From a virus: a stretch of 64,000 bases of DNA. The notes under the pieces are model-generated. The model made no database searches. It was given only the letters and a program-made list of their open reading frames with translations, and was not told the origin of the DNA. Each line of letters starts with the position of its first letter. The first letter of the stretch is position 1. A program made the position numbers and the translations under genes. The stretch lies in IMG/VR virus record IMGVR_UViG_3300009163_000019; one strand, 5' to 3'. Below, piece after piece: positions 1-64,000 of the stretch.

Positions 1-2
1 GA

Positions 3-647
3 GGAAGAAGCATTCATTTGACTAAATCATTAGATGAAAAGAAAGAAGACCTTGGTGGTTGGGATGGTAATAAAAAGTATAATCAATATAATGGTCAATA
101 TGATGATGAATTTGGGCCTGCTATTGCCAACGAAAATGTAGAACAAGAAGGATTTGATCGTATGATGGGTCTTATAGATCAATCAGTTGTATCTAAACTT
201 CCACTTCTAAAAAAGGCTGTAGATAAAGCTAGATCTAAAGGACTAAGTGATGATGCTATATTCAATATGCTATCTAGTAATTCTTTAGTTAGTAAATCAA
301 TCGGTGATTTAATTGATGATGGATTTGATTCTCAAGATATTGTAGATTTTTTCGCTACTGATTTTAATATGATGGAAGAAGGCGAAGGTGAATATATAAG
401 TGCAAAAAACTTTGATTATATGTCGGATGATCAATTAGATGCCGCCGAAGCATCAGGAGATCTTAAACCAAGTACAGATTCGATTGGTCCAAATGAAGAT
501 GTGGATACAGATGTTGATAAAATGAAAGTGTGGGGAGTATATCATAGCATACTAGAATTTTTGAGAGATAAAATAAGTACTGATAAATTAAATCAGAGTG
601 AGGTTGATCAATTAAGAACAAAGTTAGAAGACTTCTTTAAACGATAA
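3..647 (+). CDS. Acidic hypothetical protein, 5'-truncated by the window; probable capsid-internal protein
   Basis: The frame is open from position 3. The protein is very acidic, with LDE/NEN/MEE segments like those in the 33-52 kb proteins, and is followed by a terminator. Confidence 0.6.
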   Translation, partial: GRSIHLTKSLDEKKEDLGGWDGNKKYNQYNGQYDDEFGPAIANENVEQEGFDRMMGLIDQSVVSKLPLLKKAVDKARSKGLSDDAIFNMLSSNSLVSKSIGDLIDDGFDSQDIVDFFATDFNMMEEGEGEYISAKNFDYMSDDQLDAAEASGDLKPSTDSIGPNEDVDTDVDKMKVWGVYHSILEFLRDKISTDKLNQSEVDQLRTKLEDFFKR

Positions 648-688
648 GATATTTAAAAATACTAAAAACCCTTGCAACCCATATATTA

Positions 689-714
689 AGGCCCTACTAG
701 TTAGGGCTTTTTTA
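689..714 (+). terminator. Rho-independent terminator
   Basis: GCCCTA-CTAGT-TAGGGC followed by a T run, downstream of the 3..647 CDS. Confidence 0.85.
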
Positions 715-726
715 TTATATGAGCAC

Positions 727-750
727 AAAAAAGCCAGCAAAAGCTGGCCT
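727..750 (-). terminator. Rho-independent terminator closing the leftward block
   Basis: The minus strand reads GCCAGC-TTTT-GCTGGC-TTTTTT, just after the holin stop codon. Confidence 0.85.
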
Positions 751-782
751 CTTATTAATATAAAATTAATAAAGAATTAAAA

Positions 783-950
783 CTAAGCGGCTTTCTTTTT
801 AGACGCTACTGACCATGCAGCTCCTGCAAGAGTCATTATGCCTCCTAGGATTTCTTGAAATAACGCATCGTCAACTAGGCCTTTTGCAACGATAATACCG
901 CCAACAAAAGTTAATGCATGTCTAATTAGACCTAAAGTTTGATCTTTCAT
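783..950 (-). CDS. Small two-TM putative holin (55 aa; not in the ORF track)
   Basis: Manual translation MKDQTLGLIRHALTFVGGIIVAKGLVDDALFQEILGGIMTLAGAAWSVASKKKAA gives two hydrophobic helices and a basic tail, with the 'GLIRHALT..GG' pattern of small phage holins. The late motif lies upstream at 992-999. Confidence 0.7.
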   Translation of the reverse strand: MKDQTLGLIRHALTFVGGIIVAKGLVDDALFQEILGGIMTLAGAAWSVASKKKAA

Positions 951-1007
951 ATTATTTTTTTTAGTTAAAAATATGTACCCTTGGTACTATAATAAATATC
1001 TTGATTT

Positions 1008-1460
1008 CTATTCTAAGTCTTTTCTATAGAATCTTCCTTGTATATTATCATTATATGAATCTATACGAAGCACATCTAATTTCATTTGCCAGTAAACTTC
1101 CCAATAAGTAAGTTGTTTTTTAGAAAAACAGAGTTGTAAGATCTCTCTAGTAAATATTTCATTACCTAATTCTTTTCTTTCTAAATTTAGAGTCTTATTA
1201 CTTCCATAATAACTTAGCCAATCGCTTTCTTTTACCACTTTCTTTTTACGTGGGACGCGCCCAGGTTTGATCCAGGCCTCGATTTCCTTTTTGGTTAGTA
1301 TTTTATTATTATTGTTATATAAGACCTTTCTACCTATGTAGAATCGATTTGTAATAATGTTTGTGACCTTATATATAAAACCGACTGTATTCTCTGGAAA
1401 GTCTTCTACTTTGGTAAACTCTCTGTAGCTTCCTAAATTATCATGATGTAACCACTTCAT
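1008..1460 (-). CDS. GIY-YIG-like endonuclease
   Basis: GFIYKVTN...FYIGRK, later YYGS, F.REIL and YN.NI, as in T4-like phage GIY-YIG proteins. Confidence 0.75.
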   Translation of the reverse strand: MKWLHHDNLGSYREFTKVEDFPENTVGFIYKVTNIITNRFYIGRKVLYNNNNKILTKKEIEAWIKPGRVPRKKKVVKESDWLSYYGSNKTLNLERKELGNEIFTREILQLCFSKKQLTYWEVYWQMKLDVLRIDSYNDNIQGRFYRKDLE

Positions 1461-1469
1461 AAATCTTTA

Positions 1470-1772
1470 TTAACTATCCCATCTGATAACAAAAGTCATA
1501 TCTGTATTTTGTGGGATAGGATATGGCCTAGATAATTTTCCTACTATTAATAATTCATCTTGTGCATTATATAAGCCAACAGTAGTTGTATAAGGATGAA
1601 AATCAGATCCTGTTACTGCGTCTATATAAGATCCTGAGCTGCCTGCTTTATTTGCACTAGGATTTAAAGTATAGTTAAAATCATTTTCATTTATTTGGCA
1701 TCTTACTTCATTTTGATAAATGGTAGATTCAGCTACAAAAGATAGTGTATATGGTACTGGTGGGAATGGCAT
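1470..1772 (-). CDS. Baseplate/tail structural protein, C-terminal half of an apparently split gene
   Basis: Aligns by eye with the C-terminal ~95 aa of 14704..15735 (FNYTLNPS / YNYTTNPS; TTVGLYNAQDELLIVGKLSRP / TSVGMYNDNNELVAVAKLSKP). Confidence 0.7.
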   Translation of the reverse strand: MPFPPVPYTLSFVAESTIYQNEVRCQINENDFNYTLNPSANKAGSSGSYIDAVTGSDFHPYTTTVGLYNAQDELLIVGKLSRPYPIPQNTDMTFVIRWDS

Positions 1773-1779
1773 ACTGTAT

Positions 1780-1787
1780 ATAAATAT
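1780..1787 (-). promoter_or_regulatory. Class-L (late) promoter-like motif ATATTTAT, representative - strand copy
   Basis: Separated by 7 bp from the ATG of 1470..1772. Confidence 0.6.
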
Positions 1788-4267
1788 TAGTTTTCCCTTC
1801 TTTCTTCAGGAGTATAGTGGGCTATTCTATTATGATTTACAGGACTAGCTAATAAAACAGCAGGTTTTAAATTTTCTTTTTTAGTTTCTTGAAACATATA
1901 ACTCATCCAAGTCTGTTCATAAGGACGAGCCCATGTAGTATCTAAAAACATTTTTTGGTTTCCTTTCTTTCCTGCAATAGTTGGCCAGTTGCAATAGTAA
2001 ATATCCCCTGTAATATAACTAAGACCATCTACAACTTCTATTTTATCAAATTTAGTTTTAGGAGAATTTGGATCAAGACCTGTTGTTGGTAGTTCATTAT
2101 ATTCAGGCCAAAATTCATTTCTTATTTGTTGTGGAACATTATACCAAGATACTTGAATATTATTATCCATATAAACTTCTGTATACGATAATTTTAAAAA
2201 ATCAATATCAGAAGAATCTATAATTTTTAATACTTTATCATATAGATCTGAAATATATGTTCTGAAACCGTTTCTACAAATTCCATTAACAGGTTCGTGT
2301 ATTCCCATATCGTCTTCTAAAAAGATATAATAATCACTATCTGATTCTTGAAAGTGTTGTGCGGCTCTAAATCTACCTCCATTAATACCAGTATTTTCAT
2401 TTGTTATGATGTGTTCAAAATTATACTTTTTACAAATTTCTGCATTAGCTAATCTAGCTTCATCATTAGTAGAATTATCTATTAAAATATTTCTAGTATT
2501 TGTTATCCATTTAGGATGTTTAAGCCAGGTATTTATTGTATGTTCTACTTGATGAGGAAAATTAAATGTCAACATGTAAAGCGACATTTTTAATTTAGAA
2601 GGATCAGTATTTTTTTTAATAAACCGAATTTTTTCCTCTGGTACGGGTTCTAACTCTACAGTATCATTTAATAGAGCTTGTATAAATTTAACTATTAATC
2701 CATTATCATCTAATGCATATCTTCTATATGTTTGAGGTTCTAAGTAAGACATTACGGTAAACAGACTTTCTTCTGTACCCATATAGCCTTCACTAATAGA
2801 TCTATCTAATAAAGAATAGTACATCGCATTAGCCTCATTTATAACTTCTTTTCTACCTCCAAATAATCCGCCTCTACAGACATATTCTACTTTTTTAGCA
2901 GCATAACGATTAATTGCTTGAAAATCAAATCCATGAATTTCATCAGCAGCCTGATAAGGATAAGTTAAAAATAAAAATGAATCTAAATGTGGAATTATTT
3001 TATCTAATGCTCTATTATCTGAAAAAAACTTTTCATATACTGTATTAGTAATTCCTGCATCTAACCAAATAAAATATTTAGTATCAAATGGATTCCATAT
3101 AGTAACATCATTTAATAAAAACATTTTTGATTGTACTATAGGATTATACCATTCTAAAACAGCTTGAGGACTTTGCTTAAGCCAACCGCCTTCCCCGGTT
3201 TTATTATACCAATCTGGATTAGTTCTTATTGATTGGGTTTTATCCCAAAAAGGTGCATATATATTTTTTACATCTTCTAATTCATATATTTTTACAGTAG
3301 TATTTTTTTTGTCTCTAATTTCCCAAATTAAATGTTCATATTTACTTTCTATGTAAATAAACATATTAACAGGAATTTCTAAAAATTTTTTAAAATGCTC
3401 TATGTAATGATCAAAATCCCTAACAGGTCTTCCTATATTCCACAAACCCGTAACTACAGTTAAGTCTTTATTATTTACCTCTATTTTAGAACGATTTTCT
3501 GTTAAATATTTTAATAACTGCTGAGATTCTTCTGTAGATAGTGTTTTTGTTTTTTCTATAATATCTGATAATTTTGATTCTTTATTTTTATCGCTACCTT
3601 TAATTTCATCCCAAATATTTTTATCTACAGCATCAATATCTTGCCCAATTTCAATTACATAGCCATTATCAATTAATTTTTGTTTAGTTAATTCTTTTTC
3701 TTCATCTGTTAAATTTATATATTCTAAACGAATAAACTTAGGTTTATATTTATTAAAATCTAATTGTTTTAAAATATTCCAATCATATCCTTCAACATCA
3801 CATATTAAAATATCAAATTTTTCAATATTATGTTTATTCATTAAAGAGTTTAAAGTTAATGTAGGAACTTTTATATCTATTCCAAAATTCTTTTTTACAT
3901 CTATATCTCTTTGATAATCTGTTCCAAAACCGTTTTTTAGTGGATATAAAGCACTCATACCTTTATAACCCGGATGTAGATTTTCTTTTTCTATTGCTAT
4001 TTTTGGAATAGTTAACATTTCTACTTCGCCATCTATTTCTGTAATAGCACATTGTTCAAATGCATAATTTTCCCTATCTCTAAAGTTATATTTTAATTCA
4101 GTAAATATTTCTGGAATTGGTTCTACTAATAACGCAGGCCATCTATACATGTCTAGAAAACCTCTTGTATCATCAAAATTTATTCCATCCATGGCTCCTA
4201 TTTGAACTACAAATGTATCTTTATGATTTTTACCTATATGATGTAAAGTTTTTGATATTATATCCAT
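1787..4267 (-). CDS. Three-domain glycan enzyme: FkbM-type methyltransferase + HtrL/YibB-like glycosyltransferase + GT-A (GT2-like) domain
   Basis: N-terminal: VVQIGAMDG, LVEP, DVEGYD. Middle: TVVTGLWNIGR, WLDAG, GGLFGG, GTEE. C-terminal: ILIDNS, FLEDD. Confidence 0.75.
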   Translation of the reverse strand: MDIISKTLHHIGKNHKDTFVVQIGAMDGINFDDTRGFLDMYRWPALLVEPIPEIFTELKYNFRDRENYAFEQCAITEIDGEVEMLTIPKIAIEKENLHPGYKGMSALYPLKNGFGTDYQRDIDVKKNFGIDIKVPTLTLNSLMNKHNIEKFDILICDVEGYDWNILKQLDFNKYKPKFIRLEYINLTDEEKELTKQKLIDNGYVIEIGQDIDAVDKNIWDEIKGSDKNKESKLSDIIEKTKTLSTEESQQLLKYLTENRSKIEVNNKDLTVVTGLWNIGRPVRDFDHYIEHFKKFLEIPVNMFIYIESKYEHLIWEIRDKKNTTVKIYELEDVKNIYAPFWDKTQSIRTNPDWYNKTGEGGWLKQSPQAVLEWYNPIVQSKMFLLNDVTIWNPFDTKYFIWLDAGITNTVYEKFFSDNRALDKIIPHLDSFLFLTYPYQAADEIHGFDFQAINRYAAKKVEYVCRGGLFGGRKEVINEANAMYYSLLDRSISEGYMGTEESLFTVMSYLEPQTYRRYALDDNGLIVKFIQALLNDTVELEPVPEEKIRFIKKNTDPSKLKMSLYMLTFNFPHQVEHTINTWLKHPKWITNTRNILIDNSTNDEARLANAEICKKYNFEHIITNENTGINGGRFRAAQHFQESDSDYYIFLEDDMGIHEPVNGICRNGFRTYISDLYDKVLKIIDSSDIDFLKLSYTEVYMDNNIQVSWYNVPQQIRNEFWPEYNELPTTGLDPNSPKTKFDKIEVVDGLSYITGDIYYCNWPTIAGKKGNQKMFLDTTWARPYEQTWMSYMFQETKKENLKPAVLLASPVNHNRIAHYTPEERREN

Positions 4268-4268
4268 A

Positions 4269-5882
4269 TTATTTTGTTATGTAATAATTTTCTATTACTA
4301 GTCCGTCTAATTGTGTATTATTTAATATTTCAAATGCGTCTTTTATTGAAGAAAGTATAGGTTTACCATCTACATTAAATGATGTATTTAGTAGTACGCC
4401 TATACCGGTTTCTTCTTCAAATTTTGTTATTAAATTATATAACCATTCATTTTGTTCTTTTGTTACTGTTTGTACTCTAGCAGTACCATCAACATGTGTT
4501 ATTGATGGTAATTTATCTTTCCATTCCTCTTTTACTTTTGGACAAAAACTCATCCATCTAGATTCTTTATTCCATTCAAAATATTTATTTACATCTTCTA
4601 ATCTAACTACAGGAGCAAATGGTCTATACCACTCTCTATGTTTTACTTTTTCATTTAATATAGATTTCATTTCAGGAATAGTCGGATTACAAATAATACT
4701 TCTATTTCCTAAAGCTCTCGGTCCATGTTCTGATCTTCCTCTTGCAACACCGATTATTTTTCCATTAATAAGATCTTTAACTAAATCCTCTTCTTTTAGA
4801 TTATGAGAAGTAAAAAATATCTTATTATTTTGAATATAATCAGGTAATAAATCTAAGTCAAGTAAATTTGTACCAGAATAAGTACTATCAAAAGGTTTTT
4901 CAGGTTTTAAATTATCTAATATCATACCTAAACCTATTCCACAATCATTAGGATCAGGTCCAACAAATACTTCTTTATTAAATTCATTAACTAATCTGGT
5001 ATTTAATAAAATATTTAATCCACAACCTCCTGCTAAACATATTGGATATTCTTTATATTTTTCCATTTGAGGAATAGCAACTTCTAAAAAACAATCTTCA
5101 AAAGCTTTTTGAGATGTTGCAGCAATATCGTATGCTAATTGTCCTGTTAATCTATCAGTTATAGAAAATTCTACTCCTATAATATCACCTAAAACTTTTA
5201 TTTTATCAAAATAATTTCCTCCATTAGGATCACTCTTATAAAAATTTATAAAGTGTGGAAGCCACTCTTCATTTATTTTTCCATAAGATGATAGTCCCAT
5301 TATTTTTCCTGAATAAACTAAATTACCCATTCCTAAATCTTCAAATCTAATATCATTTAAGTAATGAGCAAATATCATATAAGGAAATCCTAAATCATAT
5401 CCGATATAATGAAGATTTAAAATTGGATTAATTACGCTTTGAATTTGCTCAGGAGATTTTCCTCTTTCACAAGTATAAACATTAAATTTTCCATCGTTTC
5501 CTCCACCATCAAAAGAAAATATTAGTGCTTTTTCAAAAGGAGATTGATAAAAAGATCCTGCGGCATGAGATAAATGATGTTTACATTCTATATAATTTTT
5601 TGCGGGTATAAATTTATGTAAATAATAAAGTTCATGTATAACTATATCAGTGTTTATATAATAGCAATTATCAAATTCTTCAATATTATATTTATTCATT
5701 ATCCATTTAGGAATATATTCGGCTAAAAATACTATGTCTAAAACTTTTGGACAATAATATTGAGCTAATCCAGAATTTTTATAATTTAAAAATCTTTCAA
5801 CTTCTAAAACTAATTCTATTTTGCCGTCTATTTCTAAAACATACGACGCATTATGAGAACCATAAAAAGATATATTTACCAT
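4269..5882 (-). CDS. O-carbamoyltransferase (NodU/CmcH/TobZ family)
   Basis: HHLSHAA, DGGG, GKIMGLSSYG, GGCGLN, EHGPRALGNRS, KHREWYRPFAP, HVDGTARVQTV, NTSFN. Confidence 0.93.
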   Translation of the reverse strand: MVNISFYGSHNASYVLEIDGKIELVLEVERFLNYKNSGLAQYYCPKVLDIVFLAEYIPKWIMNKYNIEEFDNCYYINTDIVIHELYYLHKFIPAKNYIECKHHLSHAAGSFYQSPFEKALIFSFDGGGNDGKFNVYTCERGKSPEQIQSVINPILNLHYIGYDLGFPYMIFAHYLNDIRFEDLGMGNLVYSGKIMGLSSYGKINEEWLPHFINFYKSDPNGGNYFDKIKVLGDIIGVEFSITDRLTGQLAYDIAATSQKAFEDCFLEVAIPQMEKYKEYPICLAGGCGLNILLNTRLVNEFNKEVFVGPDPNDCGIGLGMILDNLKPEKPFDSTYSGTNLLDLDLLPDYIQNNKIFFTSHNLKEEDLVKDLINGKIIGVARGRSEHGPRALGNRSIICNPTIPEMKSILNEKVKHREWYRPFAPVVRLEDVNKYFEWNKESRWMSFCPKVKEEWKDKLPSITHVDGTARVQTVTKEQNEWLYNLITKFEEETGIGVLLNTSFNVDGKPILSSIKDAFEILNNTQLDGLVIENYYITK

Positions 5883-6871
5883 TATTTTATGTGTAATAAT
5901 TTTAAACCGTGTGATAACCTATTTTCAGGACTACAATAATCTAAATAATATTGTCTTGCATTTTTAGCTATATAATTTAAAAACTCTGCGTCTTCTTTAA
6001 CTTCTAAAAATCTATCTATATAAGCTTTTATATAATTTTCTCCACCTAATCTATCTAAGCCATTATTATAAGGTAAATTATATTTAGCTCTATCTATTGC
6101 AATATAATGATAATTTGGTATTAATGGAGGATTTAATTGAGTCATATATTCAACTCTTAAAAATGGAACACCTATTGCCATATATTCCATTTCTCTATAT
6201 GAGTATTCCGCAGTAGTTCCAATTGCTAATCCTATTTTATGTTTTATTAATTCCTCAAAGTATGTTCCCATTCTTTTTGGCGTTAAGTCTTTATTCAAAT
6301 ATCCTAATTCTGATAATTTAACAGGATCAAATCTTTGAGTAGTATATAGCATGAATAGCTTATCTTCTAAATCAGAACTTGGAATATTTTTTCTTTTGGT
6401 ATATATATCCTCTAAATTAATTCTATCTGGATTTATTATATCATTTGTAGAATTATCTTGGACAGGATAAAAAACTGTTTGAGAAACTGTAAAATTATAA
6501 TCGGATAGATTCATATTGTCTTTACCTGTTTCTATAACTTTATTAAACCAATTATAAAATTGAGTTATTAATAATAAATCATTTTTATTATTTCTTTTAA
6601 CAAATACATCTTCCCAAATTTTAGTATAATGTTCACTATAACTTATTCCTTTTAATATATCATTTTCTTTATCATATATTAATAATTCACAGTCTGCCAT
6701 TTCATAATCAAATTCTTCAATATACATTGTAATACCTCCTGGACCTGGATAATTAGTTTTTCTTATGACTTCTGCACCATATTCTTTTTTGTAATATTCT
6801 ACAATTTCTTTAAATAATCCTTGCCAACTACTATATGCATAGCTAACATTTTCAAAATAATAAATTACCAT
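5882..6871 (-). CDS. Putative GT-B-type glycosyltransferase
   Basis: C-terminal 'SYREMEYMAIGVP...LIPNYHYI...IAKNARQYY' resembles phage GT-B C-terminal domains; it lies inside the glycan cluster. Confidence 0.55.
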   Translation of the reverse strand: MVIYYFENVSYAYSSWQGLFKEIVEYYKKEYGAEVIRKTNYPGPGGITMYIEEFDYEMADCELLIYDKENDILKGISYSEHYTKIWEDVFVKRNNKNDLLLITQFYNWFNKVIETGKDNMNLSDYNFTVSQTVFYPVQDNSTNDIINPDRINLEDIYTKRKNIPSSDLEDKLFMLYTTQRFDPVKLSELGYLNKDLTPKRMGTYFEELIKHKIGLAIGTTAEYSYREMEYMAIGVPFLRVEYMTQLNPPLIPNYHYIAIDRAKYNLPYNNGLDRLGGENYIKAYIDRFLEVKEDAEFLNYIAKNARQYYLDYCSPENRLSHGLKLLHIK

Positions 6872-6887
6872 AAATTATATATTAAAT

Positions 6888-8156
6888 TTAAATTGTGTGT
6901 TCTACTCTTTCTGCCCAACCAATTTCTTTACTATAACCCCAATAAACTACTCTAGTTGGTGTTTTATCAGTTAAAAAATACTCTTCATAGTGAATATTTT
7001 TTCCTTCCTCAATAAACTGCCTCAATTCTTCCCCGGTTATAAATTTATTATTTATTGAATTACCATTTGTATCATCAAATGCTACTAGTATATATTCATA
7101 ATCATTTCTTAAAAAATCTTTACGTTCTACTGTAACTAAGTAATAAAATGACTTATTAAAACTATATTCCCATAAATCATTATCATTAATAAGAGGATTA
7201 GGTGGATAATGATTATCTAAAGAGTATTGCTGAACAGACATTTTTTTAAAATTAAATCCAGCATATTTTTCATAATCTCTTAAAGATCTAACTGTTCCTA
7301 AATCATAGCCTGTTAAATCTATATTAGGATCTTCTTCTGTTCCTAATAAAACCCGTATTTTTTTTCTAGCTAATTCTTGTTTATTCCACCAATCTACTCC
7401 TAATTTTGCATCGTCATCCCACTTTAACATTCCTGATCTCTCTTCACGCATAGTTGAATGCCAAACAACTAATCTATGTGGATGAAATAAATCATATCCG
7501 TGAGTATATGATCTTACTGTTAAGTTTAATTCTTCACCTGAAAAATATATATCTGGATCGTGTCTTATTTCTTTTGCCCACTCTGATCTTGCAAAACAAA
7601 AGTGTCCTGATAAAAATCTACTCATCGGAGGTTCTGTCATATCTTGCCAGCCAGTAAGTAATCCAGGTCTTATGAATATTGTTCCATGTGGATAGAAACA
7701 TACAAATTGTTGTTGCCAGGGCTCCATTGTGCGGCCACCAGGATCATTAAAAGGTGTATACAATGGTAGATAGGCAGCTAATATAGGTTTATAACCACGA
7801 GCCTCTAAACCACTATGCATATCTATTAGAGTTTCATCCCAATCTTTAGCAAATCTATGATGTGAATCTAATTGACAAACATAGTCTTCATCTGTTAATA
7901 ATTTCTCATTTATAATAGATCTAGCCCAAGGAAGTCCTTGAGCCTCATTATATAAACATTCATAGATTTTAAAACGTTTATCATTTTTAAATTCTGATAA
8001 ATCGTCGAATCCATCTTCTGGATGATATTGTCTGCAGATACCAAAGTGTATTCTTTTTGGGTGTTTTGCATTTAATAAAGCATCTTTAATAGTAGGAATT
8101 AATTCAGGATCTCTGTAAGCTGGTAAATGTACCAGTATTGTTTTTTTATTATTCAT
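6888..8156 (-). CDS. GT60-like polypeptide/hydroxyproline GlcNAc transferase, paralog 2
   Basis: AYRDPEL..T, QLDSHHRF..DWD, FLSGHFCF, HDPDIYFSGEE...VRSYTHGYDLFHP. Confidence 0.82.
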   Translation of the reverse strand: MNNKKTILVHLPAYRDPELIPTIKDALLNAKHPKRIHFGICRQYHPEDGFDDLSEFKNDKRFKIYECLYNEAQGLPWARSIINEKLLTDEDYVCQLDSHHRFAKDWDETLIDMHSGLEARGYKPILAAYLPLYTPFNDPGGRTMEPWQQQFVCFYPHGTIFIRPGLLTGWQDMTEPPMSRFLSGHFCFARSEWAKEIRHDPDIYFSGEELNLTVRSYTHGYDLFHPHRLVVWHSTMREERSGMLKWDDDAKLGVDWWNKQELARKKIRVLLGTEEDPNIDLTGYDLGTVRSLRDYEKYAGFNFKKMSVQQYSLDNHYPPNPLINDNDLWEYSFNKSFYYLVTVERKDFLRNDYEYILVAFDDTNGNSINNKFITGEELRQFIEEGKNIHYEEYFLTDKTPTRVVYWGYSKEIGWAERVEHTI

Positions 8157-9405
8157 ATTCTATAACTTGTTCAATTCTTTCCATCCAACCTTTTGATTTT
8201 GTGTGAGGCCAAACTCTCCAAGAATGCGCTTTTCGATTATCTTCATACTCTCTCCAAATATGAATAAATTGATCATTACTGTCTTGATTAATTAATCCAC
8301 GTATTTCATTTTCATCACAATCTCTTCTATATAAATCATTTCCATCTTCGTCTAAAAATGCAACTGCAAATTGATCATAATCAGATTCTATAAGTGATCC
8401 CTTATAAATATCAATACAATGTTTTATCTTACTCGCTAACCCAGACTCATAATCCCCTTTAATTGGAGGAAAATCATTATTAAGAGTTTCTTTGTGTATC
8501 TGTCTTGTAGAAAATTTTAATCCGGCATATCTTTCATAAGCATCTAAAGTTTCAATATAACCAAAATAATTCGGAGCTAAAGCTCTTCTAGTGCAAGAAG
8601 AACAACCAGGATCCATTCCCATTAATTTTCTATATCTTGCATAAGATGCATCATCTCTTTCTTTCCAATCATTAGAATCATCCCAATGTTTTTTCTTTCC
8701 TTCTCTTGTATATTCATGCCATATAACAGGCCTATGTGGAGAAAATAAATTATATCCAAAAGTAAAAGCTCTAGCAGCTAAAGAACTTTCTTCTCCATGA
8801 AAATATAATTCAGGATCATAAGGAACTTCTATTGGAAATGAACCTAATGTAAAAATAAAATGAGCAGATATAAATCTTGCAGGAAAAGGTTCTTTATGAT
8901 CTTGCCAATTTGGAATATGGTGAGGAGCTAAAAATATAGCTCCCGCAGGCATGAATCTATCTATATTTAAACCCCACACTTCATGAACTCTTGCATTCGG
9001 ATCATTATTAGGAAAATATCCAGGTACATAAGCAGATAATAAAGGTTTTTTATATCCTTTACATTGTAAATAGTGTATATAATCTTTTAAAGTTATATCC
9101 CAGTCTTGTAAAAATCTATGATGTGAATCTAATTGTAAATAATATTCCTGATCTGTATAATGTTTTTGAATTTCTGCACGCATCCAACAAACACCTTTAG
9201 CTTCTTTATATGGAATATCTAAAATAATAAATCTAGAATCATTTTTATATTCATCTAGATTATCCCAAGTATCTTCTTCTGAATGTTGCCAACCAATACA
9301 AATAGTAAAATTTTCTGGATTAACACAATTAGTTAATAAATCTTTTATAGTAGGAAGTAATTCTGGATCTCTATAAGCTGCTATCGAAACAAAAATTCTT
9401 GACAT
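8149..9405 (-). CDS. GT60-like polypeptide/hydroxyproline GlcNAc transferase, paralog 1 (start likely ATG 9405, MSRIFVSIAAYRD)
   Basis: IFVSIAAYRDPEL, LQLDSHHRF..WD, FISAHFIF, VPYDPELYFHGEE..LAARAFTFG, WHEY.R. Confidence 0.85.
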   Translation of the reverse strand: MSRIFVSIAAYRDPELLPTIKDLLTNCVNPENFTICIGWQHSEEDTWDNLDEYKNDSRFIILDIPYKEAKGVCWMRAEIQKHYTDQEYYLQLDSHHRFLQDWDITLKDYIHYLQCKGYKKPLLSAYVPGYFPNNDPNARVHEVWGLNIDRFMPAGAIFLAPHHIPNWQDHKEPFPARFISAHFIFTLGSFPIEVPYDPELYFHGEESSLAARAFTFGYNLFSPHRPVIWHEYTREGKKKHWDDSNDWKERDDASYARYRKLMGMDPGCSSCTRRALAPNYFGYIETLDAYERYAGLKFSTRQIHKETLNNDFPPIKGDYESGLASKIKHCIDIYKGSLIESDYDQFAVAFLDEDGNDLYRRDCDENEIRGLINQDSNDQFIHIWREYEDNRKAHSWRVWPHTKSKGWMERIEQVIEYE

Positions 9406-9410
9406 AACGT

Positions 9411-9447
9411 AAATATACAAAATTTATTTGATATAAAAAAATTTATT
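9411..9447 (-). promoter_or_regulatory. Class-E (early/middle-type) promoter-like element
   Basis: The minus strand reads AATAAATTTTTTTATATCAAATAAATTTTGTATATTT, nearly identical to the elements at 31238-31273 and 41625-41660. Confidence 0.65.
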
Positions 9448-12400
9448 TTAACATGGACCTGCGGCTATATTTGCTGTAAATCCTCTAGTAGGTGTTGCAG
9501 AATTTACAGCAGCTGTACACGTACCTCCTGCTGTAGGACAAGTACTGTTTGCAGATATACCACAATTATAAGGACTTCTATCTGCATTATTCACTAATTG
9601 AACTAATGCTGAATCACCTGCATTTAATATGAATGAAGCTCTAAATCCGCAAGTAGAAACAGCAAATGCGGCTCCTACAGGAGTATAATTAAATCCACCA
9701 TCTGTTGAATATTCAAATTGAACAAAAGTTGCATTATCACTAGTTTTACCATATAAATTAACAGTAAATGGACCAGACGTAGACGGAGTTACACTAGGAG
9801 TTCTAGTTGGCGTTGGTGATGGTGAAGGACAAGCCGCTATACTTTGAATCAATCCACTACCTCCTGTTACTGTACCATAATTCGTTCCATTAGAATAGAA
9901 TCCGTTATTTACTGTATTAGATCCTATTGAATCCATAGCATTTGTTTTATATAGAATCATACCAGCTTGAAATGCTGAGGTATACGAATAATATGTTGTT
10001 AAAGTTTCTGTTGCTGTACATGCAGTTAATCCACTTGATGCATTATAGTATAACGCATAAGAATATACTACTCTACTAGGACTAGGAGTATTACTAGGTG
10101 TTATACTAGGAGTTATACTAGGTGTTACTGTTCTAGTAGGAGTTATACTAGGAGTTATACTAGGTGTTTTACTAGGTGTTACTGTTCTAGTAGGAGTTAT
10201 ACTAGGAGTTATACTAGGTGTTACTGTTCTAGTAGGAGTTATACTAGGAGTTACACTAGGTGTTGTTGATCTAGTAGTACTTACACTAGGAGTCGGTACC
10301 GCTGTACAATCTTGAACATTAGTTATATTTCCTGCTCCATCCATTTCAACAGCGTATGTGACACCACTTCTAGTAATATAGTGCCATGTAGTTCCTAAAT
10401 ATTTATTAGCCGGATTTAAAGTATCAGTAGTATATATAATGCCTCCTATTGCAGGAACATTATAAGATGAATTCATCCATACAGGAAGGGACGCTCCAGC
10501 ATTAGCGCAAGCTAATGTAGATGTTGCGTATGCTGTATTATTAATTAAATATGCAACAGGTGCCGCAGTAACACTAGGAGTTACGCTAGGAGTTATACTA
10601 GGTGTAATACTAGGAGTTCTACTAGGTGTTACGCTAGGAGTGCCGCTAACGCTAATTGACGGAGTAGGTGCAGGAGTACACGCTATATTTACTGTATATG
10701 TATCAGTTTTTGGATCAGCAGGATTATATGTTCCTGTTTCAACTAATAAGTAATATGTTATACTATTATTATAAGTAAAATCTAAATATCCAGTAGGTGA
10801 TCCGAATGTATTAGGCGTTGGAAGGGTTGGACAATCCCAATCAGGCGCGGAATAACAAAAATCAGATCCTACCCAACTTGAAGAAACGGCAGTTGCTATG
10901 CCATTTTCATAGACTGTAAATCTATTAGGCCTTTCATAAGCTTGATAAAAAAGTGATATTGCACTTCCATTAGGAGTAGATGAAAAATCTAAACAATAAA
11001 ATTCCTGATGGTAATCATTACCACTATATCCTCCTGATATAATATCTCCACAATCATTTGGACATCCACCTGGACCATATGCCGATCTTGTAGGACTTAC
11101 AGAAGGTGTATTAGTTGCTGTGGGAGTGGGGGGTGGTGTACAAATAACTCTTATATAATAAGCATCTGTTATTCCAATATCCTCACAAATATCAACTATC
11201 ACATAATATGTTCTTGAACTATTGTATGTAAATGTTGTATCTACAGGGTTTATGTCAATAGGAGTACAAGGGGAACTAGGTGCTGATGATGGTGATCCTA
11301 ACCATCCAGTTGTAAATATCGGTGATGGATTTACGCTATCATACAATGTAAATCTGTCAGGCCTATCTCTTCCATCAAATTGTATATATATAGAAGAACC
11401 ATTTGCCGTAGATGTTAAATCAAGATTTACTTGTTGTTGTGATGCATTATTAGGACTATAAGAACCTATATAACTACCTCCACAACTTAATACTGGATTT
11501 GGTGTTGTTGAAGGTGTTATAGTAATACTAGGTGTTGTACTAACTGTTATACTAGGTGTTATGCTAGGAGTTCTACTAGGTGTAATAGTAATACTAGGAG
11601 TAATACTAGGAGTAATACTCGGTGTTATGCTAGGTGTTACGCTAGGAGTTCTACTAGGCGTTGCGGTTACACTAGGTGTTGCAGTTACTGTTGGTGTAAC
11701 ACTTATACTAGGTGTTGCTGTTATACTAGGTGTTGCTGTTACTGTTGGAGTAATAGTTATACTAGGTGTTATACTAACAGTAATACTAGGTGTTACGCTA
11801 GGTGTTATGCTAGGAGTTACACTAGGTGTTATTGATATGCTAGGTGTTACGCTAGGTGTTATGCTAGGTGATACACTAGGAGTTACACTAATACTGGTAG
11901 TAATGCTAGGAGTTATACTAGGAGTTACACTAGGAGTTATACTAATACTGGTAGTGATGCTAGGTGTTATGCTAGGTGTTACACTAGGTGTTATTGATGT
12001 AGTAGTAGTAATGCTAGGAGTTATACTAGGTGTAATACTTGGCGTAATGCTAGGTGTTATACTAGGGGTAACTGTTGCTGTTACACTAGTAGTAATACTA
12101 GGAGTTATACTAGGTGTTACGCTAACAGATATACTAGGAGTTATACTTGGAGTTACACTAGTAGTAATACTAGGAGTTACGCTAGGTGTTATGCTAGGAG
12201 TTACTGATATACTAGGTGTTACACTAGGAGTCATTGTTATAGTTACACCTGGTGTTGATGTTGGACTAGCTGTCAAAGTTATAGTAGGAGTAATACTTAT
12301 GCTAGGTGTTGCTGTTACTGTTGGCGTAATAGTTATACTAGGCGTTGCTGTTACACTAGGTGTTGCAGTTATACTAGGTGTAATACTAATACTAGGCGTT

Positions 12401-13413
12401 GCTGTTACACTAGGCGTTGCTGTTACACTAGGTGTAATACTTATGCTAGGTGTAGATGTTACAGTTGGTGTAATAGTTATACTAGGCGTTGCTGTTAAAC
12501 TAGGTGTAATACTTATACTAGGTGTAGATGTTACAGTTGGCGTAATAGATATACTAGGCGTTGCTGTTACACTAGGCGTTGCTGTTACACTAGGTGTAAT
12601 ACTTATGCTAGGTGTTACACTAGGAGTCATTGTTATAGTTACACCTGGTGTTGATGTTGGGCTAGCTGTCAAAGTTATAGTAGGTGTAATACTTATGCTA
12701 GGTGTAATAGTTACTGTCGGGGTAATAGTTACACTAGGTGTTGCTGTTACAGTTGGTGTAATAGTTATACTAGGCGTTGCTGTTACACTAGGTGTAGGTG
12801 TTACCGTTGGTGTAATAGTTATACTAGGAGTCGCAGTCATACTAGGTGTTGTTGTTACTGTTGGACTAATACTTACACTAGGTGTTGCGGTTACTGTTGG
12901 AGTAATACTTATACTAGGTGTTGCAGATACTGTTGGACTAATACTTACACTAGGTGTAGATGTTACCGTTGGTGTAATAGTTATACTAGGTGTTGCTGTT
13001 ACAGTTGGTGTTATGCTAGGAGTTACACTAGGTGTTATTGATATAGTAGTAGTAATACTAGGAGTTATACTAGGTGTAATACTAGGAGTTACGGTAACAG
13101 ATATACTAGGAGTTATACTAACAGTTATACTAGGTGTAATACTCGGTGTTATAGAAACAGTAACAGATGGAGTAGGACTCGGAGCAACTATATATCTAAT
13201 TACTTGATTATTACCTGAACAAAATTCTTGATTTATTAATTTTACATAAACACTATTATCATTTATAGTTACTGTATAACCTGCTAATAAAGTATCAATT
13301 GAAACATTTGCCTGGATTAATACATCTGGACCACTATAACTTGTACCGTAATACAAATTAAACGGCCCTACCGAATCTCCATATGTACTTCCTAATGTTA
13401 TTAATACTTGCAT
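9448..13413 (-). CDS. Mucin-like Pro/Thr/Ser-rich virion-associated protein with Cys-bounded globular domains
   Basis: About 560 aa of (T-P-S/T-I/V)n-type repeats, three shorter PTS linkers and duplicated Cys-flanked domains. It has no signal peptide and lies downstream of the baseplate genes. Confidence 0.8.
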   Translation of the reverse strand: MQVLITLGSTYGDSVGPFNLYYGTSYSGPDVLIQANVSIDTLLAGYTVTINDNSVYVKLINQEFCSGNNQVIRYIVAPSPTPSVTVSITPSITPSITVSITPSISVTVTPSITPSITPSITTTISITPSVTPSITPTVTATPSITITPTVTSTPSVSISPTVSATPSISITPTVTATPSVSISPTVTTTPSMTATPSITITPTVTPTPSVTATPSITITPTVTATPSVTITPTVTITPSISITPTITLTASPTSTPGVTITMTPSVTPSISITPSVTATPSVTATPSISITPTVTSTPSISITPSLTATPSITITPTVTSTPSISITPSVTATPSVTATPSISITPSITATPSVTATPSITITPTVTATPSISITPTITLTASPTSTPGVTITMTPSVTPSISVTPSITPSVTPSITTSVTPSITPSISVSVTPSITPSITTSVTATVTPSITPSITPSITPSITPSITTTTSITPSVTPSITPSITTSISITPSVTPSITPSITTSISVTPSVSPSITPSVTPSISITPSVTPSITPSVTPSITVSITPSITITPTVTATPSITATPSISVTPTVTATPSVTATPSRTPSVTPSITPSITPSITPSITITPSRTPSITPSITVSTTPSITITPSTTPNPVLSCGGSYIGSYSPNNASQQQVNLDLTSTANGSSIYIQFDGRDRPDRFTLYDSVNPSPIFTTGWLGSPSSAPSSPCTPIDINPVDTTFTYNSSRTYYVIVDICEDIGITDAYYIRVICTPPPTPTATNTPSVSPTRSAYGPGGCPNDCGDIISGGYSGNDYHQEFYCLDFSSTPNGSAISLFYQAYERPNRFTVYENGIATAVSSSWVGSDFCYSAPDWDCPTLPTPNTFGSPTGYLDFTYNNSITYYLLVETGTYNPADPKTDTYTVNIACTPAPTPSISVSGTPSVTPSRTPSITPSITPSVTPSVTAAPVAYLINNTAYATSTLACANAGASLPVWMNSSYNVPAIGGIIYTTDTLNPANKYLGTTWHYITRSGVTYAVEMDGAGNITNVQDCTAVPTPSVSTTRSTTPSVTPSITPTRTVTPSITPSITPTRTVTPSKTPSITPSITPTRTVTPSITPSITPSNTPSPSRVVYSYALYYNASSGLTACTATETLTTYYSYTSAFQAGMILYKTNAMDSIGSNTVNNGFYSNGTNYGTVTGGSGLIQSIAACPSPSPTPTRTPSVTPSTSGPFTVNLYGKTSDNATFVQFEYSTDGGFNYTPVGAAFAVSTCGFRASFILNAGDSALVQLVNNADRSPYNCGISANSTCPTAGGTCTAAVNSATPTRGFTANIAAGPC
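11500..13185 (-). repeat. Degenerate 12/18-bp tandem repeats encoding the TPSI/TPSVTA mucin region
   Basis: The + strand shows repeated actaggtgttat / actaggcgttgctgttac units. Confidence 0.95.
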
Positions 13414-13434
13414 TTAATTTAAATACTTTTTTTA

Positions 13435-14697
13435 TTATAGTATATTGCTACATTGATTATATCCTGTTATTCTATATACTTTTCCATTTACTGTAATATC
13501 TTGTGGACTAGATGTTATATTAGTTCCATTTAATGATAATACAGAAGGTTTCCAACTATTTGCCGTGTAAATTCCAGATCCATTATCGCATATAGGATTA
13601 CTATCATAAAATTGAGGATATGCAGATCCTGAAGGTATAAATAATTCAGTACTTAATGAATTATAGAATACATCAGTTCTAAATATACAGGCTCCTAAAT
13701 TAGTTCCATTACAACTTGTACCTGTGTATTTTATTATTTGTCCTGTTATAGTTAAATCGTCAGCTATAGATCCAGAAGTTATTTCTCCTGTAACCTTGAC
13801 ATCACCAGATCCATTATTAAATCCATAAACTAATATTTTAGCTTGTATAATAGAATTAGAAGTTGATGGTGTTACTGTTACAGTAGGAGTTTGTGTTACT
13901 GTTGGTGTTATAGTTATACTTGGCGTTATACTAGGGGTTATACTAACAGTTGTACTTGGTGTTTTACTAACTGTCTTACTAGGTGTCTTACTAGGAGTTG
14001 TAGTTTTAGTTGGTGTTATACTAGGAGTAATACTCGGTGTTTTACTTGGTGTTACAGTAGGTGTTTGAGTAAGTCCTGGTGTTATAGAAATTGTTACACT
14101 TGGACTAGGAGACGCAGCTATTATTGTAGATAGTGTAAAATCAAAACTAGGATCTGCTACTAAACATACATAATCTTCATTTGTAAATGTAATAATTCCT
14201 TGTGCATATAAAACATTTCCTACATGAACATTATTATTAAATGTGTCTACTATATTACCATTACCATCATCTATAATATTATAACTAGTTCCATCAGTAG
14301 AAGCAATATTAACTGTTCTTCTACTCATTTGTTCTCCAAACTGTCTTGATGGAATTGCAAAAAATCCTATATTACTTCCAGTAGCAGAAGGAAAATATCG
14401 ATTATCATCATCTAAACTACCCGATGCTCCTGTAGATTGTATAGAAGGATCCCAATAAGAAGCGGATCCTATAATAGATCCAGTTATATAATTTTGATAA
14501 TAAAGTTGCTTTATTACAGCATACTTATTTCTCTTAATAAAGGGTAACCCAGGAGAAGGTGAAACTATATTCGTACCCCTATTAGTAGTTATTCCGTAGT
14601 CCAGTAAAGACTGACTCGCATAGGTAGCAGAATATTTTACTTTTATAGGAGCCGAAGATATATCCGATTTTTTTATGGTATTCTTCGATCTGCTCAT
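13435..14697 (-). CDS. Baseplate/tail structural protein N-terminal half fused to a PTS repeat and a Cys-containing domain
   Basis: The N-terminal ~175 aa align with the N-terminal part of 14704..15735. A TPS repeat spans ~14110-13860. Confidence 0.7.
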   Translation of the reverse strand: MSRSKNTIKKSDISSAPIKVKYSATYASQSLLDYGITTNRGTNIVSPSPGLPFIKRNKYAVIKQLYYQNYITGSIIGSASYWDPSIQSTGASGSLDDDNRYFPSATGSNIGFFAIPSRQFGEQMSRRTVNIASTDGTSYNIIDDGNGNIVDTFNNNVHVGNVLYAQGIITFTNEDYVCLVADPSFDFTLSTIIAASPSPSVTISITPGLTQTPTVTPSKTPSITPSITPTKTTTPSKTPSKTVSKTPSTTVSITPSITPSITITPTVTQTPTVTVTPSTSNSIIQAKILVYGFNNGSGDVKVTGEITSGSIADDLTITGQIIKYTGTSCNGTNLGACIFRTDVFYNSLSTELFIPSGSAYPQFYDSNPICDNGSGIYTANSWKPSVLSLNGTNITSSPQDITVNGKVYRITGYNQCSNIL

Positions 14698-14703
14698 TTA
14701 ATT

Positions 14704-15735
14704 TTACCAATCTAATTTTACTCTAATTAAAGCCTCTTTAGTAAAGTCTTTTGTCAAAGGTTTAGATAATTTAGCTACTGCTACTAATTCATTATTATCA
14801 TTATACATACCTACAGATGTTGGAAATGTCTGTGGACTATTAATAAAGTTTGAGTATATTAATGTACCAGATCCTGATATAAATGAAGGATTGGTTGTAT
14901 AATTATATTCTCCATTTTTAATTCTTACAAAAATATAATCAGAAGATATAGTTTCTTGAGAATTTAATTGGAAATAAGCGCCTCTATTAATTGCTTGGAA
15001 AATAAGTTCTTGATTTGCATTAGCCGCTTGAGCAGTTGCTGCAGTACTTAAAGTATATCCTAATCCACCTGCATTTGCCGGTAAGCTAATAGCCTTTGGA
15101 TTTAAAACAATTAATCCAAGATCTGGGAGCATTAAACCATAACTACCTGAGGCAGTATATCCTTTAGCAGAAGCTCCTGATAATAGTGGACTATTTACAG
15201 CACTACCATTAGAACCTGAGATAATATCATAAACTCTTCCACCATCTACATAATTAACGATACTAACATCATTAGAATTATCTGTAAGAGTTAAAACATT
15301 TGTTCCATTACTAAGTCTTAGATTAAAAGTACCAGGGAAAAGACTCTCTTTATACTTATTTCTATCAACAGGAATTGCAATTAAATCAATTGAAGAGGTA
15401 TTACCAGCTCCAAAATTTACAGCGCTTTCTGCATCTCCATAAATTAAATTTCTATACTGACCAAAAGTAATTCTTGTCGGAGTATTTGCTAAAACTAAAT
15501 TATTAAGAGGAGCAGATCCTGATCCTAAAGCATGTCCGTAAGCAAATGAAAATTGTATAGAAGAAGTAGTTGCTGTTACTGGCGCATTATATACATCTAA
15601 GTAATTGCTTCCAGTATTTGCTGCTGATGCTGTATAAAATGAAGATAATATAGTAGCACCATTACTCCAAGCCGGGGCTGTAACGGAATCAGATGATACT
15701 ACAAAATCTGTTGGGTCTAATCTTGTAAATGACAT
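14704..15735 (-). CDS. Baseplate/tail structural protein
   Basis: Lies in the baseplate operon and is Ser/Gly/Thr-rich. The C-terminal VGMYN..ELVAVAKL is reminiscent of tail-collar/baseplate domains. Confidence 0.6.
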   Translation of the reverse strand: MSFTRLDPTDFVVSSDSVTAPAWSNGATILSSFYTASAANTGSNYLDVYNAPVTATTSSIQFSFAYGHALGSGSAPLNNLVLANTPTRITFGQYRNLIYGDAESAVNFGAGNTSSIDLIAIPVDRNKYKESLFPGTFNLRLSNGTNVLTLTDNSNDVSIVNYVDGGRVYDIISGSNGSAVNSPLLSGASAKGYTASGSYGLMLPDLGLIVLNPKAISLPANAGGLGYTLSTAATAQAANANQELIFQAINRGAYFQLNSQETISSDYIFVRIKNGEYNYTTNPSFISGSGTLIYSNFINSPQTFPTSVGMYNDNNELVAVAKLSKPLTKDFTKEALIRVKLDW

Positions 15736-15746
15736 ATCTTATTTTA

Positions 15747-16406
15747 TTATTGATTTACTTTTGTAATAGTTACAGGAATACTAATTCTAGCACCAGAATC
15801 ACGACCAACAACAATCAGTGTTGTATATAATGAAGTATTAGCTCCAAATAATGTATTAACAGTAGTTGCACTTATGTTAATAGTTGTTCCAATTACTGTT
15901 TTACTTACATTCGTACCAATAGTTGCGGTAGAATTTAAACTAGTTGCTTCAGCAGTATTAATACCGACTCCATTAAATGAACTCATAGTTCTAACATCAC
16001 CAATAGTAGCCACATATCCTGATTGCTCAAATGTAGATGTAGCTCCTAAATAGTTTAAAGTCTGTGGAGTTATAGAAAGAGAAGCACCTTGGCGAATAAC
16101 AATTGCGGTATATCCAAGATCTAGTACAGGTATTTTAGCTGTTCCTCTAGGAAGCGTAATTAACTTATACTTCATTATTTCTGTATCATTAGGATATGCT
16201 TGAAGTATTGGCATGGCTTCTATAGCCTCACCATAAAAAGCAGATCCAGAAGGATGATTTGGATTATATAAAGTGTAATCTATCTCGTCATCAGCTAAAG
16301 AGAATTGAGTAATTCTAAATGATCCATCATTACGAGCTAAAAGCTCTCTACCTTTCTTAGTTAGGATGGCATCAACAATTACTGAGGAATTTTGTAAATA
16401 TGACAT
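15747..16406 (-). CDS. Baseplate/tail structural protein
   Basis: N-terminal DAILTKKGRELLA...ITQFSLADDEIDY, beta-rich C-terminus, late motif upstream at 16424. Confidence 0.6.
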   Translation of the reverse strand: MSYLQNSSVIVDAILTKKGRELLARNDGSFRITQFSLADDEIDYTLYNPNHPSGSAFYGEAIEAMPILQAYPNDTEIMKYKLITLPRGTAKIPVLDLGYTAIVIRQGASLSITPQTLNYLGATSTFEQSGYVATIGDVRTMSSFNGVGINTAEATSLNSTATIGTNVSKTVIGTTINISATTVNTLFGANTSLYTTLIVVGRDSGARISIPVTITKVNQ

Positions 16407-16446
16407 AAAAAATGGGCTTTTAAATAAATATATCTAATTTTGTTTT

Positions 16447-19400
16447 TTATTGTATTAAATTCTGCTGTTTTAAAGCTTTTACTGTATTACCAGCATTTGC
16501 TTGAACAACTTCATCTATATATTGAGGAAATAATAAACCATTTTCAACTAAAGTAGAATCTTTTGGATTATATCTAAGCATAACATTAGTTTCGTCAGGT
16601 AGATGTTTCCATACAACATACCTACACGCACGGAATGGTGAACCAGTAAAGGCATCTATAGGAACTCCGGAACCAGAGGATAGAAGTGCTCCATCTATAG
16701 ACCTGTCTACTTCAGCTATTAATCTAGATCCAGTAACGCCAGATCCTGTAAATATAATATTTTTTATACTATATTCAAATCTTTCATCCCAACCAAGAGA
16801 GGATGTATTATATAGAGATATTCTATCTCCAACATTTAAAGTAAATGGAGTTATCACCCTTTCTAATGGAGATGTACTCCAGTAATCATCAGAAGTTGAA
16901 TTATATACCAATCCATAATCATAATAATATGCTATAGCCGAATCAAATACTATTTGTTTAGATTGAGATAAATAATATAAACAGTTTTGAGATGCACTAA
17001 CATTAGTAGTTAAAATAGTAGTAGTAAAAGTTGTACCACCTCCGCCTCCTCCTCGTTGCTCAATGCCATCAATATATTTTGTACATGTCCGACTAAATCC
17101 AGAGTTTGACCATCTAGCATTTGGATCAGTTTCTAGACTACATCCACTACCTAATCCAGAGGGTGTTAATACACTTGTATCACTAGCAATTGTTGTTCCG
17201 TCCGATGTTTGCCCAGTATTAATACTTAATACTCTTTCTGTTAATGTTCCGCATGTACCATTTGAACTCATAGCAGCCATAATATACACATAAACATCAA
17301 AAGTCACAGCTTGAGGAGTAGACGCTCCATTAGGATGGTATGAGGCACTTACGCCGGAAAAATAAATAGATTCAGAACCATTGTCTTGTTCGCAAACATA
17401 GTATCCTACTCTCCAGTTACTAGATTTTAATTCAGGAGAATTAGGATCTATACCACCGCCGCTACTACCTTGTATTATTATTGGTATTGGAGTATCTAAA
17501 CTAAATGATTGTGTTGTAGTAGATCTAGAACCACTTACTTGATGTAGTATTGGTAAATATCTAAATCCGCCTTCATATATTGTGGTAGTAGGATTATTTA
17601 CTAGTTGCTGAGAAAATGGATTTCTTTCATCATATTCAAATAGGGAGATATTTGAAGTCTCTCCTGATTTATATATATTCTGAACAGAAAATATGTTATT
17701 ATTTGCTTTAGTAAGATCTAATACATTTTGATTATTATCAATAACATATTTTATTTGTGCATTAGATCTTTTCGGTAAAAACATAGATGATGAATAGATA
17801 TCAACTAAATAAGCGTATTGATATTTTATCTTATCTATTGCAGCTGTTTTACCATAAGAATCATCTCCTACTGTATAAGTTGTATAAGTTGCACTCACAG
17901 TTTGTGATCCTTTATATCTAGGAAGTATAGATCTTTCTAAAAAGTAATTATAATCCTGAACATAAGCATATGGGCTCATAGGATTTGTATAATCCGCATA
18001 ATTATTTATCTGTGAATTATTTAGAGATCCTGTTATTATATTAAAATTAACAGGCTTTGATTGATCTGCCGTGTAGTCTAGATCTAATAAATAAAGAGAC
18101 CTTACAGAACTAGTAACATTTTGATATAGAGCTCCTCTAGAAACAGTAACAACACCTGATGATGTTGCAGGAAGATTTGAATTTTCTGATTGATCAAAAG
18201 CATCTCCAGTAGTAACTACTATTTCTGATCCTGCTAATTCTCCTGTATATTGTTCATAGTTTTGAGAACTAGTATAAGCAACATTACCTAAAGGTGTAGT
18301 AATTAAGCCTGTCCAATAAGTAGATCCAGATAGCGCGCCTCCTGTAGATCCTTCTACATAAAGCATATCTATAGATTGTGAATAGTTCATATTAAGACTC
18401 ATGCTAGGCTCATATCTTGCATACTTATTCCTTTCTAGCATATGAGATTTTACAATTATACCTGTAGATAGATTTGCTCTAGCAGGTACAAAGTCTTTAA
18501 TCATTTTGAATAAAGAGTTATTGTAAAATTTAATTAATCTTATATATTCCCAAACACTACTAGGTTGTGTATAGTTTGCAAAATAGGCATTACTTGCACT
18601 AACTAGTGGCGCATATGATGATGATTGTTGATATCCTGGGCTTCCTATTAATTGATTAATATCAAAAAATCCTTGAGATGCAGTTATATTTGTATTAATA
18701 GTATCTGCTGGTGAAAATCCTACTTCAATATTTGTACTATTAACTCTATGATCTTTATCATAAAATTGTAAAGTAGCATAAGGTGAAAGTAATGATGAGG
18801 ATAAAGCTAAGCTGCCAGATACATTCCCATTACTTCCAGTAGAAATATTTATTTTGTAATCCGTTGTATCTAAATCAAATGCGCCATCAACAGAATCAAT
18901 TGGATTACCACCAAATTCTCTAACGGTTAAAATTTCTTCAGGAATACCAAAAGTACTGATTAGGGCTTTTATACCTCTTTGTGTACCTTTTGTTTTAAGT
19001 AAATACGGTAAGTTATGATATAATCTTTTATATAATTCATCTTGAATAGTAGCCGCAGGAAGTGTAGTTAAACTTGAAGTAACATAATTGGTTATAAGTT
19101 CAGATCCAGTTGGAGGCAATAATCCACCATCAGTATTAATACCAAACAACGTATAGTACAGGTTATCAGATACATTTGAATTAGTATATAATTGCATTCC
19201 AAAACCCTTTAGAGCGTCAGAAACAATGTCTAATGATATACCAGTATCAGGATTATTAGTTGCATTATATCGATTAGAAAGGTCTTTATAATATATCCAA
19301 ATATTATCAAAATGCTGTCCTATCATATCTAGGAAAGTAATATATGGAGTATTACTAGAATCATCTAATAAATACTGCGGGATACTATTATGCAGTAAGT

Positions 19401-20652
19401 CTTTATTTGTGCTATCATAATAAGAAGCCGAGAATAGTAAAGATTGAGTTGTTGCTGTTGGAACAATAGACTCACTTCCTAAAAAATTAGCGGCTTCTGA
19501 TGAAGTTACTGAATATAATTGATATGGCTGAGTTGTTGTTGATTTAGGCCATGTCCAACTAGAAGAATTAAAATATAAAAAATATTCGTAGGTATCAAAT
19601 TTTTGTATAATATTATTTATAGAAGACTCTATATATCCTATAGAAGACGATACTATTAGTTGATTTCCTGACCCACCAGTTATTGATTGTTGTTGTATTA
19701 TTTGATTATTATAAGATTCTATTAATCCTAATTTATAAACAAAATTATTTACCCTTTCTGTAGCACTTGAAAAATGAATAAAATTGCTAAAATTACTATA
19801 ATCAACATTTATTTCGACAGACTTATCTTGATAATAACTAAGTAGTTTTTGATAAGAAGAACTTATATTACTAGATAATAAATTATTATAATTATAATAT
19901 GGCGTAGTTTGTCCATTTTTATTATTTATAACAACATTAAAATTTGGACCTCTTAAAGAATTTTCATTTTGTGTAGATTCTGCTTGAACTTGAATATTTA
20001 CATCAAAGCTAACAGATTCAGCTACTTTATCTACTATCCATAATTGAGTTTTTAAATCATAATCTGGAGATAATGGTGCATATAATTTAATTAAAAGATA
20101 ACCGCCATCTTCGTCTTCTGTGTATGCTACATTGTCTGCAATTATTATTTCATTATTTCCAAAATTAAGATAAAATACAGGATAATAATTTTTAGTTCCA
20201 ATATATGCTTGATACTGATTAAATCCATTTTTAATATCGGAATTACTTAATACTTGAGAAGCTAATTTTAATTCTGTTCTTGAAGTTGATATTTCTTTTA
20301 TCCAAAAGAATCTGCCAAATGCAGAGTTAAATAATCTTTTATGGAAATGATACTGTATATTTAAATTTCCTCTATTAAACCCTCTATTTTTTAAATCCGT
20401 TTCTGGATCTAATGTAAGACTGGGATAGGTATTATTTTTAGGATTAGCTGTTAAATATGGATAATAATCTGAGGCATCATAATCAAAGTCTAATAATTGT
20501 TTATTTTCATCATATATATATAACTCTAAATAATCATTTGTTGCTCCAAATTGTGTATTAATATAATCTGAAGTAACTAATTGTCTATCTAATGTAGATA
20601 AATTCTGTCTCTCTGTTCCTTGCCCTGCATATGTTATATTAACTAATTCCAT
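16447..20652 (-). CDS. Large baseplate wedge protein (gp7/P2 gpI-like)
   Basis: LPYLLKTKGTQRGIKALISTFG resembles the gpI/gp7 'KGT..G' motif; located next to the gp6 homolog. Confidence 0.6.
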   Translation of the reverse strand: MELVNITYAGQGTERQNLSTLDRQLVTSDYINTQFGATNDYLELYIYDENKQLLDFDYDASDYYPYLTANPKNNTYPSLTLDPETDLKNRGFNRGNLNIQYHFHKRLFNSAFGRFFWIKEISTSRTELKLASQVLSNSDIKNGFNQYQAYIGTKNYYPVFYLNFGNNEIIIADNVAYTEDEDGGYLLIKLYAPLSPDYDLKTQLWIVDKVAESVSFDVNIQVQAESTQNENSLRGPNFNVVINNKNGQTTPYYNYNNLLSSNISSSYQKLLSYYQDKSVEINVDYSNFSNFIHFSSATERVNNFVYKLGLIESYNNQIIQQQSITGGSGNQLIVSSSIGYIESSINNIIQKFDTYEYFLYFNSSSWTWPKSTTTQPYQLYSVTSSEAANFLGSESIVPTATTQSLLFSASYYDSTNKDLLHNSIPQYLLDDSSNTPYITFLDMIGQHFDNIWIYYKDLSNRYNATNNPDTGISLDIVSDALKGFGMQLYTNSNVSDNLYYTLFGINTDGGLLPPTGSELITNYVTSSLTTLPAATIQDELYKRLYHNLPYLLKTKGTQRGIKALISTFGIPEEILTVREFGGNPIDSVDGAFDLDTTDYKINISTGSNGNVSGSLALSSSLLSPYATLQFYDKDHRVNSTNIEVGFSPADTINTNITASQGFFDINQLIGSPGYQQSSSYAPLVSASNAYFANYTQPSSVWEYIRLIKFYNNSLFKMIKDFVPARANLSTGIIVKSHMLERNKYARYEPSMSLNMNYSQSIDMLYVEGSTGGALSGSTYWTGLITTPLGNVAYTSSQNYEQYTGELAGSEIVVTTGDAFDQSENSNLPATSSGVVTVSRGALYQNVTSSVRSLYLLDLDYTADQSKPVNFNIITGSLNNSQINNYADYTNPMSPYAYVQDYNYFLERSILPRYKGSQTVSATYTTYTVGDDSYGKTAAIDKIKYQYAYLVDIYSSSMFLPKRSNAQIKYVIDNNQNVLDLTKANNNIFSVQNIYKSGETSNISLFEYDERNPFSQQLVNNPTTTIYEGGFRYLPILHQVSGSRSTTTQSFSLDTPIPIIIQGSSGGGIDPNSPELKSSNWRVGYYVCEQDNGSESIYFSGVSASYHPNGASTPQAVTFDVYVYIMAAMSSNGTCGTLTERVLSINTGQTSDGTTIASDTSVLTPSGLGSGCSLETDPNARWSNSGFSRTCTKYIDGIEQRGGGGGGTTFTTTILTTNVSASQNCLYYLSQSKQIVFDSAIAYYYDYGLVYNSTSDDYWSTSPLERVITPFTLNVGDRISLYNTSSLGWDERFEYSIKNIIFTGSGVTGSRLIAEVDRSIDGALLSSGSGVPIDAFTGSPFRACRYVVWKHLPDETNVMLRYNPKDSTLVENGLLFPQYIDEVVQANAGNTVKALKQQNLIQ

Positions 20653-20990
20653 TACATTAATTGATTAATATTTGTGAATGTCTGATTAAGATCTAATAAT
20701 TGTTGGCGTAGTGAATTAATTTCTTCTATTAAAGCCTGTTTTTCTGCATCTATTACAGATCCTCCTATATATTGTTGACTTCTTTCTACTAAATATATAT
20801 GAGAATTTATGTCTCCTTCAACAGGTATATTAAAAAATAATTCATCATAATATCTAAAAAAATCATCTACTGATATAGCTGCTTGAGTGTCTACTACTAC
20901 AGGAGTTATTAATTCTGTAAAACGAGTATCAATAGCTTTTGAATAAGTATTAAGACCATAAATTTGTTTTATTAAATCTACATTTGCCAT
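20652..20990 (-). CDS. Hypothetical protein (baseplate operon)
   Basis: ORF coupled by TAATG overlaps on both sides; C-terminal coiled coil. Confidence 0.7.
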   Translation of the reverse strand: MANVDLIKQIYGLNTYSKAIDTRFTELITPVVVDTQAAISVDDFFRYYDELFFNIPVEGDINSHIYLVERSQQYIGGSVIDAEKQALIEEINSLRQQLLDLNQTFTNINQLM

Positions 20991-22111
20991 TATCTAACTA
21001 CTTTAAAAATTAAATCATTATCTATATCATAAGATTCACCATCAGACATTACTGTTCTTATAAGTACTTTATAATATCTTTCTGGTTCAAGGCCTGACAT
21101 ATATAAGTAAAAATAACTATTTGTTCCATCGCAACTTATTTTAGTAAACGATGTATCAAAATCTATAACCATATCATTGTTTTTAGCATCTTGAATAGCC
21201 CAATAAGAAGTTTCAGGAAGTGCTTTATTTGTTGTATAAAAAGAAGATGTTGTAAATGTTCTAGGAGGGTATTTATCCCTCGCATTAATTATCATTTTAT
21301 ATTTACCAGTTCCATATTTGTAATTAGATATATTATTACCTAATGTTATTACATTATCAGAATTATCAATAACTGATAAAGTACCAGTATTATAAGAACT
21401 ATCGTCCCACTTCATTTCAATAGTAGGTGGATAAATAGTATGTGTATCTACTGAAAAGAAACTTAACGCTATGTAACTATTTGGATTTTGTTCTATTGAA
21501 TTTGGGTGTTTTATAATAAATCCATAATTAGGAAAATTATTAAACCAAGCATCTACTATAGGTTGAACATTTACATTTATATCTTTATTATCTTTATAAC
21601 TAAAAGATTGTGTGTAAACTGTGCCTTCCCAAGAACCTCCACCAGGAGTTAAATAATAAGAACCTGAAACCCCAAAAGAGTTATATCCCCAGTTATTACT
21701 TGCAGATGTAAAAGATCCAGTACTATACCAACAACAACCATTTCTAGTTTCTGGTACATCCGCGGCTTTTCCCGTTCCCATAGTCCAAGAATCATGAACT
21801 TGGGCAATTTGTAAACTATAACTAGTATTTAAGTTTTCAGCATTTGCTAAATATAATCTTAAATTTGCTTGCCAAGAGCCAGTTCTAAATGATTTAAGTG
21901 TTTGTAAATCATTATTATCAAATAATATTAATGATCTTCTTAAGTCATCACTTAATAAAGGTTCTGTTGGAACAGATTCTACAAAATAATTTAAAGGTGT
22001 AGATGAATTTTTTACCGATACCTCAAGTATTTCATCTAATCCAGCGTTTAAAGCAGGATGACTAGAATATATAGAAGCGTCAGCTGAGGCAAATATTTTA
22101 TATACGGCCAT
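20990..22111 (-). CDS. Virion structural protein with a DNRLRE/CBM-like beta domain
   Basis: ADASIY...N.G.DEILEV...RSLILFD...ANLRLY...NYGFII pattern. Confidence 0.55.
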   Translation of the reverse strand: MAVYKIFASADASIYSSHPALNAGLDEILEVSVKNSSTPLNYFVESVPTEPLLSDDLRRSLILFDNNDLQTLKSFRTGSWQANLRLYLANAENLNTSYSLQIAQVHDSWTMGTGKAADVPETRNGCCWYSTGSFTSASNNWGYNSFGVSGSYYLTPGGGSWEGTVYTQSFSYKDNKDINVNVQPIVDAWFNNFPNYGFIIKHPNSIEQNPNSYIALSFFSVDTHTIYPPTIEMKWDDSSYNTGTLSVIDNSDNVITLGNNISNYKYGTGKYKMIINARDKYPPRTFTTSSFYTTNKALPETSYWAIQDAKNNDMVIDFDTSFTKISCDGTNSYFYLYMSGLEPERYYKVLIRTVMSDGESYDIDNDLIFKVVR

Positions 22112-22121
22112 TTTTTTATTT

Positions 22122-23978
22122 TTATAATGTTACTACTCTACCTTGAATATCAGTATCAGGATATTTAACCTCAAATATAGAAGGATCTAATGACGGATAT
22201 ATTACGTTATTTAAAGTACCTGCAGAAATATCATAAGCATACTTAGAATATCCGCTAGCTTCTCCTGTTTTATTTATTATTTTAACATCTTTTACAGTTT
22301 GAACACCTTCTACTTGATCTAATGTTGAATATAGATCACCTAATATAATAGGCTGATTTATTTGCCAATTATCCGTATTAAAGAAGTTTTGCACTTGAAT
22401 TAAACATCTAGCAATAACATCCTGACTTGTATAGTTGGGTCTTATAATGATATCAAAATTACAACCTATGTTTATAATATATCCAGGTTTCATATTGATA
22501 GCATCAGTCATCATTCTATAATCAAAAAGATACGTTTGTATATTTTTTAAAAGAGCAGGAGATGGATCTGCTAATTGTCCTGCATTGTTTAATCCTAGAA
22601 CATATAGACTAATTAGCATTTGATCTTTCTGACTAACGTCAGCATCCATGTATTTATTATATGTTGCGTCATCCTTTGTTACATAAGCCTTAGATACCTT
22701 TCCATATTGTCCAGGCATACTAAGAGTCCTAGCCAAATAATCTTGTTGAGTAACAGCTCTTAATTGAGTAGGAAATTCATTTGCAATATTAAATCTTAAT
22801 TCTTGAACTGAATCACCATCTCCGCCCCCAACTGCAGGACTTGGATTATTTACTGCTATAGTATTTTGATACGTAGTATTTCCTGATACTGTATATGATG
22901 CTACTTGATTTAATTGATTTGATAAAGCATTTGCACTAGCTCCACCGCCTACTAAATAATTAAAAGTAATAGTTGTATTTTTAGGAGCTATACCATATGT
23001 TTGTGTAGTTACAAAATTTGTTGGATCAAATGAACTGGATAATTGACTAAGACCGCCGGCTGTTAATCCTACACTGATGCTACTAGGATTCGGAATTACT
23101 GCTGTATCTGCCACTGAATTTATACCAGCACCAAATTCTATTTCTAAAGATCCGTCAGTTCTAAATCTTGAAACAAAACGTCTAGGAACCTGTAGTTTTT
23201 GAATTATATAAGGTACTTGATTTGAATATTGATATAAACTAGGATAGTTTGTAGCCGTATTTTGAACTGGTGTTAATATATAATCTTGTGCTAAATAAGG
23301 AACTTCATACCATGTATTACCATCTGAATCTACAGCATTTAATATAGATATTATTGAGCTATCTTGAATAGTTATTGTAGAAAATCTTTTAGGAGAAGAA
23401 AATGTAGCCGGATAAGTTTTTACTTGTCCTGATAATGCTTGTGCTGTTTTCTTTAACAAGTAAGATATTGCGTTACCAGTGCCATCTACATTATAAACTT
23501 CTATAGTTGTAGGATCATAAGATGATGATGTGCTAAAATCTACTTTTTGTGGAATAAAAAATAAAACAGAACTATTAACATTTGATTTTATTTGCATTCC
23601 TTGATTTATAGTCATAGCATAAGAAAAATCAGGAACCTCATCTATACCAGAAGTAAGTGACGGTACTTGTTGATAAACATCAATATCTACTATAGCAGCA
23701 GAAGTTACTTTAGGTCTATATCCCATCATATATGCTAGGGAATATAAATTATTTTTTTGTTTAGCATATTGTAAAAAAGTTTCTTGAAGTTGATTATCTA
23801 AATAAAAAGACATAACGTCTCCTACATAAGAAGCCATTTCAATAAACATACTACCAGGACTAGCTTGTGTAAAGTCATTATATACTGTCGGATAGTATGC
23901 TTTTGCATATTCTATCAAATCAGATTTGAAAGAACTAAAGTCTTTATTTAAATACTTAATATCTATTTCGTTAGCCAT
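22122..23978 (-). CDS. Baseplate wedge protein (T4 gp6 / baseplate J-like)
   Basis: DF...SPGSMFIEMASYVGDV.SFY, GGGDGDS...R....QLRAVTQQDY; directly follows gp25. Confidence 0.88.
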   Translation of the reverse strand: MANEIDIKYLNKDFSSFKSDLIEYAKAYYPTVYNDFTQASPGSMFIEMASYVGDVMSFYLDNQLQETFLQYAKQKNNLYSLAYMMGYRPKVTSAAIVDIDVYQQVPSLTSGIDEVPDFSYAMTINQGMQIKSNVNSSVLFFIPQKVDFSTSSSYDPTTIEVYNVDGTGNAISYLLKKTAQALSGQVKTYPATFSSPKRFSTITIQDSSIISILNAVDSDGNTWYEVPYLAQDYILTPVQNTATNYPSLYQYSNQVPYIIQKLQVPRRFVSRFRTDGSLEIEFGAGINSVADTAVIPNPSSISVGLTAGGLSQLSSSFDPTNFVTTQTYGIAPKNTTITFNYLVGGGASANALSNQLNQVASYTVSGNTTYQNTIAVNNPSPAVGGGDGDSVQELRFNIANEFPTQLRAVTQQDYLARTLSMPGQYGKVSKAYVTKDDATYNKYMDADVSQKDQMLISLYVLGLNNAGQLADPSPALLKNIQTYLFDYRMMTDAINMKPGYIINIGCNFDIIIRPNYTSQDVIARCLIQVQNFFNTDNWQINQPIILGDLYSTLDQVEGVQTVKDVKIINKTGEASGYSKYAYDISAGTLNNVIYPSLDPSIFEVKYPDTDIQGRVVTL

Positions 23979-23981
23979 TTT

Positions 23982-24395
23982 TTACATATTTTGTATAGTC
24001 AATACAACTGAATCATTTTCATTTGATCTTAATAATCGATAACTAAATTTTATATTTATTGAATTATAATCAGGTTCACCTATGATATCTAATTGAACTA
24101 CTTTAATTTGTGGAAAGTAATTTTCCATTTGTGTCATTATAGATTGCCTTAAGTCTTCAAATGTATACTGATCTATCTGTTCAAACAATCTAGATCTCAA
24201 TCCGGCACCAAATGTAGGATTAAATGGCCTTTCTCTAGGATCAGTAAGTAAATAATTTATTATATTATATTTAGTCTGTTCCTTAGTTGTGTATATAGAT
24301 TGAAATACAGCATCTGACGAGAATGGTATTTTAACACCTATTCCTGTTGATGGTTTAAGATCTAAAGGCGATATTTTTTTTAATCCGTATGCCAT
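23982..24395 (-). CDS. Baseplate wedge subunit (gp25/GPW)
   Basis: NYLLT..RERPFNPTFGAGLRSRLFE...YFPQI. Confidence 0.88.
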   Translation of the reverse strand: MAYGLKKISPLDLKPSTGIGVKIPFSSDAVFQSIYTTKEQTKYNIINYLLTDPRERPFNPTFGAGLRSRLFEQIDQYTFEDLRQSIMTQMENYFPQIKVVQLDIIGEPDYNSINIKFSYRLLRSNENDSVVLTIQNM

Positions 24396-24847
24396 TAAAT
24401 TTGTCCTTGTGCTTTAAGTTTTGACATTAATCCACTAAAATCAGGTACTTCATTTATTTGAACTGCATCTAAATTTGAACTGGCTCTAGCTGTTCCAAGC
24501 ATACCTTCTACAGATCCTACGCTAACCTCAGCTGGCTGAAATACCATAGTTGGACTAACATGATCAGTACTAAATGACATCATATTATCTGAAACCATAT
24601 CCATTGCGGTCTCATTCAATAGGCTTGCCATAGGATTATTTCCTTGGAATTTAACACCCGCAACAGGATTAGACCTTTGTGTATTAAGTGTACCAGGTAT
24701 CTTTGTTTTAACCTCTTCTTGTAAAGCTTTTTGCCTATCTATATAAGCAGGTTGTTTTGTCTCCTTTAATATTTTAGGGAGTTCTTCTTTTAGAACCGCA
24801 CGGAGTTCTTCTCTGATTAGTTTTCTTAATAATTCTACTTGTGCCAT
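24395..24847 (-). CDS. Hypothetical protein with an LRKLIREE...LKEE N-terminal motif
   Basis: Clean ORF with the late motif at 24853-24860. Confidence 0.7.
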   Translation of the reverse strand: MAQVELLRKLIREELRAVLKEELPKILKETKQPAYIDRQKALQEEVKTKIPGTLNTQRSNPVAGVKFQGNNPMASLLNETAMDMVSDNMMSFSTDHVSPTMVFQPAEVSVGSVEGMLGTARASSNLDAVQINEVPDFSGLMSKLKAQGQI

Positions 24848-24865
24848 ATGTTATAAATATTATTT

Positions 24866-26902
24866 TTAACCGTTTTTAAGTTTCTTTATTTGGTCGTCTA
24901 TCTCTTTTATTTTTTTTAGTGAGGCGGCAGTAATTATTGGATTTAAACTAACAGCTATTGCTGCTATAAGTTTTTTCTTCTCTGTTTCTAGTTCTTCTAC
25001 TTTTAATTTATTATTTTCAACTTGTTTTTCTTTAATAATACTATTTGAGTATTTACCATTTGGGTCTGTCTTTTTTAGATCTTTTATAAACTGCTCATTA
25101 TTTTTAATCATTTGCTTCCTCATTCTTCTTCTAAGAGCCTTTCCTCCTGGAAGATTATTAACAAAAGCATTTAAACCTAGACCCTGATCAGGATCTTCAT
25201 TATCAGGATCATCTAATCCTGAATTTAGGCTACTTAGTCCTAAATCATCAATATTAATGTCTATATCTCCTACATAATTAAGTGACTCATTCATAGTTTC
25301 TATGTCTTCAGCACCAAGAGAGCTGAATTGTGATTTAACAAATCCATTAGATACTAATAAAACTTTTACTTCATTTATTATTATTTCGTCTAATGATGCA
25401 AATGTTGGAGTAGATTGAACTACTAGGACTCCATTTAAATCTAAAGCTATTCCGTATCTTCTTTTTAAAGGAATACCTTCATCGTTTATTTGCTCGTCTA
25501 CTATTTTAATTTGATATGTTCCAAAATTTCTGTTAAGCCTTTCTTTATTTGATTCATATTCAGATACAAATTTTTGTAGTGAATTTGCAGTTTCAACTAA
25601 ATTATTAATAGTATCTTTAATTTCTTCAGCTAAAGCAGGATCTATATTATCACAATTTTCTATATTTAATAAAATTAATTCTAGCTTTCCTATTATATTT
25701 GCCATTCCAGATATAAGAGTAATAGCAAATAAAGAAATATAACTTAATACAGAATTAATCTGTCCTAATCTTCTTATAAGTTTTCTATTTCCTAATTCTG
25801 TTATTGTATCTTGAAATTTACTTGAAAATCCTGTAGTTACTCCTACAGTTGTTACTATATTACCTATTGGAAGTGCTAATAAAAATGCTTTAATAGTATT
25901 AAATATTTGTATTAAAAACATTAATAATTTAATAATAAACTGAGCTGAACTTATATATCCTAAAATTTTTCTACCTACTGAATTAATATTATTAGCAGTC
26001 TTTAATATTGATTTTAGTAACGGTATTAATTTATTTACAGGTATTAATTTACTTAGTTTAGCTATCTCATCAGAAACTGCACCTCCTGTAAAAGTATCGG
26101 CAAGACTTATAACAGAGGATACATTATTTAAACCTTGTATAGCAATAGCAACCCCTCTAATTTTATCTACTGTATTTATAATCTTTTGAAGTTCTGAATT
26201 AGGGATTTGTCTAAGATCAGTATACTTATTAAATACTCCTAATGAGTTTTGTAAAAAGTTATTAAACGTAGAAATTTGTGGATATGCAGTAGATAGATCT
26301 GGATCATTTAGTCCTGTCCCTGGATCTATTAATTCTTTAAATGAATTTGATATCTCTTTTGTTAAAGCATAAAGACCTAATTTACTATTTGGATTTTTTG
26401 CGTCTCCATACTGAGTATAATAATCGTCTATATATGATTGAATTTGAAATGCTTTATTTTGTATAAACCACTTTTTTTTACCTAAAGAATCAGTAGGTAT
26501 TTGAGCTTTTGGATCAAATTTAGTACCAGCAGGTATTTCATTTATAGCATAATTTATTAGATTACAGAAATCAACACCGGCAACTATTTCAAGAAGTTTA
26601 ATTATTCCTTTATCTAATGCTTTTTTAATAGGATTAATCTCATTTTCTTTAACAGTATACGATCCATATAATATTTGATTTGTTTTTACCTGTGCCTTAA
26701 TTATAAAATTTCTTGTTACTCCAATTGCTTTTTCTAATCCTTTAGCATAAGTTATGTTTATATCTTTTGCATCTCTACTTAGTGCTACTACAGGAGTTTT
26801 TTTTGCAGTTTCTAAAACCGCAGGATTTAGTTTAGTAGCTACACTAGTAGGAGCACTAACTTTAGTTTTATTTGTAATTGGTATTGTTACTTTTTCTGCC
26901 AT
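24866..26902 (-). CDS. Large helical virion protein with a central hydrophobic segment (start likely ATG 26902)
   Basis: In the baseplate operon; hydrophobic stretch FIIKLLMFLIQIFNTIKAFLLALPIG. Confidence 0.6.
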   Translation of the reverse strand: MAEKVTIPITNKTKVSAPTSVATKLNPAVLETAKKTPVVALSRDAKDINITYAKGLEKAIGVTRNFIIKAQVKTNQILYGSYTVKENEINPIKKALDKGIIKLLEIVAGVDFCNLINYAINEIPAGTKFDPKAQIPTDSLGKKKWFIQNKAFQIQSYIDDYYTQYGDAKNPNSKLGLYALTKEISNSFKELIDPGTGLNDPDLSTAYPQISTFNNFLQNSLGVFNKYTDLRQIPNSELQKIINTVDKIRGVAIAIQGLNNVSSVISLADTFTGGAVSDEIAKLSKLIPVNKLIPLLKSILKTANNINSVGRKILGYISSAQFIIKLLMFLIQIFNTIKAFLLALPIGNIVTTVGVTTGFSSKFQDTITELGNRKLIRRLGQINSVLSYISLFAITLISGMANIIGKLELILLNIENCDNIDPALAEEIKDTINNLVETANSLQKFVSEYESNKERLNRNFGTYQIKIVDEQINDEGIPLKRRYGIALDLNGVLVVQSTPTFASLDEIIINEVKVLLVSNGFVKSQFSSLGAEDIETMNESLNYVGDIDINIDDLGLSSLNSGLDDPDNEDPDQGLGLNAFVNNLPGGKALRRRMRKQMIKNNEQFIKDLKKTDPNGKYSNSIIKEKQVENNKLKVEELETEKKKLIAAIAVSLNPIITAASLKKIKEIDDQIKKLKNG

Positions 26903-26903
26903 T

Positions 26904-27335
26904 TTATCTTGTAAATGTATTTTTAGATAAAATTGATTCAGCAATTAACGCATTTTGAAAACTTTGTGCGGTTCCAATTAATAATTTACCAGCTCCTGCT
27001 ATATCACTCATTGTGGGTCCTAAATTTTCTGAAGATGCCTTACTTAAATTTCCTCCTATTTGTATAAGACTGTTTAAAAGAATTTGTAATTGTATAGTTA
27101 ATGTTCTTCCTAATATAACAGGTTCACCTAATACTTTTGCTTCGTGGCCTAATTCTATATTAGGTGAATCTACTTTAACTCCATCTATAGCATCAAGATT
27201 TATTGTCTTAGTAGATGATAAAGATACAGCTTGTTTTCCAAATAAGAATATCGCATCTGATTTAGAATGCAATGTTACCCTATCAGAAGATATTATAATT
27301 TGATTACCTTTATATGGAAATTCTGGTTTAAACAT
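26904..27335 (-). CDS. Baseplate spike (gp5-like) C-terminal beta-helix portion
   Basis: Short beta-repeats QIIISSDRVTLHSKSDAIFLFGKQAVSL...INLDA...VDSPNIELG...EPVILG. Confidence 0.55.
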   Translation of the reverse strand: MFKPEFPYKGNQIIISSDRVTLHSKSDAIFLFGKQAVSLSSTKTINLDAIDGVKVDSPNIELGHEAKVLGEPVILGRTLTIQLQILLNSLIQIGGNLSKASSENLGPTMSDIAGAGKLLIGTAQSFQNALIAESILSKNTFTR

Positions 27336-28234
27336 TATTTATTACTATTTTCATCTTGAAACTGTGCTGATATTACTTCATCAGATATAGGAGGTTTTGC
27401 TATTTGTAATACTGGTTGTATTATAGGATTTATAATTCCTCTAAATGATCTAAGAGGGAATAAATTAATGTCCTCTAAATTTATTTCTTGTCCTGCGGTT
27501 AAATATATAGATGATTTATCTTTATTTATATCTTCTACTATAGGATCAAATTTAGTTATTGTTTTACGCTCTCCTTGACCATTAACAATAATAGTTATAG
27601 GATCTCCATTGTTACCTGAATTAGACCAATTATTACTTTTTTTCATTACTGGAACTGTACTTCCAAATCTTATAGACTGTCCAAATCTAGCCTGTAAAAT
27701 AGTATCCCCTTCAAAAGGTTGTAAATTTTTTACTTCTTGATTTTCTTCAAATGTATATCCAAGAGGTAAACTACGACCTTTAGTTTTTGATCCAGGATAT
27801 CCGGCCTGATTAGAAAACTGTTTTAAATATTGCGCATATTCAGACATATTAGGGAATGCTGAATGATTAGCATGATTCCATAATTGATATGGAGGAAAAT
27901 AGAAAAATTGTTGATTAGAAGCCTTATCATTTAATTTTTCTGTAGGTCCCAATAATATAAGAACTATCTCATTTACTATCGGGTATTGTTTTAAAAAATT
28001 AAATATTGGCCATGCTGGTTCAGATACTTCTTCAGATTTTGAGGTTCCTAATGGAGAATATAATAATTCATATTTTATTTTCCCTATATCAGCAGGACTA
28101 CCATAATCAGGATCTTTTTGTTTAGTATCACCTTTATATGGCCCTAAAACAATAGATTTTACTCTTCCAACTTGTAAAAAGTGGCCCTCGGATTTTCCAT
28201 TCTCTTGTAATTGTGGTCCAAATATATATCCCAT
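27335..28234 (-). CDS. Baseplate hub/spike (gp5-like) N-terminal OB-fold portion
   Basis: YPIVNEIVLI, FEGDTILQARFGQSIRFG; upstream of gp25/gp6. Confidence 0.55.
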   Translation of the reverse strand: MGYIFGPQLQENGKSEGHFLQVGRVKSIVLGPYKGDTKQKDPDYGSPADIGKIKYELLYSPLGTSKSEEVSEPAWPIFNFLKQYPIVNEIVLILLGPTEKLNDKASNQQFFYFPPYQLWNHANHSAFPNMSEYAQYLKQFSNQAGYPGSKTKGRSLPLGYTFEENQEVKNLQPFEGDTILQARFGQSIRFGSTVPVMKKSNNWSNSGNNGDPITIIVNGQGERKTITKFDPIVEDINKDKSSIYLTAGQEINLEDINLFPLRSFRGIINPIIQPVLQIAKPPISDEVISAQFQDENSNK

Positions 28235-28596
28235 TATGCGCTAGGTAGTTGTTTAGGATCTTTAACTTTTAATGTTGTAACCTCACTAAAGAGTTGCTCT
28301 ATGTCCTTTTCAGTAAGTATTCCGCTATCTTCAGCACCATCTTTTTTAGAATCAGCAGAGTCTTTTTGAAATACGGTAAGTAGCTTCATTAGTACTTCGT
28401 CATTCTTTAAGCTAGAATCAAAGAAGCCTTTTAATAGAGGAACAATAACAATAGCGTCTCCGGCTGTTTCGATCATATCTGTTAGCCTCAAAATCTCGTC
28501 TCGTAGTGTTTTATCTTGATTTTTGTGCTTGTTATATACCTCTTCCACGAGGTCTGCGATGGTTTTATCTTTAAATAGTACTTTATCTAATTCCAT
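28234..28596 (-). CDS. Hypothetical helical protein
   Basis: Clean ORF with the late motif at 28607-28614. Confidence 0.7.
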   Translation of the reverse strand: MELDKVLFKDKTIADLVEEVYNKHKNQDKTLRDEILRLTDMIETAGDAIVIVPLLKGFFDSSLKNDEVLMKLLTVFQKDSADSKKDGAEDSGILTEKDIEQLFSEVTTLKVKDPKQLPSA

Positions 28597-28614
28597 GACT
28601 TTTAGAATAAATAT

Positions 28615-29370
28615 TTAGTAATCATTATTTTCTAAATAGTTGTCAAGGATTCGTTTATATATAGTTTTTAGGCGCTTTATTACTTTGGTTATTGTATTAG
28701 ATTGTGCGTCTGTCATCTCTTTTACATAAATAAAGACCGCTTTTTTATTAAAAATGTCTATATTTTCTCTTTTTTTAAATATTTCTAGTATTGCATCAGC
28801 TATTTTAAGTTCATCATTCTTTTCAAAAAGTTCTAGTAAATTATCGTCTACGTATTTAATAAATAGCTCGACAATCTCTAATTTATCCAATTCCGGTTCA
28901 GGTTCTTTAACAATAATACTATTTACAAGAGCATTATCGTCATTTTGTTCGCCTATTTCTGCCTTAGATACTAACTTTTTATAGTTTTTTTGATTATAAA
29001 TGATCAAATATCTCTTAGCAATAGTGCCAAAATAAGAATATGCCTTACCTTTTGATTGATCATAAAGGTCTAATTTTTGTAAAAGAAAAGAAATAACCTC
29101 ATATTTTAAATCCTCAATATTATCAACCTCTGTATAATAGAATTTAAATGTATGTATAATATTTTCTACTAATTTATAAAACCCATAATGGATATCTTGA
29201 TTATAAATCTTGTTTCTTTCCGCTAAAGAACCACTCTTTCTATATCTAAGAATAGCTTCCTCAGTTTCAGAAGTAAAATAATTATTTTTTACCTTTGGTT
29301 TTCTTTTCCTAGGCTCTCCTTTTTTAGTTAACAGTAAAATCTCTTCCTCATTTCCTAATTTTGCTTCCAT
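28615..29370 (-). CDS. Phage sigma factor, T4 gp55-like
   Basis: NNYFT..EEAI..Y and a region-2-like segment LDLYDQSKGKAYSYFGTIAKRYLI. Confidence 0.65.
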   Translation of the reverse strand: MEAKLGNEEEILLLTKKGEPRKRKPKVKNNYFTSETEEAILRYRKSGSLAERNKIYNQDIHYGFYKLVENIIHTFKFYYTEVDNIEDLKYEVISFLLQKLDLYDQSKGKAYSYFGTIAKRYLIIYNQKNYKKLVSKAEIGEQNDDNALVNSIIVKEPEPELDKLEIVELFIKYVDDNLLELFEKNDELKIADAILEIFKKRENIDIFNKKAVFIYVKEMTDAQSNTITKVIKRLKTIYKRILDNYLENNDY

Positions 29371-29371
29371 A

Positions 29372-29644
29372 TTAAGAGTCTATAAATTGATTAATTGATG
29401 TTTGCATAGTTTTGACATTTTCCATAAGTAGTAAAAACTCAGGATCTGATTGAACCCATAACTTAGAGTCTATTTGCTCAGCCGCCTTATTAATATCTCT
29501 CATGGATTCTTTAATTCCATTAATAAAAGTTTGCTGATTCAAAACTATTGCTTCTAATTTTTTATTTTTTTGAAATAAATTCCAAATTATGTATCCTATT
29601 ACGGATACTATCCATATTGATATTGAAAAGATTAGTGTTGTCAT
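29372..29644 (-). CDS. Small membrane-anchored protein
   Basis: N-terminal TM helix followed by a coiled coil. Confidence 0.65.
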   Translation of the reverse strand: MTTLIFSISIWIVSVIGYIIWNLFQKNKKLEAIVLNQQTFINGIKESMRDINKAAEQIDSKLWVQSDPEFLLLMENVKTMQTSINQFIDS

Positions 29645-30282
29645 ATTTTATTTATTTGTAGTTCTACTTTACTTGCCATCAAATCTGCTTGATGTAGAAT
29701 AAAAGCAATATTAGATCTTAATTCATTATCTTTATTATAGGTAATGTAGTAAGCTTTATTAGATTCCTCATATAAACCGTCATGAAGTTTAATAGCAAGA
29801 TACTCATTTTGAGTTACTGGAACACCTGCTTTTTGAAGATAGAATAAACTCCTATCTGCAACTCTCATGTATGTTATATTAGGATTGTATTTATATATTG
29901 CTCCTTGTTTTTCTATATGCCATTGGGAATCATTAGGAAGATACATAGGTTCATCATTAGTTCCTAGCTTGCCTAGATCATGATTAATAGCTGAAAATAC
30001 TAATTCTTCTGTACTATAATCTTTTTTCTGGCCAAATCTATCCCATACCTTTTCAAATACTAAAGAAGCCTCAACAACTCTTATAACATGATCAATATAT
30101 CCACCAGCAAATGCATTATGATGATCTAATTTAGTAGATGCAGGAGAAGTAACTAATGTTTCTTCAATAGATTTATAAAAATCAATAAGTTTATCTTTTC
30201 TACTATCACTAATGTATTTTGTAATAATTGAATAGAACTTATTCAGATTTTCTAACATCTGTTCAGGTTGTAATTGTTTCAT
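29641..30282 (-). CDS. HD-domain phosphohydrolase (YhaM-like HD region)
   Basis: PAS...HHNAFAGGYIDH, HDLGK, LHDG, LHQAD. Confidence 0.85.
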   Translation of the reverse strand: MKQLQPEQMLENLNKFYSIITKYISDSRKDKLIDFYKSIEETLVTSPASTKLDHHNAFAGGYIDHVIRVVEASLVFEKVWDRFGQKKDYSTEELVFSAINHDLGKLGTNDEPMYLPNDSQWHIEKQGAIYKYNPNITYMRVADRSLFYLQKAGVPVTQNEYLAIKLHDGLYEESNKAYYITYNKDNELRSNIAFILHQADLMASKVELQINKI

Positions 30283-30291
30283 AACTATTTT

Positions 30292-30471
30292 TTAAAATGA
30301 ATCTTGCTCAGTATTAATTAAAACTTCTATTTCTTTTAGTTTAGTTTCTATTTTATCTATTTGAACAGAAAACTCTTCTCTAGGTCTATTATCAGAAAGC
30401 ATAGCTTTTTGAACATTTATAAAATTTGCTATCTCAAAAAACTTTTTTAAAATTAATTGTTTATTTCTCAT
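30292..30471 (-). CDS. Hypothetical protein, 59 aa (not in the ORF track)
   Basis: Manual translation MRNKQLILKKFFEIANF...INTEQDSF; fills the gap between neighbouring genes. Confidence 0.65.
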   Translation of the reverse strand: MRNKQLILKKFFEIANFINVQKAMLSDNRPREEFSVQIDKIETKLKEIEVLINTEQDSF

Positions 30472-30475
30472 AATG

Positions 30476-30799
30476 CTAATTTAATTTATTTTTTATATAA
30501 TGTAACATACTATCTATAGAGTGCATAGGAATTCCTGTTACTCCACCATCAAAATCTTTATATTTGCTAATCATTTCATAAGAATTAGCAATATATAAGA
30601 TCTCTAGAATTCTATCTTCTTTATCTGTTATTAGTATCATAGGATATTCTTCGATACCAAGTAAAGTTTCTAATGAATCACATTGATTAGGATTATCTTC
30701 ACAATTAGTAAATTTATAGATAATATTATTATTGGACAACTCTTTTTTTAATTTATTGCATCTACTGCAATCTTGTAATGTTATCAATTGTATTTTCAT
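30476..30799 (-). CDS. Glutaredoxin/thioredoxin-fold protein
   Basis: N-terminal CSRC motif and a later YP (cis-Pro) motif. Confidence 0.75.
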   Translation of the reverse strand: MKIQLITLQDCSRCNKLKKELSNNNIIYKFTNCEDNPNQCDSLETLLGIEEYPMILITDKEDRILEILYIANSYEMISKYKDFDGGVTGIPMHSIDSMLHYIKNKLN

Positions 30800-30966
30800 G
30801 TATCTATATCATTAAATTCATTATCTATTTTTTCCATTATCAAATACCATGCTTTTTTTTCGTCTTCTTCCATAGAATCATAATTCATAGACAAATATAT
30901 ATATAAAGCTTGTAATTGATCTTCTGTTAATTTATTTCCTTCTATTTCTATATCTTCTATTTTCAT
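30796..30966 (-). CDS. Acidic hypothetical protein, 56 aa (not in the ORF track)
   Basis: Manual translation MKIEDIEIEGNKLTEDQLQALYIYL...NDIDT; ATGA overlap with the next gene. Confidence 0.65.
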   Translation of the reverse strand: MKIEDIEIEGNKLTEDQLQALYIYLSMNYDSMEEDEKKAWYLIMEKIDNEFNDIDT

Positions 30967-31237
30967 AATAGGCTAGTTTAAAGGTATTAGGCCTTTATTT
31001 AGAGTAGGATTGACTTTGTTTTTCATTGATAGTTTATATTTAAAACCCTTTAGCGGACTAAACCGTCGGATATTGCCGATATTATTTTAAAACTTATTTA
31101 TCAATTTTATTTATATACCTGAAGCATTATGCTTAGTCTTAGCTCCTGGTAGCCAATTTATTACTTATTCTAAAACTCACTCATGGAATTTAACCAAGCT
31201 ATGGTATAGAACCTAAGTATATGGCATTAATACAACT

Positions 31238-31273
31238 AATATACAACAAATAATTGAAATAAAAAAATTTATT
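31238..31273 (-). promoter_or_regulatory. Class-E promoter-like element driving the leftward early genes
   Basis: The minus strand reads AATAAATTTTTTTATTTCAATTATTTGTTGTATATT. Confidence 0.65.
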
Positions 31274-31277
31274 TTGA

Positions 31278-31313
31278 TAAATATTTTTTTATATGGTTTT
31301 TTTATCTTATATT
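31278..31313 (+). promoter_or_regulatory. Degenerate class-E promoter-like element upstream of primase
   Basis: TAAATATTTTTTTATATGGTTTTTTTATCTTATATT has the same T7-ATAT...TATATT spacing. Confidence 0.5.
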
Positions 31314-31319
31314 AGTATA

Positions 31320-32249
31320 ATGGAGAATGAACTTTTAGTTTTAGGTTTATTAGAATCTGTCCTTGGTAAAGGAAAAGGATCAAAAACAACCATGGACTAT
31401 GCTTTTTATTGCCCAGTTTGTAAACATAAGAATCCTAAACTTATTGTTAATATCAAATCTGGACAGTATAATTGCTGGACATGCCATCCACCTACTAAAG
31501 GTAAAACACCAGTATCACTTTTTAAAAAAATAGATGCTCCAAATGACAGGCTATTAGAAATGAAGAGCTATTTTAAAGGAGATAATACCAAGATTGATAC
31601 CACAAAATCAGATAAAGTAACCTTACCAGAAGAATTTATATCTTTATCTAATCCAGATAAAACATTAGAGACTAGACATGCATTATCTTACATAAAGAAA
31701 AGAGGAATTACAGAAAATGATATTAAAAAATATGGAATAGGGTATTGTAAGACCGGAAGATATAGAAACAGAATAATAGTTCCATCTTATGATAAATCAG
31801 GAGTCTTAAATTATTTTATTGCTAGATCATTTGAATCTGATCCTAGTAGAAAATATGATGCTCCTACATGTAATAAGACAGAAATAATTGGATTAGAGTA
31901 TTTTATTAATTGGTCCGTTCCTGTTATTCTTTGTGAAGGAATATTTGATGCAATATCTATTAAAAGAAATGCTATTCCTTTATTTGGTAAGACGATTACT
32001 AAGTCACTAATGATGAAATTAGTAGAATCTGAAGTAAAAACTATATATTTAGCATTAGACAAAGATGCTTTAAAAGAAGCTCTTGAATATTCTCAAAATC
32101 TTTTAAATCTAGGTAAAGAAGTTTATCTAATTGAACTAGAAGGGAAAGATCCTTCTGATCTTGGTTTTAATAATATGACTAAGTTACTACATAAAGCGAA
32201 GCCACTATCATTTAGTGATCTACTTCTTAAAAAAATCCAATTATTATGA
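31320..32249 (+). CDS. DNA primase (Zn finger + TOPRIM); start likely ATG 31320
   Basis: CPVC.H...YNCWTC zinc finger; RIIVP; LCEGIFDA; LALDKDA; KDP. Confidence 0.9.
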   Translation: MENELLVLGLLESVLGKGKGSKTTMDYAFYCPVCKHKNPKLIVNIKSGQYNCWTCHPPTKGKTPVSLFKKIDAPNDRLLEMKSYFKGDNTKIDTTKSDKVTLPEEFISLSNPDKTLETRHALSYIKKRGITENDIKKYGIGYCKTGRYRNRIIVPSYDKSGVLNYFIARSFESDPSRKYDAPTCNKTEIIGLEYFINWSVPVILCEGIFDAISIKRNAIPLFGKTITKSLMMKLVESEVKTIYLALDKDALKEALEYSQNLLNLGKEVYLIELEGKDPSDLGFNNMTKLLHKAKPLSFSDLLLKKIQLL

Positions 32250-33040
32250 TTGAGCAATCAAAAAATATCTATAAAGATAATTTCTTAAGAAGAATTGTCG
32301 AGACCGACCCAGAATTGAGACAGATAACTTTACACGATTCAAGATATTATCAAAGATCCCCAGGAGTTTTTTATCCATCTGTTACTACAATTTTAAGTTA
32401 TTTTCCTAAGGGACATTTTTTTGAAACATGGATTAAGGATGTCGGGCATAATTCTGATATTATTATGAGGCGCGCAGGTGATGAAGGTACACAAGTGCAT
32501 ACAGCGATTGAAAAATATCTTAGAGGTGAAAGTATTAGGTGGATTGAATCTGACGGAAGAGTTAATTATAGTACCCACGTATGGAAAATGATACTCGGAT
32601 TTGTAGATTTTTGGAGTAGGTATAAACCAACATTATTGCTTTCAGAAGAATTTATGTATTCAGATACCCACAAATACTCTGGAACCCTAGATCTTTTAGT
32701 AGATATTGAAGGCAAAAAGTGGTTACTTGATATTAAAACATCAAATAATATACATGAAAGCTATCATTTACAAATGTCAGCGTACACAAAAGCTTATGAG
32801 GAAAAATACCTTCAAAAAGTAGATAATAATGGAATTATTTGGTTAAAATCAACTAAAAGAGGCCCGGATAAATATGGTAAAAAGATGCAGGGAGCTGGAT
32901 GGGAAATTATTGAAGGTAAAAAAACAGTAGATGAATACTTCCAAATGTTTCTGCATACTTATGAAACCTATAAAATAATGCATCCTGAACAAGATATAGA
33001 ACTACTTACTCTTCCAAACACAGTTAAACTTTCTGATTAA
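32246..33040 (+). CDS. PD-(D/E)XK exonuclease (Cas4/RecB-like phage type)
   Basis: PSVTTIL, GTQVH, YSGTLDL, LDIKTS, LQMSAY. Confidence 0.85.
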   Translation: MIEQSKNIYKDNFLRRIVETDPELRQITLHDSRYYQRSPGVFYPSVTTILSYFPKGHFFETWIKDVGHNSDIIMRRAGDEGTQVHTAIEKYLRGESIRWIESDGRVNYSTHVWKMILGFVDFWSRYKPTLLLSEEFMYSDTHKYSGTLDLLVDIEGKKWLLDIKTSNNIHESYHLQMSAYTKAYEEKYLQKVDNNGIIWLKSTKRGPDKYGKKMQGAGWEIIEGKKTVDEYFQMFLHTYETYKIMHPEQDIELLTLPNTVKLSD

Positions 33041-33047
33041 TATTTAT
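33040..33047 (+). promoter_or_regulatory. Class-L (late) promoter-like motif ATATTTAT, representative + strand copy
   Basis: The same 8-mer lies on the coding strand upstream of many late genes on both strands (listed in findings). Confidence 0.65.
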
Positions 33048-33054
33048 AGGTAGT

Positions 33055-33840
33055 ATGATAAAGCTACTAGATATATTAAAAGAGGTAAAATCTCAAAAAA
33101 AAGCCATTATTATGGCTGGAGGTGCTGGAGCAGGTAAATCAACATTTGTAAAACAGATCAGACCAGACCTTAAAAGTAATAACTGGATTGAATTAAACGC
33201 AGATAAATACATTGAGGATAAAGATAGCCCTATGTATAATAATTTAGGCAAGGCTTCTTCATATATAGATAAACAAGAATTACCACAAACTGTAAATAAA
33301 GGGCAAAATTTCCTTTATGATACTACAGGAGCAAATCCAAGTAAAATACAGAATATAGTAGATTCTGGTTACGATACTATGATGGTCATGGTATATACTA
33401 GTCCAATTGTTAGTTTTCTTCGCAACTTTAAAAGGGAAAGAAAGGTTCCAACAGTTGGAGTATTAACTAGCTGGAATAGTGTATATAAAAATCTTTCTAC
33501 ATATAAGCAAATGTTCGGAGATAAATTTTATCTTGTGGAAACAGGATTAACTCCAGAGGAAGCAAAAATGGTAGAACGATTTAATCAAGCATATAATTCT
33601 GGAGAATTAAAGCAATTTTTTGAGTCCTTACTAAAATCCGGAGAGTTTAAGTCTACATTTAGAAATGATCCGGCTAAACAAAAAACTCCTGAAGAGATAG
33701 CTAAATCAAAAGAATTAGTAGATAGACAAATAGATATACTATCTGATCAATTTGATGATATAGAATCTCAAGTAAAATCTTTAGGCAGTTCTGATATATC
33801 AAATGTTGTGAGTAAAGTAAAATCATTTATAAAATCATGA
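33055..33840 (+). CDS. P-loop kinase (zeta-toxin/AAA_33-like)
   Basis: MAGGAGAGKST, NAD, YDTTG, RN.KRER.VP; N-terminal MIKLLDILKE leader. Confidence 0.75.
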   Translation: MIKLLDILKEVKSQKKAIIMAGGAGAGKSTFVKQIRPDLKSNNWIELNADKYIEDKDSPMYNNLGKASSYIDKQELPQTVNKGQNFLYDTTGANPSKIQNIVDSGYDTMMVMVYTSPIVSFLRNFKRERKVPTVGVLTSWNSVYKNLSTYKQMFGDKFYLVETGLTPEEAKMVERFNQAYNSGELKQFFESLLKSGEFKSTFRNDPAKQKTPEEIAKSKELVDRQIDILSDQFDDIESQVKSLGSSDISNVVSKVKSFIKS

Positions 33841-34427
33841 TGAATTTTGATCACATAGGAAGACAGATCGTTGAAGATCTATTAAGAGAAGGAAGTCCTG
33901 ATGTAGGACCTTGTTTTTTTCCTGGTAAATTTAAGCCTCCTCATAAAGGACATTTTGAAGCCGCTAAATACTTAGCTTCCCTAAATTATATTAATATAGT
34001 ATATGTAATTATATCTAATGTAACTAAATTTGGAATAACTTCAGAAGATTCTCTTTATATTTGGCAAGAATATCTTAAAGCTGAGCCAAATCCTAAAATA
34101 AAAGTATCAATATCTAAAGAATCAACTCCTATAAAAGATATATTTGCTTTCATGGCCGATAATCCAGATGTTAATCCAATATACGTTGCAGGCGGAGAAG
34201 AAGAGGTAGAAGGAATAGGGTATTTTGATAGTATTCAAAAAAGATATCCTAATAGAGTAAGAAAAGAAGTCATACCTGCTCAATTTGAAAGAATAAGAGC
34301 GACAGATATGAGAGCCGTAGTTAAAACTGGTAACTTTGAAGAGTTTGCTAAGTTTATTCCTGATGCAGCATATAATAAAGGTGTTGCTAAAGACGTATTT
34401 GGTCGTCTTATTAAAATAATAAAATGA
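33837..34427 (+). CDS. HIGH-class nucleotidyltransferase (NMNAT/cytidylyltransferase-like)
   Basis: PGKFKPPHKGH and a C-terminal IRATDMR (an ISSTxIR equivalent). Confidence 0.8.
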   Translation: MMNFDHIGRQIVEDLLREGSPDVGPCFFPGKFKPPHKGHFEAAKYLASLNYINIVYVIISNVTKFGITSEDSLYIWQEYLKAEPNPKIKVSISKESTPIKDIFAFMADNPDVNPIYVAGGEEEVEGIGYFDSIQKRYPNRVRKEVIPAQFERIRATDMRAVVKTGNFEEFAKFIPDAAYNKGVAKDVFGRLIKIIK

Positions 34428-35338
34428 CAGAAGATTTAAAAAAGCAAATTATAGAGGAGTTTATACAGTATTGCAAATCTGTATTAAAAATAGATAGTCT
34501 ACCGCCTATCCAATTTACTAATGATAGAGCTTGGGCAGTAGAAAGGCATAGTTTTGGAGAGTATGATCCAAATAAAAACACTCTTTTTGTTTATATAGGT
34601 AATAGGAATCTGGCAGACATACTCAGAACACTAGGTCATGAGTTAGTACACCATAAACAAAATGAACTTGGAGTATTAGAAAATGGATCTGGCCAAACAG
34701 GTTCAGAAATAGAGAATGAAGCTAATTCAATAGCAGGTGTTTTGATGCGAAATTATGGTAAAGCTAATGAACTTATATATGAGATCAAGACTCCTAGCCT
34801 AAAAGACATTTATGAAGAGGAGAAAGTATCTAGATTAAAGATATACTGCGATATGGATGGAGTCCTTTGTGATTTTGATAAAAGATTTGAGGATTTTTAT
34901 AATGTATCTCCTTCAGAATATAGAAAAAAGTATACTCCAGAAAAATCAAATGAATACTTAACCAATGCAGTAGACGAAGCTGGTGTTCAATTCTGGTCTA
35001 AAATGCCATGGATGCCAGGAGGAAAAGAATTATGGGATAAAATATCTCCATATAATCCATCTATAATTACTAGTCCTGGTAATTTTAAATTTGCAATAGA
35101 AGGTAAAAATATTTGGATTAAAGAAAATCTATCTCCACAACCAAAAAATGTATTTTTTGCTAAAGCTGGAAATAAACATCTAGTAATATCCAATAAACCA
35201 GAATCAGAAATCAAAAATTCAATTCTAATTGATGATTATTTTTCAAATATAGCCCCTTGGAAACAATTAGGAGGCATAGGAATCATGCACAAATCATTTG
35301 AAGGAACAAATAGTATACTAAATAAATTTAAGTTATAA
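34424..35338 (+). CDS. HExxH zincin-like domain fused to a HAD 5'(3')-nucleotidase-like domain
   Basis: LGHELVHHKQ...EANS; then YCDMDGVLCDF, K..W, LIDD. Confidence 0.8.
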   Translation: MTEDLKKQIIEEFIQYCKSVLKIDSLPPIQFTNDRAWAVERHSFGEYDPNKNTLFVYIGNRNLADILRTLGHELVHHKQNELGVLENGSGQTGSEIENEANSIAGVLMRNYGKANELIYEIKTPSLKDIYEEEKVSRLKIYCDMDGVLCDFDKRFEDFYNVSPSEYRKKYTPEKSNEYLTNAVDEAGVQFWSKMPWMPGGKELWDKISPYNPSIITSPGNFKFAIEGKNIWIKENLSPQPKNVFFAKAGNKHLVISNKPESEIKNSILIDDYFSNIAPWKQLGGIGIMHKSFEGTNSILNKFKL

Positions 35339-35348
35339 TAAAATAGTT

Positions 35349-35924
35349 ATGGAAGAGAAACAGTCTATGAAAAAGGAGTTCTCAAAAAAGGACGTCCAAA
35401 GAATGAGAAATATTATCACAGGAAAAACTGGAGATAAGACACAAATCCTAACAGGATGGGAAAAAAAACAAGCAGATCATAAAGAAGGAGATGTTTGGGA
35501 AGAGCTAGGACGCTCTTGGACTATTAAAAATGGTATTAAACAAACACTAACTAAATTAGATGGTTTTAAAAAGTTAGTAGTATTACCATTATGTTGTCCT
35601 AGATGTTCTAAGCCAATGAAAGCTAGCGATCTTAATAAAAAAATGTACTCTATATATAGTACTTGTTTTAATTGTGCAATTGATATTGAAGCAGAAATGA
35701 AAAAACAAGGTACTTTTGAAGATTATGAAAAGAAAATGATCAATGCAAATAAAAACGCAAGCTTAGAAGACTTTGAAAGAGCCGTTGATCAGTGGTTATT
35801 AGACAAAGATACCTTTGTAAGTGAGGCCGGAGATGTAGAAAGTTGGCAAGGTGGAGATAAGACAAAGATATATCAGGAAATCAAAGCTAACTTGGATAAA
35901 CTAAAGAATACCGATATTTATTAG
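35349..35924 (+). CDS. Hypothetical protein with a CxxC...CxxC zinc motif
   Basis: CPRC...CFNC; EGDVWEE..R.WTIKNGIKQ. Confidence 0.7.
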   Translation: MEEKQSMKKEFSKKDVQRMRNIITGKTGDKTQILTGWEKKQADHKEGDVWEELGRSWTIKNGIKQTLTKLDGFKKLVVLPLCCPRCSKPMKASDLNKKMYSIYSTCFNCAIDIEAEMKKQGTFEDYEKKMINANKNASLEDFERAVDQWLLDKDTFVSEAGDVESWQGGDKTKIYQEIKANLDKLKNTDIY

Positions 35925-35945
35925 CAAATTATAAAGACTTATATA

Positions 35946-36776
35946 ATGAGTAATCTATCAGAAAAAGCTGTATCAAAAAATCAACAACAGTTAATGGGCA
36001 TAGTTCATGCTCTACAAACAGGAGATAAAAAACCTTCACAAGCATCAGGTAAAGCAAAAAAATTAGCTAAATCAATGGATCCAGAAGCTGTAACAGACTA
36101 TGCATCTACTAAACATAAAGGACTTAAAGATAAAGTAAAGAAAGAAAACTTAGATGGCGCACTTGCAACAGTATATATGGTTAAAAAGCCTTATGCTGGA
36201 TGTCAATTGACTTCTTTAGTAGAACCAATTGATCCTCTATTAGGTATAGGAGTTGGTCATGAGATCGTTCCTGATGAAGTTCATGGAGTTTATGCTGATC
36301 AAGATCAAGCAGATGTAGTAGCTAGTGAACTTTATGAAGCCTATTGTGAAAAAGAAAGTATGCTTGAAGAGAAAAAAGGCCAAGTTGGAGATAAAATTAA
36401 AAAAGCTATTGATCAACTAGAGAAAAAACATAAAGAACATATCAATTTAGCAAAAGAAGACCCAAAAAATGCTTCTAAACATAAAGAACATATTGCTAAA
36501 ATAGCTCATCAGATTGATGATCTTATGACTAAGTTAGAAAAGATAGAAAAGTCTAAGAAAGAAATTAAAAAAGATGAAGACAAAAAAAGCTTAAAAGAAA
36601 GTAAGTTTACCGCAGAAATGGGTAAAACGCTAAGCGGTGATACAACAGTAATAGTAAAAAAAGATGGTAAAGTATTATCAGCTGATGAACAGCGTGAACT
36701 TTCTGATAAAGAAAGACAAGAAATATCAATACTTAAGCAAGCAGCTGTAGAAAAAGGTAGATGGAAATCTAAATAA
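35946..36776 (+). CDS. Modular probable head-internal protein (DUF3008-like N-terminus)
   Basis: AVSKNQQQLMGIVHA...ASTKHKGL; LSE/LEE/LKE sites; late motif at 35914. Confidence 0.6.
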   Translation: MSNLSEKAVSKNQQQLMGIVHALQTGDKKPSQASGKAKKLAKSMDPEAVTDYASTKHKGLKDKVKKENLDGALATVYMVKKPYAGCQLTSLVEPIDPLLGIGVGHEIVPDEVHGVYADQDQADVVASELYEAYCEKESMLEEKKGQVGDKIKKAIDQLEKKHKEHINLAKEDPKNASKHKEHIAKIAHQIDDLMTKLEKIEKSKKEIKKDEDKKSLKESKFTAEMGKTLSGDTTVIVKKDGKVLSADEQRELSDKERQEISILKQAAVEKGRWKSK

Positions 36777-36788
36777 AAAAATAAAATA

Positions 36789-37151
36789 ATGGAACCATAC
36801 GCACTATTTATAGGAACTTTATTTCAATCTAGAAATCAAGCCCACATATATCATTTACAAACTCCTTCTTTTGCAGCACATAAAGCTCTACAAGAGTATT
36901 ATGAAGAGATTATTGAGTTAGCTGATGGACTAGTTGAATCTTATCAAGGTAGATATGGTATTCTTCGTGGATATAAAATGGAAAATGCTATTAAAGAAGA
37001 CGATAATCCTGTAATGTATTTTGATGCACTATCTAAATTTGTAGAAGTAATTAGAACAAAGGTTCCTCAAGATTCTTATATTCAAAATGAGATTGACAAT
37101 GTAGTTGGTCTTATTGAATCAACTAAATATAAGCTTAAATTTTTACACTAA
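36789..37151 (+). CDS. Dps/ferritin-like four-helix protein
   Basis: QAHIYHLQT.SFAAHKALQEYY...D.LVE.YQG.YG...YKLKFL. Confidence 0.75.
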   Translation: MEPYALFIGTLFQSRNQAHIYHLQTPSFAAHKALQEYYEEIIELADGLVESYQGRYGILRGYKMENAIKEDDNPVMYFDALSKFVEVIRTKVPQDSYIQNEIDNVVGLIESTKYKLKFLH

Positions 37152-37420
37152 TGAATATTAATGAGATCAAACAATTTCAGAAATTAGCTGGAATAAATGA
37201 AGAAACTATTAATGTAGTTGATTCTGTTCCTGAATTACAGAAAAAGTTAAAAGACTTAGCAGTTCAAATTCCAAAAATAAAAGGAATTGATGTAGCTGAG
37301 GTTAAAAACATCAGCGCCTTATTAGATGCTATAGTTTCTAAATTAGGAAAAGGATCTGTAGGAAATGCTGAAAAAGCAGCTCTTGATGTATTTAATAAAA
37401 GAACAAGTAATCTTGGATAA
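37151..37420 (+). CDS. Hypothetical protein with a QKLAGI motif
   Basis: MNINEIKQFQKLAGINEE. Confidence 0.7.
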   Translation: MNINEIKQFQKLAGINEETINVVDSVPELQKKLKDLAVQIPKIKGIDVAEVKNISALLDAIVSKLGKGSVGNAEKAALDVFNKRTSNLG

Positions 37421-38151
37421 TGGCTGAATTAAATACATATGGTGATTTAAAAAAAGTTATTAAAGCTATCTCTCTTAAACAAAAAGGAGAGAAGATAGGC
37501 TCTATAGCTTTAGATACCATAATTGGATTTATACCAGGAGCAGATGCTGCTAGAACAACTTTTGATTTTATAAAAGCGGCTATTTCAAAACCAGATAATA
37601 AAAAAACAAAAACTTGGTTAGATAGATTAGATATAGATGATGAAATGTCAGCAATTGTTGATGATACTGTTGAAAATGGATTCATGCAAATGATGGCCAA
37701 AACTATAGAAGCAGAACCGGATGATAAACCATTAGAGCCAGATTTTAATATGAATGCTAAAATGGTTGATTATTTAAAAGAAAAATACGAAGGAAGAACA
37801 ATATACGGAATTAAAGAAGAAATAAATATTAAAGAAGAACTTAATGAAGGTGAATTCTGTCCTCAATGCTTAGCTCAATATATAAGAGATAATATTAACA
37901 CATTAAATGAAGCTAAGTATCAAGGCAGAACAGTACAGTTAGGAAAGCCAATGGCCGGGGATGTTAAGAAGTTTAAGGTATATGTTAAGAATGATAAAGG
38001 AAATGTGGTTAAGGTTAACTTTGGTCAGAAGGGAGTAAAGATAAAGAAGAATAATCCTGCAAGAAGGAAGAGTTTCAGAGCAAGACATCATTGTGATACT
38101 AACCCAGGACCTCGTTGGAAAGCTAGATATTGGAGTTGTAGAAAATGGTAA
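37420..38151 (+). CDS. Two-module protein with a basic C-terminal domain (DUF6321-like)
   Basis: KKFKVYVKN...VNFG...RRKSFRARHHCD...ARYWSCRKW after LNE sites. Confidence 0.65.
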   Translation: MAELNTYGDLKKVIKAISLKQKGEKIGSIALDTIIGFIPGADAARTTFDFIKAAISKPDNKKTKTWLDRLDIDDEMSAIVDDTVENGFMQMMAKTIEAEPDDKPLEPDFNMNAKMVDYLKEKYEGRTIYGIKEEINIKEELNEGEFCPQCLAQYIRDNINTLNEAKYQGRTVQLGKPMAGDVKKFKVYVKNDKGNVVKVNFGQKGVKIKKNNPARRKSFRARHHCDTNPGPRWKARYWSCRKW

Positions 38152-38789
38152 AAGATAAAGAAATATATTGTAAGAATTGCCCTCATCATTGGAAGTTATC
38201 TGATGGAGGAAAAGATCCTTATACCTGTCATAAATGTAATTATAATAATAAAGAAATGAAATTAACAGAAATAATGAAAGAGATGGCTAAGACTGATATT
38301 CACTTTCAGAATATAGTTAATACTTTTGTTAATAGTGATAATCACACTAAGAAAAATATTGCTAAGTATGTATCAGGACAACCCCATCTAGATCTTGATA
38401 AATTAGAATATGATCTATTACATTTAGATTATGACGATGTCATAGAGATTGAAAATGAGTTAGGTATTTATGCTTTAGAAGAAGCCTGCTGGGATGGATA
38501 TAGAAAAGATGGAATGAAAAAGGGAAGGAAAGGAAACATGGTTCCTAACTGTGTTAGAGTAGGAGAGGCTAAAAAGACAGGTGAAGTTAATCCTGCATAT
38601 CTTACTAAAGATGCAGCAGAAATGAAAAAAGATATAAAAACAAGAAAGAATTTAAAGTCGGATGATCCCGCAGCTTATGGAAAATGGGATGCAGACTATT
38701 CTGATAAAGCTATGACTAAAAAGTATAAGACTAGAAAATCTGCGGCCACTGTTGCATATGAAAAAAGATTTGGTAAAAAAGAAAAGTAA
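38145..38789 (+). CDS. Modular protein: zinc ribbon + helical module + CWDGY..VPNC module
   Basis: CKNC...CHKC; internal MKLTEIMKE; LEEACWDGY...MVPNCV. Confidence 0.65.
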   Translation: MVKDKEIYCKNCPHHWKLSDGGKDPYTCHKCNYNNKEMKLTEIMKEMAKTDIHFQNIVNTFVNSDNHTKKNIAKYVSGQPHLDLDKLEYDLLHLDYDDVIEIENELGIYALEEACWDGYRKDGMKKGRKGNMVPNCVRVGEAKKTGEVNPAYLTKDAAEMKKDIKTRKNLKSDDPAAYGKWDADYSDKAMTKKYKTRKSAATVAYEKRFGKKEK

Positions 38790-39061
38790 TGAAGCTACAA
38801 GAACTATTACAACAGTTAGTTGAAGAAAGGTTAAAGTTTCATCATTCTAATGCACCAGATGCAAAAGGTAAGTTCAAAGAGTTGCCAGCAGAAAAGTTAG
38901 CAAATTGGTTGATAAGGACAAGAAAAGGTAAGATGAGTAAAATAACAGGCTCATTAAATCAACAAGCTAATTTTAATCGTAAAGATGATCCTGCTTATGC
39001 AAGGAAGATGGATAGGACTCGTGAAATAGTTAAAAATAAACTAGATAAAAAAAAGAAATAA
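38789..39061 (+). CDS. Small basic protein with an MKLQELL..LVEE leader
   Basis: ORF coupled by TAATG; Lys/Arg-rich. Confidence 0.7.
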   Translation: MKLQELLQQLVEERLKFHHSNAPDAKGKFKELPAEKLANWLIRTRKGKMSKITGSLNQQANFNRKDDPAYARKMDRTREIVKNKLDKKKK

Positions 39062-39348
39062 TGATTACCAATTTAGATATCTTAAAAAAGATACTTATTC
39101 TTGAGTATGATGCTGAAGTAGAAAAGGCCTTAGCAAATAAAGCTAAGTCTACTGGTATATCTAAAACAATATTAAAAAGCGTATATACTAAAGGCTTAGC
39201 CGCATGGAAAACAGGCCATCGCCCAGGAGCTGGTCAACATCAATGGGGAATGGGGCGAGTTAATTCTTTTGTAACAGGAAAAGGTGGAGCTAGAAAAGCA
39301 GATGCTAAATTATGGAAAACAGCAAGTAAATCAAAAAAGAAAAAATAA
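39061..39348 (+). CDS. Small basic protein (DUF5824-like)
   Basis: KAKSTGI...VY.KGLAAWKTGHRPG...QW..GRVNSF. Confidence 0.65.
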   Translation: MITNLDILKKILILEYDAEVEKALANKAKSTGISKTILKSVYTKGLAAWKTGHRPGAGQHQWGMGRVNSFVTGKGGARKADAKLWKTASKSKKKK

Positions 39349-39350
39349 AA

Positions 39351-40016
39351 ATGAACAAAGTATCTTTTATTAAAGCGCTTCTTGAAATGGATGAAGAGCT
39401 TACAGGTGGACAAAAAAAACTTGATGTAGCTGAACCTAAAGGTAAACTTACAGCCGCTGATTTTGCGGCTCTTCGTGATAAAAAAAGCATGGAAGAAGAA
39501 GAAGGTCAAGACCATGAAGTTTCTATGGCACAAAATAGTTTAAAATCTATTATTAGTGCTGCTAGTCAATTAATGAATTCTATAGGTCAAGATGAGAAAG
39601 ATATTCCTGCTTGGATTCAAGATCATATTACCAATGCAGAAAACTATATTAATCAGGCTTCTAAAAACTATCATGAGTATAATGAAGGAGCAACTAGTGA
39701 GTATGATATGGATGAGCTTCCAGATGGTACAGAAGAAAAATTAGCCGGAGACCAAGAAGATAGAGAAGAGATGTTTCTTAAAAATATGATGGAAGATCTT
39801 TTTGAAGCTAAAAAGAAAAAACCTTCTGCTGGACTTACTAAAGCACAAAAATCTACTATAGCTAAGAAAGCTAAAGCCGGTAAAGATATGGGGAAAAAAG
39901 GAAAGGGATTCGAAAAATTAGCCGCTACAGCAGCTAAAGAATATGGATCAAAAGAAAAAGGTCAAAAAGTAGCTGCGGCTGCAATGTGGAAAAATGCTGC
40001 AAAAAAAGCTAAATAA
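39351..40016 (+). CDS. Modular probable head-internal protein
   Basis: GQKKLD...DF..LR; HEVSMA...PAWIQDHIT.A; basic C-terminus after LFEA. Confidence 0.65.
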   Translation: MNKVSFIKALLEMDEELTGGQKKLDVAEPKGKLTAADFAALRDKKSMEEEEGQDHEVSMAQNSLKSIISAASQLMNSIGQDEKDIPAWIQDHITNAENYINQASKNYHEYNEGATSEYDMDELPDGTEEKLAGDQEDREEMFLKNMMEDLFEAKKKKPSAGLTKAQKSTIAKKAKAGKDMGKKGKGFEKLAATAAKEYGSKEKGQKVAAAAMWKNAAKKAK

Positions 40017-40018
40017 TT

Positions 40019-41629
40019 ATGCAAGTGAGCAATAATGATATATTAAAGGCTATACTCTTACAAGAGTTAGACAGGATGGAACCTGAGACATCTACTTTTG
40101 AGGATGATCCTATGCAATTTATATTAAGTAAGTATCAAGGTCTTAAAAGTACTTTAGAATACTTAATGACTCCTTCATTTGAAGAGTATATTACTGGTAT
40201 ATATGTTGTAGCACCTAAACCAACTACATTTAAAATAGTTTTACATAATGGGCAATATTTCTTTTTACAGTTTATGGGCAAAGCTTATGAAGCAACTGTA
40301 CAAGGAAAAAAATATTATCTAATGACTATTGGTGAGAAAGAAAGAGCAATGGTTGCTATTTCTAGATTGTTAAGATATGGAAATCCTTTAAAAACAAAAG
40401 GACCAGAGGGAGCTGAACAAGGTACAAGAGATTCAGAAGGACCTGCTGAAGAAGCAGGACCAACTCCACCAGCAGAGACTAGTGATACAACTGCAGGTGA
40501 AGAACAATTAACAGAGTCTAAAATATTAGAAGGGATTTTAAGAAAGGATTTATTTGAAGCTCCTTTATCAACATCAAAAGTAAATAAAGAAATAGTAGAT
40601 GCGCTAGTTTCTATGTATCCTGATAAATTCGAAGCTCAGAGTGATTTAGGAAGGATAGCTAATAAAACTAAAATGGATGCTAAAGAATTTGAATCTATCT
40701 TGAAGAAAGATTTAAAAGCAAAAAACATAAAAGTTATCCCTCCAAAAACTCTTCCAAATCTGAGTTCAAAATTTAATATGTTTCAATTTGATACTAAATC
40801 TGGAAAAGGATCTTTAACCTTAAGTGGCGGAGCCGGTGCAAATAAAGGAATGGCATTTGAAAATTCACTATCAGGAGATTTAAAAAGATATCAAGAAGAA
40901 GGGATTACTAATAAAAATAAAGTTGAGTATACTAATCTATCATTAGTTGAAGAGATAACATCAGAGCTCTCATTACAACCAGGAAATTTTGAGATAGAAG
41001 AAACAGGAAGGCTAAATAAGAAAAGACCTTTAAAAGTAACAGAAGCCGGCCCTGAAGTAACACAAGCAGAAAGCGTGGGTGCAACAGTTGCAGATATTAT
41101 TATACGCACAAAAAAACAAACATATTATCTATCTCTTAAATTTGGCGGTACATTAACATTTTTTAATTCAGGAATAACAAAAATATTTACTGAAAAAGAA
41201 ATAAAATCAGGAGAAATTACAGATAGAGAAGGCATAATATTATTAAATACATTAGGAATTGATAATAAGAGTTTTTGCGCGGTATTTAATTCATATGCAA
41301 AAGGAAAACCGGGTAAGTTTATCCCTAAATATCCACCAGCTGATAAAGCAAAACTCCAGCACTTAGTAAGTTCAGGTATAGGAGACGGATATTATTATGT
41401 TCAAAGTGGTAAAGGAGACAATTTATTTTTTAAAATAGACGAAGAATATAATCAAGCAGCTTCTGAAATAACTTCTGAGCCTAAAGTATATTATGGTGGA
41501 ATTAAAGGAGGCGGTAAAAGAGTGGATGTAGTTTTTGAAACACCAAAATATACATTTAAAGTAAACATTAGACCTAAGGATGTAGGAGTATACCCTACTC
41601 ACATTATGTGTGACTATGTAGCAAAATAA
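40019..41629 (+). CDS. N-terminal conserved-looking domain + C-terminal restriction-endonuclease-like (PD-(D/E)XK) domain
   Basis: GMAFE...VADIIIRTKKQTYYLSLKFG; an acidic linker with LTES/LFEA separates the domains. Confidence 0.55.
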   Translation: MQVSNNDILKAILLQELDRMEPETSTFEDDPMQFILSKYQGLKSTLEYLMTPSFEEYITGIYVVAPKPTTFKIVLHNGQYFFLQFMGKAYEATVQGKKYYLMTIGEKERAMVAISRLLRYGNPLKTKGPEGAEQGTRDSEGPAEEAGPTPPAETSDTTAGEEQLTESKILEGILRKDLFEAPLSTSKVNKEIVDALVSMYPDKFEAQSDLGRIANKTKMDAKEFESILKKDLKAKNIKVIPPKTLPNLSSKFNMFQFDTKSGKGSLTLSGGAGANKGMAFENSLSGDLKRYQEEGITNKNKVEYTNLSLVEEITSELSLQPGNFEIEETGRLNKKRPLKVTEAGPEVTQAESVGATVADIIIRTKKQTYYLSLKFGGTLTFFNSGITKIFTEKEIKSGEITDREGIILLNTLGIDNKSFCAVFNSYAKGKPGKFIPKYPPADKAKLQHLVSSGIGDGYYYVQSGKGDNLFFKIDEEYNQAASEITSEPKVYYGGIKGGGKRVDVVFETPKYTFKVNIRPKDVGVYPTHIMCDYVAK

Positions 41630-41660
41630 ATTTTTTTATATCAATTTTTTGTTGTATATT
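41625..41660 (+). promoter_or_regulatory. Class-E promoter-like element
   Basis: AATAAATTTTTTTATATCAATTTTTTGTTGTATATT. Confidence 0.65.
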
Positions 41661-41679
41661 GTAAGAGTAAATTAAGTTT

Positions 41680-41925
41680 ATGGCTAAGAAAGAAACAGGT
41701 TTTAGAAAAATAAAGACTATAGAGGGCATTACTATGCACCTTTATGAGGATAAAAATGGCTTGTATAAACCTCATTGCACAACAGGACCAGCAATAATTT
41801 ATCCAGAATCAGATAAAAGAACTTCAGAATACTATTTTTACGGTGTTAAATATGACCACAATAAGTGGTATGAATTAACTAAATCATTTAGAAAACCAGA
41901 ACCTAAAGAAGATTTAGATGATTGA
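41680..41925 (+). CDS. Hypothetical protein with an H...GPA.I motif
   Basis: KPHCTTGPAIIYP...EYYFYG. Confidence 0.7.
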   Translation: MAKKETGFRKIKTIEGITMHLYEDKNGLYKPHCTTGPAIIYPESDKRTSEYYFYGVKYDHNKWYELTKSFRKPEPKEDLDD

Positions 41926-41950
41926 TAAATATTTATAAGTAAAAGAGACA

Positions 41951-42316
41951 ATGCAACCGTTTAACATCCAGAAGTATTTAACTGAAAATAATCTCACTAT
42001 TATTTCTAAAATAAGAGAGGGGGCAGAAGAAGATCTAGAAGATCAAGAGCCTACTAAAGCAGATCTTAAATCAACAGAAAAAGATTTTAGAAATCTAGAC
42101 AAAAAGAAAAAAGAATATGCTGATCTTCAAGCAAAAGTAAAAGCTATTATATCTAAGTATACGGTAAAATCTTCTGATGGAACTTTAAAACTTAAAGATG
42201 TAGCAGGATATAAGATTGCTGTTGGTAATATGCCAGATAGATTAAAACTTCTTAAACAACAGATAGACTCTGTAGAACAACCTAAAATAGATAATAATGA
42301 AAAAGACAGTGATTAG
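41951..42316 (+). CDS. Hypothetical protein with an FNIQKYLTEN leader
   Basis: Late motif at 41929; LTE/IRE sites. Confidence 0.7.
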   Translation: MQPFNIQKYLTENNLTIISKIREGAEEDLEDQEPTKADLKSTEKDFRNLDKKKKEYADLQAKVKAIISKYTVKSSDGTLKLKDVAGYKIAVGNMPDRLKLLKQQIDSVEQPKIDNNEKDSD

Positions 42317-42989
42317 TGCCTCTTTAGTTCTTGTAGCTTTATTAGCTATATGGTATGTATTTGTTATTAGCCCAAGTAGATTTGATACTAAGCCATATGA
42401 AGCAAAGATAGATTCACTTCAGCATGATATTGATTCTATTCATATTGTAAATGATACATTAGAAGTTGGAATTACGGCTTTACAAGAAGAAAATATTATT
42501 CTAGTTGAAAAAACAGGAGAACTTAAAGGAAAGGTATCAAATTTAAAATCTAGCTTAAAACAAGCCGAACTTTCTCATTTGTATACTCCTAGTCAAGTAG
42601 ACAGTTTTTTTGTAAACAGATATCCTGAAAAATATGCTGAAAAATCTAATGATACTACTCAGCTACCTATTCAAGTAAGTAAAGCGGTAGTAGTTGATTT
42701 ACAACAGGCAGATATTAATAAAGATATTATAATTGCTCAAGATAATGTTATAGTTAATCAAGATCAAACAATACAAAATACTAATCAAATAGTGGCTACT
42801 TTAAGAGATAAAGAGGTTAATTATCAGTCTATAATCCAAAAACAAGTTGAACAAGGTGATAACTACAAAACTCAAATTGGTGGATTAAAAGAAGACATTA
42901 AAAAAAGTAATAGAAGATTTAAAATTGGTAAAATACAAAAATTTGTTCTAGCAGCTTTAGTAGTAAGTCTTGCTATAACGCATAAATAA
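42297..42989 (+). CDS. Membrane-anchored coiled-coil protein, spanin-like
   Basis: N-terminal TM helix, long coiled coil and a hydrophobic C-terminus. Confidence 0.55.
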   Translation: MKKTVISASLVLVALLAIWYVFVISPSRFDTKPYEAKIDSLQHDIDSIHIVNDTLEVGITALQEENIILVEKTGELKGKVSNLKSSLKQAELSHLYTPSQVDSFFVNRYPEKYAEKSNDTTQLPIQVSKAVVVDLQQADINKDIIIAQDNVIVNQDQTIQNTNQIVATLRDKEVNYQSIIQKQVEQGDNYKTQIGGLKEDIKKSNRRFKIGKIQKFVLAALVVSLAITHK

Positions 42990-44584
42990 TGGCTGATACA
43001 CAGATCAATATAAAAGAAAGAATAAAGGAAGAATTTGTAAGATGCGCAACAGATCCTGTTTACTTTATGAAGAAGTATTACATGATCCAGCATCCACAAA
43101 GAGGCCGTCAATTATTTGATCTGTATCCATTCCAAGAGAAAGTACTAAGACTATTTCAAAAGCATGACTACTCTATAATAAATAAGTCAAGACAGCTAGG
43201 TATATCAACACTAGTTTCTGCCTATTCTTTATGGATGATGCTTTTTAATAAAGATAAGAACGTACTTGTTATTGCAACTAAGCAAGAGACAGCAAAGAAC
43301 ATGGTAACTAAAGTAAGATTTGCTTATCAAAACTTACCAACCTGGTTAAAAATAACTGCAGCAGAAGATAATAGATTAAGTCTAAGACTTTCAAATGGTT
43401 CACAAATTAAAGCCGTATCTGCCGCAGGTGATGCAGGTCGTTCTGAAGCTGTATCTCTACTTGTAATAGACGAGGCCGCATTTATCGATAATATTGAAAC
43501 TATTTTTACTGCTGCTCAACAAACTTTGGCAACAGGTGGTGGTTGCGTTGCGCTATCTACTCCTAATGGTGTAGGTAACTGGTTTCATAAAACATATACT
43601 ATTGCTCAAAAACAAGAAAATAAATTTTTGCCTATATCTCTTCCTTGGTCTGTTCATCCTGAACGTAATCAAGACTGGAGAGATGATCAAGATATTACTT
43701 TAGGTAAAAGAAACGCTGCTCAAGAGTGCGATTGTGACTTTGCTTCATCCGGTAATACTGTTATAGAGCCAGATATTCTTACTTGGTATGAAGATAATAT
43801 GATTTGTGATCCAATAGAGCGTCGTGGTTTAGACAAAGCTTTATGGATATGGGAATATCCCGATCCTTTAAAATACTATGCTGTCGTGGCTGATGTGGCT
43901 CGTGGTGATGGAAATGACTATTCTGCATTCCATGTTATAGATATTGAATCTGTAACTCAAGTTGCAGAATATAAATCTCAAATTGGTACTAGAGATTATG
44001 CTAACATCCTTCTAAGTGTAGCATCAGAATATAATAATGCCCTACTAGTAGTAGAAAATGCTAATATTGGATGGGATGTTATTCAAACTATTATAGAAAG
44101 AGGATATAATAATATTCACTATAGTTATAAACAAGAACAAAATGCAGACTTTTCTAGATATGTAGATAAGTATAATAGAGCAGATGGGCTAGTTCCTGGT
44201 TTTTCTACTACAGAAAAAACAAGGCCATTAGCAGTAGAGAAAATGAGGAACTTTGTAGAAAATAGACTTGCTAATATTAAATCAATAAGATTATTAGAAG
44301 AGCTTAGGGTTTTTATTTGGAAAAATGGTAAAGCACAAGCAATGTCTAGTTATAATGATGACTTAGTTATGTGTTTTTCTATAGCTATGTATTTAAGAGA
44401 GACCTCTCTTATGTATAAAAAAACTGCTGAAAGTTTAACTTACGCTGCTTTAAATAGCTTTACAAAAACACGTGATACCAGTATTGCATATAATACTAGC
44501 GATCAATATAATCAAAATCCTTGGAGTATGAATATAAATACACCTCAAGGAGAAGAAACTCAAGATTTAACCTGGCTTATATAA
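42989..44584 (+). CDS. terL: Terminase large subunit (T4 gp17-like)
   Basis: KSRQLGIST (Walker A), LLVIDEAAF (Walker B), STPNG, QECDCDF, ADVARGDGNDYS, NDDLVM. Confidence 0.97.
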   Translation: MADTQINIKERIKEEFVRCATDPVYFMKKYYMIQHPQRGRQLFDLYPFQEKVLRLFQKHDYSIINKSRQLGISTLVSAYSLWMMLFNKDKNVLVIATKQETAKNMVTKVRFAYQNLPTWLKITAAEDNRLSLRLSNGSQIKAVSAAGDAGRSEAVSLLVIDEAAFIDNIETIFTAAQQTLATGGGCVALSTPNGVGNWFHKTYTIAQKQENKFLPISLPWSVHPERNQDWRDDQDITLGKRNAAQECDCDFASSGNTVIEPDILTWYEDNMICDPIERRGLDKALWIWEYPDPLKYYAVVADVARGDGNDYSAFHVIDIESVTQVAEYKSQIGTRDYANILLSVASEYNNALLVVENANIGWDVIQTIIERGYNNIHYSYKQEQNADFSRYVDKYNRADGLVPGFSTTEKTRPLAVEKMRNFVENRLANIKSIRLLEELRVFIWKNGKAQAMSSYNDDLVMCFSIAMYLRETSLMYKKTAESLTYAALNSFTKTRDTSIAYNTSDQYNQNPWSMNINTPQGEETQDLTWLI

Positions 44585-44590
44585 AAAATT

Positions 44591-46495
44591 ATGGCAGAAC
44601 AACCACAAAAACAGAACAATTTATTTTCCACTCTTAGACGTTTGTTTTCTACAGATGTAATTATTCGTAATGAAGGTGGAGATATGTTAAAAGTAATTGA
44701 CACAGATACTATTCAAAGGTCTGGTGTTATTCAAACTAACTCTTTAGTAGATAGATTTAATAAGGTATACACAATGTCTACGGCATACGGTGTAAATCTT
44801 AACTTAGCCCAGAATTATCAATCAGCTAGGGTTCAAATCTATGCAGATTATGATGCTATGGATACAGATGCAATATGTTGTTCTGCATTAGATATCGTAG
44901 CAGATGAGTGTACACTTAAAAATGAACAAGGTGAAGTATTACAAATTAGATCTGCTGACGAAAATATTCAGAAGTTGCTCTACAACTTATTTTATTCTGT
45001 ACTTAATATTGAATTTAATCTTTGGTCTTGGGTTCGTAATATGGCTAAGTATGGTGATTTCTACCTCAAATTAGAGATAGCAGAAAAATATGGTGTTTAT
45101 AATGTTATTCCTTTCTCTGCATATAATATTGTGCGCGAAGAAGGATTCAATCATGAAAATCCACAAGAAGTTAGATTTAAGTATGATCCAAATGCAACGC
45201 TGGCTTCATCTACAGGGTATAGCTCTGCACAAAATCGTGATTCTGGTGTTTGGTTTGATAATTATGAGATGGCGCACTTTAGATTAACAGGAGATGTTAA
45301 CTATCTTCCTTATGGTAGATCTTATCTTGAGCCAGCTCGTAAACTATTTAAACAATATACATTAATTGAAGATGCGATGCTAATCCATCGTATTACTAGG
45401 GCTCCTGAAAGGAGAATATTTTATGTTAATGTAGGAGCAATTCCCCCAGCAGAAGTAGATAACTATATCCAAAAGATGATTAATAAGATGAAAAAAACTC
45501 CTCTTATTGATCCTAATACCGGTAATTATAATCTTAAATATAATCAGCAAAACCTATTAGAAGACTTCTTTATTCCTGTTAGAGGAAATGATACATCTAC
45601 TAAAATAGATACAGCAAAAGGTTTAGAATATAATGGTATTGAAGATGTGGCTTATTTTAGAGAAAAGTTATTTGCGGCTCTTAAGATTCCTAAGGCTTTC
45701 ATGGGATATGAAAAAGATTTAACTGGTAAAGCTACACTTGCAGCTGAAGATATACGATTTGCTAGAACAATAGAAAGACTACAAAGAATTCTTATATCTG
45801 AACTAACTAAAATTGGTTTAGTACATTTGTATGCTCATGGATACACTAATGAAAGTGCTGCTAACTTTACTCTTTCACTAACTAATCCATCAATTATTTA
45901 TGATCAAGAAAGGATTGCTCTATTTAAAGAGAAAATAGATCTTGCTAAACAAGCAATGGAAGGATCTCTTTTACCAAGAGACTTTATTTATGATAAAATA
46001 TTCCACTTCTCAGAAGATCAATTTGGTGAATTAGAAGATCAAATAGTTGAAGATAAGAAAAGAGACTTTAGATATAAACAAATTGCTGAGGAAGGAAATG
46101 ATCCTTCAGAATCAGGCCAAGCATACGGAACTCCTCATCAGATAGCAAGTCTATATGGAGGAAAAGAAGATCAAGTTCTTAATGCTCCTTATGGATATGA
46201 TGAAAATAAACCAGGACGTCCTAAAAGTTTTAGTTCAATTAAAGATACAGATAAGTCTGCTTTTGGTCGTGATCCTATTGGTAGTGCTGATAGAATGGAT
46301 TCTAATGAAACAGGTGAAGATACTATGAAACCAAATTTTAAAGGCGGGTCTGCTTTAGCGCTTGAAAATACAATGACCGAATATTTAAAAAATAGGAGCA
46401 TGTTCTCTAAAATGAATAAAGTTTCAAGAAAAGTAAAACTCTTTGAAGAGTCAAATCTTTTAAGTGACGAGAATATAATCGAGGGTTTAGATTAA
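44591..46495 (+). CDS. Portal protein (T4 gp20-like)
   Basis: EDAMLIHRITRAPERRIFYVNVG, EDFFIPVR, LFAALKIPK, EDIRFAR.IERLQ. Confidence 0.96.
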   Translation: MAEQPQKQNNLFSTLRRLFSTDVIIRNEGGDMLKVIDTDTIQRSGVIQTNSLVDRFNKVYTMSTAYGVNLNLAQNYQSARVQIYADYDAMDTDAICCSALDIVADECTLKNEQGEVLQIRSADENIQKLLYNLFYSVLNIEFNLWSWVRNMAKYGDFYLKLEIAEKYGVYNVIPFSAYNIVREEGFNHENPQEVRFKYDPNATLASSTGYSSAQNRDSGVWFDNYEMAHFRLTGDVNYLPYGRSYLEPARKLFKQYTLIEDAMLIHRITRAPERRIFYVNVGAIPPAEVDNYIQKMINKMKKTPLIDPNTGNYNLKYNQQNLLEDFFIPVRGNDTSTKIDTAKGLEYNGIEDVAYFREKLFAALKIPKAFMGYEKDLTGKATLAAEDIRFARTIERLQRILISELTKIGLVHLYAHGYTNESAANFTLSLTNPSIIYDQERIALFKEKIDLAKQAMEGSLLPRDFIYDKIFHFSEDQFGELEDQIVEDKKRDFRYKQIAEEGNDPSESGQAYGTPHQIASLYGGKEDQVLNAPYGYDENKPGRPKSFSSIKDTDKSAFGRDPIGSADRMDSNETGEDTMKPNFKGGSALALENTMTEYLKNRSMFSKMNKVSRKVKLFEESNLLSDENIIEGLD

Positions 46496-46531
46496 TATAT
46501 AGATATTTATTACTAGAGTATTCAAAAAACT

Positions 46532-47383
46532 ATGGCTATAAAACATTCAAAATATCGCAATACCGGTATTTTATTCGAATTACTAGTTAGACAGACTACA
46601 TCTGATCTAATTAATAATCAAGATTCAAAGGCTGTTAAAATATTAAAAAAATATTTCACTAATACAGAATTAGGAAAGGAATATAGCCTATATGGAACAT
46701 TTTCATCCAGCCCAAAATTAACAGAAGCTAAATCAGAGATTCTTATTTCTACTATTATAGAACAATATAATAAGTTAGATCACGATAAGATAAATAAGTT
46801 AAAGTATAATTTAATTAAAGAAATTAAAGCAAATTACGATTTAGATAATTTTTTTAAAGCCAAAATAGAAAATTATAAGCCTTTTGCTTCAATTTATACT
46901 ATATTTGAATCTCAAAATAGTGAATCTGTTGATACAAAACAACTAATTCTAAATAAAATTAATCTTTTAGAACATCTATCAGTAAAATCTTTAGATGATA
47001 CTAAAGCTCCAAAGTCACTGATCCAGGAGTTTATGAAAGAAGATAAAGAAATTAGACTAATGGCTTATAAAATACTTGTAGAAAAATTCAATAACAAGTA
47101 TCAAAACATGTCTGAAAAGCAAAAAGATGTATTAAAAGAATATATTACAAACATTTCTGATACAAAAAATTTAAGAGTTTATCTAAATGGACAATTAAAG
47201 ACCATAAAATCAGAATTAGTATCACTAAAAGAATCTACACAAGATCAAGTTGTAAAAATTAAATTAGAAGAAGTACTTAAGTTTGTTACTCCTATTAAAG
47301 AGAATCAAACTATTAAAGACGAGATAATTACTGGTATTCTTCAGTATCTAGATTTAATTGATGAGCTAAAAAGATCTGCATAA
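46532..47383 (+). CDS. Head-module structural/assembly protein
   Basis: Directly after portal, with the late motif at 46503; helical. Confidence 0.65.
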   Translation: MAIKHSKYRNTGILFELLVRQTTSDLINNQDSKAVKILKKYFTNTELGKEYSLYGTFSSSPKLTEAKSEILISTIIEQYNKLDHDKINKLKYNLIKEIKANYDLDNFFKAKIENYKPFASIYTIFESQNSESVDTKQLILNKINLLEHLSVKSLDDTKAPKSLIQEFMKEDKEIRLMAYKILVEKFNNKYQNMSEKQKDVLKEYITNISDTKNLRVYLNGQLKTIKSELVSLKESTQDQVVKIKLEEVLKFVTPIKENQTIKDEIITGILQYLDLIDELKRSA

Positions 47384-48099
47384 TGAAAGAATTTAATCAA
47401 CAATTTTCAACACTACGTCTTAGAGAAGAGTTTGAAGGTCAGTATGACAAAGTATTATTTTCTACAAATGATCCTAAAGTAGACAATCTATTAAATACAG
47501 AATTTTACGATAAATTAGATAAAGATGGAGACTACTATTCTCTAGATGCCGATACATTTGGTAAATTCGAAGACAAGGCTTTTAGTATGGGACTTAATAT
47601 GACTGATATTGTAAAAAAAGAAAATGTAGATGAAGAAGGATCTGTAACTGGTGGAGGCGAAGCTTTTTTACCAGGTCTTGATGTACCTGAGAAGGTATAT
47701 AAAGCAGGATACACTAAAAAAGTAAAAGAAGCTAAAGATGTTGAGCCAAAACTAGCTGCTGGTAAAAGTAAAAATATAATGAAAGGTTGGGAAGAAGCTC
47801 CATCAATACCTAATCGCCCTTCAAAAGGAGGATTTATCTATAAGCAATTATTTGAGTATTTAAAAGAACCTTTACAAGAAGGAATTAAAACAGAAATAAC
47901 TAAGCGTAATAAATCTCAACAATTTAATGAAGCTGCTAAGTTAGCAAATAAAAAATTAAAAGAAGTAAATGCTATATTAGAATATGCTTCTAAATTAAAA
48001 TTAGAATTACATGAGACAGGAAATGCTCCGACAAACCGTCTTATGGAAAAAATAAAATTATCAGTTGTAGAAGCTTATAAAAAGATAAAAGAGCTATAA
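47383..48099 (+). CDS. Probable head-internal protein
   Basis: Multiple LRE/VKE/LFE/LQE sites; between portal and protease. Confidence 0.6.
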   Translation: MKEFNQQFSTLRLREEFEGQYDKVLFSTNDPKVDNLLNTEFYDKLDKDGDYYSLDADTFGKFEDKAFSMGLNMTDIVKKENVDEEGSVTGGGEAFLPGLDVPEKVYKAGYTKKVKEAKDVEPKLAAGKSKNIMKGWEEAPSIPNRPSKGGFIYKQLFEYLKEPLQEGIKTEITKRNKSQQFNEAAKLANKKLKEVNAILEYASKLKLELHETGNAPTNRLMEKIKLSVVEAYKKIKEL

Positions 48100-49049
48100 T
48101 GAAGAACGAAAAATACCAATTACAAAAATTAGCTGGTCTTCTTAAAGAAAATATTAATGAAGCCAGTTCCAAATCAGCAGCCGAAAAATTAGAGGCTATA
48201 CTTATCAATTTAAGTCGTAATATATCAACAGATTCTAATATACCAACAGCTTCAAAACAAGGACTATTAGGTGCTTTCAATGAAATGATGGATATAGTTA
48301 ATGATATCTTAGATGCTGAAGAAGCTGATTCATTCTATGATGATGACGACTACGGCTCAGACGACCCAGAAGACGGTCATGGCCCTATGGAAGAAGACGA
48401 AATAAGTGAAGCTTATGTACCAAGTAATATAAAAAAGTTTGCAAAAGACAAAGGTGTAACCTCTTTGGTAAATAAAGTTGCCGCATGGGCAGAAAAAGCA
48501 GGTAAAGGAATCAGAGGCGGTACAGCAGTAGGTAAAAACTATAATACACTCGTATTAGATTTAGGAAATCAAGACGGATCAATTAGTATAGATATTCCTG
48601 AAGACGATGACAAAAAGCCTATTATAAAATTATATCATAAAGTTGTATTTGATGCTAAATCATTTGCAGCCGTATTAAATGCACAATCTGATGATAAAAA
48701 TATATCAGAGTTAGATGCTAATGATCCTATTTTAATGAAAGTAAGAGCTGCAGCATATCAAAAATCTCAACCAAAATCTGAACCTGTAAAAACAATTAAT
48801 CCTGATTATAAGGCTATTAAAAATTCTGAAAAGATTAAAGTACTTTTAAGGCACAGAGCTGAATTAATGAGTGATATGGAGCAAGAAGCAGAACCAGAAG
48901 GCGGGCCAATTGCTGATAGATATGGACGTGATTTAAATAGAATTGATAAAGCCCTTGCAAAGTTAAGAGGACAAGATTCTGAAACTAATTCATATATGGA
49001 TAAAGCAGAAATAGAAAGAAGAGCCGCAACAATAATGCGACTACCATAA
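48099..49049 (+). CDS. Modular probable head-internal protein with a QKLAGL motif
   Basis: MKNEKYQLQKLAGLLKENINEA; ISEA and ISEL module boundaries. Confidence 0.65.
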   Translation: MKNEKYQLQKLAGLLKENINEASSKSAAEKLEAILINLSRNISTDSNIPTASKQGLLGAFNEMMDIVNDILDAEEADSFYDDDDYGSDDPEDGHGPMEEDEISEAYVPSNIKKFAKDKGVTSLVNKVAAWAEKAGKGIRGGTAVGKNYNTLVLDLGNQDGSISIDIPEDDDKKPIIKLYHKVVFDAKSFAAVLNAQSDDKNISELDANDPILMKVRAAAYQKSQPKSEPVKTINPDYKAIKNSEKIKVLLRHRAELMSDMEQEAEPEGGPIADRYGRDLNRIDKALAKLRGQDSETNSYMDKAEIERRAATIMRLP

Positions 49050-49075
49050 AAAATTTAAATAAAAAATAAATAGCC

Positions 49076-49201
49076 ATGGCAAAAGCTGCAAGTAGTTTAA
49101 TTAAAATTAGTTTTGGTAAAAAGAAAAAAGGAGTTGCAAAAAAATCATTTAATAAACATGATAGAAAAGAAAGAAACTATCGTGGACAAAGAAAAGCCTA
49201 A
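49076..49201 (+). CDS. 41-aa highly basic peptide (not in the ORF track)
   Basis: Manual translation MAKAASSLIKISFGKKKKGVAKKSFNKHDRKERNYRGQRKA, with an A-rich upstream region. Confidence 0.65.
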   Translation: MAKAASSLIKISFGKKKKGVAKKSFNKHDRKERNYRGQRKA

Positions 49202-49213
49202 TATTTATAGAAT

Positions 49214-50305
49214 ATGACAACACTAGAATTATATAAGAAACATAAATCCGGAACAGTAAGCCGTGATAAATTTCTATACGAAGTTCGTAGAGATAATAAT
49301 TTACCTTGGGTAACTAACATTACATCTTATGATGATGCAGTAAAAATCCTTAAAAACAAAGGCATTATTCGTGAAATGGATGCTAATGTTGCAGTAGATC
49401 CAGCTGTTGATCTTGTAAATCCTTATTTCCTTAAAAAAGGAGTTCAATCTATTCTTGCAAAAGAGAAAGAATTAACTAATGATTCTTATGTAAATGCTCT
49501 TAATAAAGCAGCTAAAAATTTAATAAAAGATCCAAACTTCTACGAAGTAGACATGCTAGCTAATGCGGATGAGATTGAAAAAGCTGATGCTAAACTTCAA
49601 ATGGAGCCTGTTAAAAAAGACAACTTTAATAATGAAGATCGTGAGATGAAGAAGATTAAAGGTAAAAATGATGCTAAAGCTAATACTAAAGTTAGTACTA
49701 AAGAAAATAAAAAAGGAAAACCAAAAGGTGTAGAGATCATGAAAGAAGCAGTTCTTGATGAACTTCTTTCTTCCCTTAAAAAAAAAGATTTAGTTAATGA
49801 AGATATACATCCTACTTATAATGTAGGTGCCGAAGTATATACTCATAATGGTAAGGGTAAAATAAAAGAAATTATTGGTAGTACTTTTACTATTGAAATG
49901 GAAGATGGCTCTTTAGAAGATGTTCAAATAAATACTGTAGATCATCATACAGAAAAAGCTAAAGAGGCAGAAAATGAAACCCAACTTAATAAGCATGAAT
50001 TAGATGCTGCTTGGGCACAAAGAGATAAAGAAAATCCCAAAGTATTTGGTGGAATGCTTGGTGATCCTGAATATTGGCAAACACCTTTAGATCCTGAGAC
50101 TATCAAAAAATATATTGACAAGTATAAGGATGATAAAGAAAAAATAAAACGTCTTTATACTAAGCTAAAAGAATTAACTATTATAAAAAAGAAAGGCGGT
50201 TCTGCAATACCTGGCGCTGTTTTTGGAAGTCCAGGAACAGCAACGCAATATATAAATTCTTTAGAGCCATCTGCAAAAAGTCAAGTAATACAACAAAATT
50301 TATAA
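49214..50305 (+). CDS. Probable head-internal/prohead core protein
   Basis: Late motif at 49201; IRE/MKE/VNE/LKE sites; upstream of the protease. Confidence 0.6.
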   Translation: MTTLELYKKHKSGTVSRDKFLYEVRRDNNLPWVTNITSYDDAVKILKNKGIIREMDANVAVDPAVDLVNPYFLKKGVQSILAKEKELTNDSYVNALNKAAKNLIKDPNFYEVDMLANADEIEKADAKLQMEPVKKDNFNNEDREMKKIKGKNDAKANTKVSTKENKKGKPKGVEIMKEAVLDELLSSLKKKDLVNEDIHPTYNVGAEVYTHNGKGKIKEIIGSTFTIEMEDGSLEDVQINTVDHHTEKAKEAENETQLNKHELDAAWAQRDKENPKVFGGMLGDPEYWQTPLDPETIKKYIDKYKDDKEKIKRLYTKLKELTIIKKKGGSAIPGAVFGSPGTATQYINSLEPSAKSQVIQQNL

Positions 50306-50937
50306 TGAACAAACAACTTCTAATAGAATATAATGCATTTAGCCCGCTTCCTCATTCATTAACTGAAGGTAGAAGATTAGCTAATGGTAATATGGTAGTA
50401 TCTGGTTTAGTTCAGGCTTGTGACAAGCCTAATGCAAATCATAGAATATATCCATATGGAATTCTATTTCAACAAGTTGAAAAATATATTGCAGGTCCTA
50501 TTGCTGAAAATAGAGCTTTAGGAGAATTAGATCATCCAGAATCTAGTGTTATTAATCTTAAAAATGTTAGTCATAATATAATTAAGATGTGGTGGGATGG
50601 AAAAGATCTTTATGGAGATATTGAAATACTTCCAACTCCTTCTGGTAATATATTAAAGGAATTATTTAGAAATAATATTACTGTGGGAATTTCATCTAGA
50701 GCTATGGGTTCTGTTTCTCCTATTGGTGAAGGTCTAGTACAAGTTGAAGACGATCTTGATCTTATTTGTTGGGATTTTGTTTCAACACCATCAACATATG
50801 GTGCATACATGAAACCTGTTTCTGGATTAAGAGAATCTGTTGATAGAAATATTCAACAAAATACAAATACCTCTAAGATTAACAGAATGATTTCTGATAT
50901 TATTTGTTCTCAGTCAGGCATCTGTTGCCTTCACTAG
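50305..50937 (+). CDS. Prohead protease (T4 gp21-like)
   Basis: N.N.RIYP, ALGELDHP, VSH.I, ILPTPSG, VGISSRAMGS, WDFVSTPS. Confidence 0.95.
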   Translation: MNKQLLIEYNAFSPLPHSLTEGRRLANGNMVVSGLVQACDKPNANHRIYPYGILFQQVEKYIAGPIAENRALGELDHPESSVINLKNVSHNIIKMWWDGKDLYGDIEILPTPSGNILKELFRNNITVGISSRAMGSVSPIGEGLVQVEDDLDLICWDFVSTPSTYGAYMKPVSGLRESVDRNIQQNTNTSKINRMISDIICSQSGICCLH

Positions 50938-51079
50938 TAAAAATATTTTTGTAAATATTTATTTTTGCAGTAAATCTACATATTTATTGCATATGTACTA
51001 ATTCTAATATAGTACTACTAGATTACAATCCTATATTGCTTCCTAATCTAATAAGCAATTACAATCAACATTTTTACAA

Positions 51080-52129
51080 ATGAGTAACCTTTACCAGGAT
51101 GCAATCCTCGATGCTAAAGCTTTACGCGCTAGTGCAATGGCCAACGCAAAAGCCGCTTTAGAAGAAGCATTTGAGCCTAAGATCCAAGAAATGATGCGTC
51201 TTAAACTCTCTGAAGAGTTTGATTCGTTAGAAGAAGATGACAATGGCATAGCTGCCGATGATGTCTCAACTGATGCTATAAATGACATGGAAGAAGAATC
51301 TGTATCTCCAGTAGGTATGGAAGAAAACATGGACATTAATGAAGCTGAACTTGAAGAAATTCTTGCTCAACTAGAAGAATTATCAAAAGAAGAAGATCAA
51401 TCACCACTTCAAGAAGCTGAAGAAGCTGATGAGGCTGAAGAAGCTGAAGAAGATGATGAAGATTCTAAAGAAATTGGAGATGAAACAAAAATCATCGATA
51501 TTACTTTAGGAGATCTTAAACAAGTACTTCAATCTGTAATGGCAGGAGCTGAAACAATGGATCTAGGAATGGATCAAGATGTTTCTGATGCAGAAGCCAA
51601 TGACGCAGAAGCTGAATCTGAAATCTCTCTTGATGAAATTCTAGCTGAACTTGAAATGGAAGAAGGTAATGAAAAAGCGGGACAGTATGAAGCTGAACTA
51701 ACTTCAGAAACTGATAACCAATCTTCTAAAAAAGACATGTTTGAAAAGAAGCACAAAAAAGAAGAAGATGACGGTGAACTTGAAGAAGCTAAAGCTACTA
51801 TTGAAACACTTCGTCAAAATCTTCAAGAAGTTAATCTTCTTAATGCTAAGTATCTTTACATGAATAAGTTGTTTAAATCTAAGTCTTTAACTGAATCTCA
51901 AAAAGTAAAAGTTATCAACGCTCTTGATCGTGCTAGTAATGTAGCAGAAGTTAAGAACACTTATGAAACTTTGAAAGAGTCTTTTAGTGAAACTAAGAAA
52001 ACTCAACTTAAAGAATCAATTGGTTTTGCTTCACAAGCCGCAGGTATGGCTCCAAAAGGTAATATAGTGGATGCAGATCCATTTATTAACAGATGGCAGA
52101 CACTTGCTGGTATTTCAAAAAGAAAATAA
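51080..52129 (+). CDS. Prohead scaffold protein (T4 gp22-like)
   Basis: Very acidic coiled coil between protease and capsid genes; many LxE sites; C-terminal RWQTLAGI. Confidence 0.85.
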   Translation: MSNLYQDAILDAKALRASAMANAKAALEEAFEPKIQEMMRLKLSEEFDSLEEDDNGIAADDVSTDAINDMEEESVSPVGMEENMDINEAELEEILAQLEELSKEEDQSPLQEAEEADEAEEAEEDDEDSKEIGDETKIIDITLGDLKQVLQSVMAGAETMDLGMDQDVSDAEANDAEAESEISLDEILAELEMEEGNEKAGQYEAELTSETDNQSSKKDMFEKKHKKEEDDGELEEAKATIETLRQNLQEVNLLNAKYLYMNKLFKSKSLTESQKVKVINALDRASNVAEVKNTYETLKESFSETKKTQLKESIGFASQAAGMAPKGNIVDADPFINRWQTLAGISKRK

Positions 52130-52142
52130 AATAAATAAAACA

Positions 52143-53798
52143 ATGGCAAACTTAGTACAATCTTTACTAACCGAATCTGCCCAAACAGCATTCTCTGATC
52201 AACATGGTGTTGCTCAGAAATTATGCAAGAAATGGGTAAAATCAGGTCTTTTAGAAGGCCTTCAAGATTACGACAAAAATAACATGTCGTTAATGCTTGA
52301 GAATCAAGCTAAACAATTAGTAATCGAATCTTCTCAAACAGGTGGAACTGGCACACAAGCAACTTTCACAGCTGGTAACGGCGAACAATGGGCTGGTGTA
52401 GCTTTACCTTTAGTTCGTAAGATCTTTGGTCAAATCGCATCTAAAGAGTTCGTTTCAGTTCAACCAATGAACTTACCTGCAGGTTTGGTGTTCTATCTTG
52501 ATTTCCAATACGGAAATACAAAATCACCTTTTACTGCTGATACTTCTATTTATGGTACTGCAACTGCAAACTTTGGTAACGCGGCTGCTGGCGGTCTTTA
52601 TGGAGCTGGTCGTTTTGGTTATTCTTTAAACCAATTCTCTGCTTCTATTGTAGGCCCAACCTCAGCTTCTGCAACTCAGTTTGAAGTAGATTACGATGCT
52701 GCTTATACAGCTTCTACTCCAAATGGTATTGTTAAATTAACTGTACCAACTTCATCATTAAGTGGATCTTTAAATTTTGATGGTGTTCGTGCTTTCACTA
52801 TTGCTACTGGTTCTGGTACTTTTGCTGTTACTGATGTTCTTCAGCAATTTACAGCCGTATCTTCAAGTGCTGCTGGTGTATTTATCAACTTCTTTATTAA
52901 CAAAGGATTTTCTGGTAGTACAACTGCGCCTTATATCGTTAGCTATAATAAAGCTACTGATTTTAACTCACGTGGTGATTTCGAAGATCGTTCAGGACTT
53001 CCTGCAGTTCCTAATAATCAGTCTGCGACTTCAATTGTTATCCCTGATATCAATGTACAAATGAAGAGCCAAACCATTTCTGCTAAAACTCGTAAGTTAA
53101 AAGCACAATGGACTCCAGAATTTGCACAAGACCTTAACGCTTATCATTCACTTGATGCTGAAGCTGAATTGACTGGTCTTCTTTCTGAACATATCTCTCT
53201 TGAGATTGATCTTGAAATATTAGACATGTTAATTCAAAATGCTCCAACTATTGAGTACTGGTCTGCAAAGGTTGGTAATCAAATTAACCAAAATGCGTCT
53301 ACTGGATTTACTGCAAACACTGCTGGTGTTTATTATACTCAAATGAGTTGGTTCCAAACTCTTGGAATTAAACTTCAAAAAGTATCTAACATCATTCACC
53401 AACGTACATTACGTGGTGGTGCTAACTTCCTAGTTGTTTCTCCAACTATCGCTACTATCCTTGAATCAATCCCTGGATTTGCAGCTGATACCGATGGTGC
53501 AGCAGATACTATGAAATATGCATTTGGTGTTCAGAAAATTGGCCAATTAAATAGTCGTTATAAAGTATACAAAAACCCTTACATGGTTGAGAACGCTATC
53601 CTTTTAGGATTCCGTGGTAATCAATTCCTTGAGTGTGGTGCTGTTTACTCTCCATACGTTCCATTGATTATGACTCCACTTGTGTACGATCCAAATACCT
53701 TCACTCCAAGAAAAGGTATTATGACTCGTTACGCAATGACTATGGTACGTCCTGAATACTATGGTTTAGTATTGGTAGCTGATACCAACGTTATCTAA
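52143..53798 (+). CDS. Major capsid protein (T4 gp23-like); start likely ATG 52143
   Basis: LPLVRKIF, VSVQPMNLPAGLVFYL, RKLKAQWTPEFAQDL, EIDLEIL, YSPYVPL, FTPRKGIMTRY. Confidence 0.97.
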   Translation: MANLVQSLLTESAQTAFSDQHGVAQKLCKKWVKSGLLEGLQDYDKNNMSLMLENQAKQLVIESSQTGGTGTQATFTAGNGEQWAGVALPLVRKIFGQIASKEFVSVQPMNLPAGLVFYLDFQYGNTKSPFTADTSIYGTATANFGNAAAGGLYGAGRFGYSLNQFSASIVGPTSASATQFEVDYDAAYTASTPNGIVKLTVPTSSLSGSLNFDGVRAFTIATGSGTFAVTDVLQQFTAVSSSAAGVFINFFINKGFSGSTTAPYIVSYNKATDFNSRGDFEDRSGLPAVPNNQSATSIVIPDINVQMKSQTISAKTRKLKAQWTPEFAQDLNAYHSLDAEAELTGLLSEHISLEIDLEILDMLIQNAPTIEYWSAKVGNQINQNASTGFTANTAGVYYTQMSWFQTLGIKLQKVSNIIHQRTLRGGANFLVVSPTIATILESIPGFAADTDGAADTMKYAFGVQKIGQLNSRYKVYKNPYMVENAILLGFRGNQFLECGAVYSPYVPLIMTPLVYDPNTFTPRKGIMTRYAMTMVRPEYYGLVLVADTNVI

Positions 53799-53823
53799 TA
53801 ATAACAATTAGATATATAATAAA

Positions 53824-53851
53824 GCCCAACCCTGTAAGGTTGGGTTTTTTA
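53824..53851 (+). terminator. Rho-independent terminator after the major capsid gene
   Basis: GCCCAACC-CTGTAA-GGTTGGGT followed by a T run. Confidence 0.9.
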
Positions 53852-53888
53852 TTTACTATAACTCAATATTTATTTGAAAAGGTATCTG

Positions 53889-54560
53889 ATGGACAATCCA
53901 AAAAAAACTGCAAAGAGGTCTTTAAAAAATCCAATTAAGTTCGGAGTAAATTTAAATGAAGAACAAAAACAAGCAAAAGCGGTTATATTAAGTAATAAAA
54001 TAACTGTTTTAAGAGGTCAAGCAGGTTCTGGTAAATCTTTAGTTGCGGCTCAAGTTGCTTTAGATCTTTTATTTCATCGTGAAGTTGAAAAAATAATCCT
54101 AACAAGGCCCGCAGTAACATCAGGTGAAGAGATAGGATATCTTCCAGGAGATAAAGATGCTAAATTAGCTCCTTATACAGCAGCTATATATGATAATATG
54201 TATAGGCTTTATAATAAAGAGAAAATAGATAAAGCAATACTAGAGGGAGAAATAGAAGTTATACCTTTAGCATTTATGAGAGGTAGAAATTTATCAAATT
54301 GTTGTATTGTAGTAGATGAAGGGCAAAATATTACACATAGACAAATGGAATTAATGTTAGGTCGTATTTGTAATGGTAGTAGAATGATTATATGCGGTGA
54401 TGGCGCACAGATTGATTTAAAAGATAAAAAAATGAGTGGTTTTAATTTCATATGTACTAATTTTAAAGAGGTACCAGGTTTTAGTATAGTCACTTTGAAA
54501 ACAAATCATCGTGATCCAATAGTAGAAAAAATTCTTGAAATATATAAAGCACACGATTAA
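53889..54560 (+). CDS. phoH: PhoH-family ATPase (start likely ATG 53889)
   Basis: GQAGSGKS, TRPAV, GYLPGD...K, PLAFMRGR, DEGQN, GDGAQID, HRDPIV. Confidence 0.93.
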   Translation: MDNPKKTAKRSLKNPIKFGVNLNEEQKQAKAVILSNKITVLRGQAGSGKSLVAAQVALDLLFHREVEKIILTRPAVTSGEEIGYLPGDKDAKLAPYTAAIYDNMYRLYNKEKIDKAILEGEIEVIPLAFMRGRNLSNCCIVVDEGQNITHRQMELMLGRICNGSRMIICGDGAQIDLKDKKMSGFNFICTNFKEVPGFSIVTLKTNHRDPIVEKILEIYKAHD

Positions 54561-55756
54561 TGGCAACAACACAGATATATGATGGTACTCCTATAGCAAT
54601 TTCTGGATCAACTCCGTTTGGTTTCTATGATAATGATAGTCAATACCAATCAGACGGACCTAAAGTAGCAAACTATGTTGCAAGAAAATTAGGATACCCT
54701 GTAATGGAAGTTGAACTTCAAGATATAAACATATATGCGTGTTTTGAAGAAGCTGTATCTGTCTATTCAGAAGAATTATATCTATCTAAAATTAAAGATA
54801 ACTATTTAAGTTTAGAAGGAGGATCAACTGGATCTGTATTAAATAATACAGTAGTTGTTCCAAATCTTAATGCAATAGTAACTATAGCTGAAAACTATGG
54901 AGCACAAATTGGCATTGGTGGTTATTCTGAGGTATATAAAGCTCCTTTATATTTAACTGCTGGTAAACAAATATATGATTTACAAGCCTGGGCTCTTAGC
55001 GGAAGTCTAATAGAGCCAGGTGATAGTGTTGTAATAAACAAAATATATTATGAAGCTCAACCAGCTATTAATCAATACTATGATCCATATATTGGAGGAT
55101 CAATAAACTATCAAGGTGCAACAGAAAATTTTGGTTGGGCTTCTTATTCTCCTGGATTAAATTTTGTATTATTCCCTGTATATTGGGATATTCAAAGAAT
55201 TCAAGAAATTGAAATGTCTAACACTGTTAGAAGATCTGCATATTCTTTTGGAATAGCAAATAATAAATTAACTATATTTCCTTTTCCTGAAATAGACGGT
55301 ATTGTAGTTTGGGTTGACTATTGGAAAAAAAGTGAATTAGCTAGTATAAGTGGTAATAGTCCTTATGGAAGTGGAACGAGTAGTACTAGCGGTCCATCTT
55401 ATGGAGGTGGATTAATAACAAATCCATCAAATGTGCCATATACAAATGTTACATATAATCAAATAAACCAACCAGGAAGACAGTGGATCTATGAATTTAC
55501 ATTAGCTCTTGCATCTGAACTTTTAGGTTTAGTAAGAGGTAAGTATACTCAAATACCTGCTCCTGGTTCAGAAGTTACTCTTAATGGCGCTGATTTAATT
55601 TCTAAAGGAAAAGATACTCAAGCCGCATTAAGAGAAAGATTAAGAGGCGATTTAGTAGATCTAAGCAGACAAGCTCAATTAGAAAGAAAACAATCAGAGA
55701 ATCAATCTATTTCAAGTACTTTAAATGAAGTACCCATGTTTATTTATATCGGATAA
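54560..55756 (+). CDS. Neck/head-tail adaptor (T4 gp13-like)
   Basis: RKLGYPVMEVEL...CFEEA; YTLALA-like FTLALASELLG.VRGKY..IP....TLNG..L; C-terminal PMFIYIG. Confidence 0.8.
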   Translation: MATTQIYDGTPIAISGSTPFGFYDNDSQYQSDGPKVANYVARKLGYPVMEVELQDINIYACFEEAVSVYSEELYLSKIKDNYLSLEGGSTGSVLNNTVVVPNLNAIVTIAENYGAQIGIGGYSEVYKAPLYLTAGKQIYDLQAWALSGSLIEPGDSVVINKIYYEAQPAINQYYDPYIGGSINYQGATENFGWASYSPGLNFVLFPVYWDIQRIQEIEMSNTVRRSAYSFGIANNKLTIFPFPEIDGIVVWVDYWKKSELASISGNSPYGSGTSSTSGPSYGGGLITNPSNVPYTNVTYNQINQPGRQWIYEFTLALASELLGLVRGKYTQIPAPGSEVTLNGADLISKGKDTQAALRERLRGDLVDLSRQAQLERKQSENQSISSTLNEVPMFIYIG

Positions 55757-55765
55757 ATTTATACT

Positions 55766-56257
55766 ATGGCTTTATTTGGAACTATAAATGACATTAATAC
55801 CTTTAAAATATTTTCTAGAGAATTAATAGAAGACATTATTTCCCAAGAAATAGGTTATTATAAATATAAATTAGGCGATACTCAATCCAATATATATGGA
55901 GAGAGTATGTCTAAATATTTTATAGGTCCTGTATTAATACCGTGTTTAATAGTAAGAGGAGATTTTAATCAAGAAAGAACAGAATATGGCCCGGATACTA
56001 TAAGATCTAATACCTTTAGATTTCTTACAGATCATTTAAAAGACGCTAACGTATTTCCTGAAGTTGGAGATGTTATTATGTATAATGAAGGTTACTATGA
56101 AGTAGATAATGTTAATGAGAATCAGTATATTTTAGGAAAAGACCCTCAATATTCTTATAGTCCTGATTTAGTTAATTTTGGTGACTCTTACTCTATTATA
56201 TTAGAAACACATTATTCAAGTCCTGATAAACTTGGTATAGTTAAAGAAAGATTATAA
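55766..56257 (+). CDS. Head-closure/neck protein (T4 gp14-like)
   Basis: NIYGE, PEVGDVI.Y....YEV; position after gp13. Confidence 0.7.
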   Translation: MALFGTINDINTFKIFSRELIEDIISQEIGYYKYKLGDTQSNIYGESMSKYFIGPVLIPCLIVRGDFNQERTEYGPDTIRSNTFRFLTDHLKDANVFPEVGDVIMYNEGYYEVDNVNENQYILGKDPQYSYSPDLVNFGDSYSIILETHYSSPDKLGIVKERL

Positions 56258-57513
56258 TGGCAATACAAATAGTTAGACCTACTAATAGGCGAGAATTCAT
56301 GGATAAGTTAGTTGAGCCGTATGATCCAAAATCTGGAAATCCAAATGCGGTTTTTTCTGAGCCAACTAAATTAGGTCAGCCTGAAGAAAATAGAGCCTAC
56401 GAAATAAGCAATAAATCAGAGCCTGAAAAAGAATTCAATATTGGAATAAAAGATATTGATGAAGCTGTTTATTATTATTTTAATAATATATTAAAATTAA
56501 GTGTTGTTCAAAATAATACAAAATTAACCCTCCCAGTTATTTACGGAACTCCTGAAAATTGGAAAAGTGTTCAAGAAGACGGTTATTACAGAGATCAAAA
56601 TGGAAAATTAATGGCGCCTCTTTTAATGTTTAAAAGGGGTAGCGTAACACAAAATAGAGGTCTAGGTAATAAGTTAGATGGAAATATGGCGCATAATATG
56701 CAGCTATTTAAAAAAAAGTACACAAAAAGAAATTTTTATAGTAACTTTAATATATTAAATAATAGAGCACCTGAAAGTAAGTACGTAGTATCAGCAACAC
56801 CTGATTATATTACTGTTGAGTATGAGTGTATTTTATGGACACATTATGTAGAACAAATGGATAAACTTATCGAGGATGTTAATTTCGCTTCCAGATCATA
56901 TTGGGGTGATCCTAACCGCTTCCAATTCTATAGTTCAATAGAATCATTTACTGATAATACAACCTATAATTTAGGTGAGAATCGAGCTTCTAGAACTAAT
57001 TTTACACTTAGTTTAAATGGATACTTAATTCCAGAGTCACTAAATAAAAGTATGGCTTCCATGACAACTGCTTATGGAGCTGCGCAAATAGTTTTTGGTT
57101 TAGAGTTGGCCTCAGGAACTGAGGAATTTTCAGTTAAAACAAATAAAGGAAAATCATCTAATATTAAACCGGTGTTATTATCTGATTCTGTTAATATAGT
57201 TAACAATATTACTCAAGGTGGAGCTTCCGATGCTGTAGTTACATATCTTAATATAAATAAAACAGTTGTTGCAACATTTGTATCAGCAAATACTGTAAGT
57301 TTTTCTTCAGGTTGGTTAACAGCACCATCACCACTTCCAGCAACTAGTTTAACTAATTTTAATTTTTTTGTAAATGGTATGTATGTTGAACCATCAAGTA
57401 TAACTAGTTTTATAAATTATGGTAGCCTTTCAATTTTAACTATTGATCCGGTATTATTACAATATAGTTTTGAATCCACAGATGTAATAATTGGTATAGG
57501 AAAATTTAATTAA
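56257..57513 (+). CDS. Tail terminator/sheath stabiliser (T4 gp15-like) with a C-terminal extension
   Basis: LPVIYGTPENW...PLLMFKR...PDYITVEY...QMDKLIE; position after gp14. Confidence 0.65.
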   Translation: MAIQIVRPTNRREFMDKLVEPYDPKSGNPNAVFSEPTKLGQPEENRAYEISNKSEPEKEFNIGIKDIDEAVYYYFNNILKLSVVQNNTKLTLPVIYGTPENWKSVQEDGYYRDQNGKLMAPLLMFKRGSVTQNRGLGNKLDGNMAHNMQLFKKKYTKRNFYSNFNILNNRAPESKYVVSATPDYITVEYECILWTHYVEQMDKLIEDVNFASRSYWGDPNRFQFYSSIESFTDNTTYNLGENRASRTNFTLSLNGYLIPESLNKSMASMTTAYGAAQIVFGLELASGTEEFSVKTNKGKSSNIKPVLLSDSVNIVNNITQGGASDAVVTYLNINKTVVATFVSANTVSFSSGWLTAPSPLPATSLTNFNFFVNGMYVEPSSITSFINYGSLSILTIDPVLLQYSFESTDVIIGIGKFN

Positions 57514-57516
57514 TAT

Positions 57517-57741
57517 ATGGCAAGGCTAAATCTTAAACAAGTACTTTCTAATTTACAATACAATAATACTAATTCTCAATTAGTACTAAGCGGTAGTAAT
57601 GCTAATAGGCCTGACTTTGTTATATCTGGTTCTACATTTATAACATCGACTGGAAGCAAAACAGGTTCATTAACTATTCAAAATATAGATTCTTTTGGAG
57701 ATTCTGGAAGCTTCTTTACTATGGATTTAGGAGACTACTAA
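57517..57741 (+). CDS. Small virion structural protein
   Basis: MARLNLKQ start, SGS/TGS-rich, ends DLGDY. Confidence 0.6.
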   Translation: MARLNLKQVLSNLQYNNTNSQLVLSGSNANRPDFVISGSTFITSTGSKTGSLTIQNIDSFGDSGSFFTMDLGDY

Positions 57742-57799
57742 TATTTATAATCTGACTACATAGTCAAATATTAGTACATACTAAAACCAACAAAGACAT

Positions 57800-59119
57800 A
57801 TGTCTAACCAGTATCTTAAACTGCGCCGCTCATCGGTGCCAGGAAAAATTCCTGATACAGCTTCTTTAGATTTTGGAGAAATAGCTCTCAATACATATGA
57901 TGGCTTAGCTTTCATGAAGAAGTCTGGTTCGGCTGGTACACAAATTGTCACAATTGGATCAACTTCTGGTTCATTTACAGGCTCATTACAAGGAAGTGCT
58001 TCATATGCACTTACAGCTTCCTATGCTTTAAATGCTAATTTTAATACAGGATCATTTGCAACTACAGGTTCAAATACATTTATAGGAAATCAAACAATAA
58101 CAGGATCTATTATATTTAATAGTGGATCTCGAATAACATCGACTTATTACGGTAATAATTATCCTGGATATATTGATATTGTAGCAGGAGCGCCGGATGG
58201 ATTTGTAGAATTACTATCATACAATCAATCATCCTCTGTTAATGTTGATGATTATAGTGTGTATATAACAACAAACTCAAGCTCACAATTTAATTTATGG
58301 GAATTTAAAAGGGATGGTAGATTACTAGCTCCTAGAGGAATAGAAGCACTTTCATTTACTGGATCATTACTTGGAACCGCATCTTTAGCACTTCAAGTAT
58401 CTACTAGTATATCTACACAAAATCAACAACACAATGTCTTGTTTATTGATACATCAGGACCAGGATACATTCAAGTAGATGGAGGTTTAAGATATAATCC
58501 TAATCAAGATTTATTAACAACTACCGCATCATTTGCTCTAACAGCATCATCAGCAGACAACTTTACAGTAAGAGGTACATTAACAGCACAAACGATTGTA
58601 GCTCAAACCATTACTGCATCAACTGAATTTATTACTGGTTCTAGTAGATTTGGTAGTTTACTTACTAATACGCATCAATTTACAGGATCAGTTAGTATAA
58701 CATCAAGTCTATTAGTAACCGGTCAAGTTAATGCATCAGGAATTACCGGTTCGCTATTTGGAACAGCAAGTTGGGCTCAAAACGCTATAACAGCATCTTA
58801 TGTTGCTGCCGCAAATGTTGCTGGTCTATCCTTATTTCAAATAACAACAGGCAGTATAACAGCTAGTGTAGGAATAGGTCCAAGTAATTTATTTTTAATA
58901 AATTCTGCAAGTACAGAATATTTTAATATTTCTAGTAGTGGTAATACAACTATTAATAGTAATTTATTTATAATAAAAAATTTTACAACCCAAAAACCTG
59001 TATTAACAATAAGTCAAAGTATAGTACAATTCGCAACACAATCTTATGAACCAACAGGATTAATAGAAAATGGAAGTATTTGGTTTACTTCTACAAATTT
59101 ATATATAGGACTAGATTAA
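57800..59119 (+). CDS. Fibre-like structural protein
   Basis: N-terminal LKLRRSSVPGKIP...LDFGEIALNTYDG (fibre attachment-type motif); TASYA/TGS repeats. Confidence 0.7.
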   Translation: MSNQYLKLRRSSVPGKIPDTASLDFGEIALNTYDGLAFMKKSGSAGTQIVTIGSTSGSFTGSLQGSASYALTASYALNANFNTGSFATTGSNTFIGNQTITGSIIFNSGSRITSTYYGNNYPGYIDIVAGAPDGFVELLSYNQSSSVNVDDYSVYITTNSSSQFNLWEFKRDGRLLAPRGIEALSFTGSLLGTASLALQVSTSISTQNQQHNVLFIDTSGPGYIQVDGGLRYNPNQDLLTTTASFALTASSADNFTVRGTLTAQTIVAQTITASTEFITGSSRFGSLLTNTHQFTGSVSITSSLLVTGQVNASGITGSLFGTASWAQNAITASYVAAANVAGLSLFQITTGSITASVGIGPSNLFLINSASTEYFNISSSGNTTINSNLFIIKNFTTQKPVLTISQSIVQFATQSYEPTGLIENGSIWFTSTNLYIGLD

Positions 59120-59174
59120 AATACTTTAAATTTACTAAAATAGTGATATTTATTAATGAATAAAATTAAATATA

Positions 59175-60500
59175 ATGGCAACTTGGAAAAAAGTCGTAGT
59201 TTCTGGCAGTAGTGCCGAACTAGCTGCTTTAAAAGTAGATAATCTAACATCAGGACAGGTAGTAATTGGTGGTGGATCCGCAGGTAACTTGTCTACAACA
59301 GCTATAAATGGTACAGGAAATATAGTAGCAACAACTGGAGCTACTAATTTAGTCCATTCTGGTTCATTTAGTGGATCTTTTAAAGGAGACGGTTCTGCAT
59401 TAAGTGGAGTTGCCGCTAGTTTTCCTGTAATTGAAAAAACCAACATAGTAACTGCTGATAAATTCTTCATTCAGAATAGTGTAGGAGCTTCAAGTGAATT
59501 TATTACTTATGGTAACTTATTAACTGATTTAGCTGGTACTAATTTAGTAACTGAATCTAATGATAGTTTAACTTTAGCATCTACTATTACTGGTCTTACC
59601 TCGGTAAGTGCTACTGGCTTTACTGGTAGCTTTACTGGTTCTCTTATTGGAGCTTTAACAGGTACTGCATCTTTTGCAAATAATGCAACAAGTGCTTCGT
59701 TTGCCTCTCAAGCAGCTAATGCAACTACAGCATCATATGTTGTAACTGCTCAAACAGCTTCTTTTGTCACAACTGCCCAAACTGCTTCGTTTATCACATC
59801 CTCTAATGTATTTGGTCCTAATGGTGCTAATACAATATTGAGTTCATCATTTGCTTTAACAGCATCATTTGCTCAAAATGGAGGCACTGTTGCTAATGCC
59901 TTAACATTTGGATCTGGTTTATCAGGTAGCTCTGCAACATTTAACGGCGGAACTGCAGTTACAGTATCTGTATCTGGAGCGGTTTCTTTAACTACTAATA
60001 ATCTCCCTAAATGGACGGGTACTGGATTTGCAAATAGTAATATCTCAGATACAGGTACCGCAATTTCTGTTAGCTCAAATATTCCTGTAACAGTCAATAG
60101 TAATTTAACAGTAACAGGTGACTTAACAGTTGCTGGTACTGCTAGCTTTCAAAATACACAAAATTTATTAATTGGCGATAGATTTGCTGCACTTGCTTCT
60201 GGATCTACAACATTAACTGACGGCGGTATTATTGTTGTATCTTCAACTACAGCTAATGGAATGTCAGGTTCTGCATTCTTTCTAGAGTCACTTTCATCAG
60301 GATTATATGGTCGTTGGGCAGTAGCTGCTAATGTAAATGTTTCATCATCAACAGTATCAGCCGATGAATATGCAGTAACAGCAAAAATATCACAGGCATC
60401 AAATCCAGTAGATGCAACACCTCCAACATGGGGTAGTTCAACAAATGGTATGGGTAATATGTGGATTACAAATGCTGGTGACATTTATATTTATTCGTAA
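59175..60500 (+). CDS. Fibre-like structural protein
   Basis: Ser/Gly/Thr/Ala-rich with TASFA repeats and NLTVTGDLTVAGT; late motif upstream. Confidence 0.7.
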   Translation: MATWKKVVVSGSSAELAALKVDNLTSGQVVIGGGSAGNLSTTAINGTGNIVATTGATNLVHSGSFSGSFKGDGSALSGVAASFPVIEKTNIVTADKFFIQNSVGASSEFITYGNLLTDLAGTNLVTESNDSLTLASTITGLTSVSATGFTGSFTGSLIGALTGTASFANNATSASFASQAANATTASYVVTAQTASFVTTAQTASFITSSNVFGPNGANTILSSSFALTASFAQNGGTVANALTFGSGLSGSSATFNGGTAVTVSVSGAVSLTTNNLPKWTGTGFANSNISDTGTAISVSSNIPVTVNSNLTVTGDLTVAGTASFQNTQNLLIGDRFAALASGSTTLTDGGIIVVSSTTANGMSGSAFFLESLSSGLYGRWAVAANVNVSSSTVSADEYAVTAKISQASNPVDATPPTWGSSTNGMGNMWITNAGDIYIYS

Positions 60501-60523
60501 TAAAATATATAAAATAAATAGTT

Positions 60524-60730
60524 GTGGCATTTTATTCTAATCAAGTTTTATCAACAGAATTGACTAATACGCCTCAAAAATTTGTTGATGAAACAGATGA
60601 ACTTAATAAGTTAGAATTAGAATATATGTTGGAGCTATTAAAAAATGCAGATTTAAAAGGATATCAAATTGAAATGTTTTATAATCTAGCATTTAAACTG
60701 CAAAATCAATATTTAAAAAAAAATAAATAA
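60524..60730 (+). CDS. Small hypothetical protein
   Basis: GTG start with A-rich upstream sequence; helical. Confidence 0.6.
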   Translation: MAFYSNQVLSTELTNTPQKFVDETDELNKLELEYMLELLKNADLKGYQIEMFYNLAFKLQNQYLKKNK

Positions 60731-60738
60731 TAATCGTT

Positions 60739-60957
60739 ATGGACATTTTTTCAATCGACGTAACTCCTCAAGAGATTGCGTTCATTCGTCAATCTTTAGA
60801 CTTAGTACAAATTTCAGGTAAAGACGCTAAATTCTTAGCAAATCTACAAGTAAAATTAGAGAACGAGTACTCTCAGATCCAAGCAATGAAAGCAGAAGAA
60901 GAAGCAAAGAAACAAGCAGAGCTTCAAGCTATTAAGACTAAGGAAAAAAAGTCTTAA
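60739..60957 (+). CDS. Small hypothetical protein (possible fibre chaperone)
   Basis: IRQSLD.VQISGKDAKFLANLQVKLE. Confidence 0.6.
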   Translation: MDIFSIDVTPQEIAFIRQSLDLVQISGKDAKFLANLQVKLENEYSQIQAMKAEEEAKKQAELQAIKTKEKKS

Positions 60958-60985
60958 AAAATCGTATATTTATAGGAGAAGCAAC

Positions 60986-61047
60986 TCTGTTGGCCCTCAC
61001 GGGAAGTAGGCATATACATGGCATAAATGTATGTATCTAACCACAGA
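60986..61047 (+). ncRNA. Candidate three-way-junction cis-regulatory RNA in the 5' leader of a fibre gene
   Basis: Three nested complementary stems found by eye (see findings). Confidence 0.45.
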
Positions 61048-61064
61048 ATAAATTATAAAATAAC

Positions 61065-61634
61065 ATGCCAAATTGGAGAAAAGTTGTCGTATCTGGCTCA
61101 GATGCGAGTTTAAATTCATTATATGTACTAACTAGTGTAACTGCTAGTGTATTCTCAGGTTCACATACAGGTTCTTTATTTGGAACTGCGAGTTGGGCTC
61201 AAAATGCTGTAACAGCATCATACATTTTAAACGCGGTAAGTTCATCATTTGCAACTAGAGCTATATCTGCATCTTATGCAGATGACTTTACAGTAAGAAA
61301 CTTATTAAACGTTGATTCTGCGTCATTAGATTATCAACAAAATTTAGCTGTAGCAACAGGATCATTTCAAACAATAGTTAGTGTAGCTACAGGTTCTTAT
61401 AGATGTGCTTTCTTCGATTATGTAACATTTAGTAGTTCAATAGTCAGAGCAGGAACCGTCGTTTCAACTTGGAGTGGTTCAGCAACAGAATATTATGAAA
61501 ACTTTACAGCTGATTTGGGTGGTAGCACATCTATTGTTATATTACAAACAGCAATAAGTGCAAGCAATATAGTATTACAAGCAGGAATTTCAGGTTCCGC
61601 TTGGTCAGTTCGTTCATTAGTAAGATTATTATAA
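61065..61634 (+). CDS. Short fibre-like structural protein
   Basis: N-terminus paralogous to 59175 (W.KVVVSGS.A.L..L); C-terminal AFFDY...RAGTV...W. Confidence 0.7.
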   Translation: MPNWRKVVVSGSDASLNSLYVLTSVTASVFSGSHTGSLFGTASWAQNAVTASYILNAVSSSFATRAISASYADDFTVRNLLNVDSASLDYQQNLAVATGSFQTIVSVATGSYRCAFFDYVTFSSSIVRAGTVVSTWSGSATEYYENFTADLGGSTSIVILQTAISASNIVLQAGISGSAWSVRSLVRLL

Positions 61635-61635
61635 T

Positions 61636-62337
61636 ATGGCATTTTTTAGAGGCCCAAATATGGTTACAAATGGTTTAGTATTAGCACTAGATGCTGCCAA
61701 TACAAAAAGCTATCCGGGCAGTGGAACTGTATGGAGAGATTTAAGTGGAAGTAATATTAGTGGATCATTAATTAATGGACCAACATTTAGTAATACAAAT
61801 AACGGTGTTATTGTATTTGATGGAACTAATGATTATGTAGATATTAACAATACTTATACTTTTACCTCAAGTTCAAATTTTTCAGTTCAATTATGGGTTT
61901 ATTTTTTAAATCATTCTGATAGACCTACTGCTGCTGCTGATATATTTGGAAAGGGACACTTCTATGCTAATACATGGGACATATGGTTGTATAATACACA
62001 TCAGATATCTTTTGAAACAAGAGGAAATACTACAGGTATAACTGATAATTTAGATACTAGTGCATTAGCAATAAATACTTGGCATAACTTTGCTGCTACT
62101 TATAATAATACAGCTAAAAGCATTTATGTAAATGGTAATAGAGTAGGTACTTCAACTTATCCCGGTCCGGGGGACTTTACTAATGGTTTTAATGTATATA
62201 TTGGATCAAGACAAGGAGATCTTTCTAGAAGTTTAAGAGGTCGTGTTGCAATGACTTGTCTTTATAATCGATCTCTCACTGCATCAGAAGTCCTACAAAA
62301 TTATAATGCAACAAAATCACGCTTCAATCTAACATAA
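61636..62337 (+). CDS. LamG/concanavalin A-like lectin-fold virion protein
   Basis: GLVLALDAAN..SYPGSG..W.DLSG, FDGTNDYV, WHNFAATY, YNRSLT..EV.QNYNA. Confidence 0.88.
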   Translation: MAFFRGPNMVTNGLVLALDAANTKSYPGSGTVWRDLSGSNISGSLINGPTFSNTNNGVIVFDGTNDYVDINNTYTFTSSSNFSVQLWVYFLNHSDRPTAAADIFGKGHFYANTWDIWLYNTHQISFETRGNTTGITDNLDTSALAINTWHNFAATYNNTAKSIYVNGNRVGTSTYPGPGDFTNGFNVYIGSRQGDLSRSLRGRVAMTCLYNRSLTASEVLQNYNATKSRFNLT

Positions 62338-62338
62338 T

Positions 62339-63049
62339 ATGGCATCATTAGGTGGACCAAATATAATAACAAATGGATTAGTGTTAGCGCTAGATGCTGC
62401 TAATACTAAAAGTTATCCTGGTAGTGGAACTACTTGGGGGGATTTAAGTGGTAATAATAATAGTGGTAGTTTAATTAATGGTCCTACATTTAGTAGTTCA
62501 AATAGTGGTATTTTAACATTTAATGGAACTAATCAATACATATCAACTCCTATACAAAACTTAAGTAGACCATGTACATTTTCAACATGGGTAAATTTTA
62601 ATAATCTAACCGGATATCAAACACTTGTAGGTCAGGATACTTCAACAGCAATAGCAAGAGGCCGGTTTTATTTTCAAAAAGCAGGTGGTACTACGGAAGG
62701 GTTAATATTAAATGTAGTAAATTTTTCTATGGTTTTAAGTAATAATACAGTAGTGGTAGTAAATGCATTAAACCCAGTAGTAACTAATCAATGGTATAAC
62801 TATAGTGTAGTATTAACTACTACAAGTTTAAGTTTATATGAAAATGGAATATTACAAAATACTGTAAGTGATAGTAACACTTTTTTAACGCCAAACACAA
62901 CAATTACACTAAATGCAGGATATTATGCAGATGTTATCGTAGATTTTGTAAATGGTAAATCGTCTTCATTTTTAATATATAATAGAGCGCTCTTAACAAC
63001 AGAAATCTCTCAAAACTACAACGCAACAAAAGCACGTTTTGGTCTATAA
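62339..63049 (+). CDS. LamG/concanavalin A-like lectin-fold virion protein (paralog)
   Basis: Same framework as 61636..62337. Confidence 0.88.
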   Translation: MASLGGPNIITNGLVLALDAANTKSYPGSGTTWGDLSGNNNSGSLINGPTFSSSNSGILTFNGTNQYISTPIQNLSRPCTFSTWVNFNNLTGYQTLVGQDTSTAIARGRFYFQKAGGTTEGLILNVVNFSMVLSNNTVVVVNALNPVVTNQWYNYSVVLTTTSLSLYENGILQNTVSDSNTFLTPNTTITLNAGYYADVIVDFVNGKSSSFLIYNRALLTTEISQNYNATKARFGL

Positions 63050-63111
63050 TTAAACCCTTATTTGTTATATTTATATATGTCCCTTTGGAATATGAAAAAA
63101 GGATAAAATAA

Positions 63112-64000
63112 ATGGCAAACGAATTTAAAGTAAAAAAAGGCCTAGTCGTAAATGGATCAGGCTCAGTAATATTAGATATACAAGGATCACAAGGTCAATT
63201 ATTTTCAGTAACAGACCAACTATCCGGATCCTTATTTTCAGTAAACGATATCTCAGGTATTCCTATATTAGCGGTATCATCAGATGATTCTGTTAGATTA
63301 GGTACATTTAGTAGAGAAGCCATTAAAGTATCCGGTTCTAATGCAGTTATCACAGGTTCATTTACCGGTTCATTAAGCGGTTCATTGTTTGGCACTGCAT
63401 CGTGGGCTAACAATGCATTAACAGCATCTTTTTTTGGAGGAAGCGTAACTAGTGCTTCATATGCCTCTAGTTCTACAAGTGCTTCGTTTGCCTCTACAGC
63501 ATCTTTAGCATTAAATTTTATTACTAGTTCTGTAACATCTGCAAGTTTTGCTACAACTGCAAGTTCAGCAGATTCATTTAATGTCAGAACAAGTTTAACT
63601 GCCTCTAATTTACTAGTAAGTGGAACAATAACTGCTCAAACACTATTAGTACAAACTATTACTTCTTCTGTTGAATTTATTACTGGGTCAAGTAAATTTG
63701 GTAGTTTATTAACAGATACACATCAATTTACAGGGTCTGTTTCTATAAGTAGTAGTTTAAATATAACCGGACAATTAACAGCAACAGGAATTACTGGCTC
63801 TCATTTTGGAACAAGTTCTTGGGCAATTAATGCTGCCACTGCATCTTATTTTTTAACTAGTTCTGTAACTAATGCAACTAGTGCTAGTTATGCAGCTACT
63901 TCAAGTTGGGCATTAAATTTTTTAACATCTTCTGTAACTAGTGCCTCTCTAGCAGCAACAGCATCCTATTTTCTAACTAGTTCAGTAACTAATGCAACTA
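63112..64000 (+). CDS. Fibre-like structural protein, 3'-truncated by the window (not in the ORF track)
   Basis: ATG at 63112: MANEFKVKKGLVVNGSGS...GSQGQLFSVTD..SGSLFSVNDISG.P; TASY/TSAS repeats; open to the window end. Confidence 0.8.
   Translation, partial: MANEFKVKKGLVVNGSGSVILDIQGSQGQLFSVTDQLSGSLFSVNDISGIPILAVSSDDSVRLGTFSREAIKVSGSNAVITGSFTGSLSGSLFGTASWANNALTASFFGGSVTSASYASSSTSASFASTASLALNFITSSVTSASFATTASSADSFNVRTSLTASNLLVSGTITAQTLLVQTITSSVEFITGSSKFGSLLTDTHQFTGSVSISSSLNITGQLTATGITGSHFGTSSWAINAATASYFLTSSVTNATSASYAATSSWALNFLTSSVTSASLAATASYFLTSSVTNAT

Follow-up and report, generated by a model that had tools for sequence, protein, structure and literature searches.

A candidate cytoplasmic mucin-type protein O-glycosylation module in the tail-fibre locus of a Flavobacterium-type myovirus

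Repeat proteins in the tail locus

The window, that is, the whole 64,000-nucleotide (64-kb) stretch of viral DNA analysed (IMG/VR record IMGVR_UViG_3300009163_000019), carries in a myovirus tail module a minus-strand cassette of genes for two proteins with proline/threonine/serine-rich (PTS) tracts, a pair of GT60 glycosyltransferase paralogs and their putative tailoring enzymes (Table 1). This order of ORFs had been given for positions 1787-14697 in the initial annotation, and all of them were recovered at the same coordinates. The intergenic gaps across the cassette range from -8 to 42 nt, and the cassette lies at most 42 nt from the tail genes, with which it is co-directional. In the nearest isolate, tail fibre and tail spike genes are annotated in the same slot, after the two conserved tail genes.

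Table 1. Features of the cassette and its borders, with positions in the window
Feature	Coordinates	Strand	Basis
Two conserved tail genes, 343 aa and 219 aa	14704..16406	-	mark the slot as tail-fibre/spike
P0007, 420 aa, candidate glycosylation substrate	13435..14697	-	translation, N-domain orthologs
P0006, 1321 aa, main candidate substrate, probable tail fibre/adhesin	9448..13413	-	repeat content, domain homology
GT60a (P0005), predicted cytoplasmic GT-A glycosyltransferase of the polypeptide HexNAc-transferase type, probable initiating enzyme	8149..9405	-	PF11397
GT60b (P0004), divergent paralog	6888..8156	-	PF11397, E 6e-50
P0003, 329 aa, possible GT-B-like glycosyltransferase (lead)	5882..6871	-	Atlas structure, TM 0.65
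NodU/CmcH-type O-carbamoyltransferase	4269..5882	-	PF16861, PF02543, phrog_1601
FkbM-HtrL_YibB-GT2-like three-module enzyme	1787..4267	-	Pfam; GT2-like weak
100-aa ORF, downstream edge of the inserted block	1470..1772	-	homology to C-terminal part of ancestral tail gene
SegE-like GIY-YIG homing endonuclease, cassette boundary	1008..1460	-	PF19835, E 8e-26

The larger repeat protein, P0006, has a "beads on a string" architecture, in which a 74-aa N-domain is followed by the PTS tract and then by five small globular domains set on PTS linkers. Its continuous tract, previously estimated at about 560 aa of T-P-S/T-I/V repeats, was measured at 570 aa (residues 75-644), with the linkers between the globular domains being shorter; altogether 777 of the 1321 residues belong to PTS tracts, including 382 Ser/Thr and 89 exact TPS[IV] units, and Tandem Repeats Finder gave repeat periods of 12, 36, 54 and 216 nt. 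Large PTS proteins of close relatives begin with a conserved version of the N-domain, and homologs of the domains D1/D2 and D5 are found in PTS-free tail proteins of GT60-negative relatives. D2 was modelled as a beta-sandwich (pLDDT 90) that weakly matches binding modules, and P0006 is probably a tail fibre or adhesin.

The second PTS-bearing protein, P0007, which had also been recognised earlier, consists of a tail-protein N-domain (residues 1-195) joined to a C-terminal domain by about 100 aa of PTS linker. Judged by synteny and domain homology, both proteins would be incorporated in the virion. Their PTS tracts are internal and 100-570 aa long, and none was found in the major head protein (52071-53798) or in the other ORFs of the 64-kb window. 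Thus, a dense Pro/Thr/Ser tandem-repeat acceptor candidate, one of the marks of a mucin-type system, is present in P0006 and P0007.

The borders of the cassette point to an insertion into a tail gene. In gp105 of Flavobacterium phage immuto, the central part corresponds to P0007 and the C-terminal region to the 100-aa ORF. The two parts of the ancestral tail gene are close together in GT60-negative relatives, within about 600 nt. Here its N-part sits in P0007, and the 100-aa ORF, homologous to its C-part, is taken as the downstream edge of the inserted block. The SegE-like endonuclease adjoins the same locus in 14 loci and may drive the exchange of this variable region.

The GT60 pair and the partner enzymes

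The assignment of the two paralogs to GT60, for which the initial annotation proposed a profile search, was confirmed by PF11397 matches of 208 bits (E 3e-61) for GT60a and 171 bits for GT60b, far above the cut-off of 21 bits, and the AYRD, DSH, F-x-S-x-HF and GEE motifs reported before are readable in both. Residues D98, H100 and H235 are invariant across 47 homologs, and the DxH motif with the downstream histidine is the predicted metal site. The AF2 model (pLDDT 93) has a Rossmann-like alpha/beta core of the GT-A type, whose nearest folds in the structure comparison are the mucin-type ppGalNAc-transferases; no GT60 chain was found in the PDB sequence searches or among the fold matches listed. 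GT60a carries a beta-rich C-terminal domain of about 90 aa. Judged by the length of the database copy, 418 aa, its gene most likely starts at the ATG at 9405 rather than at the TTG at 9420. The characterised GT60 enzymes transfer alpha-GlcNAc onto Thr of Thr/Pro-rich mucins and require Mn2+ (PMC3769586). Retaining GlcNAc transfer from UDP-GlcNAc onto hydroxyls of Thr/Ser or Hyp in polypeptides is an activity displayed by the characterised eukaryotic members. GT60a is the probable initiating enzyme.

GT60b forms its own long-branch clade (SH-aLRT 100) and is always found downstream of a GT60a-type gene, with the tandem order GT60a-GT60b being kept in about half of 57 loci. In a large protein set, 4,215 homologs reach E 1e-10 and carry PF11397. 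Among the 50,697 isolate records GT60 occurs in 4. GT60 homologs were also observed on two giant-virus MAG contigs (L047, L048).

Among the partner enzymes, the O-carbamoyltransferase call proved sound: both the Carbam_trans_C (PF16861, 3e-66) and the Carbam_trans_N (PF02543, 4e-23) profiles were found, corresponding to the YrdC-like C-domain and the Kae1-like N-domain of the NodU/CmcH type, and the match to phrog_1601 (2e-125) covers residues 7-536. The methyltransferase/HtrL/GT-A fusion described earlier held for its FkbM methyltransferase (residues 22-192) and HtrL_YibB (268-514) modules, and its GT2-like module (562-654) remained weak, scoring 19.6 bits against the Pfam cut-off of 23.3. 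Of all the GT60 partners this three-module protein is the most conserved, its homologs occurring in 39 of 58 loci, and HtrL is present in all four complete GT60-positive genomes versus none of the three GT60-negative ones. The GT-B-like label of P0003 found no match in Pfam or PHROG, but its Atlas structure gave a lead, a TM of 0.65 to Glyco_trans_1_2/GT90 clusters, by which the protein is possibly a GT-B-like glycosyltransferase; its homologs occur in 10 GT60 loci. The cassettes of relatives also include the nucleotide-sugar genes DegT, 4,6-dehydratase and NeuB.

The earlier remark that the substrate has no signal peptide was borne out, and neither a compatible signal peptide nor a transmembrane helix was found in any cassette protein or substrate (maximal Kyte-Doolittle 19-mer 1.42). 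No undecaprenyl-linked-type domain was detected by the Pfam search among the cassette enzymes.

Co-occurrence of GT60 with PTS repeats in relatives

The expectation that GT60 genes and PTS repeats occur together in related phages was upheld for adjacent and unlinked genes, across several genomic settings and also in cultured phages whose hosts belong to another phylum. In all seven of the closest loci, PTS ORFs adjoin GT60. Among the contigs of at least 20 kb fetched through a conserved tail gene, PTS repeats were found in 5/5 GT60-positive versus 3/31 GT60-negative ones (Fisher p 1.5e-4). The most direct comparison is provided by the orthologs of the P0007 N-domain in 33 related loci, where the PTS insert is present in all 9 GT60-positive genomes and in only 2 of the 24 others. 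The two also occur together at a distance: in a complete 183-kb genome the PTS genes of the tail locus are 58 kb or more away from the GT60 pair, and the five GT60-positive genomes without adjacent PTS each have 2-48 pattern matches elsewhere, versus 0, 1 and 0 matches in the three complete GT60-negative genomes.

GT60 is encoded in 19 of 47 contigs picked by PTS-coding DNA alone, which speaks for the association. On the other side, PTS tracts exist without GT60: of the contigs chosen by the PTS pattern that are at least 90% complete, 3/7 are without GT60, and one relative (L095) has a 936-aa PTS ORF with GT60 absent from its 26-kb fragment. In one group of relatives (group B) the cassette is placed beside the DNA polymerase, among replication genes and not tail genes. 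The putative initiating-transferase family co-varies with its candidate acceptor, another mark of a mucin-type system, on few independent contrasts: the tail-gene tree provides two well-supported pairs (four on the best tree), too few for a sign test.

The cultured relatives extend the pattern. The GT60-carbamoyltransferase pair together with PTS proteins is found in the Stenotrophomonas phages CM1 and RAS14, in XacN1 and in Xoo-sp13, with the adjacency of the two enzyme genes being common to XacN1, where the homolog ORF334 (36% identical) is followed by the carbamoyltransferase, and Xoo-sp13. The numbers of PTS pattern matches are 50 in XacN1 and 47 in Xoo-sp13, both GT60-positive, versus 0 in the GT60-negative immuto, and XacN1 encodes near its tail sheath five proteins with 220-460 PTS residues each. 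The XacN1 virions have been shown to contain at least two PAS-stained glycoproteins, for which phage glycosyltransferases were proposed as the source in 2018; neither GT60 nor the PTS substrates were recognised and the glycoproteins were not identified in that work (PMC5852040). The literature searches found no description of a phage cassette uniting GT60 with mucin-like proteins, in agreement with the initial annotation.

Proposed function, alternatives and known systems

The gene content and the co-occurrence support the interpretation given in the initial annotation, which was refuted by none of the three of its four refuting conditions that were checked by computation, and it is considered probable that the locus is a phage-encoded cytoplasmic module for mucin-type protein O-glycosylation, situated within the tail-fibre region of a Flavobacterium-type myovirus. 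According to this scheme, the tail genes and the cassette would be expressed together late in infection, and GT60a, aided or followed by GT60b, would use a UDP-sugar donor to place a HexNAc, probably GlcNAc, on the Ser/Thr residues of the T-P-S-[I/V] tracts in P0006 and P0007, with other phage proteins as possible further acceptors. More sugars might then come from the HtrL/GT2 module and the GT-B-like protein, to be modified by the carbamoyl- and methyltransferase. The product would be long, stiff, protease-resistant glycosylated spacers of a bottle-brush kind, presumably borne on the virion, by which the small beta-sandwich binding domains are held off the baseplate. A hydroxyproline-linked route like that of Skp1 is unlikely, because a prolyl hydroxylase is absent in three of the four complete relatives.

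Alternatively, the cassette may target an envelope glycan or glycoprotein of the host, such as LPS, capsule or, in a Bacteroidota host, O-glycosylated surface proteins. This might, for example, block superinfection or keep the progeny from being trapped on debris, and the PTS tracts would be flexible linkers without glycans, connected with the cassette by no more than common ancestry or ecology. HtrL_YibB is named after a gene of the E. coli LPS-core region, some homologs are labelled "glycosyltransferase involved in cell wall biosynthesis" by JGI, the DegT, 4,6-dehydratase and NeuB genes are typical of surface-polysaccharide loci, and the replication-gene setting in group B and the existence of PTS tracts without GT60 point the same way. 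However, this explanation, which is judged unlikely, accounts neither for the PTS inserts in orthologous tail proteins exactly where GT60 occurs nor for the unlinked, genome-level co-occurrence in several lineages. Besides, none of the enzymes has a transmembrane segment or an undecaprenyl-linked-type domain, polypeptides are the acceptors of all characterised GT60 and GT27 enzymes, and in XacN1 the glycoproteins are in the virions themselves.

It is quite unlikely as well that GT60 glycosylates mainly phage proteins other than the PTS tracts, such as capsid or tail-tube subunits, or that the PTS proteins bind the glycan made by the cassette. The summary in PMC12619734 places the glycans of mycobacteriophages on the C-termini of capsid and tail-tube proteins, the PAS-positive bands of XacN1 may be proteins without PTS tracts, and the domains of P0006 show a weak likeness to beta-sandwiches that bind carbohydrates or ligands; but the nearest characterised enzymes prefer Thr/Pro-rich mucin repeats, and it is the PTS tract itself that tracks GT60. 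Hypermodification of phage DNA bases against restriction by the glycosyl-, carbamoyl- and methyltransferases, a target that the initial annotation had named as contrary to its reading, is very improbable: diverse phage glycosyltransferases decorate hydroxymethylated bases, according to Pyle et al. 2024, and the cassette is near the DNA polymerase in some relatives, but the ThyA-like hydroxymethylase family PF00303 is absent in three of four complete GT60-positive genomes and present in two of three GT60-negative ones, the nearest isolate, which is free of GT60, modifies its DNA fully with 7-deazaguanine, GT60 has its fold in common with polypeptide transferases, and the PTS correlation would be left without a reason.

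Beyond this locus, it appears somewhat favoured that a large unrecognised phage clade of GT60, with thousands of metagenomic homologs, performs cytoplasmic mucin-type O-glycosylation, co-evolving with PTS virion proteins in phages that infect Bacteroidota, Xanthomonadales and other hosts, and building bottle-brush fibres, and that it represents the prokaryotic-virus side of the GT60/GT27 lineage once thought a eukaryotic speciality. Few cases of phage virion glycosylation are known, and it affects immune recognition, stability and host binding. If the mucin-type reading is true, O-glycosylation initiated by GT60/ppGalNAc-T-like enzymes would be common in environmental phages, as the 4,215 homologs suggest; the Pro/Thr/Ser "linkers" of many phage tail and decoration proteins would be glycan carriers and not plain spacers; and many "hypothetical" phage genes, those of the HtrL_YibB family among them, would gain a function. 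Soluble enzymes for producing mucin-like glycoproteins in the bacterial cytoplasm would also become available, and the system would bear on the origin of the eukaryotic mucin-initiating transferases. The GT60-PTS system is open to direct testing in the cultured phages XacN1, Xoo-sp13, CM1 and RAS14.

Among the known viral systems, the giant viruses, such as chlorovirus PBCV-1 and mimivirus, have glycosylated fibrils or capsids, with an N-linked attachment in PBCV-1. Their glycosylation is virus-encoded, host-independent and cytoplasmic, with clusters that mix glycosyltransferases and sugar-tailoring enzymes like the present cassette; unlike it, they have eukaryotic hosts, other linkages and glycosyltransferase families, and no PTS-repeat acceptor logic. 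In mycobacteriophages (Freeman et al. 2023, as summarised in PMC12619734), phage glycosyltransferases modify structural proteins in the host cytoplasm, as proposed here; the capsid and tail-tube subunits bear the glycans on short C-terminal extensions, and the enzymes belong to other glycosyltransferase families. The co-direction of glycosyltransferase and structural genes was found here too, whereas short C-terminal capsid or tail-tube acceptors were not; the candidate acceptors are tracts of 100-570 residues in fibre-like tail proteins, with a GT60 initiator and carbamoyl- and methyl-tailoring enzymes. XacN1 belongs to another lineage (384 kb) with a host of another phylum and encodes only one GT60. 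In animals and apicomplexans, mucin-type O-glycosylation is initiated by the ppGalNAc-transferases (GT27), which form a separate CAZy family with only 11-15% identity to the phage GT60 and work in the secretory pathway, in contrast to the predicted cytoplasmic phage enzymes. The eukaryotic GT60 enzymes, Dictyostelium Gnt2/GntB, Trypanosoma cruzi TcOGNT-2 and Skp1 Gnt1, have PF11397 and the DxH-type metal site in common with the phage pair; the polypeptide alpha-GlcNAc-transferases among them use Thr/Pro-rich mucin-like acceptors, which the phage candidate acceptors resemble, and the Hyp-GlcNAc-transferase Gnt1 is soluble and cytoplasmic, as the phage enzymes are predicted to be. The phage enzymes differ from their eukaryotic counterparts in having no Golgi membrane anchor, in the extra beta-rich C-terminal domain of about 90 aa, and in forming an old a/b paralog pair within a tail module.

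Gene layout and the cassette enzymes

The window comes, as judged by its head and tail gene matches, from a tailed phage of the myovirus type, with a G+C content of about 30%; a megablast of 10 kb of it against 50,697 phage records gave no match, and a PADLOC search found no known defence-system family. A co-directional string of minus-strand genes, with intergenic gaps of -8 to 42 nt, covers the stretch between about 30 kb and 1 kb and leads from the baseplate genes to those of the Pro/Thr/Ser (PTS) proteins P0006 and P0007 and of the cassette, where all the ORFs listed in the initial annotation proved to be real. In the divergent replication block, a DnaG-type primase and a PD-(D/E)XK nuclease adjoin an ORF for a zeta-toxin-like kinase domain protein.

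Features of the window (positions in nt)
Feature	Position	Strand	Remarks
SegE-like ORF	1008-1460	-	PF19835, E 8e-26
100-aa ORF	1470-1772	-	
FkbM methyltransferase, HtrL_YibB and GT2 fusion	1787-4267	-	Pfam; GT2 sub-threshold
NodU/CmcH carbamoyltransferase, two-domain	4269-5882	-	Pfam
P0003	5882-6871	-	no family match; Atlas model like Glyco_trans_1_2/GT90-type clusters, TM 0.65
P0004 (GT60b)	6888-8156	-	
P0005 (GT60a)	8149-9405	-	
P0006	9448-13413	-	1321 aa; 74-aa N-domain, PTS tract, five small globular domains
Antisense open frame	11561-13207	+	548 aa
P0007	13435-14697	-	about 100-aa PTS stretch, globular domain on either side
gp6-like baseplate wedge	22122-23978	-	
DnaG-type primase	31293-32249		
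PD-(D/E)XK nuclease	32246-33040		
Zeta-toxin-like kinase domain protein	33055-33840	+	PF06414, E 1.7e-12
Large terminase	42989-44584		
Portal	44591-46495		
Major head protein	52071-53798		

The Pfam profile for CAZy GT60, PF11397, is matched by both paralogs, P0005 and P0004 (E 3e-61 and 6e-50), which likewise match a PHROG labelled glycosyltransferase, and by profile and motif they are GT60 members, as had been claimed initially. The AlphaFold2 model of P0005, made with a 47-sequence alignment (pLDDT 93, pTM 0.88), contains a GT-A catalytic domain at about residues 1-330 and a beta-rich domain at about 331-419; the residues D98, H100 and H235 are invariant in the alignment, which fits the DxH...H metal site of this enzyme class. 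The GT60 enzymes characterised from T. cruzi and Dictyostelium are Mn2+-dependent and transfer alpha-GlcNAc onto Thr of mucin peptides rich in Thr and Pro (PMC3769586). When the PDB was searched by sequence, neither P0005 nor the 47-sequence profile retrieved a GT60 structure, the matches being chance ones to fatty-acid-binding proteins. The family is a large one, with 4,215 homologs at a cut-off of E 1e-10, almost all of them called hypothetical. In the tree of the phage enzymes the P0004-type copies are united in a single clade on a long branch (support 100), and the P0005-type copies cluster with single-copy genes; the tree thus shows the tandem pair to be old and suggests a division of labour between the two types. 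Four GT60-like ORFs, one of them within a 933-aa frame, lie at about 23.8-44.5 kb of a 98-kb viral contig (L237, G065), which suggests that in some phages the family has expanded and undergone fusion. The homologs of 39-40% identity in two contigs binned as giant-virus MAGs (GVMAG; L047, L048) share a clade with the single-copy group-F phage enzymes.

As to the other enzymes, the initial O-carbamoyltransferase assignment is borne out by a two-domain NodU/CmcH match; the predicted methyltransferase/HtrL/GT-A fusion stood in its FkbM and HtrL_YibB parts, but its GT2 domain is sub-threshold; and the "GT-B-like" label of P0003 has a structural resemblance in its favour but no family match, and is a lead only. 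Homologs of the HtrL/GT2 protein are the most faithful companion of GT60 (39 of 58 loci). The cassettes of relatives (L017:11233-14163, L025:14398-19949) contain, in addition, transferases of GT25-like and PLOD-GT-like type, which in eukaryotes have relatives that glycosylate the hydroxylysine of collagen, and also a DegT aminotransferase, a 4,6-dehydratase, NeuB and a TPP enzyme; phages probably vary widely in the glycans that they build on the GT60 primer. Since no hydrophobic stretch fit for a signal peptide or a TM helix was found in any of the cassette or candidate-substrate proteins, the enzymes and candidate substrates would meet in the cytoplasm, the setting proposed initially from the lack of a signal peptide.

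The PTS proteins and their place in the tail locus

Residues 75-644 of P0006 form a single unbroken PTS tract, and further PTS linkers separate its globular domains, to a total of 777 PTS residues, including 382 Ser/Thr and 89 exact TPS[I/V] units; the DNA of the tract is made of imperfect tandem arrays with periods from 12 to 216 nt. The open frame antisense to these repeats is almost certainly no gene but a by-product of the repetitive ACN-CCN-WSN coding, and a local GC-skew reversal at 10-14 kb is caused by the same repeats. The Pfam search of P0006, P0007, P0003 and most tail ORFs gave no family match, and matches to phrog_15511 were set aside as homology evidence, being apparently driven by the PTS tract itself.

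In the domain comparisons, the N-domain of P0006 was confined to the large PTS proteins of close relatives, where it is N-terminal; D1/D2 match one domain of an 854-aa non-PTS tail protein (L065), and D5 the C-terminal end of a non-PTS P0007 ortholog of 381 aa (L058). These comparisons support a structural role of P0006, and the recurrence of its domains in non-PTS proteins shows that the same distal modules are connected directly in some phages and through PTS linkers in others. D2, whose family counts 125 representative clusters, has a predicted beta-sandwich fold (pLDDT 90). Its similarity to collagen-binding/PPC, enterotoxin receptor-binding and CBM6 modules is weak, with no match better than E 3e-3, and gives a hint of a binding module or adhesin; an Atlas features search with D2 gave unannotated viral clusters only.

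In the nearest isolate, a Flavobacterium phage, annotated tail fibre and tail spike genes lie between the conserved tail genes and a "NAD synthetase" gene, so that P0006, P0007 and the cassette, in the equivalent interval, occupy the host-recognition slot. The N-domain of P0007 and the 100-aa ORF, 11.7 kb downstream, match parts of one gene, gp105 of the GT60-negative Flavobacterium phage immuto, and their counterparts in GT60-negative relatives are at most about 600 nt apart; an ancestral tail gene thus seems to have been interrupted by insertion of the PTS/glycosylation block. The 100-aa ORF bears a further resemblance, to the C-terminal end of the preceding tail protein of 343 aa. The ORF at 1008-1460 matches phrog_447 "NAD synthetase", and a homolog is so annotated in the Flavobacterium phage record, but this label was rejected in favour of a SegE-like GIY-YIG homing endonuclease. 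In 14 loci such an ORF borders the variable tail-fibre/glycosylation region, and the endonuclease might drive cassette exchange.

Co-occurrence of GT60 and PTS tracts

A search of IMG/VR with P0005 gave 57 GT60 loci. PTS ORFs lie immediately upstream of GT60 in each of the seven closest (71-81% identity), and the more distant ones fall into at least five gene contexts, several also with adjacent PTS ORFs. As a control blind to GT60, 80 relatives were gathered via a conserved tail gene and scored for the coding pattern of T-P-[ST]-[IV]-T-P-[ST]. Of the 36 contigs that reach 20 kb, it was present in 5/5 GT60-positive versus 3/31 GT60-negative ones (Fisher p 1.5e-4), the latter three being two fragments 13-16% complete and one complete genome with a single match. 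In all nine GT60-positive genomes a PTS tract of 100 aa or more comes after the P0007-type N-domain, and in 22 of 24 GT60-negative ones no tract does.

The linkage of GT60 and PTS genes is not required, as the complete 183-kb genome L121 has four PTS ORFs at the tail locus and its GT60 pair at the opposite contig end, a distance of no less than 58 kb even allowing for circular permutation of the genome. Five GT60 genomes without adjacent PTS ORFs all carry the pattern elsewhere (42, 2, 11, 48 and 23 matches; 0 for the reversed-pattern control), and three complete GT60-negative genomes gave 0, 1 and 0 matches. In the GT60 genomes without adjacent PTS ORFs, the PTS proteins are, among others, a gp15-like/ConA-lectin protein that matches a baseplate-wedge PHROG, one with SprB repeats and one with a weak head-decoration match. 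The 1841-aa PTS-linker protein of a GT60-positive phage (L159:3192-8714, minus strand) bears SprB repeats and a weak match to the T9SS C-terminal sorting domain, both of which are known from the gliding adhesins of Bacteroidota and would fit a host in that phylum.

In the reverse test, viral contigs of at least 30 kb were picked solely by the PTS coding pattern (at least 47 contigs, a sample rather than a census). Among the matches listed, GT60 was found in 19 of 47 contigs, 16 of 27 of at least 60 kb and 4 of 7 at least 90% complete, its carriers including jumbo phages of 217-321 kb, and part of the contigs had PTS tracts without GT60. In the isolate collection, 4 of 50,697 records contain GT60. 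Among cultured phages, XacN1 and Xoo-sp13, two of these four GT60 isolates, have 50 and 47 pattern matches, and the GT60-negative Flavobacterium phage has 0. The XacN1 homolog, ORF334 (36% identity), is directly followed by a carbamoyltransferase, as in the window and likewise in Xoo-sp13. At least two bands of XacN1 virions were stained by periodic acid-Schiff (PAS), and the phage glycosyltransferases ORF328 and ORF334 were suggested by the authors as makers of the stained glycoproteins (PMC5852040). The obvious candidates for the PAS-positive bands would be ORF350, 369, 370, 372 and 384, each with 220-460 residues of T-P-T/S-[IV]-type tract, which surround the tail sheath and completion genes. 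The giant ORF325, beside the baseplate wedge, was set aside as a weak candidate substrate with merely two short PT linkers.

Relatives share traits by descent. On a tree built from the neighbouring tail protein, GT60 presence has to change at least four times, at least two changes being forced by well-supported branches, and PTS and GT60 are concordant in every independent pair (2/2 of the well-supported ones), but two to four such pairs are too few for significance; further lineages add independent GT60-PTS cases outside any single rooted tree. The co-occurrence proposed initially as a check was found in adjacent and unlinked forms and in cultured phages, with few independent contrasts.

Probable target and known systems

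The GT60 enzymes probably O-glycosylate the PTS tracts of phage structural proteins, an interpretation already offered in the initial annotation, whose observation is confirmed and which every available genomic test supported; which sugar is added, what the accessory enzymes do and what the product is for are matters of inference. A rather improbable alternative is that the cassette acts on a host envelope glycan or glycoprotein, the PTS proteins being unglycosylated linkers, as HtrL is named after an LPS-region gene, the cassettes of relatives hold DegT, 4,6-dehydratase, NeuB and GT25/PLOD-GT-like genes, and in one group the cassette adjoins the DNA polymerase; however, such a target gives no reason for the PTS tracts coming and going with GT60. 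A Skp1-like hydroxyproline linkage is unlikely and was discarded, since just one of four complete GT60-positive genomes encodes a P4H-like 2OG oxygenase (PF13640). Glycosylation of phage DNA bases is hardly credible, as it requires a hydroxymethylated base, whereas the ThyA-like gene is absent in three of four complete GT60-positive genomes and present in two of three GT60-negative ones, and the nearest isolate has its DNA fully modified with 7-deazaguanine, yet no GT60.

In the published literature searched, no paper tied GT60/PF11397 to phages or to PTS-repeat phage proteins, in agreement with the initial statement that no phage GT60-plus-mucin cassette had been described. Phage virion glycosylation is itself already known, from the PAS-positive bands of XacN1 and from mycobacteriophages, with glycans on the capsid and tail-tube C-termini (Freeman et al. 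2023, as summarised in PMC12619734). The proposed system would resemble mucin-type O-glycosylation in its dense PTS acceptor, its polypeptide HexNAc-transferase-like initiator and its extension and tailoring enzymes, but, unlike the eukaryotic version, it would be phage-encoded and operate in the bacterial cytoplasm.
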